In this document: piece after piece, positions 1 through 64,000 of the stretch
Position numbering within the stretch: position 1 is the first letter of the stretch
How the letters are laid out: each line of letters begins with the position of its first letter
Origin: Saprospira sp. CCB-QB6
GTDB lineage: Bacteria > Bacteroidota > Bacteroidia > Chitinophagales > Saprospiraceae
DNA: 64,000 nt
Reading direction: 5' to 3'
Assembly (NCBI RefSeq): GCF_028464065.1
Contig: NZ_CP116808.1
Span: forward strand, 1,263,886 to 1,327,885
Program-made: the position numbers and the translations under genes
Notes under the pieces: generated by a model
What the model saw: the letters and a program-made list of their open reading frames with translations, nothing else
Told to the model about the DNA's origin: nothing
Database searches by the model: none

Positions 1-183
1 TAATGGTGTCAGTAACTATTTAGCCCAAAAGTCGTCCCCAAGCAGTTTGGACCAAGGACAAAATTAAATTTTTTATGCTAAATTTATAATCCACCTCTCA
101 GAACTTTCTCCCGATTCTCTTATTTCTGCCCAAATCTATTGGCCCAAAAGCCTTTTTTGCAGCCTAAGGCTTCCCAATCCCCT

Positions 184-320
184 CGGCCCAGCGCTGCGCA
201 GGGGGGGCGCGTAGCGCCAGACCGAGGCGCTGCAAGCGCCGCAGGGCCGAGCGACTTGCGAGCCCCGAAGCATAGCGGCGGCCAAGCGAGGCGAAGCCGA
301 GCCGGCCGCGGGCCCCAAAA
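184..320 (-). repeat. GC-rich modular palindromic intergenic repeat, copy A (gamma-type variant, minus orientation: ends ...GCGGGCCCCAAAA)
   Basis: Contains GCAGGGCCGAGCGA...GAGCCCCGAAGCATAGCGGCGGCC...GGGCCCCAAAA. Near-identical in architecture to the copy at 55068-55196 and reverse-complementary to 58196-58325. Creates a spurious 64-codon N-terminal extension of ORF 139..2517. Confidence 0.7.
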
Positions 321-330
321 CCATCTAACT

Positions 331-2517
331 ATGAAAGCGCTTTACTTCCTTATTTTCCTGCTGCCTAGCTGCCTCAGCGCTCAAAATAGCAAGCTGAATG
401 TTGACCTTTTTCGCCTTTGGCAAATGGGCGGCAGCGAAAAACTAGAGCTGATGGTCCAAGGCGATCCGCAGACGATAAAAGAACTGGCCAAACAAACCGA
501 TAGTCAATATAAATATGGCCTTAATGATCTGGCCGCCCTCTCTATCCCCCTGCAAAAGCTGCCCCTTTGGTGGGAAAACCCCAAAATTAAAGGCCTGCAA
601 GCCCAGCGCCTTTCCCCTCTCTATTTTTTTGAGCAAGATAGCCTGATGCTGGCCAATAATAACGCCCTTGCCGCTCATGAAGGCTGGGGGTTGCCCCAAT
701 CTTTTGAGGGCGAGGAGGTGCTTGTCGGCATTATTGATGACGGCTACGAATGGCAGCATCCCGACTTCTGGCAGCCCGATGATAGCAGCAGCCGCTTCCT
801 GAGCATTTGGGACCAAGATTATTTTTCGCCCAACTTTTTTCTGGGCCAATATGGCTATGGCAGCTATTGGAGCAAGGCCCATATTGATTCGGGCCTGATT
901 ACTCATCCCCCAGGCGAACATGGCTCGCATGTGCTGGGCACTGCCGCTGGAAATGGCCTAGCTGCCCAAAAATATAGCGGCATTGCCCCCAAAGCCGAGC
1001 TTTTGGCCGTGGCCCTGAGCGAAGATGGACAGTTTTTGCCCCGCTTTGTGGATGCCGTCCACCATATTTTTCAAGAAGCTAAGCGATTGGGAAAACCCTG
1101 CGCCATTAACTCTAGTGTAGGGGCCTATTATGGCTCGCATGATGGTCAAGACTTGTATACGGCTATGATTGAAGCTATGCTAGAGGAGGAAAACGGCCGT
1201 GCATTGATTCAAGCAGGTGGCAATGCCCGTCAGGCTAAAATGCACTGGCAAAAGAAGCGAGAAGATAGCGCTAGTCTGGCCTTTTTGCCCCTCAATGGCC
1301 AAGCATTTCGCAGCTCGGCCTTTATTGATACTAGTGACTGGGCCCAATTGCATTGGCAATTTGAGCTAAAGGGAAGTCAGGGACAAACATTGGTCCTTAG
1401 TCGCCCTTTTTCCCCTGCCGATTTGCCGCCGCATAGCCCCCTACCCGCCCAAAGAATAGATACTATATATATAGGTCCACAAGGCCCCCTGATTTTAGAG
1501 CAATATTTGGCCGAATGGCAAGGCTGCCTAGAGTGGTATTTTCAACTGCGGGGAAACAATTTGCAAAATCAACAGCTTTTTTTGCATTGGAGCGGGAGCG
1601 GCAAGCTTGATATTTGGAGCCATGAACGCAATATGGGACTCTCTGATATTCTTCAACAGGCCAATAGCTCTCATTATGTTGCGCCCGATAACCAACAAAC
1701 CCTAGCGGCTTATTGGACCTGCTCGCCCAAGGTCATCACGGTGGCGGCCTATCAAAACCGCGATCAACTACATAATTATGCTGGCGATACCGTCTCTTTG
1801 GCCTATGCGGGCTTTCCGATCTTTGGGATTGCAGATTTTTCTAGCCTCGGCCCTAGTCGAACGGGCCTACAAAAGCCCGATTTAACGGCCCCTGGGGGGC
1901 AGGTCCTTTCGGCAGGCAGTCTGGCCGCCCTGCAAGCCGCTCGAAACAGTAATTATATATATCTGGACCAAGGCGGTTGGCATGTTTCCGCTAAAGGGAC
2001 CTCTATGGCCGCCCCTATGGTCACGGGGGCCGCTGCCCTCTATTTTCAATGCCAACCCCAGGCCGATTGGGCCGAGCTCAAAGCCGCCTTACTACAATCG
2101 GCCCGCAAAGATGCTTGGGTCTATAGCGCTGGCGCGCCGCCCAATATAGACTGGGGAGCAGGTAAACTAGATGTGCAGACGCTTTTGCAAAACTGCCTAA
2201 AGCCGGGCTGCCTAGACAGCAACGCCCTCAACTTTGTCCCCAACGCTTGGGTAGAAGATGGCTCTTGCTACTACCCTAGTTCCACAGATTACCTGAGCGA
2301 GCAAGGGCCAAAGCTCTGGCCCAATCCCTTTAGCGCCCAACTGCAAATAGAATTACCTCAGGCGGGCCAGCTTTGCTTTTATAATGTTTTGGGCCAAGAA
2401 GTGGCTCGCTATATTTTGCCTGCTGGCCCAAAAACAATTGGTACCGAAAATTGGCCCAAGGGCAGTTACTTCTGGAAATGGGAAAATGGACAAAGCGGAA
2501 AGCTCATTAAGCAGTAA
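331..2517 (+). CDS. Subtilisin-like S8 serine peptidase with T9SS C-terminal sorting domain
   Basis: Real start is Met65 of the ORF (MKALYFLIFLLPSCLSAQ signal peptide); the upstream codons come from the repeat. Catalytic motifs IIDDGYEW (Asp), HGSHVLGTAAG (His) and GTSMAAPMVTGAAALY (Ser). C-terminus KLWPNPFSAQLQIELPQAGQLCFYNVLGQEVARYIL resembles Por/T9SS tails. Confidence 0.8.
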   Translation: MKALYFLIFLLPSCLSAQNSKLNVDLFRLWQMGGSEKLELMVQGDPQTIKELAKQTDSQYKYGLNDLAALSIPLQKLPLWWENPKIKGLQAQRLSPLYFFEQDSLMLANNNALAAHEGWGLPQSFEGEEVLVGIIDDGYEWQHPDFWQPDDSSSRFLSIWDQDYFSPNFFLGQYGYGSYWSKAHIDSGLITHPPGEHGSHVLGTAAGNGLAAQKYSGIAPKAELLAVALSEDGQFLPRFVDAVHHIFQEAKRLGKPCAINSSVGAYYGSHDGQDLYTAMIEAMLEEENGRALIQAGGNARQAKMHWQKKREDSASLAFLPLNGQAFRSSAFIDTSDWAQLHWQFELKGSQGQTLVLSRPFSPADLPPHSPLPAQRIDTIYIGPQGPLILEQYLAEWQGCLEWYFQLRGNNLQNQQLFLHWSGSGKLDIWSHERNMGLSDILQQANSSHYVAPDNQQTLAAYWTCSPKVITVAAYQNRDQLHNYAGDTVSLAYAGFPIFGIADFSSLGPSRTGLQKPDLTAPGGQVLSAGSLAALQAARNSNYIYLDQGGWHVSAKGTSMAAPMVTGAAALYFQCQPQADWAELKAALLQSARKDAWVYSAGAPPNIDWGAGKLDVQTLLQNCLKPGCLDSNALNFVPNAWVEDGSCYYPSSTDYLSEQGPKLWPNPFSAQLQIELPQAGQLCFYNVLGQEVARYILPAGPKTIGTENWPKGSYFWKWENGQSGKLIKQ

Positions 2518-2589
2518 ACAACGCTCAAAAAGGGGCAAAACTTAGGTTTCCCCCCTTTTTTTAGGCCCTAAAATCAATAGACTTCTAAA

Positions 2590-2670
2590 TTTCGCTGCTA
2601 AGCGAGTCTAGCTAATTTGTAGTAGGGTCAGTCCAGAAAAAAAAGATAGGGTCTTAGACATACTCCCCAA
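2590..2670 (+). repeat. Second repeat family (about 80 bp), copy 1: TTCGCTGCTAAGCGAG.CTAGCT.ATTTGTAGTAGGGTC.GTCCAGAAAAAAAAGATAGGG.CTTAGACA
   Basis: About 90% identical to 15965-16045. Both copies lie 3' of a large T9SS-tailed gene and are followed by AT-rich TTGCAA-containing motifs. Confidence 0.55.
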
Positions 2671-2671
2671 G

Positions 2672-2989
2672 CTAATTGTAATTTGCAAATTAAGCTGGGC
2701 GTCACGCCCACGTTAATTGTAATCTGCAAATTAAGCTGGGCGCCACGCCCACGTTAATTGTAATCTGCAAATTAGGCTGGGCGCCACGCCCACGTTAATT
2801 GTAATCTGCAAATTAGGCTGGGCGCCACGCCCACGTTAATTGTAATTTGCAAATTAGGCTGGGCGCCACGCCCACGTTAATTGTAATCTGCAAATTAAGC
2901 TGGGCGTCACGCCCAGGTTAATTGTAATCTGCAAAACAGGCGGGGGATTTTCCCAACACCAATTGTAATCCGCAGATTGGCCCAAAACC
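2672..2989. repeat. 41-bp tandem array, about 6 clean plus 2 degenerate units: TTAATTGTAATCTGCAAATTAAGCTGGGCG(C/T)CACGCCCACG
   Basis: Units start at 2672, 2713, 2754, 2795, 2836, 2877 and 2918. Each unit has a GGGCG-CCA-CGCCC hairpin (or CTGGGCGTCACGCCCAG) plus an AT-rich semi-palindrome TTAATTG..CAAATTAA. There are no unique spacers, so this is not CRISPR. Confidence 0.85.
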
Positions 2990-3010
2990 TTTGTTTAGCC
3001 GCATAAAAAA

Positions 3011-3040
3011 GGCCGCAGTTCCTTTTTAGGAACTGCGGCC
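3011..3040. terminator. Symmetric hairpin GGCCGCAGTTCC-TTTTTAGG-AACTGCGGCC, putative bidirectional terminator
   Basis: Perfect 11-bp stem read directly, 20 bp downstream of the stop of the minus-strand gene 3060..4136. Confidence 0.55.
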
Positions 3041-3059
3041 GAGGCATTGGCCCAAGAAT

Positions 3060-4136
3060 TTAGGCGGGGGCCAAGCGTTTTTCGATATATTTAGAATTCA
3101 TGATGCGGAGGATCGCCATATAATCGAGTTTAAACTCGATCAGATCGCCAACGCCTAATTCCTTTTCATTGCTTCCTAGGTCAATTACGACCATATCCGA
3201 GGAGGCGCCCAGCATTTTGTGTTTGGGGTCGGCCAATTGCAGATGGGCTTCATCTACATCTAGCAGGCCAAGGTCGATAATTGCGCGGACCGCTGTTTTT
3301 TGTCGAAGTTCTTCTTTAAAAGTCACGGCTTCGCCCTTGAGGTTAAGGCCCATATTGCCATCGGGCACCAGGGGTTTTTCGTTCAGCTCAATGATTTGGG
3401 CATAAAGCTTAAAGACATCTTGGTGCATCCGTTCATAGGTCCGATTATTATAGACATCGGTCCCTAGATAAAGGGTCTCTCCTACTCTAAAGTGATTGAT
3501 TCCCGCGGGCAATAGGTTCTGAAAAATGAGGGGAATCGTCACAGAGGAGCCCCCAGACACCAGCGGAATTTCTCGGTTAAATTTGGCCTCTACCAGTTGT
3601 TCATAGAGGCAAAGTTGGATCAATTTATCTTGGCTGGGCAAAACGCCATACATACAAGTGAGATTGGTTCCAATGCCCACCACTTGAATATTGGGCAATT
3701 TGAAGACCTGCTCATAAAAGTCCATAAACTCCTCTCGCATCACGCCTTCTCGCAGTTCGCCCATTTCGATCATAATAATCACTTTATGCAATTTATTTTG
3801 GCGGGCGGCCTCTTCGGACAGCAGGCGGATGCTTTCGATCTCCGTATTAAAAGAGATATCGGCATATTGGACAATTTCGGGAATAATTTCTTGGGGGGGC
3901 GGCTTAATATAGATCGTCTCCACCTCTTCCGAGATAGATTTGATCATTTTGAGGTTGCTCAGGCGGGAGTCGCACAGTTGTTTGGCGCCCAATTTAATGA
4001 GTTCCTCTAGGTAGAGGCGGTGGCCACAAAGCATTTTGGAAACCACGGCCCATTGGATATTTTTTTCTTGAAAAAGCTCGTCTAAGCGTTGGTAGTTTTC
4101 GGCTAGTTTTTGACTATCTAAGGTGATAAATGCCAT
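3060..4136 (-). CDS. Alanine-racemase-fold PLP enzyme (predicted amino-acid racemase, COG3457-like)
   Basis: The N-terminus WAVVSKMLCGH resembles the alanine racemase PLP-lysine motif AVVKANAYGHG. 358 aa, and the overall layout fits the N-terminal barrel plus C-terminal domain of the Ala racemase fold. Family assignment is from memory of that fold only. Confidence 0.55.
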   Translation of the reverse strand: MAFITLDSQKLAENYQRLDELFQEKNIQWAVVSKMLCGHRLYLEELIKLGAKQLCDSRLSNLKMIKSISEEVETIYIKPPPQEIIPEIVQYADISFNTEIESIRLLSEEAARQNKLHKVIIMIEMGELREGVMREEFMDFYEQVFKLPNIQVVGIGTNLTCMYGVLPSQDKLIQLCLYEQLVEAKFNREIPLVSGGSSVTIPLIFQNLLPAGINHFRVGETLYLGTDVYNNRTYERMHQDVFKLYAQIIELNEKPLVPDGNMGLNLKGEAVTFKEELRQKTAVRAIIDLGLLDVDEAHLQLADPKHKMLGASSDMVVIDLGSNEKELGVGDLIEFKLDYMAILRIMNSKYIEKRLAPA

Positions 4137-4182
4137 TACAAATGGTTTACTGAAAAAATAGGTATGTATTTATCTAGGAGGG

Positions 4183-4309
4183 TTTTGGGGCTGCCCCTGC
4201 GGCCTGCGGCCTTGGGTCGGGCTGTTTCGCAGCTCGCTATTCGCTCGGCCCTTCGGCGCTTGCAGCGCCTCGGTCTGGCCTAACGGCCACTGCTGTCCAT
4301 CCCTCAGCC
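4183..4309 (+). repeat. GC-rich modular repeat copy B (alpha-type: TTTTGGGGCTGCCCC...CGCAGCTCGCTATTCGCTCGGCCC...GGTCTGGCC...GGCCACTGCTGTCCATCCCTCAGCC)
   Basis: Read directly. The internal hairpin is GGCGCTTGCAGCGCC. Confidence 0.8.
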
Positions 4310-4505
4310 AGATTTAATCGCGCTGCTTTGGCCATAGTTTGCTATGAATTTTCTGCTAGGCCAGCTATTTTTTAAGGGCATAGCCTTCGCTATGGCTGAG
4401 AAAAATAGGGCCGACTAGCGGGAAATTGCTGCAAACTATAAAAGTGAGTGCGTTTAAATCTGGCTATTGCCTGCGGCCCTTCGGGCCTGTAGGAGGCAGA
4501 GGAGT

Positions 4506-4949
4506 TTATTTTTTCAGTCGCATTTCGAGATAAGGATTAGTAAATCCTAATTTTTCATAAAGCTGCTTAGCGGGATTATCTTTTTCTACATGCAGGGCGA
4601 TATCTCCGGGGGTTTGCTCAATTGCTGCCTGCATTAGTTGTTTTCCTAGGCCTTTTCCTCTAAATTGCGCATCTACGGCAATATAGACCAGGATATTTTC
4701 GGGGATATAGCCAGTCATGCCTGTGCGGTTAAGCACAGTAGTGCCGGCCAATTGCCCTTGATGATAGATGCTAAAAATCTGGCCCCCAGCGGCTTGTTCT
4801 GTCTGGCCGAGGGAATAATCCATAGCGGCTAGAATTTGCTCTTTGGGGTCTCCGTATTGTTCTAGATGTTTAAATAAAAAGTTGGCCATTTCTTCTTTCT
4901 CCGCTTCAGTTGGCTGATGTTCAGGAGAGTAAGATTTGATCGTTGCCAT
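4506..4949 (-). CDS. GNAT family N-acetyltransferase
   Basis: 147 aa. Acetyl-CoA binding motif QFRGKGLGKQLMQAAIE (Q/RxxGxG/A). Confidence 0.8.
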   Translation of the reverse strand: MATIKSYSPEHQPTEAEKEEMANFLFKHLEQYGDPKEQILAAMDYSLGQTEQAAGGQIFSIYHQGQLAGTTVLNRTGMTGYIPENILVYIAVDAQFRGKGLGKQLMQAAIEQTPGDIALHVEKDNPAKQLYEKLGFTNPYLEMRLKK

Positions 4950-5198
4950 TTTGATGATAAGTATTTTGAGGTTAAAAAATCTAATTGCGATAACCGTATA
5001 GGTTATCTATTTGTTTGAACAAAGGTACAGTTTTCTGTCTGCAAAGCCAGTTGGGTAAAATGCGAGAGCAGGAAAACCCTTGTCTTGAGGGGAGTTGAAC
5101 TAAATTATTGTTCAAGAAACAACCAATTGACAAACAGACCATTAAGTTGATAAGCGAAAGCTTAAAATATAATTTGGGTTAAATTTTCTTGAGTTTTG

Positions 5199-5364
5199 CA
5201 GGGCCGAAGGCCCGCAAAGGAGCGTAGCGACGCGGCTGAGGGATGGACAGCAGTGGCCGCAGGCCAGACCAAGGCGGCAAAGCCGCCGCAGGGCCGAGCG
5301 ATCAGCGAGCTGCGAAACAGCCCGACCCAAGGCCGCAGGCCGCAGGGGCAGCCCCAACAAAAAA
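5199..5364 (-). repeat. GC-rich modular repeat copy C (alpha-type, minus orientation)
   Basis: AAAGGAGCGTAGCGACGCGGCTGAGGGATGGACAGCAGTGGCC...GGCCAGACC...GCAGGGCCGAGCGATCAGCGAGCTGCGAAACAGCCCGACCC...GGGGCAGCCCCAACAAAA. Provides the spurious 43-codon N-terminal extension of ORF 5243..6469. Confidence 0.8.
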
Positions 5365-5371
5365 TAAAAAG

Positions 5372-6469
5372 ATGAAAGCAGGAGAAATTATACGATTTAT
5401 CTATTCGGGTCAGCGGGCCGAGATTTTGGAGGATTATTTAGATGGCAGCTACCGGGTGTGGTTGTTGGAGGAGGATGAGGAGAGCATTGCCTTTGGGGAT
5501 GATGTTGTGCCAGAGGCCCATTATACGGGCCCGCAGATTTCTGATATCCAGCGGGAGTTTGGCAAAAAGAAGCCGAAAAAAGCGCCCAAGGGATTATCTA
5601 CTGAAGAATTATTTTATACCAAGGAAGAGATAGAGGCGCGGAAAGCGGGTCGGCCATTGCCGAAAAAAGAGGCTCCTATTCCGGTTTATCAGGCGCCCAA
5701 GATTGAGGGCAAGGGGCCAGAAAACAAAGGAATTTACCTTGCGTTTTATCCTTATGCGCAGGGGCAATACAGCATTTACTTAGTCAATGATACGCCTTAT
5801 GGGTTTAATTTTGAGTTTGAGTTGCAGATTTTGCAGCGCGTAGCGCAGTCGCTCAAGCAGCATATTGGGCCACATGATTACTTTCCGATTGCAGAATTTG
5901 CGCATGCCAATTTGAATGATTCGCCTCAGCTTAATTTGCGTTTGCCCGTTTTTGAATTGGAGCATCATTTTAAGCTCAAGTACAAGAAATGGATCAAGTT
6001 GCAGCAGGCCATTCCCTTGTTGGGTTTGGAGTTAGAGGGCTATCCTTGCTTTAGTTTAGCGGAATTGGAAGCCCGCAAGGCGCAGCCCAAAACTAGTTTA
6101 AAAAAGTACACCTTAGCGCAGCGCAAAACGCAGATTCACAAAGAGATTCATCGCAGATATTACAACAAGCAAGATGCGCAGCGATTGGCGCATTTTGAGC
6201 CTCGTTTGGATTTGCATATTGAGAATGTGGTCCCTGAGGATTATAAAGACTTACAGCCCTTTGAGTGTTTAGAATTTCAGCTAGAGGCCCTAGAAGACTA
6301 TCTTAATCAGGCCCTAGAAATTGGCTTTTCGGGGCAGTTAGAAGTCATTCATGGGGTAGGTACAGGTCGTTTGATGAAAGAGACACATCGGCGTTTGGAT
6401 CTATTGGAGCGGAAGAAAATGATCAAGGGCTATCAGTGCGAGGGGGGGAACACCTTCGTAAAATTCTAG
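5372..6469 (+). CDS. Smr-domain protein (MutS2-C-terminal-like small MutS-related domain)
   Basis: Start taken at Met44 (MKAGEIIRF...) because the upstream codons are repeat-derived. The C-terminus LEVIHGVGTGRLMKETHRRLD matches the Smr motif LxxIHGxGtGxL. The Lys/Pro-rich central region has no recognisable domain. Confidence 0.6.
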   Translation: MKAGEIIRFIYSGQRAEILEDYLDGSYRVWLLEEDEESIAFGDDVVPEAHYTGPQISDIQREFGKKKPKKAPKGLSTEELFYTKEEIEARKAGRPLPKKEAPIPVYQAPKIEGKGPENKGIYLAFYPYAQGQYSIYLVNDTPYGFNFEFELQILQRVAQSLKQHIGPHDYFPIAEFAHANLNDSPQLNLRLPVFELEHHFKLKYKKWIKLQQAIPLLGLELEGYPCFSLAELEARKAQPKTSLKKYTLAQRKTQIHKEIHRRYYNKQDAQRLAHFEPRLDLHIENVVPEDYKDLQPFECLEFQLEALEDYLNQALEIGFSGQLEVIHGVGTGRLMKETHRRLDLLERKKMIKGYQCEGGNTFVKF

Positions 6470-6504
6470 GCAATTTAGAATCAGGAAATTGGGGCAGAAA
6501 AGTT

Positions 6505-6534
6505 TTTGATATTAGAAAAATAAGCTTAAGTTTG
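6505..6534 (+). promoter_or_regulatory. Candidate Bacteroidota sigma-A promoter (TTTG-N18-TAAGTTTG) upstream of rpmI
   Basis: TTTG at 6505-6508 and TAAGTTTG at 6527-6534. This fits the established Bacteroidota -33 TTTG / -7 TAnnTTTG consensus at near-consensus spacing. Confidence 0.3.
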
Positions 6535-6574
6535 CAGTCGATTTTCAAAAATCTGTTTAAAAAAACGTATTACC

Positions 6575-6769
6575 ATGCCTAAAGTAAAAACGCATTCAGG
6601 TGCTAAGAAACGCTTTTCGGTTACGGGTAGCGGCAAGATCAAACGTCGTCGTAGTGGAAAGAGCCACATTTTGACAAAAATGTCAAAAAAGCGTAAGCTT
6701 CGTCTACGTCACGCAGGTCTTTGTGCTCCTAGCGATGCCAAGCGCGTTAAGAAGATGCTTAACATCTAG
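6575..6769 (+). CDS. rpmI: 50S ribosomal protein L35
   Basis: [33 protein letters not shown]... is canonical L35, 64 aa. Confidence 0.95.
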
Positions 6770-6878
6770 TACTAGCATCTAGAAACATCTAAGAGGTGCC
6801 TTAGTGGACAAGTTGTGGGTCCCTTCTCACCTGCACCCCAGGCCCTTATTTTATCTATCTATTTTAAATTATTAAGCT

Positions 6879-7226
6879 ATGCCACGTTCGGTAAATTCTG
6901 TAGCTTCAAGAAGAAGAAAGAAGAAAATTTTGAAGCAGGCCCGCGGTTACTTTGGAGCGAGATCTAAAGTTTATACCGTTGCCAAAAATGCGGTTGAAAA
7001 AGGTATGCAGTATGCATACATCGGCCGTAAATTGAAAAAGCGCAGCTATCGTGCTCTTTGGATCCAGCGTATCAACGCTGCTGTTCGCCAAGAGGGCCTC
7101 AGCTACTCTCGCTTTATGCACCTTTTGTCTCAGAGCGGTATCGAGCTCAACCGTAAAGTGTTGGCCGATCTAGCGATGAACGAGCCTGCTGCTTTCAAAG
7201 CTATCGTGAATGCGGTAAAGAAATAG
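6879..7226 (+). CDS. rplT: 50S ribosomal protein L20
   Basis: [70 protein letters not shown]... is canonical L20, 115 aa. Confidence 0.95.
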
Positions 7227-7260
7227 GCAATATTTCTTTGAGATGAATACTTCGGTATTC

Positions 7261-7309
7261 AGCACAAAAAAAGACCTGTACGCTTGGCGTACAGGTCTTT
7301 TTTTGTGCT
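7261..7309. terminator. Long perfect palindrome AGCACAAAAAAAGACCTGTACGC-TTG-GCGTACAGGTCTTTTTTTGTGCT, bidirectional terminator
   Basis: 23-bp perfect stem with T/A tracts on both arms. Lies between the convergent rplT (+) and 7324..8256 (-). Confidence 0.7.
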
Positions 7310-7323
7310 TTGAACTTGAGTGT

Positions 7324-8256
7324 TTAGCTCAAAATCATATCCTCATAGCGGATAAATTGCTCAAAGCCTTTTTTGGCAAAATAGGCTTTGGTTTCGGCCT
7401 CGCTGCGTTGGCTGCTGACGAGAACGAAATCGCCGCCCCAGGCGCCTAGGGGTTTTACGGTTCCCCAGAAATCATCAAAGAACTGGGCTTTGGGTCCTTC
7501 TTGGCCCAGAATGGGTTGCAAAAGGGCCTGATGTTCTTCGAGTAGGTCTTCAAAATCTTCCAAATCCTTGCAGTATTGGGCCACATTATGGGTAATCTGG
7601 CTAATTCTGGGAATGGGAGCTTCTCTTTCTTCTGCGGGCTTCACTTTGTAGTGGACCAAAGCTTCGCGGCTGCTCTGCTTTTTATTGAGGTGCAGAAAAT
7701 AAAGTTGATGTTTAAAATTAGGGGCAAAGGGGGCGGGATAAGCCTGTGGTTGCCCATTAAACAAACGGTAAAGAATAGGCCCCTTAGCCTTGGCTGCGGC
7801 CAAATCATAGCCTGAGCCGCCAAAGCTTTCGGCTAGAAGTTGGTGGGCATCCACCTGTGCCCAATCGGCTAATAGACTGATTAAGGTAGAAGATGAACCC
7901 AAGCCCCAATCTCTGGGAAACTCTAGTTGGGTGGTTACTTCTAGTCCTTGACCATCCGCTAAGAAATTGGGATTTTTCTCTTGGGCAATTTGGAGCAAGA
8001 TGAGCAGGCGCTCGGCTTCTTCGGCCTCGCCTTCAACCTTAATCAGTTCCAAATCGGGCAGGCTGACCCAAATCTCTAGCCAGCAATTGCCATTTTCTTC
8101 TAGGCTGCGCCAATGCAATTGGCCTTCCTTTTCGCCTTCTTCTACCGCTATACTTTGGCCCTTTTTGGTGGGCAATGCCAGAGCGGTAGCGCCCTCAGTC
8201 ACAAAATATTCGGCTGTGAGCAAAAGCTTGCCATTGGCATGTTGTGAAAAAATCAT
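7324..8256 (-). CDS. GHMP-family kinase
   Basis: GHMP ATP-binding motif PRDWGLGSSSTLISLL (PxGSGLGSSAA-like) and C-terminal GAWGGDF. Substrate cannot be assigned from sequence. Confidence 0.6.
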   Translation of the reverse strand: MIFSQHANGKLLLTAEYFVTEGATALALPTKKGQSIAVEEGEKEGQLHWRSLEENGNCWLEIWVSLPDLELIKVEGEAEEAERLLILLQIAQEKNPNFLADGQGLEVTTQLEFPRDWGLGSSSTLISLLADWAQVDAHQLLAESFGGSGYDLAAAKAKGPILYRLFNGQPQAYPAPFAPNFKHQLYFLHLNKKQSSREALVHYKVKPAEEREAPIPRISQITHNVAQYCKDLEDFEDLLEEHQALLQPILGQEGPKAQFFDDFWGTVKPLGAWGGDFVLVSSQRSEAETKAYFAKKGFEQFIRYEDMILS

Positions 8257-8278
8257 AGAGTTTAATTTATTTAGTGTA

Positions 8279-9088
8279 CTATTTTCCTTCCTTTAATTCG
8301 GCCTTGCTATAATAACTTTGGCCTCTGCTGTAATAATGTTCTTCCCAAGAACGGATGCGATGTGGGAATTTGGTCTCAAACTGAATCTTTAGCCCTCCTT
8401 TTTCTTGGGCATAGCTTAAACTATAGGTAGACAAATCGCCTTCTTCACTCAAGCTAGCCTCTGCTGTTTTAGGCACAAGCAAACTGTGATACAATTGCGC
8501 CAACAAGCTAGAAGGTAAAAACTCAAAACGGCCCAAAGGCAGTTTTTCAGGTGAAATGCGAATCAAGTTAAACAGCTCATCTTGCAAAAGAACCTTGGGT
8601 AAATCTCGTTGCTGATCGCCTTCTTTGCTTGCATAAGAAAACTGCTGCTGCCGATAGTTATAAGCCCGCAGATTGATTTGATCGAATCGATGGCCCTCCC
8701 AGTTTTGCAAACTATTACTCACTTTATAACAATAGGGATCCGCTACCAAATCAATAGGCCGAAAGACCGACTGCATCAAGCGATATTCCCCCTCCTTAAA
8801 GCTACGCAATTGATTCAATTCCAAAATGGAAATGGCCCCATCATCATCGGCATTTACTTCATGTTGTTTGGAGCGAGAAAAATGGGCCGAGCGAAAAATG
8901 AGCTGGGCCATGCCCTCATATTTTTGCCCATCTAGTTCTTGAACCAAATGATAGTGATTCACCTCCCGCTTGCCCGTCAGCCAATATGCCTTAAACTCTT
9001 TTGAAGGCTGCCAGTTGGGGCCCGCAAAAAAGGCAAAGCCTAGACAACTAGATAGTAAGAATAGTCCTAAAATGGAAAACTGTCTCAT
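8279..9088 (-). CDS. Hypothetical secreted protein
   Basis: Signal peptide MRQFSILGLFLLSSCLGFAFFAG. No recognisable domain. Confidence 0.45.
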   Translation of the reverse strand: MRQFSILGLFLLSSCLGFAFFAGPNWQPSKEFKAYWLTGKREVNHYHLVQELDGQKYEGMAQLIFRSAHFSRSKQHEVNADDDGAISILELNQLRSFKEGEYRLMQSVFRPIDLVADPYCYKVSNSLQNWEGHRFDQINLRAYNYRQQQFSYASKEGDQQRDLPKVLLQDELFNLIRISPEKLPLGRFEFLPSSLLAQLYHSLLVPKTAEASLSEEGDLSTYSLSYAQEKGGLKIQFETKFPHRIRSWEEHYYSRGQSYYSKAELKEGK

Positions 9089-9205
9089 ATTTTAAGCTTG
9101 AAAAAGGATGTGCTATCAAAAAAAGCAGAATATCTCTTATCTTCCCTTGAGGATGAAAATTACAAGGATGTTAAGACTCTCTAAATATAGCAAAAAATCA
9201 AACTT

Positions 9206-9736
9206 ATGGCGAATTTCTCTTGGCTTCTTCTCTTGGGTTTCCTTACTTTCTCTCTATCCTGGGCCACTGCCCAAGAGCTGATTAGCGATCCCGTAAACTA
9301 TGATGTCCTGGTCTTTGAACATTTTGAAAAAGGCAAAACCTACTTCATCCGAAAAGGAGGCCGCATTAAGTATAAACTTTACAACAACCCTAAGGTAACT
9401 TATAAAGGCGAACTCCAAAGCGTCAACAAAGAAAGTATGTTTGTCGATGGTCGAGAAATCCCCCTAAAAGATTGTAGCCTAATCGCTGGACGAGTACGCA
9501 GCCCTAAAGAGTTCCAAGGGGCTATTCTTTTAGGCATGGGCGCTGGCATTATTCCCCTCTCCGCAGCCCTTTTAGGGATCAACACTATTGCTGGTCCTAT
9601 TGTTATTGTGGGCGGAGTAGCTGTATTGACGGTCGGACTCATCCGATCTATGTCGGCCCGTAAGTTTAAAATGAGTAAAGGCTGGGCCGTTTATGGCGGA
9701 CAATTACAATTTGACAGAAGTTACCAAAAACAATAA
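9206..9736 (+). CDS. Hypothetical membrane-anchored protein
   Basis: N-terminal signal peptide and a C-terminal Gly-rich transmembrane segment AILLGMGAGIIPLSAALLGINTIAGPIVIVGGVAVLTVGLI. Confidence 0.45.
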   Translation: MANFSWLLLLGFLTFSLSWATAQELISDPVNYDVLVFEHFEKGKTYFIRKGGRIKYKLYNNPKVTYKGELQSVNKESMFVDGREIPLKDCSLIAGRVRSPKEFQGAILLGMGAGIIPLSAALLGINTIAGPIVIVGGVAVLTVGLIRSMSARKFKMSKGWAVYGGQLQFDRSYQKQ

Positions 9737-9741
9737 GTAAG

Positions 9742-10557
9742 ATGCTAAAATCCTGGACCTATAAGGAGCAAGGCCTAGATGCCAAAGTAGAACTCTTTCA
9801 CGATCATATTCTTTGGACCACGCCCCTCGAACAGCAGTATCTTTCTTTTGAAAAAGCTCTCGAACGGCCCGAACCCATTGGCCCTCTTTGGATAGATGCC
9901 GAACTACTAGATTATCTGCAAGTTTTACTAGCTCGCGAAACCCTGCCCCCTGCTGCCGACCTGATTTTTGCCTTTTATAAAGGCCTCCAAAGCCATCGCC
10001 TAGCCGATCAAACTTATTTTTGGCCCAAAGAAGGCGATACCCAACTCCAATTGCAGTTTTCAAAGCAAGGATTAGTGCTTCTAGAAGAAGGCCCTTACCA
10101 AATTAAGGTTTTGGCCGCCCAAAGACTCTGGCATTTTTATCTACAAGGCATCAATATGCCAGGCCTGCCCCTCAACGAACGCCGAAAATGGCGGGGCCAA
10201 ATCCAACATCAACTCCGCTGGCCCCAATTAGCGCCCCCTTTTGTCCTGCTCGATTATGATCGCCTTCCCCTAAAACGCTATGAGGCCCAAGACGAAAATG
10301 GCGAGCTCTACTTTCTCGCCCTAAATCAAGACCACGCCCTATTGGGCCAAGGCAAAGGCCAAGACTGCCGAGAAGAAAAACGTAGCTATGAACGCCTGAT
10401 TCGAGAGGGCGCCAAAGGCCTCCCCCACTGCCTTGCCGCCTACTGGCCCATGCTGCTCAACTTACTAGAAACGATGCGCCTAGAGGGCCAATTCCCCAGC
10501 CGAGAAGAAGATAAACCCTATGAAGGTCCCGCTCCAGGACAAGCCCCTCCCGCCTAA
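9742..10557 (+). CDS. Hypothetical protein
   Basis: 271-aa ORF starting 6 bp after the previous stop. No motifs recognised. Confidence 0.45.
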   Translation: MLKSWTYKEQGLDAKVELFHDHILWTTPLEQQYLSFEKALERPEPIGPLWIDAELLDYLQVLLARETLPPAADLIFAFYKGLQSHRLADQTYFWPKEGDTQLQLQFSKQGLVLLEEGPYQIKVLAAQRLWHFYLQGINMPGLPLNERRKWRGQIQHQLRWPQLAPPFVLLDYDRLPLKRYEAQDENGELYFLALNQDHALLGQGKGQDCREEKRSYERLIREGAKGLPHCLAAYWPMLLNLLETMRLEGQFPSREEDKPYEGPAPGQAPPA

Positions 10558-10579
10558 TTTTTCCTGAGATTTTTTTCTT

Positions 10580-10699
10580 TTTTGGGGCTGCCCCGCCCTG
10601 CGGGCGGGTCGGGCTGTTGCGCAGCTCGCTATTCGCTCGGCCCTGCGCCAGCAAGCTGGCTGGGTCTGGCGCTGCGCGCCACTGCTCCATCCCTCAGCC
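10580..10699 (+). repeat. GC-rich modular repeat copy D (alpha-type), followed at 10704-10724 by hairpin CTGTGGGTT-TTC-AACCCACAG
   Basis: TTTTGGGGCTGCCCCGCCCTGCGGGCGGGTCGGGCTGTTGCGCAGCTCGCTATTCGCTCGGCCCTGCGCCAGCAAGCTGGCTGGGTCTGGC...CCACTGCTCCATCCCTCAGCC. Confidence 0.8.
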
Positions 10700-10829
10700 G
10701 ATGCTGTGGGTTTTCAACCCACAGCGATAAGGTTATGGCTGCGCCATATTTATTATTGAGGGATAAACCCTCAAGAAAAAGGACCAAAATACCGCCCCCT
10801 GAACAAGTTCCTCAATCAAATCAATCAAC

Positions 10830-11897
10830 ATGAAATGGATCAACCGTATCCGCAAAGCCTTTGAGGCCCTGCTCGAAGAAGATATTGAGAATGATTATGT
10901 AGATGATGGCCGCCCTTTTCGGGTTTTGGCCCAAGAACGCTCCTTTTTGCCCAATTCGGCTAAAGGAGATTTTAGGTTGTACCGCCTGCATCAAAGCTTT
11001 TGCGCTTGCTGGTACGAGCTGCTGGTCGTCCGCTCCGATGATGGCAACCTCCGCTATGAGCTCCCCGGCTGGGGCCGAGCCGTAGCCGTTAGTCCCGATA
11101 AAAGCAAATTGCTAGCCGCCAGAAATAAACAACTCGGCATTTTTAATGCGGCCACTGGCCAGATGATTGGCGAAGAAAAAACCCTAGATGCCTTTATTGA
11201 TTTTCTCCTCTGGCTACCCAATGAGCAAATTGCCGCCACCGATGGAGAGAAAATCTATTTGCTGGACCAAGAACTAGAGCTGCAAGCCATTATTCACGAT
11301 CCTATCCGCAAAGGGGGATTTATTGCAGGTATGCAGCTGGGGCAAGCCCCAGCTGAAGTCATTATTCTCGACTTTAATCACCAACAACTTCGCAGCATTG
11401 ACCTGCGCTCTGGGAGCATCCTCCAAGAAAGTGAGGCCCAATATGCCGAGCAACTATTTCGACAAGATGACCGGCTTTGGACCGCCGTAGTTAATGGCAC
11501 ACAACTCCAAGAAATTCGCTTTTATGGTCTAGAAAAACTAGATGAAAAATATGCGCTCCCTTTTAGAGGCAAAAAGGGCATCCGCTTCGCCAATCAACCG
11601 CCTACGGATATTAGCTATCATCATTGGACCTCTTTGCCGGCCCTCTCTCCAGAAGAACAATTTCTTTTGGTCAATGATAATGCAGGCCTGCTCTGGCTAC
11701 TCGATGCCCATACAGGCGACCACCGCAGAACCTTTTCGCCCAAAATTCTGCCCTATGTATATGCCGCCCTTTGGCTCAATGAAGAAGAATTTGTGGTCCT
11801 TTTAGAGGATGGATTTATTGCTAAGATGAATATCCGATCTAAATCCCTTATGTTTAAACATCAAGATTTCGATCCTCAGCGGCAACGCTTTTTCTAA
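10830..11897 (+). CDS. Hypothetical protein
   Basis: 355-aa ORF. No motifs recognised. Bracketed by repeat copies D and E. Confidence 0.45.
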   Translation: MKWINRIRKAFEALLEEDIENDYVDDGRPFRVLAQERSFLPNSAKGDFRLYRLHQSFCACWYELLVVRSDDGNLRYELPGWGRAVAVSPDKSKLLAARNKQLGIFNAATGQMIGEEKTLDAFIDFLLWLPNEQIAATDGEKIYLLDQELELQAIIHDPIRKGGFIAGMQLGQAPAEVIILDFNHQQLRSIDLRSGSILQESEAQYAEQLFRQDDRLWTAVVNGTQLQEIRFYGLEKLDEKYALPFRGKKGIRFANQPPTDISYHHWTSLPALSPEEQFLLVNDNAGLLWLLDAHTGDHRRTFSPKILPYVYAALWLNEEEFVVLLEDGFIAKMNIRSKSLMFKHQDFDPQRQRFF

Positions 11898-11906
11898 AGC
11901 CATTAG

Positions 11907-12039
11907 AGGAGCGAAGCGACTGGCCTAGCGATGTGCAGCAGTGGCGCGCAGCGCCAGACCCAGCCAGCTTGCTGGCGCAGGGCCGAGCGAATAGCGAGCT
12001 GCGCAACGTAGCGCCTGCCGTAGGCAGGAGGCCCCAAAA
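11907..12039 (-). repeat. GC-rich modular repeat copy E (beta-type, minus orientation)
   Basis: GGAGCGAAGCGACTGGCCTAGCGATGTGCAGCAGTGGCGCGCAGCGCCAGACCCAGCCAGCTTGCTGGCGCAGGGCCGAGCGAATAGCGAGCTGCGCAACGTAGCGCCTGCCGTAGGCAGGAGGCCCCAAAAC. Confidence 0.8.
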
Positions 12040-12078
12040 CAGACAGACAAAAAAGCCTCACCCAACAATTAGAAGTTT

Positions 12079-15000
12079 ATGCAAAAAAAAGCAACAGAAG
12101 CGCAGTTCTTCTTTTCTCAACTGCTCAAGCTACAGCAAGTAGATCAACCTTTGGGGGCCAAATATCAGGCATTGGATGCCATTTTGGTCCAGCTATTTTT
12201 ACAATTGACCGAAAAAGAGCGGCTACATTTTAGTGATCGCTCGGCCCGAATTGCCTTTTTATCGCATAAGGAGGATTTGAGTCGTTCTGTACAATGGCGG
12301 ATTTATCAGATTATCAAGCGGGCGCGATGGATTCGCAGAAAGGAGCTGGATCCTACGGCTGGGCAATATGCCTCGGCCCTAAAAACTGTGGCCTTTGCCA
12401 TTGCGGCCCTTTGTCATGTTCCTTTGCCCGAAGAATTGCGGGCCTATTTGCCCACAGATGAAGAGGAGGACCAAGAAGATCGCAATCCGTTTCCCTTAAA
12501 AGAAGGGATTATTGAGCAGCTCAAAGTGGTGGTTTTGCAAATTGATGCCGCTCAAGAGCTCATCATTTGCCAGCCTTATGGAGAAGAATATACCGATCAG
12601 CTGCGGTTGCGTTATAATGTGCCTGAGATTAACGCCCAGTTTAATAAGACGATCGAGTTGATGCAAGATCATTTTCCTTCTGGGGCCATTTTACAATTGG
12701 TCAATGTCTTGGTAGAAGAATCGGGGATTTTGTTGCCCAAGCGCATCATTTTAGAGCCCGACTACTTGGTCGATGTGACCAGCATAGCCGAATGTTTTCA
12801 GCCGCAGGGCGCTTCGCCCTATTTGTTTTTGCTCAAAAAGTTTGCAAGCTATGAAAATAGCCTGCCCCTGATGTTGGGAAATATTGCCAACCGCTTTTTG
12901 GACCTCTTGAGCAAGAACCCCAAATTAGATTTTCAGGAAGAGTTTAAGAAGCTTTTTAGCCTCAATCCCTTGGGCTTTGCCGACTTTAAGGATACGGATA
13001 TTCGCAAGACCTATCATGAGGCCAAAAATCACTTCATCAATCTCCAACATATTATCCTCAATGAGTTTCCCAAGCTGGGCATTGATCGAGATCGCATTTT
13101 GTTGGAGCCCTCTTTTTACTCGGCCCTCTATGGGATTCAGGGTCGTTTGGACCTTTGGCAGCCGCCAGCAGAAGGCGATGATAAGGCCTTAATTGTGGAG
13201 TTGAAGAGTGGCAAAACCTTTATGCCCAATAAATACAATCTTAACCATAACCACTATGTGCAGACCTTGCTCTATGGCTTGCTGACCCAATCGGTTTATC
13301 CCAACTATAAGAGTTTGGCCCATATTCTTTACTCCAAATTGCAAGAGAAACCGCTGCGCCTAGCCCCTAGCACGCAGTTTAAGGAAGATGAGGCCTTGGC
13401 CATTCGCAACCAGATGGTCATTATGGAGCGACAGCTGGCCCAATTGGACCAAAAATCACTGGAAGAATATGGCCTTTTGCATCAATTGGGGCCTGCAATT
13501 TTGCCCAAAGCGAGCGGCTATACCGCCAGAGGATTGGAGGAGTTTGAAAACTGCTTTTCTAATTTAAGCGAGCTGGAACGTCGCTATTTTATGGCCTTTT
13601 GCAGCTTTATTGCCAAGGAACAAATTTTAGCCAAAACGGGAGTTGAAGGAAATGATCGCGCCAATGGGCAAGCGGGACTTTGGCTCAGCCAAAGAGCCGA
13701 TAAAGACGAACATTTTGAGCTTTTGGCTGGCCTAAAGTTGATTGAAAATAATAGCGAAGAGGAACCGCCTATTCTCCGTTTTAAGCGAACGGAGGTTACC
13801 AATCCCCTCGCCAACTTTAGACAGGGAGATATTGCGATTTTGTATCCCGAAATGGGCCAAGAAGACAATGTTTTGGAGCATCAGATTTTTAAAGGCTCTA
13901 TTTCGGAAATCAATGCCGAAGAACTTTCCTTCAAGCTCTATTCGCCCCAATGTAGCGGAGCTGTTTTTGAGGGCCCACAAACTTGGAGTTTAGAGCATGA
14001 TATGCTTGATAAAGGCTTTACAGTCCAATATCAATCGCTCTTCAATTTCATGAATTTCCATAGCGCAAAGCGCCAGCTTTTATTGGGCCAAAGGGCCCCA
14101 CAAGAAAGCAGTGCCCCCAAGAGTCGCGACTTTATGGAGCCCCATTTGGGCCAAGACCAAAAGCGCATTCTCAACAAGGCCTTGGATGCCCAAGACTACT
14201 TTTTGTTGGTGGGCCCTCCAGGCACGGGCAAAACCAAATTCATGTTGGCCCAAATGGTCGAATATCTGCACCGCAACAGCCAAGAAAACATCTTACTTTT
14301 GGCCTATACCAACCGAGCAGTCGATGAAATTTGCGAGGCGATTGAAGAAGTGGGCATAGACGACTATCTGCGGATGGGCAGCCGCTATTCTTGCGATCCT
14401 CGCTTTGAGCAGCGCATGTTTTCGGTCCAAACAGAGCAGGTAGATAGCCGCAAAGATCTTAGAGCGACCATAGAAAAGCATCGGGTTTTTGTGTCTACGG
14501 TTTCTACCATGCTCAACCGCCCGCTTTTGCTCAAGCTCAAGCAGTTTAATACAGCCATTATTGATGAAGCTTCACAAATTTTGGAGCCGATGCTGGTTGG
14601 ACTACTCCCCCATTTTCAGCGCTTTGTTTTGATTGGCGATCATAAGCAATTGCCCGCCGTAGTGTTGCAAGATAAGGAGCAATCAGCGGTTAGTGATGAG
14701 CTTTTGCAAAGCATTGGCTTGCGCAATCGCCGCAATTCGCTCTTTGAGCGCTTGTTTGAACAGGCCCAAAAAGAGGCTTGGACTTGCTGCTACGATCAGT
14801 TGCAGCATCAGGGGCGGATGCATGCCGATATTTCCCGCTTTCCTAGCCAATTTTTCTATGATAATAAGTTGCTAGAGCTGCCCGAAGATAATCCCGTGGG
14901 AGCTTGGCAGCAAGCGCCCCTCCCCTTTGCCGCCAAGGCCGATGCCCCTCGCTTAGAGCAGGCTTTGGCCCAGCATCGTCTGCTGTTTATTCCCAGCCAA

Positions 15001-15462
15001 TCGGATTATCTGGGCAATAGCAAGACCAATGAAGAGGAGGCGATTCGGATTGGGGAATTAGTCGATGCCTTTCGGAATTTATACGAGCAGCAGGGCGGCG
15101 GTTTTGCCGTAGAGGATTTGGGGATTATCACGCCTTTTCGGGCGCAGATTGCCCAGATTCGCCATGTTTTGGCCCAATATAATATGGGCTATGAGCAATG
15201 TACCATTGATACCGTAGAGCGCTATCAGGGGGGCGCCCGCAAAATTATTCTTTTGTCGCTGGCCGTTAATATGGGCCATCAATTGCCCGCCATCGTCTCC
15301 CTTTCTGATGATGAGCAGGTGGACCGCAAACTCAATGTGGCCCTTACCCGCGCAAGGCAGCAGCTGGTGGTTTTGGGCAATCCCAAACTATTGGCCAATG
15401 ACCCCCGCTATGCGGCCCTAATAGCCTGGATCAAAGAACGAGACGGCTATTTTATCCCTTAG
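12079..15462 (+). CDS. Single-polypeptide nuclease-helicase: RecB-like PD-(D/E)xK nuclease core plus Upf1/DNA2-like SF1 helicase
   Basis: Helicase motifs LLVGPPGTGKT (Walker A), IIDEASQ (motif II), VLIGDHKQLPAVV, RMHADISRFPSQFFYDNKL and NVALTRARQQLVVLG. At about residues 355-400, GRLDLW...ALIVELKSGK...HYVQTLLYGLL gives D / ExK / QxxxY, the RecB/Cas4/AddB nuclease signature. Confidence 0.75.
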   Translation: MQKKATEAQFFFSQLLKLQQVDQPLGAKYQALDAILVQLFLQLTEKERLHFSDRSARIAFLSHKEDLSRSVQWRIYQIIKRARWIRRKELDPTAGQYASALKTVAFAIAALCHVPLPEELRAYLPTDEEEDQEDRNPFPLKEGIIEQLKVVVLQIDAAQELIICQPYGEEYTDQLRLRYNVPEINAQFNKTIELMQDHFPSGAILQLVNVLVEESGILLPKRIILEPDYLVDVTSIAECFQPQGASPYLFLLKKFASYENSLPLMLGNIANRFLDLLSKNPKLDFQEEFKKLFSLNPLGFADFKDTDIRKTYHEAKNHFINLQHIILNEFPKLGIDRDRILLEPSFYSALYGIQGRLDLWQPPAEGDDKALIVELKSGKTFMPNKYNLNHNHYVQTLLYGLLTQSVYPNYKSLAHILYSKLQEKPLRLAPSTQFKEDEALAIRNQMVIMERQLAQLDQKSLEEYGLLHQLGPAILPKASGYTARGLEEFENCFSNLSELERRYFMAFCSFIAKEQILAKTGVEGNDRANGQAGLWLSQRADKDEHFELLAGLKLIENNSEEEPPILRFKRTEVTNPLANFRQGDIAILYPEMGQEDNVLEHQIFKGSISEINAEELSFKLYSPQCSGAVFEGPQTWSLEHDMLDKGFTVQYQSLFNFMNFHSAKRQLLLGQRAPQESSAPKSRDFMEPHLGQDQKRILNKALDAQDYFLLVGPPGTGKTKFMLAQMVEYLHRNSQENILLLAYTNRAVDEICEAIEEVGIDDYLRMGSRYSCDPRFEQRMFSVQTEQVDSRKDLRATIEKHRVFVSTVSTMLNRPLLLKLKQFNTAIIDEASQILEPMLVGLLPHFQRFVLIGDHKQLPAVVLQDKEQSAVSDELLQSIGLRNRRNSLFERLFEQAQKEAWTCCYDQLQHQGRMHADISRFPSQFFYDNKLLELPEDNPVGAWQQAPLPFAAKADAPRLEQALAQHRLLFIPSQSDYLGNSKTNEEEAIRIGELVDAFRNLYEQQGGGFAVEDLGIITPFRAQIAQIRHVLAQYNMGYEQCTIDTVERYQGGARKIILLSLAVNMGHQLPAIVSLSDDEQVDRKLNVALTRARQQLVVLGNPKLLANDPRYAALIAWIKERDGYFIP

Positions 15463-15514
15463 TTTTGATCCCTTTATTTTATCCCTCTAGTAGTTAATTA
15501 CTAGGGGGATATTT

Positions 15515-15676
15515 TTTTGGGGCCTCCTGCCTACGGCAGGCGCTACGTTCCGCAGCTCGCAGGTCTGCTCGGCCCTTCGCCGCCTGCGGCGGCTCGGTCT
15601 GGCCCTGCGGGCCACTGCTGCACATCGCTAGGCCGTTTGGCCTGCGGCCATGGGCTGCAGGTTTCAACCTACAGGC
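15515..15676 (+). repeat. GC-rich modular repeat copy F (beta-type) plus trailing hairpins GGCCTGCGGCC and CTGCAGGTTTCAACCTACAG
   Basis: TTTTGGGGCCTCCTGCCTACGGCAGGCGCTACGTTCCGCAGCTCGCAGGTCTGCTCGGCCCTTCGCCGCCTGCGGCGGCTCGGTCTGGCCCTGCGGGCCACTGCTGCACATCGCTAGGCC. Confidence 0.8.
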
Positions 15677-15964
15677 CAATATGATATAAATCCCCCCTAG
15701 GGCCAAGGCCCTAGGCTATTAAATCTATCATCCCCTCCTTCGAGGGGATTCGCCTTTCCTCCTGAACTTGAACAGTTAAGCGAACAAAATCTTTAACTAC
15801 CAATTATTCGCTTACTCTTCAAACATAAACTTAGCACCTAAGGGCCAATACAGAAAATTACGTCTCGGTCTAATTGACCAATAGAGCCAAACAAAAAGCC
15901 CCCTCGAAGGAGGGGGCGACTATTACTATTAGGACAAGGGCTTAAATACAACCGCATCCAATAC

Positions 15965-16075
15965 TTCGCTGCTAAGCGAGCCTAGCTGATTTGTAGTAGG
16001 GTCCGTCCAGAAAAAAAAGATAGGGCCTTAGACAGTCCTCCCTAGCTAAATGCATTTTGCAAGAAGGCCTTAAAC
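15965..16075 (+). repeat. Second repeat family, copy 2, followed by two ATGCATTTTGCARGAA motifs
   Basis: TTCGCTGCTAAGCGAGCCTAGCTGATTTGTAGTAGGGTCCGTCCAGAAAAAAAAGATAGGGCCTTAGACA. Compare 2590-2670. Confidence 0.55.
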
Positions 16076-16157
16076 AACTCTTTAGAGCCATATGCATTTT
16101 GCAGGAAACTCTAAATAAGGCCGAAGAAGGAGAACAAAAGCAACAACTAAAGATGAG

Positions 16158-16279
16158 CGGCCTAGCGATGCGGCGGGGTGGCGCAAAGCGCCAGACCCAG
16201 GCGGCAAAGCCGCCGCAGGGCCGAGCAGACCTGCGAGCCCCAAAGCGTAGCGCCTGCCGTAGGCAGGAGGCCCCAAAAC
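16158..16279 (-). repeat. GC-rich modular repeat copy G (beta-type, minus orientation)
   Basis: GGCCTAGCGATGCGGCGGGGTGGCGCAAAGCGCCAGACCCAGGCGGCAAAGCCGCCGCAGGGCCGAGCAGACCTGCGAGCCCCAAAGCGTAGCGCCTGCCGTAGGCAGGAGGCCCCAAAAC. Confidence 0.8.
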
Positions 16280-16292
16280 TATAGTATAGTTT

Positions 16293-16330
16293 AAAACAAA
16301 AAAGGCCAGCTCCTGGGGAGCTGACCTTCA
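16293..16330 (-). terminator. Rho-independent terminator of the giant adhesin gene (minus strand: GGTCAGCTCC-CCA-GGAGCTGGCC then TTTTTTGTTTT)
   Basis: Hairpin at 16304-16328 with the A-tract at 16293-16303 on the plus strand. Lies 45 bp downstream of the stop at 16375. Confidence 0.6.
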
Positions 16331-16374
16331 AAGTTAGTTAGGGAAGGGGGTTAAAACGCCCCCTTCGAGTTGGT

Positions 16375-19300
16375 CTAAGGCTTAACGATTTCAAAGTTCA
16401 GTTGGCTTTGGGTCGTTTCGATTTGAACATTGAGGTAATAGGTACCTGCGGGCAGGTCTCGGATGGCGTCCAGTGTAATGAGGTCGCCAGCGCGAACGGT
16501 TTGGCTGCTCGTAAAGACTTGGCGGCCGAGCACATCTAGGAGTTTGAAATTCACTTGGCTCGTAGTTTTGAGCTGGCTAAAGCGAACATTAACAAAATCG
16601 CTAGCGGGGTTCGGGAATACCGTAACATCGATACTTGCGGCTTCCTTATTATTTACTGCGCGAACTTCAGAGTACTCAAAGTCTCCGTTGAAGTCGACTT
16701 GGCGCAGGCGGTAATAAGTGAGATTTTCGTAGCTATTATTATCGGTATAGCTATAGTAATTGGCGGTTGAGCTATTGCCCTGACCTTGGACAAAATCGAT
16801 TTGGCTAAAGTCAGTTTCATAGTCAAACATGCGTTCTACTTCAAAGCCGCGGTTATCTCTTTCTGTTTCGGTGGCCCAAGAGAGGAGCACAGAAGAAGAA
16901 GATTGGCGTTCGGCATCGAAGAAGAGCCATTCGATGGGGAAATCGACATAAGTGTTAGCATCGCGCCAGTCGTTATCGTCGAGTCCGTCATTGTTGGGAG
17001 TTGGAGCGCCAGTACCTAGGGCGCTACCGTTCACATTATCATCAAAGAGATCGGCTAGTCCGTCGTTATCTGCATCAATCCAGAAAGGAGAGCTAGGATC
17101 GAGGAAGGGAGGAGCCATATTATTTGTATAGCTCGCACCATTGAGGTTATCTAACCAATCGGGCAGGCCATCGCCATCGCTATCGATATTGGGATAATGA
17201 GTGGGGTTACCGCCATTGGTTACATAAGCGGCAGCCATTTGGATAATTTCGTCAGCGGCATTGCCATCGCCGGCGGTAGCGCCACCGAATCCGTTATCAA
17301 AGCCTTCTGCCCAGTCGTATCCGCCATCATTATCAGAGTCGAGATCGAGATAATCTACGGGAGCTGTTCCATCATTGTTATCCTCATTGGGAGTAGCGCC
17401 GATGTTTGCGCCTGTATTTTGGTTAGCGGCATCTAGGCCTTCGTAGATATCGAGTACTCCGTTGCCGTTGGCATCGGCTCCAGAGGGAGCGGCGAAAGTG
17501 GGGCAAGTAGAGCAAACGGCTTCTAGGTAATCTGGAATACCGTCATTATCGGCATCAATATCATAAATATCGGGAACACCGTCGCCGTCGGTATCTAGGG
17601 TATTGATTGCACCAGCTTGGAGATCAGACCAGCCGTCGCCATTAGCGTCGGTGATGGGTCCATCTTCAATTTGGCCATCGAGGGTACCGTTAGCGGGAGA
17701 GTCGGTATTGGCGGCTCCGGTTACTGCGCCTGCTGCGGCTTCGACTACATCTGTAATTCCGTCATTATCGCTATCGAGATCGAGGAAGTTGGGCGTAGCG
17801 TCGGCATCTGCGTTGGCATCGGGATAGCTATTGGGTTGGCCATCATTGTCGTTATCGGTTCCGGTCAAGATAAGTACAGCAGCGATATTATCGGCAGTAC
17901 CATCATTGTTGGGGTCACCGTCTACGGCATCGGCAAAACCATCGCCATCTGCATCGGTAAATGTATCTACGCGGCCATCGCCATCGGCATCGGTTCCATA
18001 GGCTTCCAAGATATCTTGTACCCCATCGTTATCGCTATCGAGGTCATAGATATTGAGGAGACCGTCGGCATCGAAATCGCCATTGGGGTAAGTATCGGGT
18101 TGGCCGTCGTTGTTATTATCGGCTCCAGTAAGGATAAGCACCTGAGCGCTATTCTCGGCGGTACCGTCATTTCCGACATCGCCATCGAGGACATCATGCA
18201 AGCCGTCATTATCGGTATCGATAAAGTCGTCGGCAAAGCCGTCTCCGTTAGTATCGGTTCCCCCAGCTTCCACGACATCGGCGATACCGTCGTTATCGCT
18301 ATCGAGGTCATAGATATTGAGGAGACCGTCGCTATCTGCGTCTCCGTTAGGATAATTATCGGGAGTACCGTCATTATTGACATCATTGCCTGTAAGGATA
18401 AGTGCTTGAGCGCTATTTTCGGCGGTACCGTCGTTTCCGACATCACCATCGAGAACATCATGTAAGCCATCGTTATCGGTATCGCTGAAGTTATCGGCTA
18501 GGCCATCTCCGTTGGTATCGGTTCCGCCAGCTTCCACTACATCAGTAATACCATCATTATCCGCATCGAGATCGAGTTGGTTAGGGATACCATCGCCATC
18601 AACATCATTGCTAGGATAGCTATCAGCGAAGCCGTCATTATTAGTATCTGCGCCTGTAACTTGGAGAGCATTAGCTGTATTTTCAGCAGTGCCATCATTT
18701 CCGACATCGCCATCTACGGTATCATGCAAGCCATCGCCATCGGCATCCACAAAATTATCAGCAAAGCCATCGCCATCTGCATCGGTCCCACCAGCTTCTA
18801 CCACATCAGGAATACCGTCATTATCGCTATCGAGGTCAAATTGGTTAGGAATGCCATCGCCATCATTATCGGCAAAGAAGTCATTATTACCATCTGCATC
18901 GGTATCCAACAAGAGAGAAGTAGAGTTAGCGATTAGACAGCTAGGTTGAGGACCACAGGGGCTAGTGCCTTCGGGGCCATCGGTATCATCGTTATCTACA
19001 GCATCTACAAGGCCATCGCCATCAGAGTCAGTCAAATCATCGAGAATGCCGTCTCCGTTGGTATCTACGCCACCAATTTCAACTAGGTCAGGAATACCGT
19101 CATTATCGTTATCCAAATCTAGGTGATTGGGGATGCCATCGCCATCGAGGTCAAGATTAGCGCAAGTCCCGTTAGCGTTAAGTCCGCCACAAGTGGGGAA
19201 ATCAGCATCAGCATAATTGGGGATTCCATCAGCATCTAAGTCGGAATCAGGATCAGGAAGGCCATTAGTACAGCTCCAGCCGTTTACCCCTTCAAAAAAG

Positions 19301-22300
19301 GCGGCACAATAATCGGGATCTGCATAATCAGGTGTACCATCACCATCATGATCGCCATTATAAGCTTCCATAGCATCGGGAATACCATCATTATCTTGGT
19401 CTAGTCCTGCTTTAGGGTCTCTCCAATCTAGTTCGGCATTGCCTGCATCAGCATTAGGGTGGCTATTCGGGGTAAGGCTCGTATTTGTAGCATCTGTACT
19501 ACTGGTATTATTATCAAAACCATCTAAAAGGCCATCGCCATCAGCATCAATAGCGCCAGCAATACCTGTATTGGCATTGGGGCTATCGCTACCATCTACA
19601 AGGCCATCACCATTTGTATCATGTCCTTCGATTAAGTCACCTTCTCCGTCATTATCGGTGTCAAAATCAAGATAGTCTGGATTATCAATAGCATCTGTAT
19701 TTACAGGAGTAATTCCAGAGCCTGCACCACCAAAATTAGCATTATCATTATCATAGGCATCATCAATACCATCTCCATCAGCATCGTTAGAAGCTGGAGC
19801 GATATAGCCTGTAGTAGACTGCCCTTCTGTATTATCTACGATACCATCATTATCGGCATCAATATCGAGAAAGTTCGGGTTATTATCACCATCCTGATTT
19901 GCTGTAGTATAGCTATCGGGGTAGCCATCATTGTTGCTATCAGTAGTACCAATAGGAGTCGTTCCACTATTACCTCCATCCGTAGTATTTGACCAACCGT
20001 TGCCATCCGCATCATTGGTTGTTGCATCATCAATTTGACCGTCAGCATTAGCATCAGAAGCGGCAAGGCCAGCTTCAACAACATCTAAGATACCATCATT
20101 ATCGGCATCAAGATCATAGATATTAAGAACACCGTCGCCATCGAAATCGCCTTCAGTATAGTTATCTGGGCGGCCATCGCCTCCAGCATCTGTACCTGTA
20201 GCAATTAGTGGATTCGTTCCAGCATCGCCAGCTACGCCATCATTATTGGCATCTGAGTCATATTGATTAGAGAAGCCATCAGCATCGGGGTCTGTAAAGT
20301 TATCTACTTGACCGTTGCCATCCACATCAGCACCACCAGCTTCTACTAAATCGGGGATACCATCATTATCGGCATCAAGGTCCCAAGCGTTAAGCAAGCC
20401 ATCACCGTCAGTATCAGCGATAGGATAGTTATCCGGATTACCATCATTGTTACCATCAGGACCAGTAACTGCTAAGGCTCCAGCTGTATTTTCAGCGATA
20501 CCATCATTTCCAACATCGCCGTCTACAGCATCATAAAAGCCATCAGCATCTGTATCGTTGAAGCCATCAATAAAGCCATCCCCATCAGCATCCACTCCAC
20601 CGTATTCTACTACGTCGGCGACACCATCGTTATCTGAATCCAAATCATAAGCATTGAGATAATTATCCCCATCAGCATCAGCAGTAGGATAATTATCTGG
20701 ACGACCATCATTGTTGCCATCAGGACCAGTAACCACTAAGGCTCTAGTGGTATTTTCAGCGACACCATCATTTCCAACATCACCATCTACTATATCATGG
20801 AAGCCATCATTATCGGTATCGTTGTAGCCATCAATTACACCATCACCATCGGCATCTACACCACCAGCTTCTAATACATCCGAAATGCCATCATTATCCG
20901 CATCTAAATCAAGGTAATTAAGTAACCCATCACTATCTGCATCGGCATTGGGATAACTATCAGGAGCGCCATCATTATTAGCATCTGTTCCTGTTAAGAT
21001 AAGTGCATTTGCAGAATTATCTGCAACACCATCATTATTTGTATCCCCATCAATAGGATCATGGAAACCATCCCCATCAACATCAGCAAAAGCATCTACT
21101 TGGCCATCACCATCTGTATCGGTTCCTCCTGCTTCTACAATGTCAGGAATACCATCATTGTCCGCATCAAGGTCATAGATATTGAGAATACCATCTCCAT
21201 CAAAGTCTCCTTCAGGATAACTATCGGGTTGGCCATCACTATTACCATCTGTTCCTGTAAGCTGAAGGGCTTGAGCCAAATTCTCAGCTGTACCATCATT
21301 ACCTACATCTCCATCAACAATGTCATTATACCCATCGCCATCAGTGTCTGTAAACCCATCTAGCTTACCATTGCCATCTACATCCGTTCCTCCTACTTCT
21401 ACAACATCTGGAATGCCATCATTATCTGAGTCCAAATCTATACTGTTGGGAATACCATCATTATCCGTATCTAGATTGGCGATAGCAGTTCCTGCTGTTC
21501 CTACAGCCGTATAGCTTACCGCTACATTAGATATACAAGAAGCAGCCACCCCACAAAAAGCAGGATCTACATTTGCAGATGTAGCCATAGTTATTGTGAG
21601 GATACCATCATCATTGGCCGTATTCCAAGAAGCAGTAGGTATACTAATTGGATTCATATCCATTGGCGGATTTGAGCAATCAGCATACCCAGTATTATTA
21701 GAGTTTTGACGGTTAAATGGGCCCAAAATAGTTCCATCTTCTAGTTGAAGTGAAAATGTAGAACCATCAAATCCATAAGATCCAAAAACAGACAAAGACA
21801 AAGAAGGGTCAGCGCCTACATCTAAAGTATTCACAGTAAAGGTCAACGTATGCGTTGGAGCAACAGTATTCAAACATTCATCAGAAGAAGTTGAGGTTGA
21901 AGGACCTCCAACCGCATCATCATAAATATCCACCAAACCATCGCCATCAGCATCAATATTAGAATCTACTTGACCATCGCCATCGGTATCTACTCCCCCT
22001 GCTTCTACTAGATCAGGAATGCCATCATTGTCCGCATCCAAATCTACATGATCGGGCGAACCGTCTCCATCTGAATCAAAGTTAGCACAAACGCCATTCA
22101 CAATCCCTGAACAATAAGGAAAATCAGCATCCGAGTAGTTAGGAATACCATCACCATCCAAATCTCCAGTCGGATCAGGCAAACCATCAGCACAATCCCA
22201 ACCATTTACCCCCGCAAAAGTAGCCGCACAGAAATCAGGATCAGCATAATCTGGCGTACCATCACCATCATGATCTCCTTTATAAATTTCTACATTATCC

Positions 22301-23730
22301 GGAATACCATCATTGTCATCATCAATATCACAAGCACTCAATAAGTTATCCTCATCAATCTCCGCCACATAGTTGGGGTTCTCAATAGGAACATACAAAG
22401 AAATAGATCCCCCAGGATCGCCATCTACAGTACCGTTACGAAATCCATCAGAGTGTGTTCCACCAGCACCACCATTAGCTGTAAAGGTTAAGTTGGCAGG
22501 AATTGCAGCCAAAGAATAGAGCAAAGCTCCTCCTCCACCACCTCCACCAGGGCCGTGATAAATATTGGTATTCAAGGTCTGTCCATCCCCTCCAGATACA
22601 TCTACGGTAAGGTTCCCCTGATAAACTTGGGTCTTAAGAACAACGCTACCTCCAGCGCCTCCTCCTCCACCACCATCAGGTGCACCAACAGGGTTTACCG
22701 CCACAGGAGAAGTACCACGCACATCAATAATGCGCCCATTCCCCACAATCGTATCCGCAAAAATAATTACAATTCCACCACCATCTGCAGCAGTAGAAGG
22801 GTTGTTGGTCGATACCCAACCAGGTCCACCAGCTCCACCCAAAAATACTTTGTCCTGAGCCAAATAAGGAGTCAAACTTAGCCCCCCTACCCCACCGGCA
22901 GGAATACCATTAACATTACACCAGCGACTACCACCAATTCCTCCTTGGCCGTAGTTACTTCCTCCTCCTCCTCCAGAATCACCAGAGACACCAGATCCAC
23001 CACCATTGGCCCGCTTTCCACGACCATAGTTCGTAGCCGTATTATCCACAACAATACCACTGCCCTTTTCCCATGAATCAGGCGCCGTATTGGGCAAAGT
23101 ATATTGGTTGTTAGGATCAATAGAACAGTTGTCAGGCGTACCATTTACCGACATTTGAATGCCCTGATACCCCTTTCCTAAAAGATCAATATCCGCATTC
23201 AATACCAATTTATCCGTCACCAAAGCCAACACTCCACCAACACCATTGGCTTCACTCCAGTCTCCTGCCGTCAAAGTAGAATTAACCTCCACCACATTGT
23301 TTCCATAGTCTGGAATACGCACAACCTGCACCACTCCTGCTACATTATAATTCCGAATCAATGAGAATCGAGGCGTTATCACATTCCCTACAATATTCCC
23401 AATTTCAAAAAATTCATAATTCCCCGCCTCATTAATGTTCAAAACATCCCCAGAAGCAGCCGTGTTCGTTACATCTATATCCGCTCCCTTCATCTGAATA
23501 ATCAAGGCCTTGTCCCCAGGTGCAAAAGCCGCGGGATCCTGCACCGTAATCGTATGCGCACAACTCGGATCACAGGGGTCACATACCGGTAAATTTAACG
23601 ATGTTACTGCCGTATAGTCATTGATGATCCCCCCAATACTCACCTGAGCAATGGCGGAACTCCCATACAACAAACAGCAAACAAGGACAAAAAATGCCCT
23701 CCTTAAGTAGTTTGTAATTTTCACGCTCAT
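16375..23730 (-). CDS. Giant (2451 aa) secreted adhesin-like protein with thrombospondin type-3 Ca-binding repeats and a T9SS C-terminal sorting domain
   Basis: Signal peptide MSVKITNYLRRAFFVLVCCLLYGSSAIAQ. N-terminal Gly-rich region (GGGGGAGGS, GPGGGGGGGA) suggests a beta-helix. More than 25 copies of DxDxDGxxDxxDxDxDNDGIPD (TSP3-like). C-terminus ...LPAGTYYLNVQIETTQSQLNFEIVKP is Por-tail-like. Confidence 0.85.
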   Translation of the reverse strand: MSVKITNYLRRAFFVLVCCLLYGSSAIAQVSIGGIINDYTAVTSLNLPVCDPCDPSCAHTITVQDPAAFAPGDKALIIQMKGADIDVTNTAASGDVLNINEAGNYEFFEIGNIVGNVITPRFSLIRNYNVAGVVQVVRIPDYGNNVVEVNSTLTAGDWSEANGVGGVLALVTDKLVLNADIDLLGKGYQGIQMSVNGTPDNCSIDPNNQYTLPNTAPDSWEKGSGIVVDNTATNYGRGKRANGGGSGVSGDSGGGGGSNYGQGGIGGSRWCNVNGIPAGGVGGLSLTPYLAQDKVFLGGAGGPGWVSTNNPSTAADGGGIVIIFADTIVGNGRIIDVRGTSPVAVNPVGAPDGGGGGGAGGSVVLKTQVYQGNLTVDVSGGDGQTLNTNIYHGPGGGGGGGALLYSLAAIPANLTFTANGGAGGTHSDGFRNGTVDGDPGGSISLYVPIENPNYVAEIDEDNLLSACDIDDDNDGIPDNVEIYKGDHDGDGTPDYADPDFCAATFAGVNGWDCADGLPDPTGDLDGDGIPNYSDADFPYCSGIVNGVCANFDSDGDGSPDHVDLDADNDGIPDLVEAGGVDTDGDGQVDSNIDADGDGLVDIYDDAVGGPSTSTSSDECLNTVAPTHTLTFTVNTLDVGADPSLSLSVFGSYGFDGSTFSLQLEDGTILGPFNRQNSNNTGYADCSNPPMDMNPISIPTASWNTANDDGILTITMATSANVDPAFCGVAASCISNVAVSYTAVGTAGTAIANLDTDNDGIPNSIDLDSDNDGIPDVVEVGGTDVDGNGKLDGFTDTDGDGYNDIVDGDVGNDGTAENLAQALQLTGTDGNSDGQPDSYPEGDFDGDGILNIYDLDADNDGIPDIVEAGGTDTDGDGQVDAFADVDGDGFHDPIDGDTNNDGVADNSANALILTGTDANNDGAPDSYPNADADSDGLLNYLDLDADNDGISDVLEAGGVDADGDGVIDGYNDTDNDGFHDIVDGDVGNDGVAENTTRALVVTGPDGNNDGRPDNYPTADADGDNYLNAYDLDSDNDGVADVVEYGGVDADGDGFIDGFNDTDADGFYDAVDGDVGNDGIAENTAGALAVTGPDGNNDGNPDNYPIADTDGDGLLNAWDLDADNDGIPDLVEAGGADVDGNGQVDNFTDPDADGFSNQYDSDANNDGVAGDAGTNPLIATGTDAGGDGRPDNYTEGDFDGDGVLNIYDLDADNDGILDVVEAGLAASDANADGQIDDATTNDADGNGWSNTTDGGNSGTTPIGTTDSNNDGYPDSYTTANQDGDNNPNFLDIDADNDGIVDNTEGQSTTGYIAPASNDADGDGIDDAYDNDNANFGGAGSGITPVNTDAIDNPDYLDFDTDNDGEGDLIEGHDTNGDGLVDGSDSPNANTGIAGAIDADGDGLLDGFDNNTSSTDATNTSLTPNSHPNADAGNAELDWRDPKAGLDQDNDGIPDAMEAYNGDHDGDGTPDYADPDYCAAFFEGVNGWSCTNGLPDPDSDLDADGIPNYADADFPTCGGLNANGTCANLDLDGDGIPNHLDLDNDNDGIPDLVEIGGVDTNGDGILDDLTDSDGDGLVDAVDNDDTDGPEGTSPCGPQPSCLIANSTSLLLDTDADGNNDFFADNDGDGIPNQFDLDSDNDGIPDVVEAGGTDADGDGFADNFVDADGDGLHDTVDGDVGNDGTAENTANALQVTGADTNNDGFADSYPSNDVDGDGIPNQLDLDADNDGITDVVEAGGTDTNGDGLADNFSDTDNDGLHDVLDGDVGNDGTAENSAQALILTGNDVNNDGTPDNYPNGDADSDGLLNIYDLDSDNDGIADVVEAGGTDTNGDGFADDFIDTDNDGLHDVLDGDVGNDGTAENSAQVLILTGADNNNDGQPDTYPNGDFDADGLLNIYDLDSDNDGVQDILEAYGTDADGDGRVDTFTDADGDGFADAVDGDPNNDGTADNIAAVLILTGTDNDNDGQPNSYPDANADADATPNFLDLDSDNDGITDVVEAAAGAVTGAANTDSPANGTLDGQIEDGPITDANGDGWSDLQAGAINTLDTDGDGVPDIYDIDADNDGIPDYLEAVCSTCPTFAAPSGADANGNGVLDIYEGLDAANQNTGANIGATPNEDNNDGTAPVDYLDLDSDNDGGYDWAEGFDNGFGGATAGDGNAADEIIQMAAAYVTNGGNPTHYPNIDSDGDGLPDWLDNLNGASYTNNMAPPFLDPSSPFWIDADNDGLADLFDDNVNGSALGTGAPTPNNDGLDDNDWRDANTYVDFPIEWLFFDAERQSSSSVLLSWATETERDNRGFEVERMFDYETDFSQIDFVQGQGNSSTANYYSYTDNNSYENLTYYRLRQVDFNGDFEYSEVRAVNNKEAASIDVTVFPNPASDFVNVRFSQLKTTSQVNFKLLDVLGRQVFTSSQTVRAGDLITLDAIRDLPAGTYYLNVQIETTQSQLNFEIVKP

Positions 23731-23776
23731 CTAAATGCTGTTAAAATGTGTTTGATAAAAATGCTTATGTAATTTA

Positions 23777-23915
23777 TTTTTTGGGGCTGCCCCTCCTTTC
23801 AGTCGGGTCGGGCTGTTTCGCAGCTCGCTCTTCGCTCGGCCCTGCGCCGCCTCTGGCGGCTGGGTCTGGCCCTTCGGGCCACTGCTGTCCATCCCTCAGC
23901 CAGTCGCTTCGCTCC
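23777..23915 (+). repeat. GC-rich modular repeat copy H (alpha-type)
   Basis: TTTTTTGGGGCTGCCCCTCCTTTCAGTCGGGTCGGGCTGTTTCGCAGCTCGCTCTTCGCTCGGCCCTGCGCCGCCTCTGGCGGCTGGGTCTGGCCCTTCGGGCCACTGCTGTCCATCCCTCAGCCAGTCGCTTCGCTCC. Confidence 0.8.
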
Positions 23916-24469
23916 TTAAAGAACAGCTAACCTTTTACTCTATCCAATTGTTGCCTAAAAAGGACTCAAAAGTATACTTCCTTATTGACTCTCTCACAAA
24001 ACCCACTTAATATAAAAGTAGGGTTTTTTACGGTATTTCATCTCATTTTGTGACAAAAAAGCACATCAAAACCCAAATCAAATAGTATATTTTTAGCAGT
24101 TCGTAAATTTTTATATGGCTTTTATTTAAAAAAGCAAATCTATTTAAGCAAGAAATTCAATTCGCACAATAGATGCTTTCCTTTTCAAAGGGTCACATTT
24201 ATTCGATTAATTTTTTACATATTTTCTTCTTTCCCAAATTTTTAGCGAAAAAAATCGCAGCCTGCTCTTTTACACAAATCCCTAATGTACAACTACTAGA
24301 CAGCATTTTCCTTTAATCGCTCACTTTATTTCATTTAAGCTATTACGTTTTAATCCTATATCCGGATTGCATTACCCTCAAAAAAATCACTTAAGGCCAT
24401 AAAAAAAAGAGCTATATCTCAAAGTTGAGATATAGCTCCTCTATTTTATATTCTTTAATTCCTACAAAT

Positions 24470-26407
24470 CTATCGATTCAAAATAATGATTTCTACCTTC
24501 CGCTTTTGATGCTTGGCCATGTTACTCTCTATTACTCCCCGCCCATCTGTTGTAATTTGTGCAGTCGTAATTCCCAACTCTTTCATAAACTTGGTGACAT
24601 ATCCAGCCCGCTTCTGAGAAAGCGATAAATTAAACTCTTTATCCCCCACATCATCCGCAAAACCAGTCACTTGTATTTTCAAGTTCTCTGGATCTTCAAA
24701 CTGATCCAATAATTTCTGAATTTGCTCTTTTTGTAACTCGCTTAAATCGTATTTCCCCGTCTCAAAATAAACCGATAAGTTCTTGCGTAAACGAGGCTTG
24801 GGCGGCTCCACAACAATAGGCTCTTCTTTGATCTCTTGACCATTGGGCGTTAGTTGCACATCTATCCGCTTGATGGCCTCTCCTGCCGCTCGCTCAAAAT
24901 AATCCGCCCCAATGAAGTTGTCATATCCCTCCTTAGAAATGATATAGGAATAGGATGCCCCACTAGGCAAGCAAAGAAAAAACCGCCCCGCCTTATCCGT
25001 CTCAAAAACACCTATATTCTCCCCCTCATTCCGCAAACGAACTCTAGCCCCAGCCAAAGGCTCTCCCGTTGCTTCATCATAAAGGTACCCATCCAAAAAT
25101 ACATGGTCCACAGCAGGAGCCATAGCCGCTGGAATATGACAGTTATATAGATCCAATCCTCCTTTGCCCCCTGGGCGATTAGAAGAGAAATAAGCATACT
25201 CCCCATCAGGCGTGACCACAATGCCCGCCTCCCGAAATGGAGAATTAACGCCCTCTCCCATGTTTACAGGCCGCGACCATTCCCCATTTTCTAATAATAA
25301 GGTCCGAAATGCATCTGCTTCGCCCATTCCTGGATGCCCATCTGAAACAAAGTAGAGGGTTTGCCCATCTGGCGCAATAAAAGGCGCTTCTTCATCTCCT
25401 TCCGTGTTGATTTTTGGTCCCAAGTTCTCAGGCACTCCCCAACGCCCATCAGCCATTAGCTCCGAAACCCATATATCACTGCCCCCAAAACCACCTTCTC
25501 GAGTAGAGACAAAATACATTTTATAGCCATCACAACTAATCGAGGGCTGGGAATCCCAAGCCTCACTATTCAAGCCCGTCGCAGGCCCCACACTATCTAT
25601 GATCTCATTTTCACTATCATACTCGGCCACATAAATATCACAGCCCCCCTGCACATTTTCCCAAGCACAGGCCGCAAAGAAAATCCGCCGCCCACAAACC
25701 GTAAACTTGGCCATGCCCTCATTATAAGGGGTATTGATGGCCGCCCCAATAGATTTAGGCGATTTCCATTCTCCTTTATCGTTTTTGCGCAACATCAAAA
25801 TATCTTCATCCCCTGAGCGATTGGAGGTATACAATAACATATCTCCATTGGCCCGCAAAGTGGGCAAAAACTCATCAGATTTGGAGTTGGCCATGCCCGG
25901 CAAAAGCTCTGCCTTGCCCGTAGACTCGGTATATTCCATTCCTATAGAATACTCACAGCTCTTAATATTACGCTCTAAATAAGCATCATAGTTGCGCTCG
26001 GTCCCCTCTTCTTTAATCTGATAATCTTTGGGGTTCGCATATTTGTAGAGCTCAAAATACTCTAGTGCTTTGATATAGTTATAGCCTTTCATCTGTAGCT
26101 CGGCCGCCTCAAAATAAGCAGCTCTAGACAATTGAGGATGCCCCTTAAATAAACTCTCATAAGCCTGCCGAGCTGTCTCATAATCGCCTGTTTCCTTGGC
26201 CACTACACCCAACAAACGCTGGGCTGCCGCAAAATTGGGCCTTTGCTTTAAGGCCTGTTGCAAACTGGCCTCAGCCGCCTCATATTTGGCATTATTAAAA
26301 TAGTATTCGGCATCTGCCATATGCTCTTTGGCCGATTTGCTCAGGGGCTGGGCCCTTAAGCTCAAAAAGCTACAGATGATAAAAAAAAAGAGAAGTGTTG
26401 CTTTCAT
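24470..26407 (-). CDS. OmpA-family protein: TPR N-terminus, TolB-like (PD40) beta-propeller repeats, CarboxypepD_reg-like domain, OmpA C-terminal domain
   Basis: Signal peptide, then TPR-like helical repeats (AEYYFNNAKYEAAEASLQQALK...). Repeated PDG..LYF(V/T)S propeller blades. C-terminal OmpA motif NLSLSQKRAGYVTKFMKELGI...RKVEIIILNR. Confidence 0.75.
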   Translation of the reverse strand: MKATLLFFFIICSFLSLRAQPLSKSAKEHMADAEYYFNNAKYEAAEASLQQALKQRPNFAAAQRLLGVVAKETGDYETARQAYESLFKGHPQLSRAAYFEAAELQMKGYNYIKALEYFELYKYANPKDYQIKEEGTERNYDAYLERNIKSCEYSIGMEYTESTGKAELLPGMANSKSDEFLPTLRANGDMLLYTSNRSGDEDILMLRKNDKGEWKSPKSIGAAINTPYNEGMAKFTVCGRRIFFAACAWENVQGGCDIYVAEYDSENEIIDSVGPATGLNSEAWDSQPSISCDGYKMYFVSTREGGFGGSDIWVSELMADGRWGVPENLGPKINTEGDEEAPFIAPDGQTLYFVSDGHPGMGEADAFRTLLLENGEWSRPVNMGEGVNSPFREAGIVVTPDGEYAYFSSNRPGGKGGLDLYNCHIPAAMAPAVDHVFLDGYLYDEATGEPLAGARVRLRNEGENIGVFETDKAGRFFLCLPSGASYSYIISKEGYDNFIGADYFERAAGEAIKRIDVQLTPNGQEIKEEPIVVEPPKPRLRKNLSVYFETGKYDLSELQKEQIQKLLDQFEDPENLKIQVTGFADDVGDKEFNLSLSQKRAGYVTKFMKELGITTAQITTDGRGVIESNMAKHQKRKVEIIILNR

Positions 26408-26439
26408 TATGAATATTGTTTGTCCTAGTTTGTTTTTCG

Positions 26440-26587
26440 GTCCAAGCGGGCCAAAGGCCCGCCGGCCTAGCGATGTGCAGCAGTGCGGCGCAGCCGCAGA
26501 CCAAGGCCGTCAGGCCGCAGGGCCGAGCAGACTTGCGAGCTGCGAAACGTAGCGCCGACGAGCGTAGCGAGGCGGAGGCCCCAAAAC
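26440..26587 (-). repeat. GC-rich modular repeat copy I (beta-type, minus orientation)
   Basis: GGCCTAGCGATGTGCAGCAGTGCGGCGCAGCCGCAGACCAAGGCCGTCAGGCCGCAGGGCCGAGCAGACTTGCGAGCTGCGAAACGTAGCGCC...GGCGGAGGCCCCAAAAC. Confidence 0.8.
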
Positions 26588-26760
26588 GGCAGCGAGCTGC
26601 GACAACCAGCCTCAAAGAGGCGCCAGTTCGACGAAGTAAACGACAACAAGGTCTTTAGACCGCAGTTCGACGACCGAAGGGAGTAACCGCCGCAAGGCGA
26701 AGCCGCGCGACAACAAGGCTGCAAGCCGCAGTTCGACGACCGGAGGGAGTAACGCCCCAA
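26588..26760. repeat. Tandem 45-60-bp motif GACAACAAGG..(TTTAGACC)GCAGTTCGACGACCG(A/G)AGGGAGTAAC, 2 full and 1 partial copy
   Basis: Read directly. A fourth copy at 54981-55027 (CAACAAGCCCTTTAGGCTGCAGTTCGACGGCCAGAGGGAGTAACC) is adjacent to repeat copy S. Confidence 0.6.
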
Positions 26761-26835
26761 ATCTCCCACAGCATCTTATAATAAACGCTTCTGCTACAAA
26801 AAAAAGGGCCAAAAGGCCCTAAATTTCTCTTAAAA

Positions 26836-27393
26836 TCAGCCTCTTGGCTTCCAAAGTACTTCTTCGGCCTGATGGCAATGGGCCGCAAAACGGCCAAATA
26901 TAAAGAGGTAATCCGACAAGCGATTGAGGTATTGCAACACCACCTCAGGCAGGGCCTGCTCGTCATTTAGCGCCACGGCCAAACGCTCGGCACGGCGACA
27001 AACGGTGCGAGCAATATTGGCCCTAGACACCTGCGGATGCCCGCCTGGCAAAACAAAGTTTTTAAGGGGCGCCAAATGCTCATCCATGGCATCCATCCAG
27101 TTTTCGAGCTGCAACACATCCTCAGGCAAAACATCGGGCTGCTTGACCTTATGCGCCTTTTCGGGAGCCGTGGCCATGATGGTCCCTAGGCTAAACAAGC
27201 GCTCCTGAATCTGCAAAAGCTGCTGCCGCTGCTCTTCTTGCTCGCAAAAATCTCTTAATAGGCCTAAGTTCGCATTCAGCTCATCTAAACTGCCATAGGC
27301 CTCAATTCTCAAATGATATTTGGGCAGACGGCCCCCGCCCCAAAGTGCGGTGCTGCCCTTATCGCCCGTCTTGGTATAAATCTTAAACGACAT
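26836..27393 (-). CDS. Cob(I)yrinic acid a,c-diamide / cob(I)alamin adenosyltransferase, PduO type
   Basis: N-terminal MSFKIYTKTGDKGSTALWGG matches the PduO/MMAB signature IYT(K/R)TGDxGxTSL. 185 aa. Confidence 0.8.
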   Translation of the reverse strand: MSFKIYTKTGDKGSTALWGGGRLPKYHLRIEAYGSLDELNANLGLLRDFCEQEEQRQQLLQIQERLFSLGTIMATAPEKAHKVKQPDVLPEDVLQLENWMDAMDEHLAPLKNFVLPGGHPQVSRANIARTVCRRAERLAVALNDEQALPEVVLQYLNRLSDYLFIFGRFAAHCHQAEEVLWKPRG

Positions 27394-27399
27394 AATTGG

Positions 27400-27966
27400 C
27401 TATACTTCTCCTTTTCGCTCTCGATAGCGCTTGTAGGCCTTTATACCCATCATTAGGCTTATTCCAAAGGCAATCAAACTCAAAAAGGCAATCAAAAAAT
27501 CAATTCTACTTTTATAAACGGCCAATAAAACAATGGCCAAGAGTAAGAGGGTGGCAATTTCATTATACATCCGAAATTTGGCCGAACTCATCACAAATTC
27601 ATTGCGCGCCAAACGCTGCATAATCGACTTGCCATAAAAATGATAGCTCACCAACAAAATGATGAAACCCAACTTCCAATGCATCCAAATATTGGCCACA
27701 AACCAATCCCAACCATAATAAAAGAGCATCATACTGCCCCCCAAAAAGGTAATAAACATGGCCGGCGTCATAATAATATGATACAAGCGGCGCTGCATCA
27801 AAGCATATTGCTCCGTCAAAACTCCCCGCTCCGCCTCCGGCCGCTCCAAAGCCTCGGTATGATAAATAAAGAGCCGCGGCAAATAAAATAGCCCCGCAAA
27901 CCAACTAATCAGCCCAATAAAGTGAATAACTTTGCCCAAGTTATAGAGCCATGGCGTATCAAACAT
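27400..27966 (-). CDS. hemJ: Protoporphyrinogen IX oxidase HemJ (UPF0093 membrane protein family)
   Basis: HFIGLISWFAGLFYLPRLFIYHTEA matches the conserved HemJ motif WFAGLFYLPRLFVYH. Multi-pass membrane protein of 188 aa. Confidence 0.7.
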   Translation of the reverse strand: MFDTPWLYNLGKVIHFIGLISWFAGLFYLPRLFIYHTEALERPEAERGVLTEQYALMQRRLYHIIMTPAMFITFLGGSMMLFYYGWDWFVANIWMHWKLGFIILLVSYHFYGKSIMQRLARNEFVMSSAKFRMYNEIATLLLLAIVLLAVYKSRIDFLIAFLSLIAFGISLMMGIKAYKRYRERKGEV

Positions 27967-28031
27967 AGTTCTTAATTATTTTTTTCTAGGGCGAAGATAA
28001 ACATTCTTCGAACTCAAAACTGCGATTTTCT

Positions 28032-28445
28032 ATGTCTATTCATCATCATCCCATTTCTCTCCAAGCCAAAAGCCGAGGCTTCCACCTGATTACTCAAGAA
28101 GTTTTGCAACAACTGCCCAAACTTCCCCAAAATGGCCTTTTTCAACTCTTTATTCAACATACTTCGGCCGGACTCACCATCAACGAGAATGCAGATCCCG
28201 ATGTCCGTATGGATTTTGAAACCATTTTTAATCGCCTAGTCCCCGAAAACCAAAAGGGCCTCTTACACACCCTAGAAGGTCCCGACGATATGCCCGCCCA
28301 CATTAAAACCGCTTTTACGGGCACAAGTTTAAGCATTCCCATTATTCACGGCCAACTCGCCCTCGGAACCTGGCAAGGCATCTACCTTTGTGAGTTCAGA
28401 AACCATGGCGGTCGCCGCCAATTAGTCGCTACGATTATGGATTAG
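28032..28445 (+). CDS. YjbQ/UPF0047 family protein (secondary thiamine-phosphate synthase-like)
   Basis: HTSAGLTINENADPDVRMD...PAHIKTAFTGTSLSIPIIHGQLALGTWQGIYLCEF matches the YjbQ family pattern. 137 aa. Confidence 0.75.
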   Translation: MSIHHHPISLQAKSRGFHLITQEVLQQLPKLPQNGLFQLFIQHTSAGLTINENADPDVRMDFETIFNRLVPENQKGLLHTLEGPDDMPAHIKTAFTGTSLSIPIIHGQLALGTWQGIYLCEFRNHGGRRQLVATIMD

Positions 28446-28584
28446 GATTTAGGAATCTCTTTATCATCCCTGTAGGTTAAAACCTACAGCAACAATGGCA
28501 TTACTGCGCAATGAACTATAAATAAGGGTTTAAACCCTCACAAAGTTAATCATTTGAATGCACAAGATGCTGAATAGTTGGTGA

Positions 28585-28709
28585 TTTTGGGGCCTCCGCC
28601 TCGCTTCGCTCCTCGGCGCTACGTTCCGCAGCTCGCTGTTCGCTCGGCCCTGCGCTGCCAAAGGCAGCTTGGTCTGGCCCTTCGGGCCACTGCTGCACAT
28701 CGCTAGGCC
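28585..28709 (+). repeat. GC-rich modular repeat copy J (beta-type); hairpin CTGTAGGTTAAAACCTACAG lies just upstream at 28470-28489
   Basis: TTTTGGGGCCTCCGCCTCGCTTCGCTCCTCGGCGCTACGTTCCGCAGCTCGCTGTTCGCTCGGCCCTGCGCTGCCAAAGGCAGCTTGGTCTGGCCCTTCGGGCCACTGCTGCACATCGCTAGGCC. Confidence 0.8.
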
Positions 28710-28849
28710 AGGCGGGCCTTCTAAATCCATAAACAGATTTGGCTCTTTCTATAGACTTTCGTAATTTTTTAGGCCCTTAGGGCTAACCATCATCCCCTTT
28801 GGGGTATTACTCATTGAGCCCACAAGCTTGCCCCAGAAACCTCTTTTTT

Positions 28850-29422
28850 ATGGATATTTCAATTGCCGCCCTCCAAGCCGGAGACCAAAGGGCCTATAAA
28901 GCCCTCTACGAACAAGCTTATTGGTATTGTGCCAGCGCCCTACTCCAACAGGGCGCCCAAGAAACCGATGCCAAAGCTATCTTTAACCGTGCCCTAGAGA
29001 TTTTTTGGACCAAAATGCAAACGCCCGATTTTGAGCTCAGCTGCCAACCCAAAACTTATCTCTATGCCGTTTGCCGAAACCTCTGGCTCAAACAGCTCCG
29101 CAAACAAAAGAAAAACCCCATCCTCCAAGATGAAGAACGCCTACTCCAAGAGCCCCTCCCCCATTTGGCCCAAGAAGATATCTATTTTTTAGAGGAAGAA
29201 GAGGCCGATCCACTGCTCATGACGGCCATGAAAGCCCTAAACAGCATGAAAAATACCGATTGCCAAAAAGTATTGGAGCTCTACTATTTTGAGAAGAAAT
29301 CACATCGAGAAATTGAGCAAATCATGGGCTTTGCCGATAACTACTCAAAGGTCAAGAAAAATAGCTGTATCAAACAGCTCAAAAAACAATTGCTGCGCCT
29401 TTTGGGCCAGCCCAAAGCTTAA
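28850..29422 (+). CDS. ECF-type RNA polymerase sigma-70 factor
   Basis: Start at Met18 of the ORF (MDISIAALQ...). Region 4 / HTH: KVLELYYFEKKSHREIEQIMGFADNYSKVKKNSCIKQLKKQL. About 190 aa. Confidence 0.65.
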   Translation: MDISIAALQAGDQRAYKALYEQAYWYCASALLQQGAQETDAKAIFNRALEIFWTKMQTPDFELSCQPKTYLYAVCRNLWLKQLRKQKKNPILQDEERLLQEPLPHLAQEDIYFLEEEEADPLLMTAMKALNSMKNTDCQKVLELYYFEKKSHREIEQIMGFADNYSKVKKNSCIKQLKKQLLRLLGQPKA

Positions 29423-29426
29423 ACCT

Positions 29427-30311
29427 ATGGATTTTTATAGCCCCGAATGGCTGGATGCCTTCCAGCAAAACCAACTCTCTTCCGAAGAACGAGCCGCTAC
29501 CCTAGCCTTGGCCCAAAAAGAACCCGAATATGCCGCCCAATTAAAAGCACATGGCATCGCTATCCAAGCTATTCAGGCTTTTGGCCGCCAAACTGCCGTA
29601 GAAAAAATGGCCCAAGAACTAGCCGAAGAGGGCCTATTTGAACGCCCTATCGAACAAGCGCTACAAGCTAAAGCCGCCCAAAAACAGATTGGCCAAATTG
29701 CCCAAGAACTAGAAACAGAAGGCTTTTTTGCCCCAGAAAAAAAGAAGGAGATAAAGGTTCGCCCCCTCCCCCGCTGGCGCCCAATTATGGGCATTGCCGC
29801 TAGCCTAATTTTATTACTTAGCCTAGGTTATTGGTGGCAAGAATCTCAAGCGCTCCCCCGCTGGTCTCAAGAATATACCTTGGCTAGCGCAACATCTACC
29901 CAAAAAGAATTACAACTGCTTTTGAGCGCTCAAGGCTTTGGCCAAAATGAAGCCGCCCTCAGAAACCTCCAACTCGGCCTCAATGCCTATGAGAAAAAAG
30001 ATTGGGAGAAGGCTAAAACAGAATTACAAACCTACCAAAAGGCCAATTCTATCTTTGCCCAAGAAGAAACCCAGTTTTATCTAGGCCATATCGCCTTTGA
30101 ACTCGGCCAAATTGATCAAGCCAAAACCTACTGGCAAGAACTCTCCCAATTGCCTAGCCTCCCCCCCAATATTTCGGAACAACTTAGCTGGTATCAAGCT
30201 TTGCTCGCCCTGCGCGAAAATCAAAAAGAGCTGGCCAAAAACTACCTAAAAAAGGTCCCTCCAGGCCCCTATCAAGAAAAAGCAAAACAACTTCTGCAAT
30301 CACTAGAGTAA
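29427..30311 (+). CDS. Putative anti-sigma factor (single-pass membrane, TPR-like C-terminal domain)
   Basis: Start at Met47 (MDFYSPEWLDAF...), 4 bp after the sigma stop, so translationally coupled. Transmembrane segment IMGIAASLILLLSLGYWW. C-terminal helical repeats. Confidence 0.45.
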   Translation: MDFYSPEWLDAFQQNQLSSEERAATLALAQKEPEYAAQLKAHGIAIQAIQAFGRQTAVEKMAQELAEEGLFERPIEQALQAKAAQKQIGQIAQELETEGFFAPEKKKEIKVRPLPRWRPIMGIAASLILLLSLGYWWQESQALPRWSQEYTLASATSTQKELQLLLSAQGFGQNEAALRNLQLGLNAYEKKDWEKAKTELQTYQKANSIFAQEETQFYLGHIAFELGQIDQAKTYWQELSQLPSLPPNISEQLSWYQALLALRENQKELAKNYLKKVPPGPYQEKAKQLLQSLE

Positions 30312-30482
30312 AGGAGACTGTTTAAAATTTTGTGTCTACCCTTCTCTGCGCCTAGGGACAAGCCCCTAGGCGATTATTGGCCAAATCCTAACAAGCTAAA
30401 GGCCCAAATTTTATTCTAATACACAAAATCCTGAACAGTCTCGAGTAAAGCAAGGCCTTGCTCCTTACTAGAATAATAGATC

Positions 30483-30509
30483 ATCCCCTCCTCGGAGGGG
30501 ATTTTTTTG
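30483..30509 (+). terminator. Hairpin ATCCCCTCC-TC-GGAGGGGAT plus T7 tract
   Basis: Read directly. The same CCCCTCC/GGAGGGG stem recurs at 15722-15745 and 15897-15918. Confidence 0.5.
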
Positions 30510-30552
30510 TCCCCCTGCTGGACAGAGATCTAAGTGAGTTGGTCCAAAGACA

Positions 30553-30585
30553 AAAGGGGCTGCTCGATATCGAGCAGCCCCTTTG
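30553..30585 (-). terminator. Hairpin GGGGCTGCTCGATATCGAGCAGCCCC with a flanking T-tract on the minus strand
   Basis: Perfect 11-bp stem, about 20 bp downstream of the stop of 30605..32287. Confidence 0.5.
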
Positions 30586-30604
30586 CAGCAGGTCCTAAGC
30601 GATC

Positions 30605-32287
30605 TTAGAACTTAGCAATGACACCAATTTTTCCATTGATGCCCAATTGCTGATAGAGGTACCAGCGTTGGTATTTGTTATTAAACAGGTTGTTTCCTTC
30701 TACAAAGAAAGCAAAGCGTTGTTTGTCTCCTTTTCCGAGCCAGTAAGTAGCATTTAGGTTAAGGTCAAACAAGCCGCCAAGGGTTTCGCTTTCGGTAGCT
30801 AAAGCAGGGAGATAAGGCACGCCAGCATTGACAAAGAGGTCGGCCCCAACTTCTAGATTGCCTTTTTTATATTTCAGGCCAAAGCTAGATTCCAAAACAG
30901 GCAGATGATAAGCGGCTTCAGCTGTTCCTCCGCTATAATTATTGAAAGCTAGAGCGCCCTTAAAGTAGAGTTCCTCCATAATTTGGAGTTCTACATCTGC
31001 GGCTACAGTCAAGCGGCTGAGTGTATCATAGGCCAGACCAAATTTCAGATAATTGCTTTCTAGGGTATTATAGAAAAGGGGTTGTTGGCTCAAATTGGCA
31101 TAAGAGACATTAAAGTCGTAGCCTAAGCGTTTAATCTTCCCTTTGAGTCCCCCATAAAAGCGGCTTTCTTGCGTATGTTCCCAATGCAGGCGCTCTGTAT
31201 CCAAGAAGGGATTATAAGTAGAGAGCTGCATGAGCGTATTTTCTCGGATGTTGCCCGACCAACCTGCATAGGGCACAAATTGCCCCCCTAAAATGACATA
31301 ACTAAAATCGACATCGGGCAAGACAAAGTATTTTCCAGCATTACTTCCTAAGCGGGCCCCCAAGCGGCTTTTGAAATTCCCAAAATTGAGATCTGTTCCT
31401 GCATGCAATTGGGCCAGGCTACGGCTTTGGCTGCTATCCGTAGTTGTATAGCGGCTATACAATAGCTCTGCTTCGGCAAAAAAGCGATGTTGGGGGCTGC
31501 GGCTATCGCCCACCCATTTTTCAAAAACAAGGCGAGGGCGGATATTTAGCTCTCCTACCCCATGATAAGATCTGGTATTATAGAGGTCCAAATCGGCTCT
31601 GTAATTCATTTCTTGTTTATTGCTTTTGGCATTGAAGAGGTGAATATTGGCCCCTACCGTTAGGTAGCGTTGTTTAAGACTATCTTCGGCTAGGCCCGAG
31701 CTATCTTGAGCGAAGGGATAGAGGCTATCACCCAAGTTTTCGAGCAGTTGGTGGTAGCCGTAATAGCGATAATTATTGAGGTCCATATTTAGGGCACCAC
31801 CAACAGCTAAACCATTAGACAGAAAATAATCGCCATTTAGGTTAATAGACGTTTTGCCAAAAACTTGGTCCTCCAAATTACCTTGGCTGCTATGGTGTTT
31901 GGCTGTAGCCCCAAAGCGTACTTTATCATTATTGCTATTGTGGTAAGATAGCTCTAGCAAAGGAGAGAGTGGGAAACCGATACCCGCCTTTGTATAAAAG
32001 TTGAGACTTTTGGGTGGCGTAGGCACAGGCATCGCCAAGGGGCGGATATTGGGTTCGGGATAATTGACCGAAACAATTCGTTCGGGGACCAGGTAGGTCA
32101 ATTTTTGGCCTGCGCTGGTATCCAAATCGGGTAAAAGAGGCTGAGCCTCCTGCTTTTTACTTTCGGCTAATTGGGCCTTAAAGGGTTTGACTAGCTCGGT
32201 CCCTACATCATTGATTTGGGCCTTTAGGCTGGGGGCAAAAAGCCCAACTGCCAATGCTAAACAAAGTGATTTACTATATTTTATCAT
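30605..32287 (-). CDS. Outer-membrane beta-barrel protein (porin-like), hypothetical
   Basis: Start at Met19 (MIKYSKSLCLALAVGLFAPSLKAQ signal peptide). Alternating Tyr/Gly/Asn-rich amphipathic strands. C-terminal ...GVIAKF with a terminal Phe is typical of OM beta-barrels. Confidence 0.55.
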   Translation of the reverse strand: MIKYSKSLCLALAVGLFAPSLKAQINDVGTELVKPFKAQLAESKKQEAQPLLPDLDTSAGQKLTYLVPERIVSVNYPEPNIRPLAMPVPTPPKSLNFYTKAGIGFPLSPLLELSYHNSNNDKVRFGATAKHHSSQGNLEDQVFGKTSINLNGDYFLSNGLAVGGALNMDLNNYRYYGYHQLLENLGDSLYPFAQDSSGLAEDSLKQRYLTVGANIHLFNAKSNKQEMNYRADLDLYNTRSYHGVGELNIRPRLVFEKWVGDSRSPQHRFFAEAELLYSRYTTTDSSQSRSLAQLHAGTDLNFGNFKSRLGARLGSNAGKYFVLPDVDFSYVILGGQFVPYAGWSGNIRENTLMQLSTYNPFLDTERLHWEHTQESRFYGGLKGKIKRLGYDFNVSYANLSQQPLFYNTLESNYLKFGLAYDTLSRLTVAADVELQIMEELYFKGALAFNNYSGGTAEAAYHLPVLESSFGLKYKKGNLEVGADLFVNAGVPYLPALATESETLGGLFDLNLNATYWLGKGDKQRFAFFVEGNNLFNNKYQRWYLYQQLGINGKIGVIAKF

Positions 32288-32324
32288 TTGATTTTTCTTT
32301 AGACGATCTATTTTAGAGTGGACA

Positions 32325-32484
32325 GGCGGCGAAGCCGCCAAAAGGAGCGCAGCGACGCGGCTGAGGGATGGACAGCAGTGGCCCGCAGGGCCAGACCAAG
32401 CTGCCTTTGGCAGCGCAGGGCCGAGCGAACAGCGAGCTGCGGAACAGCCCGACCCGCCCGAAGGGCGGGGCAGCCCCTAAAAAG
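32325..32484 (-). repeat. GC-rich modular repeat copy K (alpha-type, minus orientation)
   Basis: GGCGGCGAAGCCGCCAAAAGGAGCGCAGCGACGCGGCTGAGGGATGGACAGCAGTGGCCCGCAGGGCCAGACCAAGCTGCCTTTGGCAGCGCAGGGCCGAGCGAACAGCGAGCTGCGGAACAGCCCGACCCGCCCGAAGGGCGGGGCAGCCCCTAAAAAG. Confidence 0.8.
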
Positions 32485-32490
32485 AAAAAT

Positions 32491-35400
32491 TTAATCAATC
32501 ATTTCCAGTTCGCCACTGCCATCATTGCGGCGCAGGCGGCTATTAGAAGAAATAGCTTGTTTGACCTGAGCCAGTTTATCTTGGGCCTCCTTCACAATTT
32601 CGGGTTCGCCGTTGAAGTTGCCCAATAGGCTTTCTAGGGTACCTTTGGCCGCATCTAGTTTGCCTTGTTCGGCATAGATATCGGCAATGAGGATAAAGTT
32701 GCGCGCCAACCAGTTGAGGTGTTGGCCCAGCAGCTTATTATTTTGGAAAGCCAGTTCTAGTGCGCCATCCAAATCGCGTTGGATATAAGTAATTTTGGCA
32801 ATTTGGTAATGGGCTTCAGAGGCGTTGATATCGTCATCAACCAGCTTGAGGCTCTCCTTATAAGACTGCATAGCTTTAGCATTTTCACCCGCTAATTGTT
32901 GTGCTTTAGCCAGGTAGAAATGGGCTTCGGCCTTGTTGGCGGCGCTAGCATTGGGTTCTTTGAGGAAATTTGTGGCGAGTCCCTTCAAGGCCTGATAATT
33001 TTGGCCATAATAGGCAGAGCGCATACCGAATAAGCGAGCTTCTGAGCGGTTTTCGGGGCTAGAAGCGAACTGTTCTAGGCCTTGGAAATAAGTGAGAGCC
33101 TTGGCATAATCCTCAGTAATATGGTAGCAAATTCGACCTGCCAACAGATTGGCTTCCTCGGCCATAGCGGGGGGGGCTTTGGGCTCCTTGGCTTCTGCTA
33201 CATAAGAGAAATCGCTCAGGGCCTTGGGATATTCCTTGAGGTTATAGTAGGCAATACCTCGGTTGAGGTGGGCCGACATACTATTGAGTCCCTTGGGAAA
33301 GCGATCGAGATATTTGCTGTAATTATCGGCAGCAGCAGGCCAGTTTTCCTGATCGAAAGAAGAGGCAGCCGACTCATAAAGGAGAGAATCTGCGGCCATA
33401 TCAGAGAAATTATAGCCTTGCAAAGTAGAGGCATAAGCCATAAAGCCGTCGGGATCGCCTTGATCGATATAGATTTTTCGGATAAAGTTGAGGGCGGCCT
33501 TTGCTTCCTCTGTTTGGACATTATTGCTCACCACCGTCTTGAAATAATCGAGGGCTTCGCGGTTCATATCGCGGCTATAAGAGAGCACTCCCAATTTATA
33601 GAGGGCTTTGGCGGTATACTCGCTATCGGGATATTTCACGATCAGTTGGTCAAAGCTTCCTTTGGCCTGATCGAATTCATTTTGGTTAATCTGTGTGCTT
33701 CCCATGGCATAAAGCGCATCATCGGCATAGATTGAACTAGGGTGTTGGCCCACCAAATCGGCTAGGGTGCGCAACTGCTTTTGGGGTTGGTTGGTCAAGC
33801 TATAAATCAAGCTCAGCTGATACATGGCATAATCCTCATTGGGGAAATTATTGGCCACAATGCGTTCGTAATAGCCAGCGGCGGCGGTATAATTATTCGT
33901 TCCCCCCAGATAGAGGTAGCAATCGCCAGCACGGCCGAGGGCATCGGGATAGACAAAATTAGAGACATGTCGATCATTAATTTTGCTCAGGCGGGGCTCA
34001 ATATATTTGACCGCCTTCACAAATTCGCCCACGGCATTATCGTAGCTATTTTTGCGGAGGTAATTGTAGCCTAGGCCATAATGGGCCGTTCCTTTAGTGG
34101 AATTGGCGGGTAATTGAGGAGCAGCAGCCGCTACGGTAGTAAAGCGATTATACTCATCAATACTTTTATCAAATTGGTCTAATTGGAAAAGCGCTTCAGC
34201 TTTCCAGAAATGGGCCAGGGCCGTGGTTTCGGTATGCACAGCCGAGCCCAAAGACTCATTAAAGCGCTCTACGGCTTTGGTGAAATTGCTGGCTTTATAA
34301 TGCTGCACACCACGGAAATAAGCCACTTTTTGGAAGGCCTCTTTGAGAGAAGGCTCGCTGCGGTCGATACTGCGCAAAATGCTCAGGGCTTTTTCATAAT
34401 CGCGAGTATTGAGGAAGAGCTGGCTCATCAAGTTTTGCGATTCGTTGCTGTATTTGGTGTTGAGCAACTCCATAAAAGCCGAAATAGCGTCATTGTCTAG
34501 GCCCAATTCATAAGACAATTTGGCATAATTCATTTTAGCGTCAATCTGCAGCTCTTTGTCCTGCTTCATTTCTGCGGCCTGCTTAAAAGAGAGGCGAGCT
34601 TCCTCTTTTCGGCCTAGTTTGAGTTGACAATCGGCTAGATTGTAGCGAGCATTTTGCCCCAACTTATTATCTAATCGAGCAATTTGCTCAAAGTTAGCAG
34701 CGGCATCCTCATATTTTCCAGCTCGATATTGAGTATAAGCCAATTGATAGAAGATATCTTCTGTCATTTTGGGCGTTTTGCTGGCGTATTCTTCCATATA
34801 AGGAAGCGCTTTTTGATAATTCTTCTTTTCGTAATAGGCTTGGCCCACCGCCTGCACAATCGTCATGCGTTCCCGCACCGTATTGCTTTTGGTGTAGGGT
34901 TCGCCGTAGGCAATTGTTTTATCATAATCCTTTTTCATAAAGTGGATCTGCGTAATATAGGTAGGGACCACCTTTTCGTAGCGGCTCGATTTATTGGCAA
35001 TTTCAAAGCTCGCCAAGGCCGCATCAAAGTCTTTCAGGAAGAAAGAGCAGAGACCATAATAGTAGTTGGCGGGAAAAGTATACTCGCTTTTGGTCCCTTT
35101 GATTTGGGCAAAAACGGGCTGGGCTTTCTTAAAGTCCTTAGACACAAAATAACAGTAAGCCAACTGGAATTTGGCCTCAATCAACTCCTCATTGCTTAGG
35201 TCATTAAGATCCTTAAAGTTGATGCTACTGAGGTATTTAATGGCCTTTTTATAATCTCTTTGGGCATAGTAATAACGCCCCACTTCCAATTTGGCCTGAG
35301 CTGCCACAGACATGGGCTCATATTTCTTAATCAGGACCAAAAGTTTGTTTTCGGCATCGGGCCGCTCCAAGCGCAGGGCCGCAAGAGCCGCATAAAGTTC

Positions 35401-35640
35401 TGCTTTTGGGCGATACAATTCAGGCAATTCCTGCTCTGCATAAAGCGCCTGATTAGGGGCCAACAATTGGCCCAATTCATCTTCGGCCTTGCCATAAAGG
35501 GCTTGTTCATAAAATTCGATGGCCGCATGATATGCCGCCTGAGGGTCTTTGTATACGGCTGTTTGCTGCGCTTGTATGCCCTGCAAACTCGCAAGACTCA
35601 GCAGTCCGCCATAGACCAGTTTTTTCAGCTTTGGTTGCAT
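32491..35640 (-). CDS. Large (1049 aa) tetratricopeptide-repeat protein, secreted/periplasmic
   Basis: Signal peptide MQPKLKKLVYGGLLSLASLQGIQAQ. Dozens of TPR-like helical repeats (AxxYY..A...G.Y..A periodicity) throughout. Confidence 0.75.
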   Translation of the reverse strand: MQPKLKKLVYGGLLSLASLQGIQAQQTAVYKDPQAAYHAAIEFYEQALYGKAEDELGQLLAPNQALYAEQELPELYRPKAELYAALAALRLERPDAENKLLVLIKKYEPMSVAAQAKLEVGRYYYAQRDYKKAIKYLSSINFKDLNDLSNEELIEAKFQLAYCYFVSKDFKKAQPVFAQIKGTKSEYTFPANYYYGLCSFFLKDFDAALASFEIANKSSRYEKVVPTYITQIHFMKKDYDKTIAYGEPYTKSNTVRERMTIVQAVGQAYYEKKNYQKALPYMEEYASKTPKMTEDIFYQLAYTQYRAGKYEDAAANFEQIARLDNKLGQNARYNLADCQLKLGRKEEARLSFKQAAEMKQDKELQIDAKMNYAKLSYELGLDNDAISAFMELLNTKYSNESQNLMSQLFLNTRDYEKALSILRSIDRSEPSLKEAFQKVAYFRGVQHYKASNFTKAVERFNESLGSAVHTETTALAHFWKAEALFQLDQFDKSIDEYNRFTTVAAAAPQLPANSTKGTAHYGLGYNYLRKNSYDNAVGEFVKAVKYIEPRLSKINDRHVSNFVYPDALGRAGDCYLYLGGTNNYTAAAGYYERIVANNFPNEDYAMYQLSLIYSLTNQPQKQLRTLADLVGQHPSSIYADDALYAMGSTQINQNEFDQAKGSFDQLIVKYPDSEYTAKALYKLGVLSYSRDMNREALDYFKTVVSNNVQTEEAKAALNFIRKIYIDQGDPDGFMAYASTLQGYNFSDMAADSLLYESAASSFDQENWPAAADNYSKYLDRFPKGLNSMSAHLNRGIAYYNLKEYPKALSDFSYVAEAKEPKAPPAMAEEANLLAGRICYHITEDYAKALTYFQGLEQFASSPENRSEARLFGMRSAYYGQNYQALKGLATNFLKEPNASAANKAEAHFYLAKAQQLAGENAKAMQSYKESLKLVDDDINASEAHYQIAKITYIQRDLDGALELAFQNNKLLGQHLNWLARNFILIADIYAEQGKLDAAKGTLESLLGNFNGEPEIVKEAQDKLAQVKQAISSNSRLRRNDGSGELEMID

Positions 35641-35730
35641 GAAGTTCTATTTAATTTTTAAGGAGTCTTTCCTAGAGAATCATTCTAATAAGTTCTTAGC
35701 TAAAGATACAGTTTTTTAACTGTTTTATGC

Positions 35731-35878
35731 TTTTGGGGCCTCCGCAGCAAAGCTGCGGCGCTACGCTTTGGGGCTCGCAAGTCTGCTCGGCCCTTCGCTT
35801 TTTCGCTACGCTCAAAAGCTCGGTCTGGCCTGCGGCCACCCCGCCGCATCGCTAGGCCAAGGCGGCTGCGCCGCCTCC
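35731..35878 (+). repeat. GC-rich modular repeat copy L (beta-type)
   Basis: TTTTGGGGCCTCCGCAGCAAAGCTGCGGCGCTACGCTTTGGGGCTCGCAAGTCTGCTCGGCCC...GGTCTGGCCTGCGGCCACCCCGCCGCATCGCTAGGCCAAGGCGGCTGCGCCGCCTCC. Confidence 0.8.
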
Positions 35879-36170
35879 TGCTCCAAGAAAGTAATTTGTA
35901 GAGACTAGGCCCAAAAATAATGCCTTGAGGGCATAAAAAAAACGGCCCGATGAATAATCATCGGACCGTTTAGCTAGTCGTTCTTTGTTAGTTTTTAAAC
36001 TAACCCCCTAAAAAGTGTATGAAGAACAAGCAAAGAACATGATAAGAACAATATCTGAACAGACTAGCCGCAAAGCGAATCAGCTTGTGCTGTCACAAAT
36101 ATGTATAAAAGTTTTTTACTCCCCAAATAAACCACAACAAAAGTACAAAAAGTGACTACTCAAAATCAAC

Positions 36171-36887
36171 TTACTTCTGGCTAAAGAATTTATTCTTTTT
36201 GGGTTTTGTTAAATGTGGAGCTCTTAGATAAAAGGGCTCAGAATACGCCAAATCAGCAAATAGGGCTTGTTCATATTCTTTTTGGGCCAATTGCTCAAAA
36301 AAGCGAGCAGAGGGTTCCGTCAAAGGCAACATATTAAAATTATTACCATTTTGTGACGTCAACTCTTGATAAGCTGCAGCGGCAGAGCCCAGCAAATATA
36401 TTTGCTGTTCCTCCTTATACCCTTCTAAGTCTAAATCTTTAAGTGACACAAAGAAGGGCGATTTCACTGGCTCTAGGGCCAAGTTATAAATAGCTGCATA
36501 GGCATTTCCACGGCGGGCATCTTCTAGACAAACTAAAAGGCTATTGGCGGGCAGTTCTTGGTTCCATTTGGCTCCATAAGCCAAGGCGGCTAGGGTATCA
36601 AGGGCCAAAAGGGGGCATTGCCAGGCAAAGGCCAAGCCTTTGGCAGTAGAATAGGCAATGCGCAAGCCCGTATAAGAGCCTGGCCCTTTACTCACCCCAA
36701 TAGCGGTTAATTGGCTCCCTTTAATTTGGGCGTGCTGCAGTATTTTTTGGACAAAAAGCGTGAGTTCTGCGGCGGGGTCGCCAGTATTTCCAGTACTTTC
36801 TTCTACTAGCCAGCAGTGGCCGTTCTTAATCAGCGCCACCGAAGTTTTTCGGCTGCTGCTTTCTAAAACGAGTATCAATTGGTCCAT
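36171..36887 (-). CDS. tsaB: tRNA threonylcarbamoyladenosine biosynthesis protein TsaB (YeaZ)
   Basis: Start at Met53 (MDQLILVLESSSRKTSVALI...); the upstream codons are repeat-derived. GVSKGPGSYTGLRIAYSTAKGLA matches the TsaB/YeaZ GPGSFTGLRIG motif. Confidence 0.7.
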   Translation of the reverse strand: MDQLILVLESSSRKTSVALIKNGHCWLVEESTGNTGDPAAELTLFVQKILQHAQIKGSQLTAIGVSKGPGSYTGLRIAYSTAKGLAFAWQCPLLALDTLAALAYGAKWNQELPANSLLVCLEDARRGNAYAAIYNLALEPVKSPFFVSLKDLDLEGYKEEQQIYLLGSAAAAYQELTSQNGNNFNMLPLTEPSARFFEQLAQKEYEQALFADLAYSEPFYLRAPHLTKPKKNKFFSQK

Positions 36888-36925
36888 AACAAATAAATAT
36901 TCTAGCGTAAAGGGCGTGAAATAAG

Positions 36926-37071
36926 GGCTGGGCGGGGAGCGCCAATGGCCTAGCGATGTGCAAGGGTGGCCGTCAGGCCAGACCGAGGCGCAAAGCGCCG
37001 AAGGGCCGAGCAGAACTGCGAGCCCTGCAACGTAGCGCCGCAAGGCGAAGCCGCAGCGGAGGCCCCAAAAA
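36926..37071 (-). repeat. GC-rich modular repeat copy M (beta-type, minus orientation)
   Basis: GGCCTAGCGATGTGCAAGGGTGGCCGTCAGGCCAGACCGAGGCGCAAAGCGCCGAAGGGCCGAGCAGAACTGCGAGCCCTGCAACGTAGCGCCGCAAGGCGAAGCCGCAGCGGAGGCCCCAAAAA. Confidence 0.8.
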
Positions 37072-37087
37072 TAACAGCAGTAATTAA

Positions 37088-37124
37088 AAAAACAAAATAG
37101 CCTCTCAATGCAAATTGAGAGGCT
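37088..37124 (-). terminator. rpsA terminator: hairpin AGCCTCTCAATGCAAATTGAGAGGCT followed on the minus strand by ATTTTGTTTTTTT
   Basis: Read directly, 38 bp downstream of the rpsA stop. Confidence 0.55.
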
Positions 37125-37161
37125 AAGGGCTTTATTATGAATCGGAATGAGGAGTTAGATC

Positions 37162-39009
37162 TTACTCTTCGTCCTGATTATCTTTCTCTTGGTTTTCGAT
37201 TTGCTCACGCAATTGGGCAAAAACGTTGAGGTCACCCATAGTGCTACGCTCTACTTTATCTTGCTGTTTGCGGAGTTCATCTTGTGCTTCGCGGCTTTGG
37301 CGACGTTTGTCATCGCGTTCTTGGCGGTCAGCATCTTTCTTGCTATCGTTGTAGTAGCGAGAGTGAGACACGAGGATACGTTTATCATCGCGGTTAAACT
37401 CAATCACTTTGAAGAGCAAAGTCTCCTCTACTTCAGCAAGGCTACCATCTTCTTTCTTCACGTGACGGAGAGGAGCGAAAGCTTCTAGACCGTAAGGAAG
37501 TTGAACGATAGCGCCGCGGTCGTCACGACGGAGAACAGTGGCTTCATGCACAGAACCTACAGGGAAAACGTTCTCGAAAGTATCCCAAGGATTCTCTTCG
37601 AGTTGTTTGTGGCCCAAAGAAAGTTTGCGGTTCTCTACATCGATGTCAAGGATCATGATATCTAGGGTCTCACCTACTTTAGTAAACTCAGCAGGGTGGC
37701 CATAGCGTTTAGTCCAAGAAAGGTCAGAGATATGGATCATACCGCCGATACCTTCTTCGAGCTCCAAGAATACGCCATAAGGAGTAAGGTTTTTCACTTC
37801 ACCTTTGTGTACACTATTTTTGGGGTAACGCTCTTCGATAGTTGCCCAAGGATCATCGCTAAGCTGTTTGAGGCTTAGAGACATTTTGCGCTCTTCGCGG
37901 TCGATAGTCACCACTTTAGCTTCGTGGATAGTTCCTTCTTTGAAGAAATCGCGAGAGTTGATAGGCTGGCTGCTCCAAGATACCTCAGAAACGTGGATAA
38001 GACCTTCAACACCAGGAGTGATTTCTAGGAAAGCACCGTAGTCCTCGATGTTTACGATACGGCCTTTAACTGTAGAGCCAGGCTGTACGTCTTCGGGCAA
38101 TACATCCCATGGATGGGGTTGTAGTTGTTTAAGACCCAAAGAGATACGTTTCTTGTCATCATTGAAGTCAAGAACAACAACGTTGAGCTTCTGTCCATTT
38201 TCAAGAACATCGCTGGGGTGCTTGATACGGCCCCAAGAGATGTCCGTGATATAAAGAAGACCATCTACACCACCCAAATCGAGGAATGCACCAAAGTCGG
38301 TAAGGTTCTTTACAGTACCTTCTAGGACCTGACCGCGCTCCAATTTAGAGATGATTTCTTGACGTTGAGCTTCCAAGTCGCTTTCGATAAGCGCTTTGTG
38401 AGAAACAACAGCGTTTTTGATCGCTTCGTTGATTTTCACAACTTTGAACTCCATAGTTTTACCTACGTATGCATCATAGTCAACGATAGGCTTGATGTCG
38501 ATTTGTGAACCGGGCAAGAATGTTTCTAGACCCTGAACGTCTACGATCATACCACCTTTCGTCTTGCTGATGATGTGTCCTTTAACGACAGTAGCTTCTT
38601 CGTAAGCGTTAACGATACTTTCCCAAGCGCGAAGCAATTTAGCTTTGCGGCGAGACAAAACAAGCTGTCCACGCTTATCCTCTTGAGTTTCTACGTATAC
38701 CTCAACAACATCACCTACGGCGAGTTCGGGCATATCGCGGAATTCTGAAGTAGGCACCAATCCATCAGACTTGTAGTTCAAATCGATTACTACATCGCCA
38801 TCTTGGATAGCTACTACGCGACCACCAACGATTTCGTACTCTTTTACAGAGCTCAAAGTTTCGTCGTACTCGGCAGTTAGTTTGGCCAATTCTTCAGCAG
38901 AGTAAGCTGATTCACCAGACTTGCTAGAGTTCCAATCAAAATCGTCGTGAGCAACTACTACTTGCTCTTGCTGGTTCTCCAGCTCCTGATTATTAGTTTC
39001 GTTTTCCAT
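37162..39009 (-). CDS. rpsA: 30S ribosomal protein S1
   Basis: 615 aa with about six tandem S1 domains (repeating G..V.G.V..I...GAFL.L....GL.H.S...W pattern) and an acidic C-terminus. Confidence 0.9.
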   Translation of the reverse strand: MENETNNQELENQQEQVVVAHDDFDWNSSKSGESAYSAEELAKLTAEYDETLSSVKEYEIVGGRVVAIQDGDVVIDLNYKSDGLVPTSEFRDMPELAVGDVVEVYVETQEDKRGQLVLSRRKAKLLRAWESIVNAYEEATVVKGHIISKTKGGMIVDVQGLETFLPGSQIDIKPIVDYDAYVGKTMEFKVVKINEAIKNAVVSHKALIESDLEAQRQEIISKLERGQVLEGTVKNLTDFGAFLDLGGVDGLLYITDISWGRIKHPSDVLENGQKLNVVVLDFNDDKKRISLGLKQLQPHPWDVLPEDVQPGSTVKGRIVNIEDYGAFLEITPGVEGLIHVSEVSWSSQPINSRDFFKEGTIHEAKVVTIDREERKMSLSLKQLSDDPWATIEERYPKNSVHKGEVKNLTPYGVFLELEEGIGGMIHISDLSWTKRYGHPAEFTKVGETLDIMILDIDVENRKLSLGHKQLEENPWDTFENVFPVGSVHEATVLRRDDRGAIVQLPYGLEAFAPLRHVKKEDGSLAEVEETLLFKVIEFNRDDKRILVSHSRYYNDSKKDADRQERDDKRRQSREAQDELRKQQDKVERSTMGDLNVFAQLREQIENQEKDNQDEE

Positions 39010-39150
39010 AATTATGGAAGTTTCCCTTCCGGGACGGTTTAAAAATGTGAATAAATTAATGTCGGCATCTCCTTTTTAGGAAAATGCTTGCAAAAGTAAG
39101 CTTTTTAAGCCTCTTTTACAAGCCATTATGATTTTATTTTCAGAGGAGGC

Positions 39151-41091
39151 TTAATCCTCCTCCCAAAAAGCTTCTAGCGCCAATTCGGCCTCTTCCCATT
39201 TTTCCATGGCATCTTCCGTAGCAGCTTGATTCTCTTGGTGTTTAATCAAAGCTTTTTCATAGTCAGGGGTTCCAAATTTGTCACTATCCCCCAATATTTT
39301 TTCCAATTTATTTTTCTCTTCTTCTAAGCGCTGAAGTTGCCGCTCTGCATTCTGAATATTTCTCTTGAGTTGTTTGAGGGCTTGCTTGACCGCAGGATCA
39401 TTTTCATCCTTTTTGGGCTTGGCCTTTTTGCTGCTGCCGCTGCTGTTGGCCGTTTTGCCCAAAGAAACATCTCTAAGGCTGCCGTATTGGCGTTTTTCGA
39501 GAAAGTATTCCGAGTCGCCCAAATAGGTTTTAAGCTTCTTTTGGTCAAATTCAATGACTTTATCGGTCAAGCCATCCAAAAAGTCTCTATCGTGAGAAAC
39601 CACCACCAAGGTCCCATCATAATGCAAAAGGGCCTCTTTCAAAATGGCCTTAGAAAGCATATCTAAGTGGTTGGTGGGTTCATCCAGTACCAACAAATTG
39701 ATGGGATGCAAAAGCAAACAAGCCATGGCTAGACGCGCCCGTTCTCCTCCCGATAAAACCGATACTTTTTTGTCTACATCTTCTCCTCTAAACAGAAAAG
39801 AGCCCAAAATAGCCCGTAAGCGGGGACGCAACTCAAAGGGAGCATCCTGTTCTATGGTTTCTAAAACAGTCTTTTTGGGGTCTAGGGCTTCGGCCTGATT
39901 CTGTGCATAATAGCCCAAATGGACATTATGGCCCAATTCGCTTGTTCCGCCCGTGGGCAGTTGCTGGCCCACCATTATTTTTACCAAGGTCGATTTCCCC
40001 TCTCCATTTTTTCCCATAAAGGCGAGGCGCTCGCCTCGGATGATGGTCAAATCAACCTCATTCAAGATCAAATTATCGCCATAGCTTTTGCTTAGGCCTT
40101 TTACAATGGCCACTCTTTCGCCAGAACGAGGCGCTGGTGGAAACTGCAGGCGCATCCGACTGCTATCGCCATCTTCTAGCTCGATCCGCTGCATACGGTC
40201 CAATTCCTTCATGAGCGATTGGGCCATTTTGGCCTTATTGGCCTTGGCTCTAAATTTATCGACTAGGGCTTCTTTGCGGGCAATTTCTTTTTGCTGCTGC
40301 TGAAAAGCCGACTGCATTTGGGCCTGCCGCTCTTCTCGCAACTCTAAATACCGAGAGTAATTCGCTTTATAATCATGTACCTTGCCCAACTCAATCTCAA
40401 TGGTGCGTTGCGTCACCTTATCCAAAAAGGCTTTATCGTGAGAAATCACAATCACGGCCCCTTCATAAGGCTGCAAAAACTGCTCGAGCCAAATGATAGA
40501 TTCAATATCCAAGTGGTTGGTCGGCTCATCCAAAAGCAAGAGCTGTGGCCGCTGCAACAGAATTTTGGCCAACTCGATTCGCATTTGCCAGCCCCCACTA
40601 AAGGTCGTAGTTTGTCGATCAAAGTCATTGACCGAAAAGCCCAAACCCATCAAGATTTTCTCGGCTTCGGCTTGTAGACTTTGGCCGCCAATCAAGGCCA
40701 GACGATCGTTTAGTTCCGATAATTCATGAATGAGCTCCATATAACTATCACTGCTGTAGTCGGTCCGCTCTTCCATCTCTTGCTGAATCTCTTCTAGGCG
40801 TTTTTCCATGGCCTGCGCCTTGGCAAAGGCGGTCATCGCCTCTTCCAAAACAGTTTTGCCCTTAGGCAATAACATATCTTGGTGCAAAAAACCGATGGTT
40901 AGGTCTTTAGGGGCAGCGATATTGCCTTGCATAGGGGCATTATGTCCCGCAATAATCTTAAGCATAGTCGATTTGCCCGCTCCATTTCGGCCCGTCAGAC
41001 CAATGCGGTCTTTTTCTCGCACTGTAAAGGAAACCTGGTCCAACAATCGGCGATCGCCATATTGTACATATATATTCTGAAGGTTCAGCAT
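39151..41091 (-). CDS. ABC-F family ATPase (two tandem ABC domains, no transmembrane domain)
   Basis: Walker A GRNGAGKST and GKNGEGKST. Signatures LSGGWQMRIELAKIL and LSGGERARLAMACLL. Coiled-coil C-terminal extension. 646 aa. Confidence 0.85.
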   Translation of the reverse strand: MLNLQNIYVQYGDRRLLDQVSFTVREKDRIGLTGRNGAGKSTMLKIIAGHNAPMQGNIAAPKDLTIGFLHQDMLLPKGKTVLEEAMTAFAKAQAMEKRLEEIQQEMEERTDYSSDSYMELIHELSELNDRLALIGGQSLQAEAEKILMGLGFSVNDFDRQTTTFSGGWQMRIELAKILLQRPQLLLLDEPTNHLDIESIIWLEQFLQPYEGAVIVISHDKAFLDKVTQRTIEIELGKVHDYKANYSRYLELREERQAQMQSAFQQQQKEIARKEALVDKFRAKANKAKMAQSLMKELDRMQRIELEDGDSSRMRLQFPPAPRSGERVAIVKGLSKSYGDNLILNEVDLTIIRGERLAFMGKNGEGKSTLVKIMVGQQLPTGGTSELGHNVHLGYYAQNQAEALDPKKTVLETIEQDAPFELRPRLRAILGSFLFRGEDVDKKVSVLSGGERARLAMACLLLHPINLLVLDEPTNHLDMLSKAILKEALLHYDGTLVVVSHDRDFLDGLTDKVIEFDQKKLKTYLGDSEYFLEKRQYGSLRDVSLGKTANSSGSSKKAKPKKDENDPAVKQALKQLKRNIQNAERQLQRLEEEKNKLEKILGDSDKFGTPDYEKALIKHQENQAATEDAMEKWEEAELALEAFWEED

Positions 41092-41143
41092 GATTATTTT
41101 CTTTTAGTCGCCGCAAAAATAGCCTTTTTCTTTGGAATAATCA

Positions 41144-41277
41144 TTTTTTGGGGCCTCAGCTGCGGCTTCGCCTTGCTGCGCTACGCTTTGGGGCTCGCAG
41201 GTCTGCTCGGCCCTTCAGGCTACACTTCGTTTCGCCTTCGGTCTGGCCTAACGGCCACCCCGCCGCATCGCTAGGCC
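41144..41277 (+). repeat. GC-rich modular repeat copy N (beta-type), left arm of a tight inverted pair
   Basis: TTTTTTGGGGCCTCAGCTGCGGCTTCGCCTTGCTGCGCTACGCTTTGGGGCTCGCAGGTCTGCTCGGCCC...GGTCTGGCCTAACGGCCACCCCGCCGCATCGCTAGGCC. Confidence 0.8.
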
Positions 41278-41414
41278 GCTCCACGGTCTTTTTGCTCTTG
41301 GCATTCTTCTTCGGCCCTCCATTCATTCCGTTCAATTCATGAGGGTTTTACCCCTCATTCATATATCATTGCGAAGCAATACCACTCTAGCTGTAGGTTT
41401 CAACCTACAGTAAA
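41278..41414. repeat. Conserved core between inverted pair N/O (TTCATGAGGGTTTTACCCCTCATTCATATAT...GCAATACCACTCTAGCTGTAGGTTTCAACCTACAG)
   Basis: About 80% identical to the core 58326-58479 between pair T/U. Contains hairpins ATGAGGG-TTTTA-CCCCTCAT and CTGTAGGTT-TC-AACCTACAG. Confidence 0.7.
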
Positions 41415-41553
41415 AAGGGCCGAAGGCCCGCGGCTGAGGGGCTGTAGCCGTGCCGCCGCAGGCGGCAGACCAAAGCGCTGCAAGCGCCGCAGGGCCGAGC
41501 GAGCAGCGAGCGGCGCAAGGGCACGGCCGCCGCAGGCGGCAGGCCCCAAAAAA
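41415..41553 (-). repeat. GC-rich modular repeat copy O (alpha-prime type, minus orientation), right arm of the pair
   Basis: GGGCCGAAGGCCCGCGGCTGAGGGGCTGTAGCCGTGCCGCCGCAGGCGGCAGACCAAAGCGCTGCAAGCGCCGCAGGGCCGAGCGAGCAGCGAGCGGCGCAAGGGCACGGCCGCCGCAGGCGGCAGGCCCCAAAAAAAG. Confidence 0.8.
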
Positions 41554-41612
41554 AGAAAAGGACCAGCACCGAAGTACTGGACCTTTAAAGGGATTAGCAA
41601 AAGCTAATTAAA

Positions 41613-44600
41613 CTATTTGGCCAAAACGAAAGGCAATTGTAGGCGGCCATCTTTACCTTCTAGTTGAAGGATATATTGGCCAGCGGGCAAATTGCTCAGG
41701 TTAAAGTCATATTGTTGTTGGATGCTTGCAGTTTGCGTCCAAACTACTTGGCCCAAAGTATTGAAGATGCGAATTTGTTGTGCACCCTCTAGAGCTTGCT
41801 CCAATTGGAGTTGGAACTGACCGTTGTTGGGGTTGGGGAAAAGCTTAATATTTTGCTCATTCCAAGTTGTAATGCTCGTGCTACAGTCAATGAAAGCAAT
41901 GTTAATGCTAGCGCTGTTGCTACAAGCACCAGCTGTAGTATAAGTAACACTGTGGTTAGCATTGATTGGGCTATTATCAAAGTCAATTGTTCCGGTATTA
42001 GGATCAAGAACTAGGCCTGTGCTACTGCTGAAGGTTCCGCCTGAAACCATTGTAGTTGGCAAAGTGGTCACTTGAGTTCCTAGGCAGAAAGTTGTGGTAT
42101 CATAGACAAAGCTAGCATCATCACGGCCATTGAGGGTAATGATAACGGTATCTACATCGGGACAGCTGCCTTGAGTAGTATAAGAAATCACATAAGCACC
42201 AGCTTGGCTATTGGCTAGGTCAATTGTACCTCCAAAGCTTTCTAGAACGATACCAGGAGTAGAAGTGAACAAACCGTTGTTGCTTGCATTGATTTGCGCA
42301 ATGGGGTTCGTTCCATCGAGGCAATAGCTACTCATAGGATAGCTAATATCTGCCGTATCGGCTGCATCAATATTGATGACAAAAGTATCCAAATCTGCAC
42401 AAGCGTTGGGTGTAGTATACACGATCGCATGAAGACCAGCACTAGAGTTATCTACATTGACGGCTCCTGTTGTGGGGTTCAGATCAAGTGCATTAGAGGG
42501 GCTGCTAAAGCTACCGCCTTGGGTAGCAAAAACAGTGGGGGTAACAGTACCTGCACCAAAGCAGTAATTAGCCATAGGATAGCTAATATCTGCCGTATCA
42601 GCATCAGCGATAGCAACAGCAACAGTGTCATAATCCATACAGCTCATGTTTGGACCAACACCATAAATAACGCTATAGGCTGCGATAGAAGAAGAACCAG
42701 CAGAAATCTCACCAGTTAGGCTGTCAATATCGAGGCCAGCAGTGCTCATATAAATACCGCCGAGATCACCATTGTTAGTCACGGCAACTTGTCCAGAGTT
42801 TTGGCAATAAGAAGCGAAAGGATAGCTAATATCAGCTACAGGCGTTACGCTATTTTGTGTGATAGCTAGAACATAAGCACCAGTATTTGATAGAAATCCC
42901 TCCACCATTACATAGAACGTATCTTGGTAAGTAACGGGCGTGCCCAAAATTTCTGATTGCGTTCCACAAGAAGCATCGTCATTGCTAGCAATTTCGACCA
43001 AGTTAGCATCATAAATACGGAGGTAAGTATCGAAGCTAGAGCCACAAAGTGAGGCGTCAATAGTGGTTACACAGGGGTCGGTAATAACCACTTGATACCA
43101 TACATCAGCTGATGTATACCCCATAAAGTCCGTATAACAGCTAGCCGTACTGCTTGTATCATTAAAAGTAGCTGTAGTGACTACGATAGGATCGGTGGGA
43201 GTATCTCCGTTAACAGCACAAAGTGTAGTGAAGCTAGTCATCGTCCAAGCAGAGGTATCGCCAGGAGCACAAACTGCACGAACATAAACATCGTAGGTTG
43301 TATTATCCATCAGGCCTGTTTGGCTACTACTGTTTGTATTGATTACTGCAGTAGTTCCTGTAGGAGTATTTCCAGCCATCACTACTTCTAGTTGGAAGTT
43401 AGTTGCAGCTGCTGTCCAGTTCAAATCAGCTGAAGTAGCTGTAATATTGCTTGCGGTTAGGCCAGAAACAGGCACACAAGAAGGCAAGTCATCAAATGCA
43501 ACATCATCAATTAGGATATCATTTTCAAAAGGACTACTAGCTGCATCTTCTACTACGGTAAAGCGAGCTTGCACAGGGCCCGTAATTGTAAATAGGCTCA
43601 AGTCTATCATGACCTCATGCCAGTTTGGAAAATCTTGGCGAATAGTGTCTACAGTCGTCCAGTTGGCCCCATCATAAATATCAATAATCAAAGTATTATT
43701 TACACCTGGATCATCTACATTATTAGAGTATACCCAAAAAATAAGGCCTGGGCGAGTCAAAGCGGTAACATCTACCTGAGGAGTCTCTAGGGTAGAAATC
43801 TGAGTAGCACCATTGGGAGAAGAACCATCAATCCAAGCATAGTTTCCACCATTACCAGTATGATCGCCGGCACTGCTAGCCCCATATCCAGCAGCGGTAC
43901 TATACTTCCATGCCTCAGAACCACTTTCAGTCCAACAGTTAGGTGTAGCAGAACCATCAAAGGTCTCTAGGTAAGGCGCAGAGAAAATACCACAGGCTGT
44001 TGTGAAGCTTAAAGGAGCGGTGTAGGTCGCCGTATCTCCAACGCCACAGAATGGACGAATGTAAACATCATAATCTGTAGCAGCCATTAAGCCCGTCAAA
44101 TTAAATGGAGAGGTTGTAGCCGAAACCATTGTTCCTGCCCCCTGCGTAAAACCAGTAGGTCCATACTCTACAATATAAGCGCCTGCAGTAACAGTATTAT
44201 TGTCTGTCCAAGCCAAATCTACTGAAGAGGTAGTAATATTAGAGGCCGTCATATTCGCAGCAGTCAAACAAGTGGGCAAGTCGGCAAAACTAATATCATC
44301 TAACAAGATGTCATTATAAAAGGGAGAAGTAGGACAATCCTCTACCACTGTAAAACGAGCCTGAACATTGCCCGTAATCGTATAAGTAGAAAGATCCACC
44401 TGAAACTCCACCCAATCAATGCTATCTTGACGGAAAGTATCCACATTGTTCCAAGTGGCCCCATCAAAAAAGTCAATGATTAAGGTGTTATTATCTCCAG
44501 GGTTATTGGCATTATTACTAAACACCCAATAAGTCAATGTAGGCGTTGTCAAACCCGAAATATCCACCAAAGGAGTTTCCAATGTAGAAATTTGGCTGGC

Positions 44601-44846
44601 TCCAGTTGGAGAAGAACCATCAATCCAAGCATAGTTCCCGCCATTTCCAGTATGGTCAGGAGCATTTCCAGCAGCATATCCAGCAGCAGTACTATATTTC
44701 CATGATTCAGAACCACTTTCTGTCCAACATGTAGGCGTAGCTGTCCCATCAAAGCTCTCCGAATAGGGAGCTGTTTGGGTACACTGCGCTCTCAAGCCAG
44801 CAAAGCTCAAAAAGAGACAGGCCGCAATTAGCGTATAAATTCTCAT
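41613..44846 (-). CDS. Secreted 1077-aa T9SS cargo protein with a duplicated ~270-aa N-terminal domain, Fn3-like modules and a C-terminal sorting domain
   Basis: Signal peptide MRIYTLIAACLFLSFAGLRAQ. The block CWTESGSE.WKYSTAAGY...HTGNGGNYAWIDGSSP.GA.QISTLETP.VD...TLIID occurs twice (about residues 40-290 and 310-560). Fn3-like LTASNIT..S.DL.WT. C-terminal ...IKLFPNPNNGQFQLQL...LPAGQYILQLEGKDGRLQLPFVLAK. Confidence 0.75.
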   Translation of the reverse strand: MRIYTLIAACLFLSFAGLRAQCTQTAPYSESFDGTATPTCWTESGSESWKYSTAAGYAAGNAPDHTGNGGNYAWIDGSSPTGASQISTLETPLVDISGLTTPTLTYWVFSNNANNPGDNNTLIIDFFDGATWNNVDTFRQDSIDWVEFQVDLSTYTITGNVQARFTVVEDCPTSPFYNDILLDDISFADLPTCLTAANMTASNITTSSVDLAWTDNNTVTAGAYIVEYGPTGFTQGAGTMVSATTSPFNLTGLMAATDYDVYIRPFCGVGDTATYTAPLSFTTACGIFSAPYLETFDGSATPNCWTESGSEAWKYSTAAGYGASSAGDHTGNGGNYAWIDGSSPNGATQISTLETPQVDVTALTRPGLIFWVYSNNVDDPGVNNTLIIDIYDGANWTTVDTIRQDFPNWHEVMIDLSLFTITGPVQARFTVVEDAASSPFENDILIDDVAFDDLPSCVPVSGLTASNITATSADLNWTAAATNFQLEVVMAGNTPTGTTAVINTNSSSQTGLMDNTTYDVYVRAVCAPGDTSAWTMTSFTTLCAVNGDTPTDPIVVTTATFNDTSSTASCYTDFMGYTSADVWYQVVITDPCVTTIDASLCGSSFDTYLRIYDANLVEIASNDDASCGTQSEILGTPVTYQDTFYVMVEGFLSNTGAYVLAITQNSVTPVADISYPFASYCQNSGQVAVTNNGDLGGIYMSTAGLDIDSLTGEISAGSSSIAAYSVIYGVGPNMSCMDYDTVAVAIADADTADISYPMANYCFGAGTVTPTVFATQGGSFSSPSNALDLNPTTGAVNVDNSSAGLHAIVYTTPNACADLDTFVINIDAADTADISYPMSSYCLDGTNPIAQINASNNGLFTSTPGIVLESFGGTIDLANSQAGAYVISYTTQGSCPDVDTVIITLNGRDDASFVYDTTTFCLGTQVTTLPTTMVSGGTFSSSTGLVLDPNTGTIDFDNSPINANHSVTYTTAGACSNSASINIAFIDCSTSITTWNEQNIKLFPNPNNGQFQLQLEQALEGAQQIRIFNTLGQVVWTQTASIQQQYDFNLSNLPAGQYILQLEGKDGRLQLPFVLAK

Positions 44847-45084
44847 AAAGTGTATGATTTAATATGAATGAAATAAGGCTTACACAAAACAGTCCGCTCA
44901 AGGCAAAACTAACTTTGAGCTAGTTACAAATTTAATCTTTTTTATACAAAAAATTAAGCCTCAGCACAAATAGACCTATAGCAAATTTTTACAGCATTTC
45001 TTGAATATTTTCGGCCATAAATTTGCAACCCTGTTGCATTTATTATTACATTTGCAACATCGTTACATTTAAAAGACAGAAGCA

Positions 45085-45504
45085 ATGAAACTTTCTTATT
45101 CTTGGCCCCTTCTCCTTTTTGTCCTCCTTTTCGGATTTTCTTCTTGCGAAAAAGACGAGGATGACGATCATGACCATGATCATGCAGAAGTGAGTATCAA
45201 CATTCTCTCTCCGACCAATGACAGCACAGTTACTGACCCCAGTCAAACCCATATTCACGTTCAAGTCACTTCTGATGAGGATTTGCATGATATCTACGTT
45301 TATCTCCAAGTAGAAGGCGATAGCAGTTATATCGCCCCTTTTGGTCCCATGACGGTGCACGAGCATGCCACAACGGTAGACATCGAAGAGGATATCGACC
45401 TCTCTAGCTATCCCGCTGGCACCGAATTTCACCTAGAGGTGGAAGCCTGCGAAGATCATGATTGCGAAGAGAAAGAAACCCAACATATTCACTTCTCTAT
45501 TTAG
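45085..45504 (+). CDS. Small lipoprotein with an Asp/His-rich acidic N-terminal region (possible metal-binding)
   Basis: Lipobox LLFGFSSC. The mature N-terminus is EKDEDDDHDHDHAEV, with His/Asp/Glu clusters throughout (HIHVQVTSDED, EDHDCEEKETQHIHF). Confidence 0.45.
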   Translation: MKLSYSWPLLLFVLLFGFSSCEKDEDDDHDHDHAEVSINILSPTNDSTVTDPSQTHIHVQVTSDEDLHDIYVYLQVEGDSSYIAPFGPMTVHEHATTVDIEEDIDLSSYPAGTEFHLEVEACEDHDCEEKETQHIHFSI

Positions 45505-45561
45505 GTTTTAGTCTAGCCTACTTTGTACTATGGCTGCATCTTCTGAAATAGGAGGATGCAG

Positions 45562-45699
45562 TTTTTTTTGGGGCCTGCCGCCTGCGGCGGCCGTGCCCTT
45601 GCGCCGCTCGCTGCTCGCTCGGCCCTGCGGCGCTTGCAGCGCCTTGGTCTGCCGCCTGCGGCGGCACGGCTACAGGCCACTAGGCCAGTCGCTTCGCTC
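45562..45699 (+). repeat. GC-rich modular repeat copy P, left arm of a tight inverted pair
   Basis: TTTTTTTTGGGGCCTGCCGCCTGCGGCGGCCGTGCCCTTGCGCCGCTCGCTGCTCGCTCGGCCCTGCGGCGCTTGCAGCGCCTTGGTCTGCCGCCTGCGGCGGCACGGCTACAGGCCACTAGGCCAGTCGCTTCGCTCC. Confidence 0.8.
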
Positions 45700-45813
45700 C
45701 TTTGCGGCGGCTTTGCCGCCTGTACAAGCGCTATATTGGACCAAAAAGCGGCCCCTAAACTGAATTAGGGGCCGCTTTGCCGTATTACAAAGCTGCAGGC
45801 AAGCCCGCAGCTA

Positions 45814-45960
45814 GGGCCGCTAGGCCCTAAATGGCCTAGCGATGTGTAGGGGTGGCCCGCAGGGCCAGACCGAGCCAGCTTGCTGCCGAAGGGCCGAGCG
45901 AAGAGCGAGCCCCGGAACGTAGCGCCCTGAGCCCTTGAGGGCGAGGGGAGGCCCCAAAAA
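45814..45960 (-). repeat. GC-rich modular repeat copy Q (beta-type, minus orientation), right arm of the pair; overlaps the 3' end of CDS 45820..48000
   Basis: GGCCTAGCGATGTGTAGGGGTGGCCCGCAGGGCCAGACCGAGCCAGCTTGCTGCCGAAGGGCCGAGCGAAGAGCGAGCCCCGGAACGTAGCGCCCTGAGCCCTTGAGGGCGAGGGGAGGCCCCAAAAAC. Confidence 0.8.
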
Positions 45961-48000
45961 CACCAAATCTAACTCCAATACCTTCAACTCAATCCGTCGA
46001 TTATGCGCTCGGCCCTCTTCGGTTTCATTAGTTGCCGCAGGTTCATTTTCGCCATAGCCCTTCGCCTTCATTCGATCGGGCGAAACACCATGTTCTTGTA
46101 AATAATCGACCACAGCTTTTGCTCGATTATTTGACAAGAGTTGGTTGGCCGCCAAGCTTCCTCGGCTATCCGTATGTCCACCAATTTCTATTTTCATCTT
46201 GGGGTATTGAGCCAATATAGCCAATAAACGATCGAGCTCCTGCCGCCCCTCTTCTTTCAAGTTATACTTATTGGTATCGAAGAAAATATTGTTGAGGCGA
46301 ATTTTAGCCCCCTTTTTCATGGGGTGCAAATACAAATCCACCAACACCTCTTTGTATTCCAATTCCTTGGGCAAATCAATAGACTTACTCTCAGAGAGGA
46401 AATTGGCCTTTTCTGCCAAGAAGCCATAATTGGTCCCCATAGGCAAAACTAAACTATATTCTCCTGTCTTAGGATTAGAGCGGGCAATCCCTGAAGGCCC
46501 TTCTTTGCCCAAGCTCTCATATTGGACCGATGCGGCCAAGGGCGTGCTATCTAAAGCATTAAAGACCCGACCACGGACCAAAAGAACGGCTTCTGGACGA
46601 GCCGCTTCTGGCAGTTTCACTTTCATAATATCTGTTTTGCCAATAGCGTCTTTACCTGAGGAGAAAAAGGCATATTCGCCAGAAGCAGGAAGTGAATAAT
46701 AGGCATCAAAATCAGGCGTATTCAGCTTTGGGCCCAAATTTAAGGGCTCCGACCAATTGGTCCAACTATCATCCAATCTGCGGCTCACAAACATATCGGC
46801 ATGTCCATAACCAGGACGGCCAGAAGTAGCAAAATAAAGAGTTTTGCCATCTGCAGCCAAATAAGGAGAAAGTTCTGAAGCCGCAGTATTAAGCATATCG
46901 CCAGTATGCATAGGGACGGTCCAACTACCATCCTCATTTCTGAAAGAAACATAGATATCTTTAGCCCCTTCCGTATCATCTCGCTCAATTGCTAGAACCA
47001 AAGTTTTCCCATCATTGGCCAAATTATACTCGCCATACTTATTATTGTTATAATAGTCTTCTATCACTAAAGCTTCTGGAAAAGACCAACGATCCTCCCC
47101 CTCTTTATGCGAAAGAGAAAGGCCCTTATCTGATCCCCCATCTTTTTTATACACATTGAGGACCAACAAAGTTTGCCCGTCAGGGGTCACCGAACAAATA
47201 GAGTTATTCCGTTCATTGTTGATTGGACCACCAATATTTTTGGCAGGCAAAAACTGCCCATCTTCGCCCAATTGCGCACACCAAACATCTTGGTTCTTCT
47301 TCTCTCCTAAATTACCAGGATGATCTTGGCGAGTATAATAAAGTAATTGGCCATCAGGAGAAATTAAAGGGGCCAATTCATGGGCCTCACTGTTAATCGC
47401 AGTTCCCAAGTTTATAGGGTCACCTACCTCATTGGCTCCAGCTACTGTTTTTATCTCTACTTGATAGTCGACTTCCTCCTCAGAAATACCAATGGCATCA
47501 ATCTGATTATAACCATAAACCATACGTGTATTCAATTGAAGCTGAATAGCAGCAACCAAAAAGTCGGTGCTTTCTTCCAATATAAATTTACTTAGCTTCC
47601 CTGGCTTATCCTTATTTTCTTTGCTCAATTCTGGCGTTTGCTGAAAGACCAAACGCACTTCCCCCTTACTGCCATAAGCGACAATCTTTTCTATCGCTCC
47701 TGGATTAAAAGCCTCAGAAACCGTAATCTGCTTAACCTTCTGTGGAACAGAAAATCCCACCTTGATAAATTCTCCATCTCCATTAGACTTTGATTTAGGA
47801 GTCCAAGCACAAGGTGTACCTGAAGTTGTATTGGCAGGGATTACAGAAGGACTACCCAAAGCCCCTCGAGCTCCATATTGCCCTTTGTGTTTAGAAGAAC
47901 TAAACTCTGAAGATTTCTCTAAAACGGAAGAAGCCCATTGTACAGACTGTGCAAAGAGCAACTGAGGAATAAAACAACTGAGGATAATTAAATAACGCAT
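45820..48000 (-). CDS. OmpA-family protein with TolB-like (PD40) beta-propeller repeats; the C-terminal ~45 codons are read from repeat copy Q
   Basis: Signal peptide MRYLIILSCFIPQLLFAQ. PD40-like blades (SPDGQLLYYT, TPDGQTLLV, AADGKTLYFATSGRPGYGHADMFVS). OmpA motif NIFFDTNKYNLKEEGRQELDRLLAIL...GHTDSRGS...NQLLSNNRAKAV...NRRIELKVLE. The ORF then continues as LDLVFLGPPLALKGSG...ARPFRA, a translation of the repeat. Confidence 0.7.
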   Translation of the reverse strand: MRYLIILSCFIPQLLFAQSVQWASSVLEKSSEFSSSKHKGQYGARGALGSPSVIPANTTSGTPCAWTPKSKSNGDGEFIKVGFSVPQKVKQITVSEAFNPGAIEKIVAYGSKGEVRLVFQQTPELSKENKDKPGKLSKFILEESTDFLVAAIQLQLNTRMVYGYNQIDAIGISEEEVDYQVEIKTVAGANEVGDPINLGTAINSEAHELAPLISPDGQLLYYTRQDHPGNLGEKKNQDVWCAQLGEDGQFLPAKNIGGPINNERNNSICSVTPDGQTLLVLNVYKKDGGSDKGLSLSHKEGEDRWSFPEALVIEDYYNNNKYGEYNLANDGKTLVLAIERDDTEGAKDIYVSFRNEDGSWTVPMHTGDMLNTAASELSPYLAADGKTLYFATSGRPGYGHADMFVSRRLDDSWTNWSEPLNLGPKLNTPDFDAYYSLPASGEYAFFSSGKDAIGKTDIMKVKLPEAARPEAVLLVRGRVFNALDSTPLAASVQYESLGKEGPSGIARSNPKTGEYSLVLPMGTNYGFLAEKANFLSESKSIDLPKELEYKEVLVDLYLHPMKKGAKIRLNNIFFDTNKYNLKEEGRQELDRLLAILAQYPKMKIEIGGHTDSRGSLAANQLLSNNRAKAVVDYLQEHGVSPDRMKAKGYGENEPAATNETEEGRAHNRRIELKVLELDLVFLGPPLALKGSGRYVPGLALRSALRQQAGSVWPCGPPLHIARPFRA

Positions 48001-48161
48001 ATAATTATATAATTTTTGTGGAGAATTGGCCCGAAGATAGGAACTCCCTATCTAGTTCTGCTCACTTTATACCCGATAAAGCTAAAAGTTAGTTCCCCCT
48101 ACAAAAAAAGGCCCAGCCTATAAAAGACTGAGCCCACTATCAAACTTCAAAGACTGAAAGA

Positions 48162-49619
48162 TTATTTGTTAAAAACATAGCTATAATCTCCACTAAAGTT
48201 CTCATAAAAACCATCCAACTTCACTTCTCCCTCTGCCGCTATAATAGCCTTAATGAACTCTTCTTCTGTGCTCACTTTTTGGCCATTCACCGCCTCAATA
48301 ATAAAGTCGCGATCCATATTCGTATTTTCCATCAAACTGCCCGAACGAATTTTAGTGACAATCAAGCCCTTTTCTACATCCAAGCGGCGACGCTCTTTGC
48401 TATTCAACTGTCGAAGATCTACCCCCAACTCTTCCAAAATAGTCGCCTCATTTCTGAAACGCTCCGAACGAGGCTTGTCCTCTATCGTATTCCCATTAGA
48501 CGCATTTTTAAGCTCAACCTTGGTCTCATAAGATTTCCCCTCTCGGAAATAAATGATGGCCACCTCTTGCCCAGGTCGGAATAGCCCCACCTGCTCCTGA
48601 AGCTCCGGAGAACTCTTCACTTTCACATTGTTCACATGCGTGATAATATCCCCAGACTTTAATCCCCCCTCTTCTGCTGCACTCCCCGAATTGACTCGGT
48701 CCAAATAAACCCCGTCCAAAGAGTTTAAGGCCATTTCCTTCGCCAACTCATTACTGACGTCCCGAATCGTCACGCCCAAAAAGCCTCTTTGTACCTCACC
48801 ATATTCAATTAGGTCTTTGGCCACCTTACGCGCCAAATTCACAGGCACCGCAAAAGAATACCCCTCATAACGCCCCGAACGCGTGATAATAGCCGTGTTG
48901 ATCCCCACCAAACGACCCTCCGCATCAATCAAAGCGCCTCCACTGTTACCCGGATTTACCGCAGCATCTGTCTGAATAAAAGACTCAATAGAATAAGTCC
49001 CCTCCAAAATATCAATGTTGCGCCCCTTGGCCGATACAATCCCCGCCGTCACCGTAGACGTCAAATTAAAAGGATTTCCAACAGCCAAGACCCACTCACC
49101 AACCTGCAGCTGATCCGAATTGGCAAAACCCAATACAGGCAACTCACGCCCATCCAATTCCTCTTCCTCCACCTTGATTACGGCCAAATCCGTAGACGGA
49201 TCCGTCCCAATAACCTTCGCCTTGTATTTTCGACGATCATTGAGGGTCACCTCAACCTGCCGAGCCCCTTCCACTACGTGGTTGTTCGTCAACATATACC
49301 CATCCTTACTGATAATCACCCCAGAACCCGAAGCCCCAGAACCAAAATCAAATAATTCCTCATTTCCGCCATTAGACTGAATATGAACCACCGAAGGACG
49401 AGCCAAATTGGCCGCCGCCTTAAAATCCTTGGGCCGATCCGTTAACGGACTCCCATAAGGACTATCATTATAATAGGTCGCCTGATATTTAGGGACAAAT
49501 TCCCGCACAATGACTTCTTGCCCGGCAGGACGCTCTTTTTCTAGACAGGTTTTATAAACCCCCAAGGTCAATCCCGAACTCAAAATCGAAACCGCCAATA
49601 GGATCATTCCATTTTTCAT
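48162..49619 (-). CDS. Do/HtrA/DegP-family periplasmic serine endopeptidase (trypsin domain plus 2 PDZ)
   Basis: Catalytic Ser motif GNSGGALID. His region YMLTNNHVVEGA. Two PDZ-like C-terminal domains (GVYLDRVNSGSAAEEGGLKSGDIITHVNN...; GLIVTKIRSGSLMENT...). Signal anchor MKNGMILLAVSILSSGLTLG. Confidence 0.85.
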   Translation of the reverse strand: MKNGMILLAVSILSSGLTLGVYKTCLEKERPAGQEVIVREFVPKYQATYYNDSPYGSPLTDRPKDFKAAANLARPSVVHIQSNGGNEELFDFGSGASGSGVIISKDGYMLTNNHVVEGARQVEVTLNDRRKYKAKVIGTDPSTDLAVIKVEEEELDGRELPVLGFANSDQLQVGEWVLAVGNPFNLTSTVTAGIVSAKGRNIDILEGTYSIESFIQTDAAVNPGNSGGALIDAEGRLVGINTAIITRSGRYEGYSFAVPVNLARKVAKDLIEYGEVQRGFLGVTIRDVSNELAKEMALNSLDGVYLDRVNSGSAAEEGGLKSGDIITHVNNVKVKSSPELQEQVGLFRPGQEVAIIYFREGKSYETKVELKNASNGNTIEDKPRSERFRNEATILEELGVDLRQLNSKERRRLDVEKGLIVTKIRSGSLMENTNMDRDFIIEAVNGQKVSTEEEFIKAIIAAEGEVKLDGFYENFSGDYSYVFNK

Positions 49620-49750
49620 AGGCTATATATAGATTAGGTGCTGTTTTAGAAGATCTGATTTTAAACTTTAAAATCCTAACTGAAGTTCATACTTTTGCAG
49701 CTTTGAAGAGAAAAATTAGCAGAAGTTTAGTACAAAAGGTCTTTTCTGCT

Positions 49751-49898
49751 TTTTTTGGGCCTCCCCTCGCCCTCAAGGGCTCAGGGCGCTACGTTCCGGG
49801 GCTCGCTCTTCGCTCGGCCCTTCGCCAGCAAGCTGGCTCGGTCTGGCCCTGCGGGCCACCCCTACACATCGCTAGGCCATGATGGCCTTCGGCCATCC
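49751..49898 (+). repeat. GC-rich modular repeat copy R (beta-type) plus trailing hairpin ATGATGGCCTTCGGCCATCC
   Basis: TTTTTTTGGGCCTCCCCTCGCCCTCAAGGGCTCAGGGCGCTACGTTCCGGGGCTCGCTCTTCGCTCGGCCCTTCGCCAGCAAGCTGGCTCGGTCTGGCCCTGCGGGCCACCCCTACACATCGCTAGGCC. Confidence 0.8.
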
Positions 49899-49970
49899 TT
49901 TAAAATCCGCAGAAGCCCAAACGCTAAATAACGCCCCTACTTCCACCCAATTAAAAAAGCCTATTGAGCT

Positions 49971-50252
49971 ATGAGAGAAAAACCAAACCCCTATGAGGGC
50001 ATGAGCCGCAAAGAACGGCGAGAAGCAGCCTTAGATCAAGTCTTTGGCAAAAATAGAAAAGAATATATGGGCAATATTTGGGGCTGGAAATTCACCTACT
50101 TCGGCCTCGCCTTCCTCTTACTCGTCTTTGCCTTTGCTGCCTATGGCGTCTGGACCGGCAAAATCGACCTCAAAAAACAACAGTTCGAAGCAACCCCCTC
50201 TCGCCATATCCAACAAAATAGCTTGCACCATCAAAAAGATACAGCAAACTAG
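49971..50252 (+). CDS. Small hypothetical membrane protein
   Basis: 93 aa with one predicted transmembrane segment WGWKFTYFGLAFLLLVFAFAAYGVW. No motif recognised. Confidence 0.35.
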   Translation: MREKPNPYEGMSRKERREAALDQVFGKNRKEYMGNIWGWKFTYFGLAFLLLVFAFAAYGVWTGKIDLKKQQFEATPSRHIQQNSLHHQKDTAN

Positions 50253-50295
50253 CTAGCCGCCTCCTTTTTTTATCCTTCTTTAACATTGCTTTAAA

Positions 50296-51093
50296 ATGTC
50301 TGCCATTCCTTTCTATAAATATCAAGCAGCGGGCAACGATTTTGTCATCTTTGATAACCGAGAGGCTAAGCTCTCCTTTTCTGCCCAAGAAATTGCCCGC
50401 ATCTGCCACCGACAGTTTGGCATCGGAGCCGATGGCATTATGCTGCTCGAAACAGCCCCAAAACTAGACTTTAAAATGGTCTACTTTAATGCCGATGGCG
50501 CCCCCAGTAGCATGTGCGGCAATGGCGGAAGAGCCCTGGTCGCCTTTGCTAAGCATTTGGGCCTGTTTGAAAATAGCTGTAGCTTTATGGCCGTGGATGG
50601 CCTCCACCATGCCAAGGTCTTAGGCCCCAATTATATCGCCCTAGAAATGCAGGATTATAAAGATTTATATCTAGCCGACTCTCACTGCTTTTTAGATACA
50701 GGCTCTCCCCATCATATCGAATTTGTCGCCCAATCCGAAGCCATTGATGTGGTCCAAGAAGGCCGAAAAATTCGCTATGCCGCCCCCTATGGAGAAAAAG
50801 GCGCTAATGTCAATTTTGTAGAAGTCCTCAGCCCCACAGAACTACAAATTGCTACCTACGAAAGAGGGGTCGAAAACGAAACTTTGGCCTGCGGCACTGG
50901 CGTTACCGCCGCCGCTATCGCCCACTTTCTACAACATGGCCCAAAAACAAAAGGCCATCACCGCATTGAGGTCCGCGCCAAAGGCGGAGACCTAGCCGTG
51001 GAATTTGACTACCAAGAAGATATTAAAAATATTTGGCTGTTGGGCCCCGCCCAAGCCGTCTTTCAAGGCCAATACTTCGGCCTCCAAAAATAA
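50296..51093 (+). CDS. dapF: Diaminopimelate epimerase
   Basis: The N-terminus FYKYQAAGNDFVIFDN contains the DapF signature GNDF. Catalytic Cys motifs SMCGNGGR and ACGTGVTAAA. 265 aa. Confidence 0.85.
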   Translation: MSAIPFYKYQAAGNDFVIFDNREAKLSFSAQEIARICHRQFGIGADGIMLLETAPKLDFKMVYFNADGAPSSMCGNGGRALVAFAKHLGLFENSCSFMAVDGLHHAKVLGPNYIALEMQDYKDLYLADSHCFLDTGSPHHIEFVAQSEAIDVVQEGRKIRYAAPYGEKGANVNFVEVLSPTELQIATYERGVENETLACGTGVTAAAIAHFLQHGPKTKGHHRIEVRAKGGDLAVEFDYQEDIKNIWLLGPAQAVFQGQYFGLQK

Positions 51094-51102
51094 AAGTGAA
51101 TC

Positions 51103-51459
51103 ATGGGAAAAGATACCAAAAAAGTTGTCCAAGAAAATAATATTCAACTAACCGTTGGCCTCAATGCCGATCGCACCCCCGTCAAAATTGAATGGGAAGC
51201 CTCCGATAGCCAAAACGGCCCCGAAGAATGCAAAGCCATGCTGATCTCACTCTTCGATAAAGCGCATAAAGATACCCTCAAAATTGATCTCTGGACCCTC
51301 GATATGCAGGTCAACGAAATGGACCGCTTTATGTACCAAACCCTACGCGGCCTAGCCGATACTTACTATCGCGCTACCAATAACCAACAACTCAGCAACG
51401 ATTTTATGCGCTTTGTCCAATACTTTGGCGAAAAAACAGAAACCCTACCTAAAAAGTAG
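51103..51459 (+). CDS. Small cytoplasmic protein, possibly gliding-motility-associated GldC-like
   Basis: 118 aa. Size, the hydrophilic KIEWEASDSQNGP...DLWTLDMQVNEMDRFMYQTL pattern and the Bacteroidota context resemble what I recall of GldC. This is a memory-based call, not verified. Confidence 0.3.
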   Translation: MGKDTKKVVQENNIQLTVGLNADRTPVKIEWEASDSQNGPEECKAMLISLFDKAHKDTLKIDLWTLDMQVNEMDRFMYQTLRGLADTYYRATNNQQLSNDFMRFVQYFGEKTETLPKK

Positions 51460-51478
51460 ATCCGAAAGCAAAGCCAAA

Positions 51479-51511
51479 GGCCCAACTCCTTATTGGAGTT
51501 GGGCCTTTTTT
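51479..51511. terminator. Hairpin GGCCCAACTCC-TTATTG-GAGTTGGGCC plus T6, bidirectional terminator
   Basis: Read directly. Lies between the convergent 51103..51459 (+) and 51540..52199 (-). Confidence 0.6.
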
Positions 51512-51539
51512 ATTCCTAACACTTCAAATAAAAGCTAAA

Positions 51540-52199
51540 TTAGGAGGCTATGGCTGTTTGTATGGTAGCATCTATATCTTCTACATACTCTTCAAATACG
51601 GCACTTATTTGTATAACATCTGGAAATGTTAAATCCGAGGCCTGATCATTGTAATGCAGCACTTTATTCCTCTTTAAAACAATACTTTGGATCAAGTCTT
51701 TATGCTGAATATATGAAGAAACCTTATCCAAATCTATCCCCATATAAGAAAATGCTACCTTCGTCCTATCTGGGTTTCCCGAAATGAAATCATCAAAACC
51801 ATTTTCATTTTCTTGTAGCAAGAATATCGCTTCTGCATTTTCCCTTTTTTCTAAATCCTTCGTTGCTTTATTTACAGCTGCTTTAGAAAACTTATTTTCT
51901 TTATCTCTTGATGCAATTACGATAACATTTTTAGGGAGATTTGCATTAGCCACCCTTTGCTGATACTCTTTATATATCTCTGATAAAACGTCTTTCAAAT
52001 AGCTTTCCAAACAAACACAAAGTTGTACTAATGCCGACTTCGTCAGAAAGTTAGCATGTTCTATGACAAACTGCTCAGCTCCTGAGCCACTACTCTGGCC
52101 AAGTTGTACCTTATGGCTGTCATTTACAAAGGTCCTTAAATCATTTAAATTGTCTATATATCTTTTGTAGGATGTTGTTTTTAGGTTACTCATAGCCAT
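51540..52199 (-). CDS. HEPN-like protein (Rx4H motif; MAE_28990/Swt1-like by context), second gene of a DUF262-HEPN module
   Basis: 219 aa, predicted all-helical. C-terminal region IQSIVLKRNKVLHYNDQ gives R-x4-H, the HEPN RNase signature. Overlaps the upstream DUF262 gene by 14 bp. About 35% GC. Confidence 0.45.
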   Translation of the reverse strand: MAMSNLKTTSYKRYIDNLNDLRTFVNDSHKVQLGQSSGSGAEQFVIEHANFLTKSALVQLCVCLESYLKDVLSEIYKEYQQRVANANLPKNVIVIASRDKENKFSKAAVNKATKDLEKRENAEAIFLLQENENGFDDFISGNPDRTKVAFSYMGIDLDKVSSYIQHKDLIQSIVLKRNKVLHYNDQASDLTFPDVIQISAVFEEYVEDIDATIQTAIAS

Positions 52200-53217
52200 C
52201 TATTTCTGAGAGTTTTGAAATCCATAGCTCACGACGTTTTAGGATAGAGCTTTTTTTCTGTGTTCCCCCTGATAGTTTTTGTTGGAACTTAGGCATTTGA
52301 CAAAGCTGATTAAATTTTTCTTGAATTTCCTCCTTATGCGCTAAAGCCCAATCGCGTCTCCCTGTCAAAGACCACATGATTAGGTCATAATGTGCATTAC
52401 TATGTCTAGGCTTCTCTTTGGTTACATCCATAAAAGGTTGTTTAAATACCTGTACACAAGTATCTAAAGTCTCGGTAAAGAGTTTCTTTAACTCTTTAAT
52501 TTTGGTTGCTGAAAGATTCTGATTTTCAGCCATACACTGATCCAACCACTTAGCATGGTTACTATCATAAGTCTTTAAATCCTTTTGTAGGGCGAAGTAC
52601 CGTAAAACTAGCTCTTCATCCCTTCGATCATCCTTATCCTTGGCTAACTGAAAAGCAGGAAGACCCTGATCGGCTAATTCTTTCAGTAGAGAGTCAAAAC
52701 TTCCAGGGTAAATTGCATGTCGAATCTCTTGATCACTCAGCTTAACAGCTCCTTGGTTCAATCGAGCAAAAATCTCATTCACTAGCCCTTTGGGGTTGTT
52801 CTTTCTCAACACCACACAACGAATAGTTGTATTTTCTAAATCTGCCTGATAAGTGCCTAACTCTGAGAACTTCTTATTATTCAATTCTGGATATACAGTC
52901 AATCCTTCTAAAGCAAATTCGTCCGCAAAAAATCGTCGTATAGTAGTAATTCTTTGTACACCGTCAATCACTTCATGGCTTCCATCCTCTCGCTCTGCAA
53001 AATAACAAGCAGGTAAAGGAATACGCATTAAGCAAGATTCGATGAATTTAGAGCTCCGCCCTTCACCATCTTTATCCCATTTGTATTTTCGCTGAAAGTC
53101 GGGATCTAAAATTAGTTTTCCATCTCGGACCCTATCATTTAAAGTCTCAAAAGGATAATCAATAGGATAAAGGTTCAAGACCTTCATATTCTCTTCCGTG
53201 TTTGTATTACTGGCCAT
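52186..53217 (-). CDS. DUF262 (GmrSD N-terminal / ParB-Srx-like NTP-binding) domain protein
   Basis: N-terminal LYPIDYPFETL...LDPDFQRKYKWDKD (QR.YxW box) and EVIDGVQRITTI (DGQQR box), both hallmark DUF262 motifs. No DUF1524/HNH C-terminal domain is recognisable. 343 aa. AT-rich codon usage. Confidence 0.7.
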   Translation of the reverse strand: MASNTNTEENMKVLNLYPIDYPFETLNDRVRDGKLILDPDFQRKYKWDKDGEGRSSKFIESCLMRIPLPACYFAEREDGSHEVIDGVQRITTIRRFFADEFALEGLTVYPELNNKKFSELGTYQADLENTTIRCVVLRKNNPKGLVNEIFARLNQGAVKLSDQEIRHAIYPGSFDSLLKELADQGLPAFQLAKDKDDRRDEELVLRYFALQKDLKTYDSNHAKWLDQCMAENQNLSATKIKELKKLFTETLDTCVQVFKQPFMDVTKEKPRHSNAHYDLIMWSLTGRRDWALAHKEEIQEKFNQLCQMPKFQQKLSGGTQKKSSILKRRELWISKLSEIDGYE

Positions 53218-53264
53218 TAGTTGATGTTTTTATATTTAAACGTATAGCAATATACAAAAAAAAA

Positions 53265-54407
53265 TCATTCCCGCCAATCTTCTACCCGCCAATGTTGGGC
53301 AGGCCGCAAAAGCGGCAGTTCTCTATATATTAAGGTATTGGCCCGCCAAGAAACATCTTGGCCCGCCCACTGCCCAAATAAAAAGAGTTGATCGCTAGTT
53401 TGACGATAATATAAACGAGCCTGAAGGCTATCGCCCTGCAAATCATAAAGGGCAAGTCCATCTTCGGGCAGATAGCGCAGCCGATAACTCTTTTGCCTCC
53501 TCCCCTGCTGCATGATCCAATAGCCCCGACGATGAATATAGAATTCTTGTCCATCTTCTAAGACATAAGCCCCATGCAAAGGCGGCCTAGTCTCCATATC
53601 ATCATTCCAATGCCGCCGATGCCGATAAGGCCAAAGTATATTTAAGCCTATACATAAAAGAACTAGCGTTTTTATCCACCACTTTCGCCCCCCTAAAAAA
53701 GAAGGCCCCAAAGAAGCCCTTGCCGCCAAAGCCTGCCCAGTAGACCAAGCCCAAAGCCCCTTTAATCTGGGCCAAAGAAGATATAAGGCCATCCATAAAA
53801 GCCCAGCCGAATATAGCTTGACGTTGATGTCAAAACTTATATTGATAAGCAAGACCTGCCCCATCACCCCTGCCGCTAACAAAGCCCCTAATGCTCGACT
53901 AGGCCGGTAGAATAATGCTAAAGCCGCCAAGATTTCTACTATACCCGTCCAAAAACTATAGGTCCAAGAACTGCCCATGACCGACCAAAAAGCTAAATCC
54001 TTCTCGATATACCCCAATGGCTGATAAAGGGTGTTGGGCTCTGGCAAAAAGAATTGCTGTTTGAGCAGCTTGTCTAGACCATAACGCCCCAATTGCATCC
54101 CTAAGTAATAGACGATGCCCAATTGCAAATAAGACTGAAACTGCTGACTCCAGTTTTTTTTGTCCCATAACAATAGCAAGGCCGCCAAGACCGCCAACCA
54201 AATACTATGTAAATAAAAGCCCGTACTATCCGAAGCTAAACGATAATAGCCCCCTTCTATCCCCAAAAGCTCCCCACAGGCGCTATAAAAAGGAGCCAAG
54301 CCCTCTGCCCAAAAAGCAGAATATGCAGGACATAAGGGCTGCTCAATCGGAGCCGTTAGGGCAAAGAGAATTAAGTATATAGTTGTCCAACGATAAAGCA
54401 TCTGCAT
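53265..54407 (-). CDS. Polytopic membrane protein, hypothetical (N-terminal 8-9 transmembrane segments, about 120-aa soluble C-terminal domain)
   Basis: Hydrophobic segments throughout residues 1-260. C-terminal Arg/Tyr-rich soluble region. Ends 47 bp upstream of the DUF262 gene on the same strand, so possibly co-transcribed. Confidence 0.45.
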   Translation of the reverse strand: MQMLYRWTTIYLILFALTAPIEQPLCPAYSAFWAEGLAPFYSACGELLGIEGGYYRLASDSTGFYLHSIWLAVLAALLLLWDKKNWSQQFQSYLQLGIVYYLGMQLGRYGLDKLLKQQFFLPEPNTLYQPLGYIEKDLAFWSVMGSSWTYSFWTGIVEILAALALFYRPSRALGALLAAGVMGQVLLINISFDINVKLYSAGLLWMALYLLWPRLKGLWAWSTGQALAARASLGPSFLGGRKWWIKTLVLLCIGLNILWPYRHRRHWNDDMETRPPLHGAYVLEDGQEFYIHRRGYWIMQQGRRQKSYRLRYLPEDGLALYDLQGDSLQARLYYRQTSDQLFLFGQWAGQDVSWRANTLIYRELPLLRPAQHWRVEDWRE

Positions 54408-54428
54408 TTTTTTTAGCTTTTCTATCTA

Positions 54429-54731
54429 ATCCACGGAGTCAATCTGAGATGTCCGTAGACCTCCGTGGCCGCCACGGAGCCAATCTGAGATGTCCGTAGA
54501 CCTCCGTGGCCACCACGGAGCTAATCCGAGATGTCCGTAGACCTCCGTGGCCGCCACGGAGCCAATCTGAGATGTCCGTAGACCTCCGTGGCCACCACGG
54601 AGCCAATCTGAGATGTCCGTAGACCTCCGTGGCCACCACGGAGCTAATCCGAGATGTCCGTAGACCTCCGTGGCCGCCACGGAGCTAATCCGAGATGTCC
54701 GTAGACCTCCGTGGCCACCACGGAGCCAATC
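54429..54731. repeat. 41-bp tandem array of about 7.4 units: ATC(T/C)GAGATGTCCGTAGACCTCCGTGGCC(G/A)CCACGGAGC(C/T)A
   Basis: Each unit has a CTCCGTGG-CC(G/A)-CCACGGAG hairpin (8-bp stem) and an ATCTGAGAT palindrome. Units differ only at 3 positions and there are no spacers. Starts about 22 bp upstream of the start codon of 53265..54407. Confidence 0.85.
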
Positions 54732-54974
54732 CATCCGAATGGTCGCAGTCCGTGGCGGATTCTAAGCCCCTCTTTTGATTTTCCTATGGTCCCCCTAATC
54801 AAAAAATAAAAGGTGCTTAGGCCCTAAAATAAGCGATCCTTTATTTAGAAGGACAAAAAAAGGCTCCAAACTAAGGTTTGGAGCCTTTCTGGGCCATCAA
54901 ATTCTTGAGCATAATAAGCTTGAGCGAGGAATTAGGCCAGCCAATAATAGCGAAAGCGGCAAGAAGGCCCGCAG

Positions 54975-55196
54975 CCCACAACAAGCCCTTTAGGCTGCAG
55001 TTCGACGGCCAGAGGGAGTAACCGATTTGCAGCAGGCGGCGCAGCCGCCTTGGCCGAAGGCCAAACGGCCCAGCGCTGCGGAGGGGTGGCCGTAAGGCCA
55101 GACCAAAGCCGCCGCAGGCGGCTGCAGGGCCGAACAGACCTGTGAGCCCCGCAGCATAGCGGCGGCCAGCTTTGCTGGCCGCGGGCCCCAAAAAAT
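54975..55196 (-). repeat. GC-rich modular repeat copy S (gamma-type, minus orientation), preceded by a GCAGTTCGACG..AGGGAGTAACC module
   Basis: GGCCCAGCGCTGCGGAGGGGTGGCCGTAAGGCCAGACCAAAGCCGCCGCAGGCGGCTGCAGGGCCGAACAGACCTGTGAGCCCCGCAGCATAGCGGCGGCCAGCTTTGCTGGCCGCGGGCCCCAAAAAA. Confidence 0.8.
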
Positions 55197-55231
55197 CGCC
55201 CTTATCCTCGGTCATTTTCTTCAAAAGTGCT

Positions 55232-56734
55232 CTAATTATTGATCAATTGGGCCAGCGGGCTATCTTTTTTGGCAATAAAATCAATAGCCTTGGCTAAATC
55301 TTGGGCAAATACCCGATCGCCCTCAATGGCGGGCACGACTTGACGGAAAGCTTGGCGGCAAGTTTCAATTTGGGGAGAGCTGGGCAAGCTTCTAAACTCT
55401 AGGCTTTGGAGCGCCGCCATCAATTCAATCGCCAAAAGGCGCTCTACATTATGGACCAAGCGATAAAGTTTGGTCCCTGCATTGGCCGCCATACTCACAT
55501 GATCCTCTTGGCCATTACAAGAGACCAAGGAATCTACAGAAGCGGGCGTGCAGAGCTGTTTATTTTGGCTAGCGATAGAGGCCGCCGTATATTGGCCAAT
55601 CATCAGGCCAGAGTGTAGGCCCGAATTGGGCGTAAGGAAAGCGGGCAGGCCTCTTTTTCCGCCAATGAGTTGATAAAGGCGGCGTTCAGAGATACTTCCG
55701 AGTTCGGATAAGGCCATTGCCATAAAATCGAGGACCAAGGCTAGCGGCTGAGCGTGGAAATTTCCGCCTGAAAGGATAGCATCTGTTTCTGGGAAAATAT
55801 TGGGGTTATCCGTTACGCTATTGAGCTCGGTGCTCAGTACAGTTTTGGCATATTGCAGGGCATCTTTACTGGCCCCATGTACCTGAGGCACGCAGCGGAA
55901 AGAGTAAGGATCTTGGACCACCTCTTTTTCCTCCTTCATCAAAGGAGAATCGGTCAATAGGATTCTAATATTTTTGGCCGTTTGTAGTTGGCCATTATGG
56001 GGGCGGATAAGATGAAGGCGCTCATCAAAGGGGCTAAGCAGGCCCCCAAAGCCATCAATAGAAATAGCGGCAATGCTATCGGCCCAAAGGCTGAGCTTTT
56101 CCGCCTTCCAATAACTGTAGATGCCATAGGCCAAAGAAAACTGGGTTCCGTTGAGCAGCGCTAGGCCCTCCTTCATTTCGAGGGCAAGAGGCTGCCAGCC
56201 CAATTTTTCTAGGGCTTGAGCCGAGGACATTCGTTCGCCCTCAAAGTAGACCTCTCCCTCGCCTAAAATAGGGAGCGAAAGATGGGCTAGGGGGGCTAAA
56301 TCGCCAGAGGCTCCTAGGCTTCCCAACTGATAGATAACGGGAATAAGGTTCGCATTATAGCTATCAATTAGGCGTTGGAGCAAGATAGGGCGAACGCCCG
56401 AAAAGCCTTGGGCCAGATTCTGAATTTTGAGGAGCAGCATGAGGCGGGCCAGCTCCTCTGGCACCAAATCGCCTGTACCAAAGGCATGAGAGCGGACCAG
56501 ATTATGTTGTAGTTCGCTTAGGGCCTCCTTGCCAATTTTGACATCGCAAAGCGAGCCAAAGCCCGTATTGATGCCATAAAAAGAGTCTTCTGAATTTGCC
56601 ACTTTTTCCTCTAGAAAATCGCGGCAAGCCTTTACCTTGGTCCAAAGCGACTCACTTAATTCAATTTTTGTATGTTTTGTCCAAATCTGATGCAGGGCAT
56701 CTAATGTTAGTTCCTTATCGGTAAGCAAATGCAT
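55232..56734 (-). CDS. hutH: Histidine ammonia-lyase family (HAL/PAL/TAL; MIO-forming Ala-Ser-Gly present)
   Basis: GSLGASGDLAPLAHL contains the ASG triad that forms the MIO cofactor. 500 aa. Substrate (His vs Tyr/Phe) cannot be decided from what I can read. No hutU/hutI neighbours. Confidence 0.75.
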   Translation of the reverse strand: MHLLTDKELTLDALHQIWTKHTKIELSESLWTKVKACRDFLEEKVANSEDSFYGINTGFGSLCDVKIGKEALSELQHNLVRSHAFGTGDLVPEELARLMLLLKIQNLAQGFSGVRPILLQRLIDSYNANLIPVIYQLGSLGASGDLAPLAHLSLPILGEGEVYFEGERMSSAQALEKLGWQPLALEMKEGLALLNGTQFSLAYGIYSYWKAEKLSLWADSIAAISIDGFGGLLSPFDERLHLIRPHNGQLQTAKNIRILLTDSPLMKEEKEVVQDPYSFRCVPQVHGASKDALQYAKTVLSTELNSVTDNPNIFPETDAILSGGNFHAQPLALVLDFMAMALSELGSISERRLYQLIGGKRGLPAFLTPNSGLHSGLMIGQYTAASIASQNKQLCTPASVDSLVSCNGQEDHVSMAANAGTKLYRLVHNVERLLAIELMAALQSLEFRSLPSSPQIETCRQAFRQVVPAIEGDRVFAQDLAKAIDFIAKKDSPLAQLINN

Positions 56735-56836
56735 AAATTGTTAGCTGTTGTGGCCCATTTGGGCCTATATTAAATGATAATCCTGTCTGATTAGGCCGAA
56801 TATAGAAGAAGAGATTTAGAAAAAAAATAAAGCGAT

Positions 56837-57478
56837 ATGAATAGCTCAAAAAATAAGGTCAAGTTCTTAGCTAGGGCCTACTTTTATCTACTCCCTTGGA
56901 GTCGTCCCAAGCGATTGTGGTTATTGGGGCTGTTGATGCTGCTTATCTTTTGCCGTTTTCAGTACCTAACGGCTAGCTGGCGGGCAGCCTTGGGGCCCTT
57001 GACCTCTGGAGAAGAGCTGCAGTTGCTCGATACTCATTTTGGCATTCGGGAAAAAGAGATAATTCCCTTGCTAGAGCATTTGGGGCCCGCCTATCGACAA
57101 GCGCACAGCTACTTATACATCAGCTTAGATTTGATTTATCCTCTCGTTTATGGGCTATTCTTTTCGGCCTTGCTTCTTTTCCTTTTACAGAACTCCTATC
57201 CCCGTTATTTAGGTAGCCTTTATCGCCTAAGTTTTTTCCCTTTTTTGATCGCAATCACCGACCTTTTAGAAAATATATCTTTTATCTTGTTGCTTTGGCG
57301 CTACCCCCAAATTGATCCCTACTTATGGTGTTTGGCCTCCACATTTAACCAGACAAAATGGATCGGGGTCAATTTACTGCTCATTTTGCTCCTACTGGGC
57401 TTTGTTGCTCGCTGGATGAATCGAGTAGAGGTAGCAGAGTTTCGGGCCATGCAAAAACGCTTTGGCTCGGATAAATAA
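56837..57478 (+). CDS. Hypothetical polytopic membrane protein
   Basis: 213 aa with 5-6 hydrophobic segments. No motif recognised. Confidence 0.45.
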   Translation: MNSSKNKVKFLARAYFYLLPWSRPKRLWLLGLLMLLIFCRFQYLTASWRAALGPLTSGEELQLLDTHFGIREKEIIPLLEHLGPAYRQAHSYLYISLDLIYPLVYGLFFSALLLFLLQNSYPRYLGSLYRLSFFPFLIAITDLLENISFILLLWRYPQIDPYLWCLASTFNQTKWIGVNLLLILLLLGFVARWMNRVEVAEFRAMQKRFGSDK

Positions 57479-57519
57479 TCAGACTCATATCAATCATCAA
57501 GCTTTAAAATTAAATCAAG

Positions 57520-58110
57520 ATGTCTAAGAACTTATTGTGGGATGCCGCATTGGCTCGTTTGAAAGAGGGTAATGATCGCTTTGTTAAAGAACAAACAGAA
57601 GGGAAAAAGCAGGCCTTAAATCGCCGTCAGGAATTAACTAAAGGACAGGCTCCTTGGGCCATTATTTTGAGTTGTGCTGACTCTAGAGTGGTTCCCGAAC
57701 TCACCTTTGATACGGGCTTGGGCGAGCTTTTCGTAATTCGAGTAGCGGGCAATATTGCCAATAAAGCCACCTTGGCTAGTATTGAGTATGCCGTTGCTCA
57801 CTTAGACGTCAACTTGATTGTAGTAATGGGTCATGAAAGCTGCGGGGCGGTCACGGCAGCCATGGCAGAGGGCGATGCGGAAAGTAACAACCTAAAACAT
57901 TTGTTAGATTACATTCAGCCGGCCATTGCCGCTTGTCCCCAGGCTCAAAATGTAAATGAGGTCGTAAAGAAAAATGCCGAGCTTACGGCAGAGGCTTTGG
58001 CGGCCAATTCGGCCATCATTCAGAATGAAATCACGCATGGAGAGCTCAAGGTCTTTTCGGCCTATTACAATCTCTCTGATGGACATGTAGACTTTTTTGA
58101 GGAGGCTTAG
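57520..58110 (+). CDS. Beta-class carbonic anhydrase
   Basis: Zinc ligands in CADSRV (CxDSR) and HESCGAV (HxxCG). 196 aa. Confidence 0.85.
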   Translation: MSKNLLWDAALARLKEGNDRFVKEQTEGKKQALNRRQELTKGQAPWAIILSCADSRVVPELTFDTGLGELFVIRVAGNIANKATLASIEYAVAHLDVNLIVVMGHESCGAVTAAMAEGDAESNNLKHLLDYIQPAIAACPQAQNVNEVVKKNAELTAEALAANSAIIQNEITHGELKVFSAYYNLSDGHVDFFEEA

Positions 58111-58134
58111 GTCAAATTGAAACGGGCAAAAAAA

Positions 58135-58167
58135 ACCGCCAGCTCGACAAAAGCTGGCGTTTTTTTG
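58135..58167 (+). terminator. Rho-independent terminator CGCCAGCT-CGACAAA-AGCTGGCG plus T7
   Basis: Read directly, 25 bp downstream of the carbonic anhydrase stop. Confidence 0.65.
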
Positions 58168-58195
58168 TAGGGGCCAAGAGCTTCCCGATGATGAT

Positions 58196-58325
58196 ATTTT
58201 TTTGGGGCCCGCGGCCAGCAAAGCTGGCCGCCGCTATGCTGCGGGGCTCACAGGTCTGTTCGGCCCTGCAGCCGCCTGCGGCGGCTTTGGTCTGGCCTAC
58301 GGCCCCCCCTCCGCAGCGCTGGGCC
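58196..58325 (+). repeat. GC-rich modular repeat copy T (gamma-type), left arm of a tight inverted pair
   Basis: TTTTTTTGGGGCCCGCGGCCAGCAAAGCTGGCCGCCGCTATGCTGCGGGGCTCACAGGTCTGTTCGGCCCTGCAGCCGCCTGCGGCGGCTTTGGTCTGGCCTACGGCCCCCCCTCCGCAGCGCTGGGCC. Reverse complement of copies A and S. Confidence 0.8.
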
Positions 58326-58479
58326 GCTCCACTTTTTTTGTTGCTTCAAATCTTTAGGCTTCGGCCTTTTGGTCCTCCCTTTTTAGTTCACTTCATGAGG
58401 GGGTTAGCCCTCATTCATATATTATTCTGCAGCAATGCCATTCCTTGCTGTAGGTTTTAACCTACAAGCACAGATAGCA
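58326..58479. repeat. Conserved core between inverted pair T/U (TTCATGAGGGGGTTAGCCCTCATTCATATAT...GCAATGCCATTCCTTGCTGTAGGTTTTAACCTACAAG)
   Basis: Homologous to 41278-41414. Confidence 0.7.
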
Positions 58480-58622
58480 GGCGGCAAAGCCGCCGCAGGC
58501 TGAGGGGCTGTAGCAGGGCCGCCGAAGGCGGCAGACCTAGCGGGCATAGCCCGCGCAGGGCCGAGCAAACAGCGAGCTGCGCAATGGCCCGACCCGACCG
58601 CAGGAAGGGGCAGCCCCAAAAC
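58480..58622 (-). repeat. GC-rich modular repeat copy U (alpha-prime type, minus orientation), right arm of the pair
   Basis: GGCGGCAAAGCCGCCGCAGGCTGAGGGGCTGTAGCAGGGCCGCCGAAGGCGGCAGACCTAGCGGGCATAGCCCGCGCAGGGCCGAGCAAACAGCGAGCTGCGCAATGGCCCGACCCGACCGCAGGAAGGGGCAGCCCCAAAACC. Confidence 0.8.
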
Positions 58623-58628
58623 CTCCAC

Positions 58629-59558
58629 CTAAGACAACTTACTATAATTGGCAGCGGCAGCGCCTTCTTCATGCTTAGCTTCTAGAATTTCAAAGACATT
58701 CTTGCGAATATTATGGGCGATATCGCCCGTAGGCAGGTCATTACAATCCTGGCCAAAGGGGTCTTGAATCTCTGCGGCCATCAGTTCGAGGCCAAGAAAG
58801 GCAAAGAGGATCAGCATCAGCACGGGCAATCCCCAAAAGCCAAAGCTGGGCAAAATCACAAAGGGTAAAATCAGGGCGTAGCAAACAATATAGAGCCGCA
58901 AGAAGATCTCGTAAGAAAAGGGAATAGGGGTTTTCTTAATGCGTTCACAGGCGCCCAAAACATCGAGCAGCGCTTGAGTGTGAGGTTTAAAATTAAGCTG
59001 ATCGAGCTCTCGGATTTCGCCACGGCGATAAGCCTGCACCACTAGCTGCTGAATTTGGGCCGAAATATAGGCGGGTAAATGCTGTTGCTCTGCATAAAGC
59101 TGTCGATCTCTAGCGCTCAACTCAATAAGCTCCTCTAGGCGTACGCCCTCCCGCAAATGCTCCTTAAAGGCCAGGCAAAAATTGCTAATTAATAGCGCTA
59201 GACGGTGGCGGATCGCCTTATTCTCTTCGGGAAAGCAAACCTGTCCCACAATGGCTAGATTTCTACTGTGATTAACCAGCGCGCCCCATTGTTTGCGGCC
59301 CTCCCACCAGCGATCATAGGCTGTATTGGTCCGAAAGACCAAAAGGATACTCAGCACCACCCCCAAAAAGGAAAAAATGCTGCTCAGACCGTCTAATTTT
59401 AGGTATTTGGACCAATCGGCCCAGATGAAAAGGGCCGCCAGTCCTGCCACGGCCAAGCCATAAAACAAAACATAAGCAATCAGCCGTTGAATAACCAGAG
59501 TGCGATTAAAATGGCGAATGTCTCTTAGGAAAGAGCCCGAAGGTTTGTAGATAATCAT
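58629..59558 (-). CDS. Bestrophin-like (UPF0187/YneE) membrane protein, putative anion channel
   Basis: TAYDRWWEGRKQWGALVNHSRNLA matches the bestrophin-family motif aYdRWWEaR..WG.lvN.sRnl. 3-4 transmembrane segments. 309 aa. Confidence 0.6.
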   Translation of the reverse strand: MIIYKPSGSFLRDIRHFNRTLVIQRLIAYVLFYGLAVAGLAALFIWADWSKYLKLDGLSSIFSFLGVVLSILLVFRTNTAYDRWWEGRKQWGALVNHSRNLAIVGQVCFPEENKAIRHRLALLISNFCLAFKEHLREGVRLEELIELSARDRQLYAEQQHLPAYISAQIQQLVVQAYRRGEIRELDQLNFKPHTQALLDVLGACERIKKTPIPFSYEIFLRLYIVCYALILPFVILPSFGFWGLPVLMLILFAFLGLELMAAEIQDPFGQDCNDLPTGDIAHNIRKNVFEILEAKHEEGAAAANYSKLS

Positions 59559-60505
59559 GAGTTAGAGATTAATTGTTCAATCGGCATCGTTCTTCCGCCG
59601 CAAATAATGGCCAAAATATGTTTGGCCGCTCGGATTTCGGGCCAATCTTCCTCTAGGGCAGCACGGACCAAGCCGCAGGCGGGCTCCGTCAGATGCCCTG
59701 TTTCGGTCAAGAGTTGTTGGACGCCCCAAACTGCCCGTTCATCAGGCAAAACACGGCTATATACCTTGGGCGATTGAGCCGCTTCCCAGGCGGCTTGAGC
59801 AATCTTTTTGGCGCCTAAGCTGCTGGCAATCCCCTCAATCTTTGGCAGTTCAATTTGTTCGCCTGCGGCCAAGGACTGATGCAGGGAGGCTGTACCAGGC
59901 GTCTCCAAACACAACACCTTAGTGGGCCAATTATGGGCGGCTAGGCCCTGCATCACCCCTTTAAAAAGACCTCCGCCGCCTACCGAGAGTAAAATGAGAT
60001 CGGGAGGCTGCGGCAATTGCTCCGCCAATTCATTAATCAAACTGCTATGGCCCTCCCAAAGGGCGGGATGATCAAAAGGGGGAACATAGGCCGCTTGGGA
60101 CGCCTTGGCTAATTCTAGGGCCAGTTTTTGGGCCTCGGCCCAGCTTTCGCCAGAGCGATAAACCTTTGCCCCTAAATCGAGGAGCAATTGCTCGACAAAA
60201 AGAGAGCTAGTTAGGGGAAGAACAACCTCTGCTCGCAGTTGGAGTTCTTGGGCGGCATAAGCCACCGCCAGGCCCGCATTACCTCCAGAGGCAATCACCA
60301 AAGATAAAATGCCTTGGGCCTTAAGTTCCTCCGCATAATGGCCAATCCCTCTAATTTTAAAAGAGCCCGAAGCTTGCTGGCAATCTAGTTTATAATAAAT
60401 ATGCTGCCCTTTGCGCTGAGACAAGCCCCATTGCTTTCGGCAGGCCGTTTTTTGATGTAATGGCATGAATTGTTTTTTATTGGGCTTTAATTTAATGAAC
60501 TCCAT
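59555..60505 (-). CDS. PLP-dependent threonine/serine dehydratase-like enzyme (fold-type II)
   Basis: PLP-lysine motif ASGSFKIRG. Gly-rich phosphate loop SGGNAGLAVAYAA. The start codon is uncertain (Met28 or Met41 of the ORF); Met28 is used here. Overlaps the bestrophin gene by 4 bp. Confidence 0.6.
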   Translation of the reverse strand: MEFIKLKPNKKQFMPLHQKTACRKQWGLSQRKGQHIYYKLDCQQASGSFKIRGIGHYAEELKAQGILSLVIASGGNAGLAVAYAAQELQLRAEVVLPLTSSLFVEQLLLDLGAKVYRSGESWAEAQKLALELAKASQAAYVPPFDHPALWEGHSSLINELAEQLPQPPDLILLSVGGGGLFKGVMQGLAAHNWPTKVLCLETPGTASLHQSLAAGEQIELPKIEGIASSLGAKKIAQAAWEAAQSPKVYSRVLPDERAVWGVQQLLTETGHLTEPACGLVRAALEEDWPEIRAAKHILAIICGGRTMPIEQLISNS

Positions 60506-60606
60506 CAAATTCGAGAAAGATAAAAAAGCGGAGGAAATAACTCCATAGCCTATTTTTTCTCGTATTTTAAAAATCGCTTGCCCCAATCACCTTAAACTCT
60601 AGTCCC

Positions 60607-61665
60607 TTGTCTATAAAAATATTATCTACTCATAAAGCTTTGCCTCGCTACTCTAGGTCTACTCAAGACATCCTTCCTTATATTGATCTTTGGTTACAGG
60701 CTAAAGGCCAAGATGAACGCTTTCGCCGCAAGGTGGAGCGTATTTTTCGCTATGCGCAGGTCGACCGTCGCTACTCCATTATGGATATCGAAGAGGTCTT
60801 TCAGCAAACCTCCTTTGAGGAAAAGAATGCCCGTTATGCGGAAGAATATACCTTACTGACGCAGCAAGCCCTAGAAGGGGCCTTAAAAAAGGCCAATTTA
60901 CAGCCTACTGATATTGATATTATCATCAGTGTAAGTTGTACGGGCATTATGATTCCCTCTATAGACGCCTACTTAATTAATGCGCTGAGAATGCGCCAAG
61001 ATATTATGCGTTTGCCCGTAACAGAAATGGGCTGTGCAGGGGGTACCTCCGCATTGATTTATGCTTACAACCTGCTTCAGGCCAATCCAGGTAAACGAGC
61101 GGCCATTGTTGCCTTTGAATCACCTACGGCTACCTTTCAGCAAGATGATATGAGCATGGTAAATATGGTCAGTGCCGCCATCTTTGGCGATGGGGCTGTT
61201 TGTACCATCTTGGGCCCCTCCGAAGAGCTGAAACCCGCTATCATTGCGGGAGAGATGTATCATTTTTATGATGAAATTGATATGATGGGCTTCAAGCTGC
61301 GGAACACGGGCCTACAAATGATCTTGGACAAGGAAGTACCCAACAAAATTGAGCGACATTTTGAGGCCGTTTTGTTTCCCTTTATAGAAAAGCATGGGCT
61401 AAGCATCGAGCAAATCGAGCACTTAATCTTTCATCCCGGCGGCAAGAAGATCGTGCAGCTGGTCGAGAGTCTTTTTGCGGACCTAGACAAAAACATAGCA
61501 GAAACCAAAGAGGTTTTGCGCCTCTATGGCAATATGTCTTCGGCCACGGTGCTCTATGTTTTAGAGCGTTATTTAGAAAAGCCCATTGCCGCTGGCGAAA
61601 AGGGCCTGATGTTGAGTTTTGGTCCAGGGTTTTCTGCCCAACGCCTATTATTGAATTGGGAGTAG
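60607..61665 (+). CDS. Type III polyketide synthase (chalcone/stilbene synthase superfamily)
   Basis: All three catalytic residues are in the expected contexts: Cys in EMGCAGGTSAL (CHS GCFAGGT), His in IFHPGGKKIV (CHS HPGGPAIL), Asn in LYGNMSSATVLYVLE (CHS GNMSSA). 352 aa. Confidence 0.8.
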   Translation: MSIKILSTHKALPRYSRSTQDILPYIDLWLQAKGQDERFRRKVERIFRYAQVDRRYSIMDIEEVFQQTSFEEKNARYAEEYTLLTQQALEGALKKANLQPTDIDIIISVSCTGIMIPSIDAYLINALRMRQDIMRLPVTEMGCAGGTSALIYAYNLLQANPGKRAAIVAFESPTATFQQDDMSMVNMVSAAIFGDGAVCTILGPSEELKPAIIAGEMYHFYDEIDMMGFKLRNTGLQMILDKEVPNKIERHFEAVLFPFIEKHGLSIEQIEHLIFHPGGKKIVQLVESLFADLDKNIAETKEVLRLYGNMSSATVLYVLERYLEKPIAAGEKGLMLSFGPGFSAQRLLLNWE

Positions 61666-61692
61666 TCATTGCCCCGCTAAATCAGAAAGCCG

Positions 61693-62478
61693 ATGTATAA
61701 GGAACAGCAACTTTGGGGGCTCATTTTGGGGGGCTCTTCGGGACTAGGTTGGGCGGCCGCCCAACAACTGGCCCAAAAAGGCATGTCGCTCTGCATTTAT
61801 TATCGAGAACGGCGGGCCGATGCTCGGGTGGCCCAAGCTCGTTTTCAGGCTTTGGCCCTAGAAACGGGCGTGAGTATTTTGCACTATAATGTAGATGCCA
61901 CGCAAAAAGAGCAAATTGCTCGATCTTTGGCAGAACTGGCCAATCGCCTGCCGCCAGAGGCTCGCTTTCGGCTGCTATTGCACAGCATTGCCAAGGGCAA
62001 TCTCAAGGCCTTTTTGGGCCAGAATAATTTGACGAGTACTGATTTCCAGCTTACGGCCCAAAACATGGCTTATAGTATTGTCGATTGGGCGCAGGGATTA
62101 ATTAATCTAGGCCGCTTTGCCGAAGATGCTCGAATTTTGGGGTTGAGCAGTGGGGGAAACCAAAGAGCTTGGTCCCATTATGCGGCCGTGTCAGCGGCTA
62201 AGACCGCTCTAGAGGCCATTATTCGCGCTATGGCTTTAGAGTATGCGCCCTTGGGCATTCGGGCGAATATTGTACAGGCGGGCATGATGAATACCCGTTC
62301 CTTTCAACTGATTCCCGGCAGCGATGATTTGGCCCAATTTGCCAAAAGTAGAAACCCTTTGGGCCGAATGACGGAGGCCGAAGATGTAGCCAAAGTCATT
62401 GAGCTACTCTGTCGAGCAGAATCAGCTTGGATTAATGGTGCCATTATTCCCGTAGATGGCGGAGAACGATTGATTTAA
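61693..62478 (+). CDS. SDR-family reductase, FabI/FabL-like enoyl-ACP reductase
   Basis: NAD(P)-binding LILGGSSGLGWAAA. Active site HYAAVSAAKTALE gives Y-x6-K plus AALE, as in FabI (YNVMGVAKAALE) rather than the classical SDR YxxxK. 261 aa. Confidence 0.6.
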   Translation: MYKEQQLWGLILGGSSGLGWAAAQQLAQKGMSLCIYYRERRADARVAQARFQALALETGVSILHYNVDATQKEQIARSLAELANRLPPEARFRLLLHSIAKGNLKAFLGQNNLTSTDFQLTAQNMAYSIVDWAQGLINLGRFAEDARILGLSSGGNQRAWSHYAAVSAAKTALEAIIRAMALEYAPLGIRANIVQAGMMNTRSFQLIPGSDDLAQFAKSRNPLGRMTEAEDVAKVIELLCRAESAWINGAIIPVDGGERLI

Positions 62479-62484
62479 CAACAG

Positions 62485-62940
62485 ATGAAAGATAACTACC
62501 AAGATATTTTAGCCCTGCTCCCCTATGGCCCTAACTTCTGCTTTGTAGATGAGTTATTGGCGCTGAATAAAGAAGGCGTTATAGGGCAGTACCGCTTTGC
62601 TAAAGAGGCCCCCTTTTATGCCGATCATTTTCCAGAAAACCCAATTACCCCTGGGGTTTTGCTTTTGGAGTGCATGGCGCAGATTGGGCTCGTTTGCCTA
62701 GGCATTTATTTATTGAAAAAAGAGCTGCAGGAGGTCCCACAAATTGCCTTTAGTAGTTCTAAGGTCAATTTTTATCGGCCCCATCGGCCAGGAGAATTGC
62801 TTAGAGTAGAAGCCAAAAAGAAATTATTTCGTCTCCAACAGCTTCGAGTAAATGCCTCTGCCTATAATGAAGCGGGCGAATTGGTTGCCCAAGCCGAATT
62901 GGCGGGCATGTGGAGCAAAAAAACAAAAACAGATGCCTGA
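62485..62940 (+). CDS. FabZ/FabA-like hotdog-fold 3-hydroxyacyl-ACP dehydratase
   Basis: ADHFPENPITPGVLLLECMAQIG matches the FabZ motif HFPgnPimPGVLiiEalAQ. 151 aa. Confidence 0.75.
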   Translation: MKDNYQDILALLPYGPNFCFVDELLALNKEGVIGQYRFAKEAPFYADHFPENPITPGVLLLECMAQIGLVCLGIYLLKKELQEVPQIAFSSSKVNFYRPHRPGELLRVEAKKKLFRLQQLRVNASAYNEAGELVAQAELAGMWSKKTKTDA

Positions 62941-64000
62941 ACATAGAGTCGTGATTACAGGTTTGGGGGTTGTTGCCCCCAATGCCTTGGGATGCAAGGA
63001 TTTTTTGGCTGCTTTGCAGGCGGGCCAATCGGGAATTAGCTATCGCTCGGATTTAGAAGAATTGCAATTTGCTTGTCGTGTGGCAGGCTCCCCCCCTTTA
63101 ACCGAAGAGTATATCAATAGTTATTTGACGCCCCTACAAAGGCGATATATTCAAGGCTCTGGACTTTTGTATGGCTGTTTGGCAGGCCTAGAAGCTTGGC
63201 AGGATGCCGCCTTGCCTATAACCGAAAAGGAAGAAGAGCCCGATTGGGCCGCGGGTTGCATCTTTGGGGGGGGACAATCCAGCATTGAGGTTGTTCGAGA
63301 GGGGATTTATAAAGTAGATGCGGGCAAGGTTCGCCGCATTGGCTCTTCTCTAATCCAACAGACGATGGAGAGCAGCATTAGCGCTTATTTGGGTGGCTTT
63401 TTGGGCCTGGGTAATCAGTTGAGTTCTAATTCGGCGGCTTGCAGCACGGGCAGCGAAGCTATATTAATGGGGTATGAGCGCATTCGGTCGGGACGAGCGG
63501 AGCGAATGTTGGTGGGTAGCTGCAATAGTTCTGGTCCATATATTTGGGCGGGTTTTGATTCTATGCGGGTGCTTTGTCGCAAGTTTAATGAGCATCCAGA
63601 ACAGGCTTCGCGCCCCATGAGCGAGCAGGCCGCGGGCTTTGTGCCTGGCAGCGGCGCTGGCGCTATGGTTTTGGAGAGTTTGGCTTCGGCCCAAGCCCGT
63701 GGCGCTCGCATTTATGCCGAACTAAAGGGGGGACATTTAAATGCGGGCGGACAGCGCCAAGGCGGTAGCATGACGGCCCCTAACATCAAGGCGATAGAGC
63801 GCTGTATTCGCTTGGCCCTAGCTGATGCGGGCATTTCGGCTAGGGAGCTGGATGCTATTTCGGGTCATTTGACGGCCACCATGGGAGATCCCGCTGAAAT
63901 TGGGGCTTGGGTGCGGGCTTTGGGCCGCTCTGCCGATGATTTCCCTAAGATTAATAGCCTAAAGTCATTGATTGGCCATTGTTTGTCGGCAGCGGGAGCG
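62933..64000 (+). CDS. Beta-ketoacyl-ACP synthase (KAS I/II, FabF/FabB-like), 3'-truncated by the window edge
   Basis: ATG at 62933 overlaps the FabZ-like stop by 8 bp. MPEHRVVITGLGVVAPNALG. Active-site Cys in NSAACSTGSEAI. His motifs SGHLTATMGD and KSLIGHCLSAAGA. Not in the ORF track because no stop falls inside the window. Confidence 0.8.
   Translation, partial: MPEHRVVITGLGVVAPNALGCKDFLAALQAGQSGISYRSDLEELQFACRVAGSPPLTEEYINSYLTPLQRRYIQGSGLLYGCLAGLEAWQDAALPITEKEEEPDWAAGCIFGGGQSSIEVVREGIYKVDAGKVRRIGSSLIQQTMESSISAYLGGFLGLGNQLSSNSAACSTGSEAILMGYERIRSGRAERMLVGSCNSSGPYIWAGFDSMRVLCRKFNEHPEQASRPMSEQAAGFVPGSGAGAMVLESLASAQARGARIYAELKGGHLNAGGQRQGGSMTAPNIKAIERCIRLALADAGISARELDAISGHLTATMGDPAEIGAWVRALGRSADDFPKINSLKSLIGHCLSAAGA

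Follow-up and report, generated by a model that had tools for sequence, protein, structure and literature searches.

The window analysed here, a stretch of 64,000 nucleotides from Saprospira sp. CCB-QB6 (contig NZ_CP116808.1), contains 21 copies of a GC-rich repeat, the arm, detected by an nhmmer profile search and arranged in strictly alternating orientation. We propose, with a probability of roughly 55%, that the arms together with the modules found at their tails constitute a REP/BIME/REPIN-like mosaic of structure-constrained repeats in Saprospira and related Saprospirales. The composites observed at 41, 45 and 58 kb had been interpreted in the original prediction as ~410-bp non-autonomous foldback (MITE-like) transposons with ~130-bp terminal inverted repeats and a conserved core, or as a structured ncRNA gene. 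On balance, each is better described as a tail-to-tail doublet of two different arms than as a discrete mobile unit.

The nhmmer E-values of true and spurious arm matches were separated by a gap from 1e-11 to 11. Arms are about 125 nt long (range 118-135 nt) and about 68% GC, against 46% for the genome. Their boundary at the head is TTTTGGGGC, with T at 87-100% over the four positions preceding the G run, and no GTAG or CGTC tetranucleotide is conserved in the arm alignment; copies truncated at either end also exist. Besides those of the three composites, arms are located at 185-320 (-, nhmmer E 2e-19), 4183-4309 (+, 1e-24), 5234-5359 (-, 4e-22), 10579-10699 (+, 3e-22), 11922-12039 (-, 4e-26), 15514-15634 (+, 8e-27), 16159-16278 (-, 3e-22), 23778-23901 (+, 9e-25), 26464-26586 (-, 2e-21), 28585-28709 (+, 8e-28), 32359-32482 (-, 2e-25), 35731-35858 (+, 3e-20), 36947-37071 (-, 3e-23), 49751-49878 (+, 2e-25) and 55067-55194 (-, 4e-19). 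The positions of the arms starting at 10579, 11922 and 15514 are kept in S. grandis DSM 2844 (for the first of them, locus L020). Orientation alternates in 20 of the 20 neighbour pairs of the window, an outcome with a chance of 0.5^20 (~1e-6, the first orientation being taken as free), and the copies initially regarded as solo turn out to be members of a 21-arm series with exceptionless alternation. Over 552 kb of S. grandis DSM 2844, 111 of 131 neighbouring arm pairs are inverted (binomial p 9e-17).

Arms are intergenic, occur about once per 3 kb in Saprospira genomes and are present on both chromosome and plasmid. Their heads lie close to gene ends (median 36-56 nt) whichever way the gene runs: the head-side gene end is a 3' end in 77 cases and a 5' end in 59, and the tail-side ends are split 39 to 39, so that arm orientation is independent of gene direction. 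The neighbouring genes are housekeeping genes, as judged from 20 window proteins annotated with Pfam and from the ORFs inspected in the shortest blocks between arms; arm-bounded blocks carry tsaD, dapF, uvrC, mreB and aconitase. The arm fold is conserved across Saprospiraceae and Phaeodactylibacter, and a related lineage of 38-40% GC (L128 and L130) is poor in arms. Bare matches to the arm motif outside Bacteroidota (Actinomycetota and others) never coincided with an HMM match and were therefore attributed to chance; two bare-motif matches in viral contigs of 59% GC were likewise dismissed, since neither contig carries an arm. The sampled sequence, comprising the window and 125 further loci, amounts to ~1 Mb and to ~15% of one genome. 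If extrapolation from 21 copies per 64 kb holds, a 4.4-Mb genome would harbor roughly 1400 arms, or ~4% of its DNA. Searches of the accessible literature for Saprospira repeats and for the arm motif string retrieved no description, and the system seems to be undescribed.

The arm fold consists of a head-to-tail closing stem, two more long-range helices and three sequence-variable hairpins, giving 8-10 helices per arm of which three are long-range. The long-range helices surround a conserved junction, GCTCGC-N4-5-GCTCGGCCC ... GGTCTG, whose GCTCGC...GCTCGGCCC part is a candidate binding site for a putative factor. This fold is backed by strong covariation that is almost wholly Watson-Crick. The 26 arm base pairs are paired in 97% of cases, as opposed to 79% for shuffled and 34-62% for slid controls, and the number of covariation cells with both sides changed reaches 554 compared to 184 for shuffles, none of 500 shuffles attaining that figure, with only 11 cells showing a one-sided change. 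The long-range helices covary between genera, the closing stem occurring as GGCCT/AGGCC, GGCTG/CAGCC, GCGCC/GGCGC, GCACC/GGTGC, GGACC/GGTCC or GCATCA/TGATGC. By contrast with this compensation, the folding energy of arms exhibits no excess stability over dinucleotide shuffles (z -1.4 to +0.5), and the structural case for the arms is consequently carried by covariation alone.

Wobble asymmetry, used as a test for a functional strand, is symmetrical: setting aside one invariant pair, G:T pairs number 17 and A:C pairs 15, and G:U is nearly missing from the covarying stems. Against a symmetrical reading stand the invariant G:T (G:U-type) pair in the helix GGCC/GGTC, the conserved junction and the loop composition, triloops on the head-to-tail strand being TNC in 237 cases and GNA in 5, all of which point to one functional strand. 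A strand-specific reading, or an RNA, accounts for these signals no less well than symmetry does.

All three composites announced in the original prediction were recovered at 41, 45 and 58 kb, with gaps between the HMM-aligned arm ends of 165, 146 and 183 nt, respectively. The 41-kb composite opens with an arm at 41145-41277 (+; head TTTTTGGGGCCT, tail CATCGCTAGGCC; nhmmer E 5e-19, model positions 1-125) whose closing stem GGCCT/AGGCC appears in the DNA minimum-energy fold and which shares 96% identity with a DSM 2844 arm (L097) that is not its orthologue. Its tail is extended by module E (41278-41318, +, GCTCCACGGTCTTTTTGCTCTTGGCATTCTTCTTCGGCC), which is followed by module C (41338-41412, +, nhmmer E 3e-19; hairpins H1 41339-41358, H2 41368-41380 and H3 41390-41410) and by a small GC hairpin GGGCC-GAA-GGCCC, read from the sequence at 41416-41430, adjoining the tail of the right arm (41430-41552, -, nhmmer model positions 1-113). 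The T run of an intrinsic-terminator-like hairpin of gene 41613-44846(-), also read from the sequence at 41548-41586 (-), merges into the head of that arm; this hairpin yielded weak sRNA/terminator-type noise only in Rfam. The left arm of the 45-kb composite (45565-45686, +, nhmmer E 8e-17) lies directly behind a terminator-like hairpin of gene 45085-45504, and the right one occupies 45833-45960 (-). As predicted, the core between them is of a different kind: it is a bidirectional terminator-like hairpin between convergent genes (AAAAAGCGGCCCCTAA...TTAGGGGCCGCTTTG, 45743-45779), conserved in L001. At 58 kb, the left arm (58199-58325, +) is followed by a module E (58326-58372, +) that aligns with 41278-41318, by a module C forming the core (58395-58466, +, nhmmer E 2e-15), and by the right arm (58497-58621, -), which has a head of the GGCTG type, a tail of the matching CAGCC type and a DSM 2844 orthologue at L033:1761-1893. 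The homology claimed for the 41-kb and 58-kb cores was borne out (nhmmer E 1e-39 and 2e-45), and the core motif ATGAGGGnnnnnnCCCTCATTCATAT occurs exactly twice in the window (0 expected). While the inverted arm pairs are real, their description as close inverted copies did not hold, the two arms being 65%, 70% and 64% identical at 41, 45 and 58 kb. Each composite arm is far more similar to an arm 3-4 kb away (95-98% identity): 45833-45960 is 98% identical to arm 49751+, at a distance of 3.8 kb, and 58199-58325 is 98% identical to arm 55194-.

The core shared by two composites belongs to a second repeat family of ~70 nt, module C, with 29 copies in ~1 Mb; hairpins had been correctly noticed in it, although three are found instead of two. 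Across the 29 copies, H1 and H3 have variants with compensatory changes, and the DNA fold of the 41-kb copy is far better than that of shuffles (z -5.7 on the (+) strand and -6.1 on the other). At the DSM 2844 site orthologous to 58395-58466, H1 is broken by a ~90-nt insertion. The usual place of module C is an arm tail, with or without a second arm beyond, and 16 of the 20 copies near an arm have their H3 end towards its tail; loci L056, L074 and L066 carry it in tandem after one arm. The CTGTAGGTT..AACCTACAG hairpin, confirmed at 10704-10724 (with a compensated G:C change), 15655-15674 and 28470-28489, and rightly assigned to the same system as a further module, corresponds to H3. The first of these sites is part of a module C at 10704-10771 (-) whose H3 end and the arm 10579+ tail are 6 nt apart, the second is a lone H3-type hairpin (CTGCAGGTTTCAACCTACAG, +) separated by 20 nt from the arm 15514+ tail, and the third belongs to a module C at 28470-28539 (-) in the minority arrangement, on the head side of arm 28585+. 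Module E also follows arm tails at 58326-58372, at 16119-16158(-) and in L006, L121, L045, L093, L077 and L039, and most arm tails are followed by small GC hairpins. Recurring linker modules (C, E, X and the small GC hairpins) are therefore found at tails, as in a BIME-type mosaic.

In the syntenic stretches of L001, L002, L020 and L033, every arm was found at the same site. A closely related strain carries all three composites (41, 45 and 58 kb) at the same sites, with flanks that are 96-99% identical, and S. grandis DSM 2844 (~84% identical) likewise carries the 58-kb one. Orthologous arms of L001 are nevertheless only 74-85% identical in 5 of 7 cases, 4 of them beside flanks that are 96-100% identical; for arm 45833-, the orthologue is only 74% identical despite a 96% identical flank. 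A four-way alignment including both L001 orthologues allowed us to follow one such replacement in arm 41552-, whose model positions 1-113 are those of arm 45565+ bar one base, with an identity of 0.95 to this arm and of 0.80 to its own L001 orthologue, and which retains an older CCCCTCAGCC tail mismatched to the new head. Arm 41552- is a chimera with a sharp recombinant boundary within the arm. We conclude that arms are rewritten where they stand, by exchange with their inverted neighbours, while positions stay. In one case, a 3.8-kb gene-content block that varies between species begins exactly at an arm head. Metagenomic contig breaks in this lineage are probably due to the arms, L002 and L004 both ending inside arm regions.

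Neighbouring arms are separated by less than 400 nt in 24 of 75 tail-to-tail cases, and composites are thus frequent genome-wide; a gap below 1 kb was found in 1 of 52 head-to-head cases. Tight arm pairs are tail-to-tail, the close exceptions being one head-to-head and one direct pair. The arms of 19 tight pairs are 61-75% identical and never reach 80%, which is below the median of random arm pairs, whereas an identity of 80% or more is reached by 29% of head-to-head neighbours and by 8% of random pairs, and matched arms of 95-98% identity bracket gene blocks head-to-head. Simple distance-dependent gene conversion was rejected as the whole story, the closest pairs being the least similar. The spacers of 33 tight pairs are heterogeneous, including ordinary terminators and small genes, and contain the core in a few cases only.

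That short-spacer tail-to-tail pairs are so frequent, that their outward heads stand directly against unique DNA and that two composites share a homologous core all speak for the foldback transposon, as does the view that REPIN-like doublets are the mobile unit of REPs (PMC5581495). Such an element is nevertheless very improbable here, given the dissimilarity of the terminal repeats within a pair, the diversity of the spacers and the presence of the core, module C, beside arms without a close partner. Target-site duplications and empty sites, which had been proposed as a check on mobility, were both sought and neither was found: 18 tight pairs displayed no duplication (matches of 0-1 nt), and the syntenic stretches of L001, L002, L020 and L033 contained no empty site. 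The composites are moreover common to species that are ~84% identical, and no related autonomous element or nearby transposase was found. Relatives whose ABC-F is 71-73% identical are non-syntenic and nearly arm-free, and for this reason cannot serve as empty sites. SINE-like retroposition, considered on account of a common 3' end and an antisense A run, was rejected because copies truncated at either end exist; to our knowledge, no bacterial mechanism for it has been described.

The other half of the original prediction was a structured RNA. Arms, module C or both could be cis-acting or independently made RNAs that have spread because the RNA is useful, for instance in mRNA 3'-end protection, in insulation or processing of transcripts between units, or as a ~120-nt small-RNA family. 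A closed multi-helix fold with a conserved unpaired junction and freely varying hairpins, its conservation over several genera and families, the invariant G:U-type pair in GGCC/GGTC, the strongly strand-biased loops and the folding of module C (z ~ -6) all agree with this, and the 77 heads located at a median of 36 nt past a stop codon imply that many arms would end up in the 3' UTR of a transcript. We still regard an RNA as unlikely. Rfam 15 gave no match at gathering score over the whole window, and noise only over both composites when E was relaxed to 10; upstream of arm heads, the promoter search brought out only a T run, with TAnnTTTG in 6 of 191 copies and neither a -7 nor a -33 signal; and no terminator stands behind arm tails. 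Orientation is unrelated to gene direction (heads 77 vs 59, tails 39 vs 39), and near-identical strains differ by wholesale replacement of arm sequences. The near-lack of one-sided G-C to G-U changes (11 one-sided cells vs 554 two-sided, with G:T no commoner than A:C) would also be unusual for an RNA selected on one strand. Dedicated recombination is a further explanation of the same data, and one that we hold to be improbable: the arms would be pdif (XerC/D)- or attC-like sites of structure- or site-specific recombination dividing the chromosome into gene modules, with alternation and in-place replacement as direct products of a recombinase. The ~13 arm-bounded blocks that could be followed in four strain/species comparisons are collinear, without inversion or module exchange, and carry housekeeping genes; no recombinase gene was identified, and homologous gene conversion accounts for the same tracts without a dedicated enzyme. 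The appeal of recombination lies in the alternation across kb-scale gene blocks, which recalls the strictly alternating site orientation of pdif modules, in the 95-98% identical arms bracketing blocks head-to-head, in the sharp-edged tract inside arm 41552- and the species-variable 3.8-kb block starting exactly at an arm head, and in a closed Watson-Crick-only fold, as expected of a folded DNA site. It is a slim chance, then, that the arms are folded-DNA sites of a dedicated recombination/repair system acting chromosome-wide (>1000 sites by extrapolation), with inversely oriented sites as the boundaries of gene blocks, actively keeping alternation and copying site sequence between neighbours; if so, they would represent a chromosome-scale analogue of pdif/attC built on a new ~125-nt multi-helix DNA fold and conserved across Saprospirales.

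Returning to the REP/BIME/REPIN-like mosaic, we suggest that the arm may be recognized as a folded single strand by a putative trans-acting factor. Its fold would matter as a single-stranded nucleic acid working on either strand, and the stems would be Watson-Crick only because of this need; the same fold would arise in RNA read in either direction. The likeliest form would be ssDNA exposed in replication or recombination, with a recognizer such as a RAYT-like HUH nuclease. A crude HUH...Y motif scan of ~1 Mb, ~15% of one genome, gave no match, and no insertion or empty-site polymorphism was seen, so that transposition itself stays hypothetical. Alternation may persist because exchange between neighbours in direct orientation would cost the genes that separate them, whereas between inverted neighbours it would only convert or invert. 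Several near-identical arms in direct orientation exist (100% and 93% identity), so that the purging of direct neighbours, which we infer, would not be immediate. Close pairs of similar arms may in turn be lost because long near-perfect palindromes are unstable.

If the extrapolated density holds, few interspersed repeat systems of bacteria would be as dense or as elaborate as that of the arms. They would carry the REP/BIME idea over to Bacteroidota, a phylum with hardly any characterized systems of this sort, and to a much larger, junction-containing fold. Near-perfect alternation over gene blocks stands out as a rule, block-bracketing arms being often near-identical and tight-pair arms always dissimilar, and the arms offer a natural system in which to study what inverted repeats, gene conversion and palindrome instability do to a chromosome.

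Among known systems, the RAYT-associated REP, BIME and REPIN sequences of Enterobacteria and Pseudomonas bear the closest comparison, and the arms recall the REP/BIME repeats of E. coli more than a transposon or an RNA gene. REP dimers are inverted and of one preferred type, head-to-tail pairs are rare and spacers are variable or structured (PMC3733652). The arms resemble them in being high-copy, GC-rich, intergenic and structure-defined with compensated stems; in forming inverted doublets of one preferred type, head-to-tail pairs being rare; in often pairing unlike copies (heterodimers) across spacers that vary or are structured, and in building mosaics with linker modules; and in lacking target-site duplications and persisting for long at the same loci (PMC3733652). 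They differ in that the arm is a closed multi-helix structure of ~125 nt, four to five times longer than a REP, which is a single hairpin of 20-40 nt, and in that it carries TTTTGGGGC as its boundary and no GTAG or CGTC tag. Arm alternation also spans kb-scale gene blocks and not clusters only, the arm core sequence is conserved between families within one order, and no cognate RAYT was found by the crude motif scan of ~1 Mb. RAYTs of subclass 2.6 in Bacteroidetes reportedly have on their flanks 'atypical secondary structures' with further occurrences in the genome (PMC6006769). Like the arms, these are non-canonical, structured and genome-recurrent repeats of Bacteroidetes, presumed to be handled as ssDNA; unlike them, they flank a tnpA-REP gene, none of which was found here in the ~1 Mb scan, and Saprospira is absent from the lists of that study, supplements included (Quentin et al. 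2018, PMC6006769). Pneumococcal BOX and Neisseria Correia elements share with the arms and their modules an organization into hairpin-forming boxes, intergenic and in hundreds of copies, but are unrelated to them in sequence; terminal inverted repeats and TA duplications are features of Correia elements, and BOX elements follow no alternation rule. The pdif modules of Acinetobacter plasmids are similar in that sites bounding successive gene blocks alternate strictly; they are, however, 28-bp protein-binding sites, plasmid-borne and associated with accessory genes, whereas arms are 125-nt folded repeats of chromosome and plasmid, next to housekeeping genes, for which no module movement was observed. 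Finally, integron attC sites are likewise ~60-140 nt long, conserve structure over sequence, are closed by the pairing of their ends and are recognized as folded ssDNA, but they form a same-direction array beside an integrase gene, whereas arms alternate, are dispersed and possess a conserved central sequence.

Direct reading of 41144-41553 revealed two GC-rich stretches of opposite orientation, the first (41145-41277) preceded by a run of T and the second (41430-41552) having GGCCCCAAAAA as its terminal sequence; the middle between them is richer in AT and holds the hairpins TGAGGG..CCCTCA, ATTGC-GAA-GCAAT and CTGTAGGTT..AACCTACAG. This layout was repeated at 58196-58622 and 45562-45960, confirming the three composites of the original prediction; in each, two copies of a GC-rich repeat (termed arms) are placed tail to tail around a core. 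The claimed homology of the 41-kb and 58-kb cores was borne out both by nhmmer (E-values of 1e-39 and 2e-45) and by the motif ATGAGGGn6CCCTCATTCATAT, found twice in the window against 0 occurrences expected. The 45-kb core is an ordinary bidirectional terminator.

With arm ends defined as head (TTTTGGGGC) and tail (CATCGCTAGGCC or CATCCCTCAGCC), iterated nhmmer identified 21 arms of ~125 nt in the window, the weakest real arm scoring an E-value of 1e-11 and the next match 11; by extrapolation, not by count, 21 per 64 kb corresponds to ~1400 arms per genome. Their orientation alternated (-,+,-,+) through all 21 copies with zero exceptions, the chance of which is 0.5^20 or ~1e-6 when the first orientation is counted as free. 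Copies previously described as solo therefore belong to inverted pairs with wider spacing. In S. grandis DSM 2844, sampled as 69 blocks of 8 kb (552 kb), 111 of 131 neighbouring arm pairs were inverted (p = 9e-17). Two arms of NZ_JH719942 (~4,063,473 and ~4,065,366; loci L074/L017), 100% identical and in direct orientation 1.9 kb apart, are probably a recent tandem duplication and an exception to the rule. Gaps between neighbours were shorter than 400 nt in 24 of 75 tail-to-tail cases, while head-to-head gaps were almost never below 1.3 kb (1/52 below 1 kb; median 3.4 kb), so that the composite is a common, stereotyped arrangement. The orientation rule itself is unusual.

Arms fold no better than dinucleotide shuffles (z -1.4 to +0.5), and the case for structure thus rests on covariation among 127 distinct arms. 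In the RNAalifold prediction, head pairs with tail in a closing stem (GGCCT/AGGCC or GGCTG/CAGCC), accompanied by two more long-range helices and by local hairpins; 16 of the 26 pairs had changes on both sides. The proportion of paired cells was 97%, as compared to 79% in column shuffles and 34-62% with slid partners, and two-sided changes affected 554 cells against 184 in shuffles, none of 500 shuffles scoring as high. Other Saprospiraceae carry the closing-stem variants GCGCC/GGCGC, GCACC/GGTGC, GGACC/GGTCC and GCATCA/TGATGC, and the long-range helices covary across genera around the constant junction GCTCGC-N4-5-GCTCGGCCC. One-sided changes were confined to 11 cells and G:T pairs were no commoner than A:C (17 vs 15, excluding an invariant G:T pair). 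The stems are Watson-Crick only, as expected of DNA or of folding on both strands and unusual for RNA selected on one strand. Triloops on the head-to-tail strand were TNC in 237 cases and GNA in 5, the complementary strand consequently bearing C(GNA)G loops, a type of unusual stability in DNA. Together with the invariant G:T pair, this strand bias of the loops hints at a single functional strand; stems and loops give diverging signals as to the folding molecule.

In 33 tail-to-tail pairs, the spacers are mosaics of varied make-up, containing small GC hairpins, a GTCGCTnCGCTCC motif, module E (a tail extension richer in AT), module C, bidirectional terminators, other repeats or small genes. Module C, modelled as an HMM of the middle shared by the 41-kb and 58-kb composites, is a ~70-nt repeat with 29 copies in ~1 Mb, four of them in the window (41341-41410, 58397-58466, 28470-28539 and 10704-10771). 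The core does have hairpins of its own, as originally stated, but they number three (H1-H3) and not two; the additional hairpin sites listed earlier were all real, and CTGTAGGTT..AACCTACAG, rightly regarded as a further module of the system, is H3. Compensated variants were found for H1 (GAGGG/CCCTC, GATGG/CCATC, GAGGA/TCCTC) and H3 (TAGG/CCTA, TGGG/CCCA), and on either strand module C folds far better than its shuffles (z -5.7 and -6.1). Among the 20 copies at most 120 nt from an arm, 16 point the H3 end toward the arm tail in opposite orientation, independently of a second arm, and tandem runs of two or three copies occur at some arms. The core constitutes a repeat family separate from the arms; it is thus an optional appendage of arm tails and does not form the body of a mobile element. 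A different module, GCGACAACAAG..CTTTAG..GCAGTTCGACGACCGAAGGGAGTAA (module X), is fused to or adjoins arm heads (L001:9868-9912, L004:285-340, L064:6290-6342 and head-side flanks in L031, L067 and L086); in L001, a metagenomic contig from a closely related strain, and in L004 it stands in for a portion of the arm that precedes the ABC-F gene.

Arms and modules together form a mosaic of two or more structure-constrained repeat families. It would be a system of the REP/BIME/REPIN kind, a reading to which we give slightly better than even odds (about 0.55). The original prediction had proposed a ~410-bp foldback transposon or a structured ncRNA gene. Inverted pairing is real, but a discrete foldback unit is not supported: arms are 61-75% alike (65%, 70% and 64% inside the three composites), the maximum of 75% in tight pairs lying below the random-pair median (p = 0.02, n = 19), spacers are heterogeneous, and target-site duplications were absent from 18 pairs (matches of 0-1 nt). 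The 41-kb and 45-kb composites occupy the same sites in L001 (flanks 96-99% identical) and the 58-kb composite is present in DSM 2844 (L033, ~84% identical). Wherever L001, L002, L020 and L033 are syntenic, every arm was in place, without empty sites, and no transposition event was seen in strain or species comparisons. A MITE or foldback transposon is disfavoured on these grounds. The ncRNA gene draws support from the covarying fold; against it, neither arms nor composites matched Rfam, which argues against a known RNA family, and orientation was not linked to transcription direction. Heads neighboured a gene 3' end in 77 cases (median distance 36 nt) and a 5' end in 59 (median 56 nt), and tails divided 39 vs 39 between the two.

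The position of arms is stable and their sequence is not. Five of seven orthologous arms in L001 were only 74-85% identical, four of these beside flanks that are 96-100% identical; the module content of the 41-kb composite also varies from strain to strain, with H3 absent from L001, an extra module inserted in the left arm, and yet another arrangement in L002 and L004. Near-identity is enriched among inverted neighbours: identity of at least 80% was reached by 29% of head-to-head neighbours, 21% of distant tail-to-tail neighbours and 8% of random pairs. In the window, the arms bracketing the gene blocks 41613-45504, 45820-49619 and 55232-58110 are 95%, 98% and 98% identical, respectively. A four-way alignment revealed that arms 41552- and 45565+ have in common a 113-nt tract with one mismatch, differing from both L001 orthologues, while each keeps its own older tail, so that in 41552- the head (GGCCT) and the tail (CAGCC) have ceased to match. 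The two inverted arms, 4 kb from each other, have recently undergone exchange or gene conversion.

Genes adjoining or between arms are housekeeping genes in the window (ABC-F, S1, tsaD, dapF, gldC, histidine ammonia-lyase, carbonic anhydrase) and in DSM 2844 (uvrC, aconitase, mreBC, hisA). The OmpA/PD40 ORF at 45820-48000 (-) runs through arm 45833-45960 and encodes 726 aa against 678 aa called in L001; an arm beside a stop codon can apparently alter a protein C-terminus. At 41548-41586, 15480-15513 and 45535-45564, a T run behind a terminator-like hairpin fuses with the arm-head TTTT, and either arms prefer T-run sites or the U-tract comes from the arm. A 3.8-kb block of four genes (58622-62462), among them those for a bestrophin-like protein and a PLP-dependent enzyme, is missing at the orthologous DSM 2844 site; its start coincides exactly with the head of arm 58621-. 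A HEPN RiboL-PSP and GmrSD_N (DUF262) gene pair (51540-53217) has the look of a small defence islet; compared with the orthologous DSM 2844 region (L033 6623/6627) it forms a clean indel of 1.75 kb, without arms at its borders. The 2451-aa ORF at 16375-23730 (-), with 264-nt (88-aa) internal repeats and a recurring Asp-rich motif of 12-13 codons, looks like a giant calcium-binding surface protein.

Homologues of the ABC-F protein placed the window in Saprospiraceae, and its 81-91% identity to DSM 2844 shows that it derives from a different Saprospira. Scanning species-representative genomes with the arm motif gave matches in DSM 2844, other Saprospiraceae MAGs, Lewinellaceae MAGs and Phaeodactylibacter luteus; matches outside Bacteroidota had no HMM match and were discarded as chance, and viral contigs matching the motif contained no arms. 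Arms are full-length in several Saprospiraceae MAGs and shorter (model positions 1-71 or 5-123) in Lewinellaceae MAGs and P. luteus. The nearest lineage of 38-40% GC (ABC-F 71-73% identical) had zero or two weak matches in 17-22 kb. Scaffold 1 of DSM 2844 (56 kb), which may be its plasmid, has three arms in 8 kb. Tandem arrays of 41-bp period at 2666-2935 and 54431-54731 (6.6 and 7.3 copies, 95% matches) differ in consensus and hold a GC hairpin in every unit; in DSM 2844, a similar 41-nt array is flanked by two arms (L039 ~1990-2380). Lacking spacers, they are not CRISPR arrays, and look like a third repeat kind in these genomes.

Mechanistically, the arm fold could be used in single-stranded DNA or in RNA from either strand, and we infer by analogy with RAYT and REP that a trans-acting factor may recognise it via the conserved junction. 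A crude HUH...Y motif scan of ~1 Mb of fetched sequence (~15% of one genome) found no partner gene. Alternation would be what survives recombination, direct neighbours deleting the intervening genes and inverted ones only converting or inverting, and similar arms very close together would be lost as unstable palindromes, leaving heterodimers. The existence of a few near-identical direct arm pairs is a weak point for this mechanism. No description of the arm repeats was found in the searchable literature. In pdif modules, alternating sites likewise surround gene blocks, but movement of modules was not seen for arms. REP dimers are inverted with one preferred type, head-to-tail forms being rare and spacers variable or structured (PMC3733652), an organisation that the arm pairs closely parallel, and "atypical secondary structures" have been reported for Bacteroidetes RAYT subclass 2.6 (PMC6006769). 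Arms differ from REP/BIME/REPIN elements in their much larger size, in being multi-helix instead of a single hairpin and in having no GTAG or CGTC tag; with the junction in their fold, they would represent an enlarged Bacteroidota analogue of REP.

Follow-up and report, generated by a model that had tools for sequence, protein, structure and literature searches.

A probable PD-T4-2-type anti-phage cassette composed of a DUF262 and an HEPN gene in Saprospira sp. CCB-QB6

The closest described counterpart of the locus presented here is PD-T4-2, a named and tested anti-T4 system of Escherichia coli ECOR65, listed as 'DUF262, HEPN' (Vassallo et al. 2022, Table S1). Removal of PD-T4-2 from this native strain restores the plaquing of T4 (PMC9519451), and its components were assigned with the use of HHpred to PF03235 (A, 99.7%) and PF18735 (B, 97.8%) (Vassallo et al. 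2022). An association of this kind, 'Ribo L-PSP-HEPN ... operon with ParB', was noted already by Anantharaman et al. 2013 (PMC3710099). The pairing of DUF262 with HEPN, regarded in a first-pass annotation of the Saprospira DNA as a candidate novel system without a name, had thus been preceded by both the 2022 system and the 2013 operon listing. Our literature search found no mechanistic study of PD-T4-2. In the case of GmrSD and SspE, DUF262 has been described as a sensor and NTPase, and the architecture of the NsnA protein of the Menshen system, a ParB-DUF262 domain followed by a helical C-terminal domain, has been termed 'ParBDB' (PMC12065111).

We analysed a stretch of 64,000 nucleotides of the Saprospira sp. 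CCB-QB6 contig NZ_CP116808.1 (referred to as the window). Results of our analysis indicate, with a probability of roughly 0.78, that an anti-phage cassette of PD-T4-2 type, made up of two genes, self-contained and acquired by horizontal transfer, occupies its segment 51517-53266; in this cassette, component A would be the sensor and component B the RNase effector.

The two genes and their products

The domain identities, folds and catalytic motifs of both gene products were established in the analysis. Component A, a protein of 343 aa encoded by the minus-strand gene 52186..53217, comprises an N-terminal ParB-like DUF262 domain of NTPase type and an all-helical C-terminal domain. Its only Pfam match is GmrSD_N (1.1e-22), and the two hallmark DUF262 boxes recognized in the first-pass annotation are indeed present, namely QRKYKW (53077-53094) and DGVQR (52951-52965), as is the FARLN motif. 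In line with this annotation, no DUF1524/HNH match was found in the Pfam search of both proteins, and component A is devoid of a nuclease domain. Searches of the PDB by sequence with the profiles of components A and B gave no matches, and only the comparison of folds succeeded, pointing to BrxU and SspE, and not to chromosomal ParB, as the best structural relatives of component A. As this protein has no HTH or ParBc match in Pfam, no parA gene is present in its neighbourhood, and its fold is that of BrxU and SspE, a role in ParABS partition was rejected. Among the PADLOC profiles, PD-T4-2_A matches component A with an E-value of 2e-46 (residues 31-328 vs. positions 48-353 of 363), and NsnA of Menshen scores above it as the best match (1.9e-76). 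NsnA is likewise the best-scoring model for those DUF262 proteins of E. coli that are paired with an HEPN, which indicates that this model is broad.

Component B is an all-helical protein of 219 aa encoded by the minus-strand gene 51540..52199. It belongs to the HEPN_RiboL-PSP family (PF18735, 1.1e-13) and contains the RNKVLH motif (Rx4H, 51654-51671) as well as conserved LESYLKD and DDFISGNP motifs. The Rx4H residues and N178, N184, and D185 are invariant across 54 homologues, and the best structural matches are HEPN toxins of toxin-antitoxin (TA) systems (5yep_B, 7ae2_A, and 8xdj_A). The initial description of the partner as a small helical protein with an Rx4H HEPN motif agrees with these results, while its classification as an MAE_28990-type HEPN has to be replaced by that indicated by Pfam, although both families are related. 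The PADLOC profile PD-T4-2_B does not match component B at E<=1. This profile is narrow: the DUF262-linked HEPN proteins of five other loci (L085, L087, L092, L093, and L095) also fail to match it, and the E. coli DUF262-linked HEPNs score only 4.4e-4 to 1.4e-8. Comparisons of the HEPN family with single E. coli DUF262-associated HEPNs by BLASTP and hhalign gave nothing significant, single-sequence templates being too weak, and a tblastn search of plasmids with component B gave no match.

The open reading frames of the two genes overlap by 14 nt (ATGGCTATGAGTAA), as was initially noticed. Relatives suggest that the second ATG, at 52193, may be the start of the HEPN gene, in which case the overlap is 8 nt.

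Insertion site, neighbouring genes and occurrence of the pair

The genome of S. grandis DSM 2844 (locus L005) provides an empty site, in which the locus and the adjacent membrane protein gene are kept and the region corresponding to 51517-53266 of the window is missing. The left arm of the window (47000-51516) aligns with L005 6722-11221 and the right arm (53267-54445) with L005 11217-12394. The indel boundaries established in this way delimit a minus-strand insert 51517..53266 of 1750 bp, or 1755 bp with one flanking repeat copy included, which contains only the DUF262 and HEPN genes with flanks of 23 bp and 49 bp. Thus, the right boundary is at 53266/53267 and not at 53220, where the drop in GC content had been placed. 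The insert is bordered by 5-bp direct repeats ATTCC (51512..51516 and 53267..53271), of which the right one overlaps the final codon and the stop codon of the membrane protein gene; the junction alignment shows a single copy where DSM 2844 lacks the insert. The stop codon of the membrane protein gene is TGA with the cassette and TAA in the empty site. Neither terminal inverted repeats nor transposon-like ends were found on the insert. Its GC content, 36.3%, is the minimum among 1750-bp stretches of the window (mean 46.7%, sd 3.0; cassette flanks 47-51%), which bears out the earlier report of an AT-rich two-gene islet (~35% vs. ~50%) and, together with the empty site, its horizontal acquisition.

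A resident bidirectional terminator hairpin with a 14-bp stem and T runs (51476..51508) is also present in DSM 2844, immediately past the membrane protein gene. In the window, it follows the HEPN gene and now serves two convergent units, the minus-strand cassette and a gldC-like gene of the plus strand. Since the cassette is inserted between the stop codon of the membrane protein gene and the terminator of this gene, and no terminator separates the two, read-through transcription ending at the resident hairpin is possible. No upstream sequence is conserved between the cassettes, and the Bacteroidetes -7 motif TAnnTTTG precedes the DUF262 start in 5 of the 77 cassette loci (a mixed set with host taxa not determined) vs. 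2.4 expected. The neighbours are the gldC-like gene, dapF, and the membrane protein gene. In this genome, the cassette stands by itself among housekeeping genes and outside a defence island, which counts against its reading as a defence system.

The membrane protein gene (53265..54407, minus strand; conserved start probably at 54401, giving 378 aa, rather than at 54407) is resident and does not belong to the system. The first-pass annotation correctly described it as a gene of a polytopic protein located on the same strand, 47 bp upstream of the pair, but its inclusion in one unit with the pair is not sustained: DSM 2844 has this gene without the pair, and in the other genomes and loci examined the pair is not accompanied by any homologue of it. 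Its product has six hydrophobic segments by hydropathy, is 87% identical in amino acid sequence to its DSM 2844 counterpart, and gave no Pfam, NCBIfam or PADLOC match. The 5' region of this gene contains a tandem hairpin array, also outside the system, previously seen as seven 41-bp units at 54429-54731 and located by Tandem Repeats Finder at 54431..54731 (7.3 copies, 95% match). Each unit holds an 8-bp inverted repeat, CCACGGAG/CTCCGTGG, and the RNA fold of 54408-54800 has a z-score of -8.1 vs. shuffles. The array has two copies in relatives L002 and L003 and at least 2.3 in L001, whereas in DSM 2844 it is absent but for one degenerate half-unit; only two copies are found in other strains with the pair. 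A second, unrelated array of 41-bp period occupies positions 2666-2935, where the genes on either side are convergent. Solitary copies of either unit were not found in the 64-kb window, Rfam gave no match in the whole window including both arrays, and nothing relevant on tandem repeats in Saprospira was found in the literature searched.

The pair is a self-contained cassette, and its strict pairing and the mobility of cassettes of this type were established by comparison of genomes. An HEPN gene of the same subfamily is directly downstream of the orthologous DUF262 gene in 71 of 72 metagenomic loci and in all seven close viral-contig homologues, with overlaps of mostly 4-17 nt. In the paired loci, QRxxxW and DGxQR are present in 82/82 A proteins and Rx4H in 79/82 B proteins. 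No third gene recurs, as no family is represented more than twice among the 149 ORFs that neighbour the pair. The same pair occurs in Chryseobacterium, Rubrivivax, Flavobacterium, and Siphonobacter, each time in a different context; in Rubrivivax, it adjoins ParE and an integrase. Close relatives of the cassette reside in P2-like prophages, for instance between the tail-completion and baseplate genes (L178), and a more distant DUF262-HEPN pair lies between CI and the integrase of an E. coli P2-like prophage. Other such pairs are carried by plasmids: the neighbours are ccdAB and pemIK in the case of an E. coli IncF plasmid, and an N6 methylase in the case of a plasmid of Bradyrhizobium.

Proposed function and rival explanations

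Defence, suggested initially as a candidate role, is the best reading of this locus. By analogy with GmrSD/BrxU and SspE, component A may act as a nucleotide-dependent sensor or switch that recognises infection; the cue would most likely be the DNA of the phage or a modification of DNA. Component B, with its intact Rx4H site, would be the HEPN RNase effector, which, once released or activated, would cut RNA and thereby stop the translation of the phage and possibly of the host. The overlap of 8-14 nt probably couples the translation of the two genes. For the Saprospira copy, we infer which component senses, that the target is RNA, and that the pair acts against phages.

The mean pairwise identity of A proteins is 60% vs. 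40% for B proteins. Component A is far more conserved than component B. Usually it is the sensor that varies and the effector that is conserved, so that the roles could be reversed here. DUF262 proteins of the Bacteroidota-centred clade, to which the cassette belongs, retain ~60% identity across phyla and more than 100 invariant columns. Within Saprospira, the identity of HEPN is 77% vs. 89-98% for the neighbouring genes, with most changes concentrated in an insert of low confidence (residues ~70-135). As a less likely reading, this clade may represent a functionally distinct subtype, in which DUF262 would be a generic NTP-driven switch, and HEPN would determine the phage specificity besides being the effector. 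The ~40% identity of HEPN across the clade, its divergence within Saprospira and the location of the changes are consistent with such a reversal, under which the insert would bind to a phage factor that varies or help to escape phage inhibitors.

The assignment of component A as the sensor and component B as the RNase effector of an anti-phage cassette has to be weighed also against other functions of the pair. A toxin-antitoxin or addiction module, i.e., a selfish element in which the DUF262 protein neutralises an HEPN toxin and the anti-phage effect is incidental or absent, would account for the top structural matches of component B, for the gene overlap, which resembles that of TA operons, and for the presence of relatives beside other TA pairs on plasmids. 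Yet the antitoxins of known HEPN TA systems are MNT nucleotidyltransferases and not a 340-aa ParB-like NTPase, PD-T4-2, identical in architecture, protects its native strain against T4, and in P2-like prophages the cassette occurs as a moron, a place where defence cargo is typically found, which makes this explanation unlikely. The similarity of component A to BrxU and SspE, and the fact that some ParB-like domains are nucleases ('ParB nuclease', PMC3710099), would be compatible with an action on DNA similar to that of type IV systems, in which phage DNA with modifications would be nicked or cut by the DUF262 domain itself, and HEPN would be a non-catalytic adaptor or regulator. However, the nuclease of GmrSD, BrxU, and SspE is the DUF1524 HNH domain, missing here, and the invariance of the Rx4H residues, N178, N184, and D185, together with the near-universal retention of Rx4H among the paired loci, argues for a catalytic RNase, so that we find such an action on DNA quite improbable.

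In the first-pass annotation, the membrane protein, DUF262, and HEPN genes were taken as one unit, the expression of which could be phase-variable, depending on how many copies the 41-bp array has. All three genes are on one strand with no terminator between the membrane protein gene and the cassette, and the number of array copies does vary among relatives (7.3, 2, and ~0.5). Nevertheless, the array precedes a resident gene that exists in DSM 2844 without the pair, the pair is found without such a membrane protein gene in all other loci examined, and the array of the same period between convergent genes implies that these arrays are not promoter-specific. Contingency loci typically use short tracts, unlike the 41-bp units. 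Nothing links the array to the control of the cassette, and we consider this phase-varied three-gene unit very improbable. Scarcely credible is the identity of component A with NsnA of the Menshen system: NsnA is its best PADLOC match, but neither the NsnB ABC-ATPase nor the NsnC gene adjoins, the neighbours being the HEPN, gldC-like, dapF, and membrane protein genes, and the NsnA profile is broad, which led us to reject this identity.

Relation to known DUF262 and HEPN systems

The Saprospira locus adds to the PD-T4-2 type a clean cassette, the insertion boundaries of which are known to the base pair and for which a natural empty site exists; its host is a predatory member of Bacteroidota, marine and filamentous. 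Because of the narrow PD-T4-2_B profile, the clade of this cassette would be missed by the current PADLOC models, and the combination of a conserved DUF262 protein with a fast-evolving HEPN protein offers a usable clue to the phage-sensing component.

Component A resembles the Menshen protein NsnA (NsnABC; Millman 2022; Li et al. 2025) in the arrangement of its ParB-DUF262 and helical C-terminal domains, but the genes of the NsnB ABC ATPase and of the NsnC inPIN-nuclease effector do not follow it, and a separate HEPN protein is encoded instead. In GmrSD, BrxU, and SspE, DUF262 and a DUF1524 HNH DNase are fused in one protein. In the Saprospira cassette, the C-terminal half of the DUF262 protein is all-helical, no DNase domain is present, and a separate HEPN of RNase type is encoded. 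The HEPN-MNT toxin-antitoxin systems, such as SO_3166/SO_3165, provide the closest solved fold for component B and have the Rx4H motif in common with it; however, the partner of component B is a ParB-like DUF262 protein and not an MNT nucleotidyltransferase, and component B has extra helices and its own conserved LESYLKD and DDFISGNP motifs.

The likeness to PD-T4-2 was assessed by means of PADLOC profiles and published domain assignments, and the E. coli DUF262-HEPN loci used for comparison (L092, L093, L094, and L096) are relatives of PD-T4-2 and not PD-T4-2 itself. The identity of component A to DUF262 proteins of E. coli that are paired with an HEPN is only ~26-30%. Component B differs from PD-T4-2_B in size (219 aa vs. 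~165 aa) and is unmatched by the PADLOC profile of the latter; also compared with its own subfamily (~196-202 aa) it has an insert of ~20 residues. The features that link it to PD-T4-2_B are solely the Pfam family, the fold, the motif, and the order of the genes. The host is also different, Saprospira being a member of Bacteroidota. On the other hand, both systems are two-gene operons, in which a DUF262 protein of ~340-360 aa (PF03235) without DUF1524 is encoded directly upstream of a small HEPN protein assigned to PF18735 and, second, to PF18737, and the cassette type rides on mobile elements. The Saprospira proteins also have the motifs by which we define the PD-T4-2 type, QRxxxW, DGxQR, and FxxxN in component A without an HNH domain, and Rx4-6H in component B. 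We regard the Saprospira cassette as a divergent newcomer to this known DUF262-HEPN type of defence and not as a new kind of system.

The A-B cassette and its insertion site

The two overlapping ORFs described on the reverse strand, the DUF262 gene A (52186..53217, 343 aa) and the HEPN gene B (51540..52199, 219 aa), are present with their 14-nt overlap. Protein A contains the motifs QRKYKW, DGVQR and FARLN, the first two of which verify the DUF262 boxes assigned to it, and its sole Pfam match is GmrSD_N/DUF262 (1.1e-22). Its helical C-terminal half is spanned by the NsnA and PD-T4-2_A profiles, and thus corresponds to the domain named ParBDB by Li et al. 2025 (PMC12065111). Protein B bears the Rx4H motif (RNKVLH) and was likewise recovered by Pfam, as HEPN_RiboL-PSP (PF18735; 1.1e-13, far above the curated cut-off). 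Hence, the partner is of a HEPN family, as proposed, but of PF18735 and not of its sister family MAE_28990, which had been guessed. A search of solved structures with the A and B profiles, by sequence alone, gave no match for either.

The cassette lies in the AT-rich islet noted earlier: the GC content of the stretch 51517-53266 is 36.3%, and no other 1750-bp stretch of the whole 64 kb is as low (mean 46.7%, sd 3.0); its flanks have 47-51%. The window DapF shares 91% identity with its counterpart in Saprospira grandis DSM 2844, and the alignment of the window to the DSM 2844 locus (L005) reveals a clean indel. Since both flanks align (47000-51516 to L005 6722-11221, and 53267-54445 to L005 11217-12394), the stretch 51517-53266 is absent from DSM 2844. 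The insert contains only the A and B genes. A 5-bp ATTCC is present in a single copy in the empty site and at each end of the insert; no terminal inverted repeats were found on the insert. On one side the insert adjoins the stop codon (TGA; TAA where the site is empty) of a membrane protein gene, and on the other a bidirectional terminator hairpin (51476-51508, both strands) common to the membrane gene and a convergent gldC-like gene. Three metagenomic relatives of Saprospira (L001-L003) have the cassette at the same site. The empty site of DSM 2844, together with the lowest GC content in the window, supports the suggested horizontal acquisition; the cassette is real, intact, horizontally acquired and of defence type.

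Resident membrane gene, tandem arrays and dispersed repeats

The first-pass annotation combined the cassette with the membrane gene (53265..54407, reverse strand) and an array upstream of it into a three-gene, possibly phase-variable unit. The membrane gene does lie 47 bp upstream of A on the same strand, and its product, for which no family matches were found, is polytopic, with six hydrophobic segments. Its listed start, ATG 54407, is not conserved (ATA in relatives), and the relatives indicate the second ATG, at 54401, as the conserved start of a 378-aa product. However, DSM 2844 has this gene (87% amino-acid identity) and lacks the cassette, which makes it a resident gene outside the acquired unit. 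The hairpin array also exists (54431-54731, 41-bp unit, 7.3 copies, 95% match): every unit includes an inverted repeat of 8 bp, CCACGGAG/CTCCGTGG, and folding of the region is far stronger than that of its shuffles (z = -8.1). At this site the window has 7.3 units, L002 and L003 have 2, L001 has at least 2.3 (at a contig end), and DSM 2844 has about 0.5, a single degenerate half-unit. A second array of 41-bp period (2666-2935) is unrelated in sequence but alike in layout, with a 6-8-bp GC stem, a 3-nt loop and an AT-richer spacer of about 22-26 nt. Neither array matched Rfam, and no solitary 41-bp units were found elsewhere in the window. The location of the second array between convergent genes indicates that such arrays are a feature of the intergenic DNA in Saprospira, independent of the cassette. 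Thus, the resident membrane gene and the same-period array away from the cassette leave the three-gene, phase-variable model unsupported. As no terminator separates the membrane gene from the cassette, transcripts of the former may extend into the latter, and such read-through is the only conceivable link of array and cassette.

Another intergenic repeat of the window, GC-rich, dispersed and about 100-190 bp long, is REP- or MITE-like and has at least 13 copies (69-98% identity), among others at 184-320, 15513-15658, 16158-16258, 26449-26586, 35731-35858, 36944-37040, 41179-41278, 45822-45924, 49787-49895, 55040-55230 and 58198-58326. Several copies are present in DSM 2844 (L005). The repeat accounts for the GC peaks beside the array, and spurious ORFs with a high content of G, P, A and R arise from it. 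A strong terminator-like hairpin (54857-54890), 3' of the histidine ammonia-lyase gene and the GC-rich repeat, is directly upstream of the AT-rich stretch preceding the array. In DSM 2844 about 52 bp stand in place of 54446-55053, which includes this hairpin and the array.

Co-inheritance and uneven conservation of A and B

Protein A has more than 1100 homologues, with identities of 58-65% in Flavobacterium, Chryseobacterium, Siphonobacter, Ancylomarina, a Rubrivivax MAG and Leptospiraceae; in four of these genomes A overlaps or directly adjoins a following gene for a PF18735 HEPN protein, and the surroundings differ entirely each time. Among 80 metagenomic loci with A orthologues, 72 had enough downstream DNA for the HEPN count, and a HEPN gene of the same subfamily is immediately 3' of A in 71 of them and 1.3 kb off in the remaining one. 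The most frequent spacings are overlaps of 11, 8, 4, 14 and 17 nt. Both DUF262 motifs are conserved in all 82 A proteins; of the 82 B proteins, 79 have Rx4H. The B subfamily is a small one, with 160 clusters (50% identity) in a set of 1.84 billion representative proteins. Among 149 neighbouring ORFs of 21 loci, each Pfam or PADLOC family was seen twice at most; DNA methylases, an ApaLI-like endonuclease, integrases, Fic, ParE, terminase and many housekeeping genes are sporadic neighbours. The unit is therefore the A-B pair and nothing more, and its genes are strictly co-inherited and translationally coupled. In a Siphonobacter sp. locus (L090, 8026-8617) the HEPN gene 3' of the DUF262 gene is broken into ORFs of 113 and 80 aa, and is probably a frameshifted, inactivated copy.

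The window cassette stands alone amid housekeeping genes. Close homologues (51-54% DUF262 identity, same HEPN subfamily) are encoded on seven viral contigs. The pair of L178 (IMG/VR UViG 3300031414_000687, 5983-7597) is carried as a moron by a P2-like prophage, flanked by tail-completion (gpS-like) and baseplate (gpV-like) genes, as also in L175 and L179-L182. More distant DUF262-HEPN pairs are carried by an E. coli IncF plasmid, adjoining ccdAB and pemIK, by a second IncF plasmid, with the partner annotated in RefSeq as an MAE_28990-family HEPN nuclease, by a 3.9-kb E. coli plasmid, and by a Bradyrhizobium plasmid, beside an N6 methylase. On the chromosome of E. coli 504239 (L096 3916-5686; NZ_CP025859.1) a distant pair occupies the CI repressor-integrase slot of a P2-like prophage and weakly matches PADLOC PD-T4-2_A (1.8e-55) and PD-T4-2_B (1.4e-8).

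The distances of A and B correlate (Spearman 0.56), which indicates that the two genes travel together, but mean pairwise identity is 60% for A vs. 40% for B, and B is the less conserved in 99% of comparisons. Within Saprospira, the HEPN gene evolves faster than any other of the locus: between the window (51540-52199) and L002 (5611-6270) it is 76.7% identical in amino acid sequence, as compared with 95.9% for A and 89-98% for the flanking genes. The differences fall mostly at about residues 70-135, a low-confidence insert, and may reflect diversifying selection or recombination. Such uneven conservation and clustered changes may suggest that the HEPN protein carries specificity or is pressed by phage inhibitors.

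Comparison with known DUF262 systems

In GmrSD/BrxU and SspE, DUF262 senses DNA features and NTP hydrolysis turns on the nuclease (PMC12065111, PMC10952713). The NTP-binding motifs of A and the Rx4H site of B are intact, and by analogy A would sense an infection cue, be it phage DNA or another, and control B, which would cut RNA. The higher conservation of A than of B cuts across this simple sensor-effector picture.

In PADLOC, A scored highest with NsnA (1.9e-76), followed by PD-T4-2_A (2e-46). Menshen (NsnABC) is excluded because neither an NsnB nor an NsnC gene is present; E. coli DUF262 proteins with HEPN partners also score highest with NsnA, which indicates that this model is broad. The pairing had been regarded as unnamed and uncharacterised, which does not hold. 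PD-T4-2 of E. coli ECOR65 was listed as 'DUF262, HEPN' (Vassallo et al. 2022, Table S1; PMC9519451), with HHpred matches of A to PF03235 (99.7%) and of B to PF18735 (97.8%) and PF18737 (96.9%); its removal from ECOR65 allowed T4 to form plaques again, and it also protected K-12. Our literature search found no paper on the PD-T4-2 mechanism. B showed no significant similarity to E. coli DUF262-linked HEPN proteins in direct comparison and matched no PADLOC profile, PD-T4-2_B included. Thus, the window cassette is divergent from PD-T4-2, although it shares its architecture and Pfam families. Taken with the earlier listing of RiboL-PSP-HEPN in an operon with ParB by Anantharaman et al. 2013 (PMC3710099), the results of Vassallo et al. 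2022 make the DUF262-HEPN pairing a known, named and experimentally validated defence, and the cassette is of this already known kind.

Follow-up and report, generated by a model that had tools for sequence, protein, structure and literature searches.

The srsABC operon of Streptomyces griseus encodes a type III polyketide synthase (PKS), a methyltransferase and a flavoprotein hydroxylase that give rise to envelope alkylresorcinols and alkylquinones, and arsABCD of Azotobacter vinelandii is said to direct the formation of cyst alkylresorcinols and alkylpyrones. Published accounts of a planctomycetal operon describe, in the sections dealing with it, an FAD-oxidoreductase, a methyltransferase and a type III PKS that produce pentadecyl- and heptadecyl-resorcinols from fatty-acyl starters; they state that the same triad underlies hierridin in cyanobacteria, and they place a lipid/isoprenoid-binding protein gene next to the operon in 'S. 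ferox' (PMC10896814, PMC8086630). For the cassette family described here, our search of the literature on its products found only antiSMASH statements of the kind 'T3PKS, no MIBiG match'; it is an orphan but widely seen type of biosynthetic gene cluster.

Organization of the locus

We analyzed 64,000 nucleotides of the Saprospira sp. CCB-QB6 genome (contig NZ_CP116808.1, positions 1,263,886 to 1,327,885; hereafter the window), which end in four co-directional, closely packed genes for a PKS, a putative enoyl reductase (ER), a dehydratase (DH) and a beta-ketoacyl synthase (KAS). The relevant features are the following:

55232-56734, minus strand: MIO-type ammonia-lyase (Pfam Lyase_aromatic, 606 bits)
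58111..58628, no strand: repeat-filled GC-rich spacer with interspersed repeat copies mapped by blastn; a boundary marker, outside the pathway
60467..60606, no strand: presumed operon promoter region, AT-rich divergent intergenic sequence between the PALP gene (minus strand) and the PKS gene, as read from the sequence
60607..61665, plus strand: type III PKS, 352 aa, TTG start (Pfam CHS N and C domains)
61693..62478, plus strand: FabL/FabI-type SDR, putative NADPH enoyl-thioester reductase, 261 aa (adh_short_C2)
62485..62940, plus strand: FabZ-like hotdog dehydratase, 151 aa (Pfam FabA-like domain)
62933..64000 and beyond, plus strand: KAS I/II-type beta-ketoacyl synthase (fabF-like), first 356 of a predicted 427 codons in the window

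The PKS, ER, DH and KAS genes are predicted to form one operon because of their tight spacing, with gaps of 27 and 6 bp followed by an overlap of 8 bp (ATGCCTGA). The PALP gene probably starts with the ATG at 60466, a position placed by the calls of 301-303 aa in relatives, and no Rfam family was found in 60467..60606. The open reading frames, profile matches and residues bore out the four enzyme assignments of an earlier note on this DNA, with their catalytic motifs, coordinates and spacing, as well as the presence of the MIO-type lyase.

Predicted functions of the encoded proteins

The PKS matched both Pfam chalcone synthase domains (Chal_sti_synt_C, 73 bits; Chal_sti_synt_N, 68.7 bits), above the gathering score of 27, and carries the catalytic triad Cys143 (61033-61035), His276 (61432-61434) and Asn309 (61531-61533), which was invariant in 89 family members. 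Foldseek searches with its AF2 model (pLDDT 85.8) returned as top matches CylI (TM 0.90-0.91) and Mtb Pks11 (TM 0.92), the latter being also the best phmmer match in the PDB (165 bits).

The second protein matched adh_short_C2 (152.7 bits, Pfam), and its best NCBIfam and PDB matches were FabL (133 bits, below the cut-off of 328) and Bacillus subtilis FabL (3oic, E=1.6e-23), respectively. Its motif Tyr163 (62179-62181)-x6-Lys170 (62200-62202) was invariant in 54 homologues. The DH showed a FabA-like domain (47.6 bits, Pfam), a match to TIGR01750 fabZ of 67.6 bits, below the cut-off of 155, and FabZ-type dehydratases as best PDB matches; His48 (62626-62628) and Glu62 (62668-62670) of its FabZ motif H48FPxxPxxPGV...E62 were invariant in 84 homologues. 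The KAS fragment in the window gave a fabF-like NCBIfam match of 214 bits and its full-length Saprospira grandis orthologue 255 bits, against a cut-off of 493.75, with Brucella KAS I-like, FabF and FabB proteins as best PDB matches; the triad Cys170 (63440-63442), His312 (63866-63868) and His349 (63977-63979) was invariant in 80 homologues. Scores so far under the FabF, FabZ and FabI equivalog cut-offs support the assignment of KAS, DH and ER to a dedicated set and not to the housekeeping type II fatty acid synthase (FAS-II), as does their synteny with the PKS throughout the phylum, where they usually stand alongside an ACP and a PPTase of their own.

Conservation in Saprospira and the end of the operon

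The PKS-ER-DH-KAS order was common to seven Saprospira-type loci (the window, L002, L006-L008, L093 and L094), and an eighth (L095), whose contig breaks off shortly before the PKS gene, contained the same four genes; L001 is a fragment of only 2.3 kb. The arrangement has been kept in at least three Saprospira lineages with 86-96% identity to the window, the collinear contig L093 being 86.6% identical at the DNA level and the PKS proteins of L002 and S. grandis 95-96% identical (96% for the S. grandis orthologue). Purifying selection on each of the four genes is strong, with dN/dS of 0.03-0.05 at dS 0.7-1.2 (PKS, 0.033; SDR, 0.035; DH, 0.052; KAS, 0.046).

In S. grandis (L006, L007) and in L093, KAS is the last gene of the operon and encodes 427-428 aa (427 aa in L093), and in CCB-QB6 its stop codon is predicted near 64216, about 216 nt past the window. 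No gene for an acyl-AMP ligase, a methyltransferase or DarA/DarB was found after KAS at these three loci, nor any ACP-like ORF in the 700 bp after the S. grandis KAS, and tblastn searches of the window and the Saprospira loci found no ACP, FAD-oxidoreductase, methyltransferase or PPTase. The four genes had earlier been taken for the start of a locus continuing beyond the window; the orthologous operons end at KAS.

In other Saprospira lineages a repeat-filled spacer lies 3' of KAS, and five metagenomic contigs break 3-34 nt past its stop codon. Repeats bracket an invertible block. Comparison of gene order showed that the block bestrophin-PALP-PKS-ER-DH-KAS is inverted here relative to S. grandis, its left edge being the spacer at 58111..58628; in S. 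grandis (L006) the same block is bracketed by an inverted pair of 188-bp repeats, 97.9% identical, at 7589-7775 and about 13986-14173.

The cassette in other Bacteroidota

A genome scan gave matches in no fewer than 595 species genomes, the 80 best of them all being Bacteroidota, and about 89 loci formed the comparison set. The four-gene order goes far beyond chance, since six other Saprospira loci show it as well and the loci of 80 other Bacteroidota genomes contain it as the central part of a larger cassette. The fuller cassette comprises an FAD-oxidoreductase (FAD), a methyltransferase (MT), PKS, often ER, DH, KAS, ACP and PPTase (PPT). The order FAD-MT-PKS-DH-KAS-ACP-PPT was found in 31 of the approximately 89 loci and the same order plus ER in 25, while 12 had ER and no PPT; ER is missing from about 40% of the cassettes of other genera. 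A YceI-like (lipid/polyisoprenoid-binding) gene lies directly beside one or other end of the cassette in 22 loci of Flavobacteriaceae. Saprospira was the only lineage in the set without FAD, MT, ACP and PPT beside the PKS, and its operon is best described as a cut-down version of a cassette that is widely conserved in aerobic Bacteroidota, of which only the middle has been kept.

The closest PKS relatives outside Saprospira (L003, L089 and L090; 73-78% identity) lie in the order MT-PKS-SDR, with no adjoining DH, KAS or ACP after the SDR; the L089 contig breaks right after it, and L090 has a FAD gene upstream as well and a convergent transporter gene after the SDR. The SDR may therefore not serve as an ER in fatty acid elongation, and the elongation module is dispensable.

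Proposed product and alternative explanations

We somewhat favor the explanation that PKS, ER, DH and KAS constitute a single operon, a pared-down Saprospira version of the Bacteroidota cassette, and feed the synthesis of a long-chain alkylresorcinol or alkylpyrone. This product is our best guess because, among characterized systems, the alkylresorcinol operons hidABC, srsABC and that of planctomycetes come closest and, among structures, those of CylI and Mtb Pks11; the alkylresorcinol/alkylpyrone logic put forward in the earlier note stands as the best available model, and the cassette of other Bacteroidota probably makes long-chain phenolic lipids.

Because a ketoreductase, an acyltransferase and a starter-loading enzyme are all lacking from the cassette, several steps have to be carried out by enzymes from outside it. 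Primary metabolism would supply KAS with a fatty acyl chain for extension with malonyl-ACP, the keto group would be reduced by housekeeping FabG, given the lack of a ketoreductase, and the dedicated DH and ER would complete the elongation cycle. The PKS would then accept the long-chain acyl (or beta-ketoacyl) thioester as starter, add two or three malonyl-CoA units and cyclize the chain; the resulting long-chain alkylresorcinol or alkylpyrone would be a phenolic lipid active in membranes. Hydroxylation and methylation of the ring would follow in most Bacteroidota, as in the hierridin and Srs pathways. The Saprospira locus lacks the tailoring pair, ACP and PPTase, and would therefore yield an untailored lipid via housekeeping AcpP or acyl-CoA, or use copies encoded elsewhere in the genome.

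It is unlikely that the cassette is a dedicated FAS-II in which the 'PKS' acts as a FabH-like initiating condensing enzyme and which yields an unusual fatty acid instead of an aromatic polyketide. The full cassette does offer a KAS III-like enzyme, KAS I/II, DH, ER, ACP and PPTase, so that of the FAS-II roles only KR and MAT are missing, and the PKS also matches FabH profiles (ACP_syn_III_C, 52.5 bits; fabH, 61-72 bits). However, these are outscored by CHS-family profiles, and the best sequence and structure neighbors of the PKS are all genuine type III PKSs (Pks11, CylI, THNS and Steely1). Moreover, the FAD-oxidoreductase and methyltransferase partners correspond to the two ring-tailoring enzymes of the hid, srs and planctomycetal operons, and at least one variant (L090) does without KAS, DH and ACP altogether.

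FabF or FabI duplicates occur in platensimycin and kalimantacin clusters, and KAS, DH and ER, three FAS-II targets duplicated beside the PKS and all divergent from housekeeping equivalogs, could likewise confer self-resistance against a PKS-made inhibitor of fatty acid synthesis. We regard this as very improbable: the private ACP and PPTase of most genomes fit biosynthesis rather than resistance, many cassettes lack ER yet keep DH, KAS and ACP together, and no such inhibitor is known among the products that type III PKSs of such operons make.

Intact ORFs with every catalytic residue present (for KAS, over the 356 codons in the window), dN/dS values as low as those of neighboring housekeeping genes and the arrangement kept across Saprospira lineages make it highly doubtful that the Saprospira cassette is a decaying, non-functional remnant, even though this lineage alone lacks the tailoring genes, ACP and PPTase beside the PKS and its block is inverted and flanked by recombinogenic repeats.

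The least probable reading, to the point of being negligible, is the beginning or a fragment of a flexirubin, aryl-polyene or dialkylresorcinol pigment cluster with the lyase, as TAL or PAL, feeding an aryl starter: flexirubin clusters are common in Bacteroidota, precomputed Pfam results for the hotdog protein include weak ApeI/ApeP-like matches and the lyase lies 4 kb away, but family-membership scores stayed under the NCBIfam cut-offs (DarB, 20.4 vs 550; StlD/DarB family, 19.7 vs 450; FlxB, 70.7 vs 340; FlxA, 324 vs 700), and no CoA ligase, second KS/CLF, ACP, exporter or acyltransferase gene was found in the window or S. grandis. These identities, raised in the earlier note, were consequently rejected. 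The note's suggestion of an aryl-supplying lyase was not supported either. The protein passes the HutH equivalog cut-off (597 > 539, NCBIfam) and has, besides the MIO residues Ala142-Ser-Gly, the HAL-type pair Ser82-His83, not His-Leu or Phe-Leu. Its gene lies on the strand opposite to the cassette behind four unrelated genes. In S. grandis it is found to the other side of the cassette, and none of the 80 cassette loci outside Saprospira contains it. By these features it is classed as a HutH-type histidine ammonia-lyase with no conserved link to the cassette.

Comparison with known systems

The enzyme triad of srsABC resembles that of the canonical Bacteroidota cassette; the srs operon has no KAS, DH, ER or ACP, whereas the Saprospira locus shows the reverse, elongation enzymes and no tailoring. 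With arsABCD the preferred alkylresorcinol/alkylpyrone model shares a private fatty-acid-synthesizing machinery that feeds long-chain acyl starters straight to type III PKSs. However, Ars consists of two multidomain type I FAS proteins (ArsA and ArsD) and two PKSs, while the cassette has discrete type II KAS, DH and ER (with ACP elsewhere), a single PKS and no type I FAS.

In hidABC (hierridin, picocyanobacteria) and the planctomycetal operon, the PKS gene shares a transcript with genes for a SAM methyltransferase and an FAD oxidoreductase, a triad also present in the canonical Bacteroidota cassette. The order is FAD-MT-PKS in Bacteroidota and MT-FAD-PKS in the other two. The lipid/isoprenoid-binding neighbor described for 'S. 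ferox' recalls the YceI-like genes beside the Flavobacteriaceae cassette. DH, KAS, ACP and PPTase, in some cases joined by ER, are additions of the Bacteroidota cassette, and the sections on the hid and planctomycetal operons make no mention of such genes (PMC8086630, PMC10896814). The Saprospira locus, unlike these operons, lacks methyltransferase and oxidoreductase.

Among solved structures, Mtb Pks11 (PDB 4jao) is the best sequence match of the Saprospira PKS (29% identity); the two are collinear (353 and 352 aa), and Pks11 is a long-chain acyl-primed alkylpyrone synthase from a different genomic context. The closest structural neighbor is CylI of the cylindrocyclophane pair CylH/CylI (PDB 8ysp, 8yst, 8yw7), with only 24-25% identity. 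CylH is a type I PKS module, and the Cyl fatty-acid-activating enzyme and halogenase are absent from the Saprospira cassette. CylI, a type III PKS that forms resorcinols, receives its ACP-bound beta-ketoacyl chain from the upstream ketosynthase, and by analogy it offers a plausible template for the way in which KAS, together with an ACP, would feed the Saprospira PKS.

The four genes at the right end of the window

Four co-directional genes occupy the right end of the window and encode a type III polyketide synthase (PKS), a FabL-like SDR (ER), a FabZ-like hotdog dehydratase (DH) and a ketosynthase (KAS):

60607-61665, plus strand: type III PKS, 352 aa; chalcone-synthase-type N and C Pfam domains; Cys143/His276/Asn309
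61693-62478, plus strand: FabL-like SDR (ER), 261 aa; adh_short_C2, best specific model FabL; Tyr163-x6-Lys170
62485-62940, plus strand: FabA/FabZ-like hotdog dehydratase (DH), 151 aa; His48/Glu62
62933->64000, plus strand, open at the window edge: fabF/fabB-like KAS, 356 codons visible; Cys170/His312/His349

The genes are tightly packed, with gaps of 27 bp between PKS and ER and of 6 bp between ER and DH, and an overlap of 8 bp between DH and KAS. The ORF list together with Pfam and NCBIfam searches bore out the description of these enzymes and their catalytic residues in the earlier note, and GenBank already labels WCL82470-72 as type III PKS, FabI and FabZ-family proteins. The PKS scored 73 bits against Chal_sti_synt_C and 68.7 bits against Chal_sti_synt_N (gathering cut-off of 27), and its Cys143, His276 and Asn309 line up with the Pks11 triad and are invariant in 89 homologues. 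The ER pair Y163AAVSAAK170, which is Tyr-x6-Lys and not the Tyr-x3-Lys of ketoreductases, aligns with B. subtilis FabL (3oic) and is invariant in 54 homologues; the catalytic residues of all four enzymes are invariant across 54-89 members of the Bacteroidota cassette described below. The apparent start codon of the PKS is a TTG at 60607-60609, and the N-terminus that it gives (MSIKIL...) aligns with the start of the homologues (consensus MxxKIL), so that this start is probably correct.

The earlier note had separated KAS, DH and ER from housekeeping FAS-II, and this view was confirmed by NCBIfam scores far below the equivalog cut-offs. The full-length KAS orthologue of S. grandis reached 255 against 493.75 for FabF, the DH reached 67.6 against FabZ cut-offs of 155.15 and 113, and the ER reached 133 against 328 for FabL and 71-78 against 299-477 for the FabI models. 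Furthermore, KAS, DH and ER travel with the PKS, and in most genomes they are accompanied by an ACP and a PPTase of their own.

The adjacent PALP (Ser/Thr dehydratase-like) ORF at 59555-60586, listed as 343 aa with a TTG start, is probably over-extended. Since its relatives are 301-303 aa long, an ATG at 60466 would be the start, leaving a 140-bp divergent promoter region common to PALP and PKS. A scan for sigma-70 promoters and terminators, which is ill-suited to Bacteroidota promoters, did not rise above shuffles, and no Rfam family was detected at window 54-64 kb.

KAS as the probable last gene of the operon in Saprospira

Two complete S. grandis genomes (loci L006 and L007) share the operon, with identities to the window proteins of 96% (PKS), 95% (ER), 88% (DH) and 95% (KAS), and L093, a metagenomic contig, aligns collinearly with window positions 50738-63999 at 86.6% nucleotide identity. 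In all three the KAS is 427-428 aa long, so the window misses only about 71 codons. The proposal that these genes are the start of a locus continuing past the window found no support, since KAS is the final gene in S. grandis and in L093, and in S. grandis it is followed by a spacer of about 700 bp made up of GC-rich interspersed repeats, with no ACP-like or other plausible ORF. Beyond this spacer, the S. grandis order is LRR protein, carbonic anhydrase, membrane protein and ammonia-lyase. The S. grandis KAS is also followed by two hairpins, which are no more than suggestive. In five independent metagenomic contigs (L002, L008, L093, L094 and L095), the sequence breaks off 3-34 nt past the KAS stop codon, as would be expected if the repeat comes next.

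CCB-QB6 and S. grandis carry the block bestrophin-PALP-PKS-ER-DH-KAS (window 58629-64000; L006 7589-14173) in opposite orientations. A 188-bp inverted repeat pair, 97.9% identical, encloses it in S. grandis, which suggests that the inversion was repeat-mediated. As the inverted block is flanked by repeats, its edges would delimit the cassette, with KAS last. In CCB-QB6, for which the operon end rests on S. grandis and the collinear contig L093, the KAS stop codon is predicted near 64216, and a GC-rich repeat spacer and then a trigger-factor gene on the plus strand are expected after it. We infer that the Saprospira locus is a complete four-gene operon and not the beginning of a larger one.

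The ACP and PPTase that follow KAS in the canonical cassette were found neither after the S. grandis KAS nor in the window, and tblastn searches of the 64-kb window and the Saprospira loci gave no match to a cassette-type ACP, PPTase, methyltransferase or FAD-oxidoreductase. An ACP-like tblastn match at 17524-17637 (E=0.09) was dismissed because it lies inside a 2450-aa T9SS-secreted protein. The remaining large ORFs of the window included no biosynthetic genes by Pfam.

Comparison of the window with S. grandis gave dN/dS values of 0.033 (PKS), 0.035 (ER), 0.052 (DH) and 0.046 (KAS), with dS of 0.7-1.2; values for the genes of carbonic anhydrase, HutH and bestrophin nearby fell in the same range. 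On the evidence available, these low values indicate that the Saprospira version is alive.

The ammonia-lyase and the flexirubin question

An ammonia-lyase encoded at 55232-56734 had been put forward as a possible TAL or PAL that could then supply an aryl starter. It passes the HutH equivalogs TIGR01225 (597.1 against 539.15) and PRK09367 (624 against 524), and falls below FlxA (324 against 700) and every TAL, PAL or aminomutase model. The protein has a MIO-forming Ala142-Ser143-Gly144 and the selectivity pair Ser82-His83; at this position Ser-His reportedly marks HAL, His-Leu TAL and Phe-Leu PAL. Its gene is on the strand opposite to the PKS, from which it is separated by a membrane protein, carbonic anhydrase, a repeat spacer, bestrophin and PALP. 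In S. grandis the gene lies to the opposite side of the cassette, and none of the non-Saprospira cassette loci contains it. Judged by these scores and residues the lyase is a histidine ammonia-lyase, and with no conserved cassette neighbourhood either, the idea of a starter source was abandoned.

The suggested flexirubin, dialkylresorcinol or aryl-polyene link fared no better. The PKS scored 20.4 bits against DarB (NF053539, cut-off 550) and 19.7 against the StlD/DarB family (cut-off 450), the SDR scored 70.7 against FlxB (cut-off 340), and the lyase is not FlxA. By ORF assignments, no ORF between 52 and 64 kb is left unexplained in a way that would suit a DarA aromatase, and no other flexirubin or aryl-polyene hallmark is present.

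A bestrophin-family channel gene (58629-59558, minus strand) lies beside the cassette in divergent orientation. A bestrophin gene, 30% identical, is also beside the cassette, likewise divergent, in Chitinophaga pinensis (L005, 7107-8024). The other sampled loci, three other Chitinophaga included, had none up to 9 kb from the PKS, so this proximity may be coincidence. A functional link of the cassette to PALP or bestrophin was considered and is not claimed, given that PALP adjoins it only in Saprospira and bestrophin only in Saprospira and C. pinensis.

A PKS cassette widespread in Bacteroidota

Close relatives of the PKS number in the thousands, and the best 120 are 64-95% identical and belong to Bacteroidota wherever named. 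A profile-guided scan, in which each species was represented by a single genome, gave matches in at least 595 genomes; the best 80 came from Flavobacteriaceae, Chitinophaga, Schleiferiaceae/Cryomorphaceae, Saprospiraceae/Lewinella and Sphingobacteriales. The window PKS is 64-78% identical to family members, identity between Saprospiria, Chitinophagia and Flavobacteriia is 64-68%, and 120 columns are invariant across 18 diverse sequences.

We defined the cassette by synteny, as a PKS at least 64% identical followed by co-directional FabZ-like DH and KAS genes, with or without ER. The PKS-ER-DH-KAS order of the window fits this definition, and on synteny the locus almost certainly belongs to the family. 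Reference proteins mapped to all loci gave a canonical co-directional order of FAD-dependent oxidoreductase (FAD), SAM methyltransferase (MT), PKS, [ER], DH, KAS, an 84-aa ACP and PPTase (PPT). Among about 89 loci compared, ER was absent in 31, the cassette was complete in 25 and only the PPTase was absent in 12. The FAD protein is similar to geranylgeranyl-reductase and UbiH-type flavoenzymes and the methyltransferase to UbiG/UbiE-like enzymes. The ACP is divergent but real, with 22 bits against PP-binding and an invariant L-x-I-N-S-A-x-L-V-D around the serine.

At least 80 of the roughly 89 related loci of other genera carry MT and FAD genes, and among the lineages sampled only Saprospira has PKS-ER-DH-KAS without FAD, MT, ACP and PPTase. 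A different reduction is seen in the nearest non-Saprospira relatives of the PKS (L003, L089 and L090; 73-78% identity), which have MT-PKS-SDR, with a FAD gene as well in L090, and no DH, KAS or ACP after the SDR; the L089 contig ends there and is uninformative. These differing reduced forms point to a modular cassette, in which a hid/srs-like triad can be joined by two optional parts, the SDR and a DH-KAS-ACP-PPT module.

In Flavobacteriaceae, the cassette has as neighbours a YceI-like lipid-binding protein (22 loci), a GreA-like 153-aa protein (35 loci) and a DAO-type FAD oxidoreductase (32 loci), all absent from Saprospira. The YceI-like and GreA-like genes occur at either cassette end, so they probably belong to the same functional unit. 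Separately, several Flavobacteriaceae have, between DH and the preceding PKS or ER gene of the cassette, an ORF of about 190 aa with a HUH-like motif (NHFHLL). This ORF was considered as a replacement reductase and rejected, as by sequence it is a HUH/REP-associated tyrosine transposase-like insertion, which appears to leave the flanking cassette genes undisrupted. These features are located as follows:

L054 5856-8011, with equivalents in 22-35 Flavobacteriaceae loci, and past the PPTase in L053 and L063-L065: DAO-type oxidoreductase, GreA-like and YceI-like genes
L039 11085-11669 and L030 12038-12598, with similar gaps in L049, L064, L076, L077 and L084: ORF of about 190 aa

Repeats and other features of the window

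A 41-bp tandem repeat (54431-54731; 7.3 copies, 95% match, consensus CCACGGAGCCAATCTGAGATGTCCGTAGACCTCCGTGGCCA) lies in the spacer beside the HutH gene and accounts for the 'DWLRGGHGGLRTS' pseudo-ORFs, repetitive in sequence, that the ORF list contains; the array is longer in S. grandis Lewin (L007, about 18400-19134). An interspersed repeat family of about 130 bp, with 57-59% GC, occupies many intergenic spacers in both orientations, with at least 15 copies in the 64 kb, and is also present in S. grandis:

58111-58628, 55066-55195, 41179-41551, 10580-10699, 23779-23901, 32359-32481, 184-320 and others: repeats of about 130 bp, candidates for either a REP-like element or a MITE

Two copies (55066-55195 and 58198-58326) form a 130-bp inverted pair, 98.5% identical, that encloses the segment HutH-membrane protein-carbonic anhydrase.

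On the minus strand, a two-gene pair at 51516-53267 (ORFs 51540-52199 and 52186-53217, overlapping by 14 bp) encodes a GmrSD_N/DUF262 protein (PADLOC NsnA, 256 bits) and a RiboL-PSP HEPN protein. As the pair is extra relative to the otherwise collinear L093, we read it as a probable small islet of anti-phage defence. The 2450-aa ORF (16375-23730, minus strand) has a C-terminal T9SS sorting signal (Por_Secre_tail) as its sole recognisable domain; further T9SS cargo (41613-44846; fn3 and MAM domains) and PD40/OmpA proteins lie near it. GC skew is strongly negative at 20-30 kb.

Probable product and comparison with known systems

By sequence, the closest neighbour of the PKS is M. tuberculosis Pks11 (165 bits), followed by Streptomyces THNS and cyanobacterial CylI. 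Its AF2 model (pLDDT 85.8, pTM 0.88) matched type III PKSs in all 50 of the Foldseek matches listed (TM 0.85-0.92), being structurally nearest to CylI (TM 0.90-0.91) and Pks11 (TM 0.92). Both of these use long aliphatic starters; CylI receives a beta-ketoacyl chain borne by a carrier protein and forms a resorcinol. The PKS neighbours, the hid/srs-like triad and the dedicated FAS-II-like genes taken together best support a model in which a private type II elongation module would borrow FabG and FabD and build a long acyl or beta-ketoacyl thioester, or hand one over, for the PKS to turn into an alkylresorcinol or alkylpyrone. The ring of this product might then be hydroxylated and methylated where tailoring genes exist. 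Two points weaken this model: the SDR also occurs with the PKS where KAS, DH and ACP are absent, and about 40% of cassettes have no ER. On balance, we think a long-chain alkylresorcinol or alkylpyrone made in this way the likely product, although with considerable doubt, each step of the route being inferred.

A bolder reading, which we regard as unlikely, sees a phylum-wide, strongly constrained pathway rather than a strain-specific antibiotic cluster, in which type II enzymes and their own ACP would feed the PKS to give a physiological membrane phenolic lipid, possibly a methoxy-alkyl-(hydro)quinone. UbiH-like hydroxylation, UbiG/UbiE-like methylation and YceI-like lipid carriers would serve such a product. 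If true, aerobic Bacteroidota, otherwise with menaquinone only, would have a polyketide-derived quinone or antioxidant, and Saprospira would be a natural 'tailoring-minus, ACP-minus' experiment revealing the essential parts.

As a kind of system, the bacterial type III PKS phenolic-lipid operon is already known. Type III PKS clusters rank with the commonest antiSMASH classes of Flavobacteriaceae, with 9% of the clusters in one survey, second after terpenes, and 10.7% in another (PMC7440613, PMC10734526), and they are repeatedly given as 'no MIBiG match' (PMC9859067, PMC12565237). Full-text searches of the literature gave no characterised member or product of the cassette. The comparison defines a conserved architecture, FAD-MT-PKS-[ER]-DH-KAS-ACP-PPT, often with YceI-like neighbours; it reveals which modules are dispensable in nature and offers a concrete, testable route to the product. 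The window itself has a more modest message: its operon is short and complete, its kind is common though orphan, and the pigment/TAL proposal can be set aside.

In the canonical Bacteroidota cassette, the FAD-oxidoreductase, the methyltransferase and the type III PKS make up the signature triad of hidABC (hierridin). The same triad is also the signature of srsABC. It is found as well in a planctomycetal operon, whose PKSs yielded pentadecyl- and heptadecyl-resorcinols in heterologous hosts (PMC10896814, PMC8086630). In contrast to hid/srs-type operons, the 64-kb window and the 21-kb S. grandis loci lack the SAM methyltransferase and the FAD oxidoreductase/hydroxylase. The source of the chain also differs from that of Azotobacter ars, where the type I FAS ArsA/ArsD pass the starter to the PKS, whereas the window has only discrete KAS, DH and ER and no multidomain FAS was found in it or in the related loci. 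Ars thus relies on a type I FAS, Ftp on an acyl-AMP ligase plus ACP, and Cyl on a type I PKS module. In the literature searched, we found no characterised precedent for the variant in which free-standing type II FAS enzymes, with a private ACP, serve the PKS. The Bacteroidota cassette would be the first example of such discrete type II enzymes supplying a type III PKS, and the window instance is a trimmed copy of this variant.
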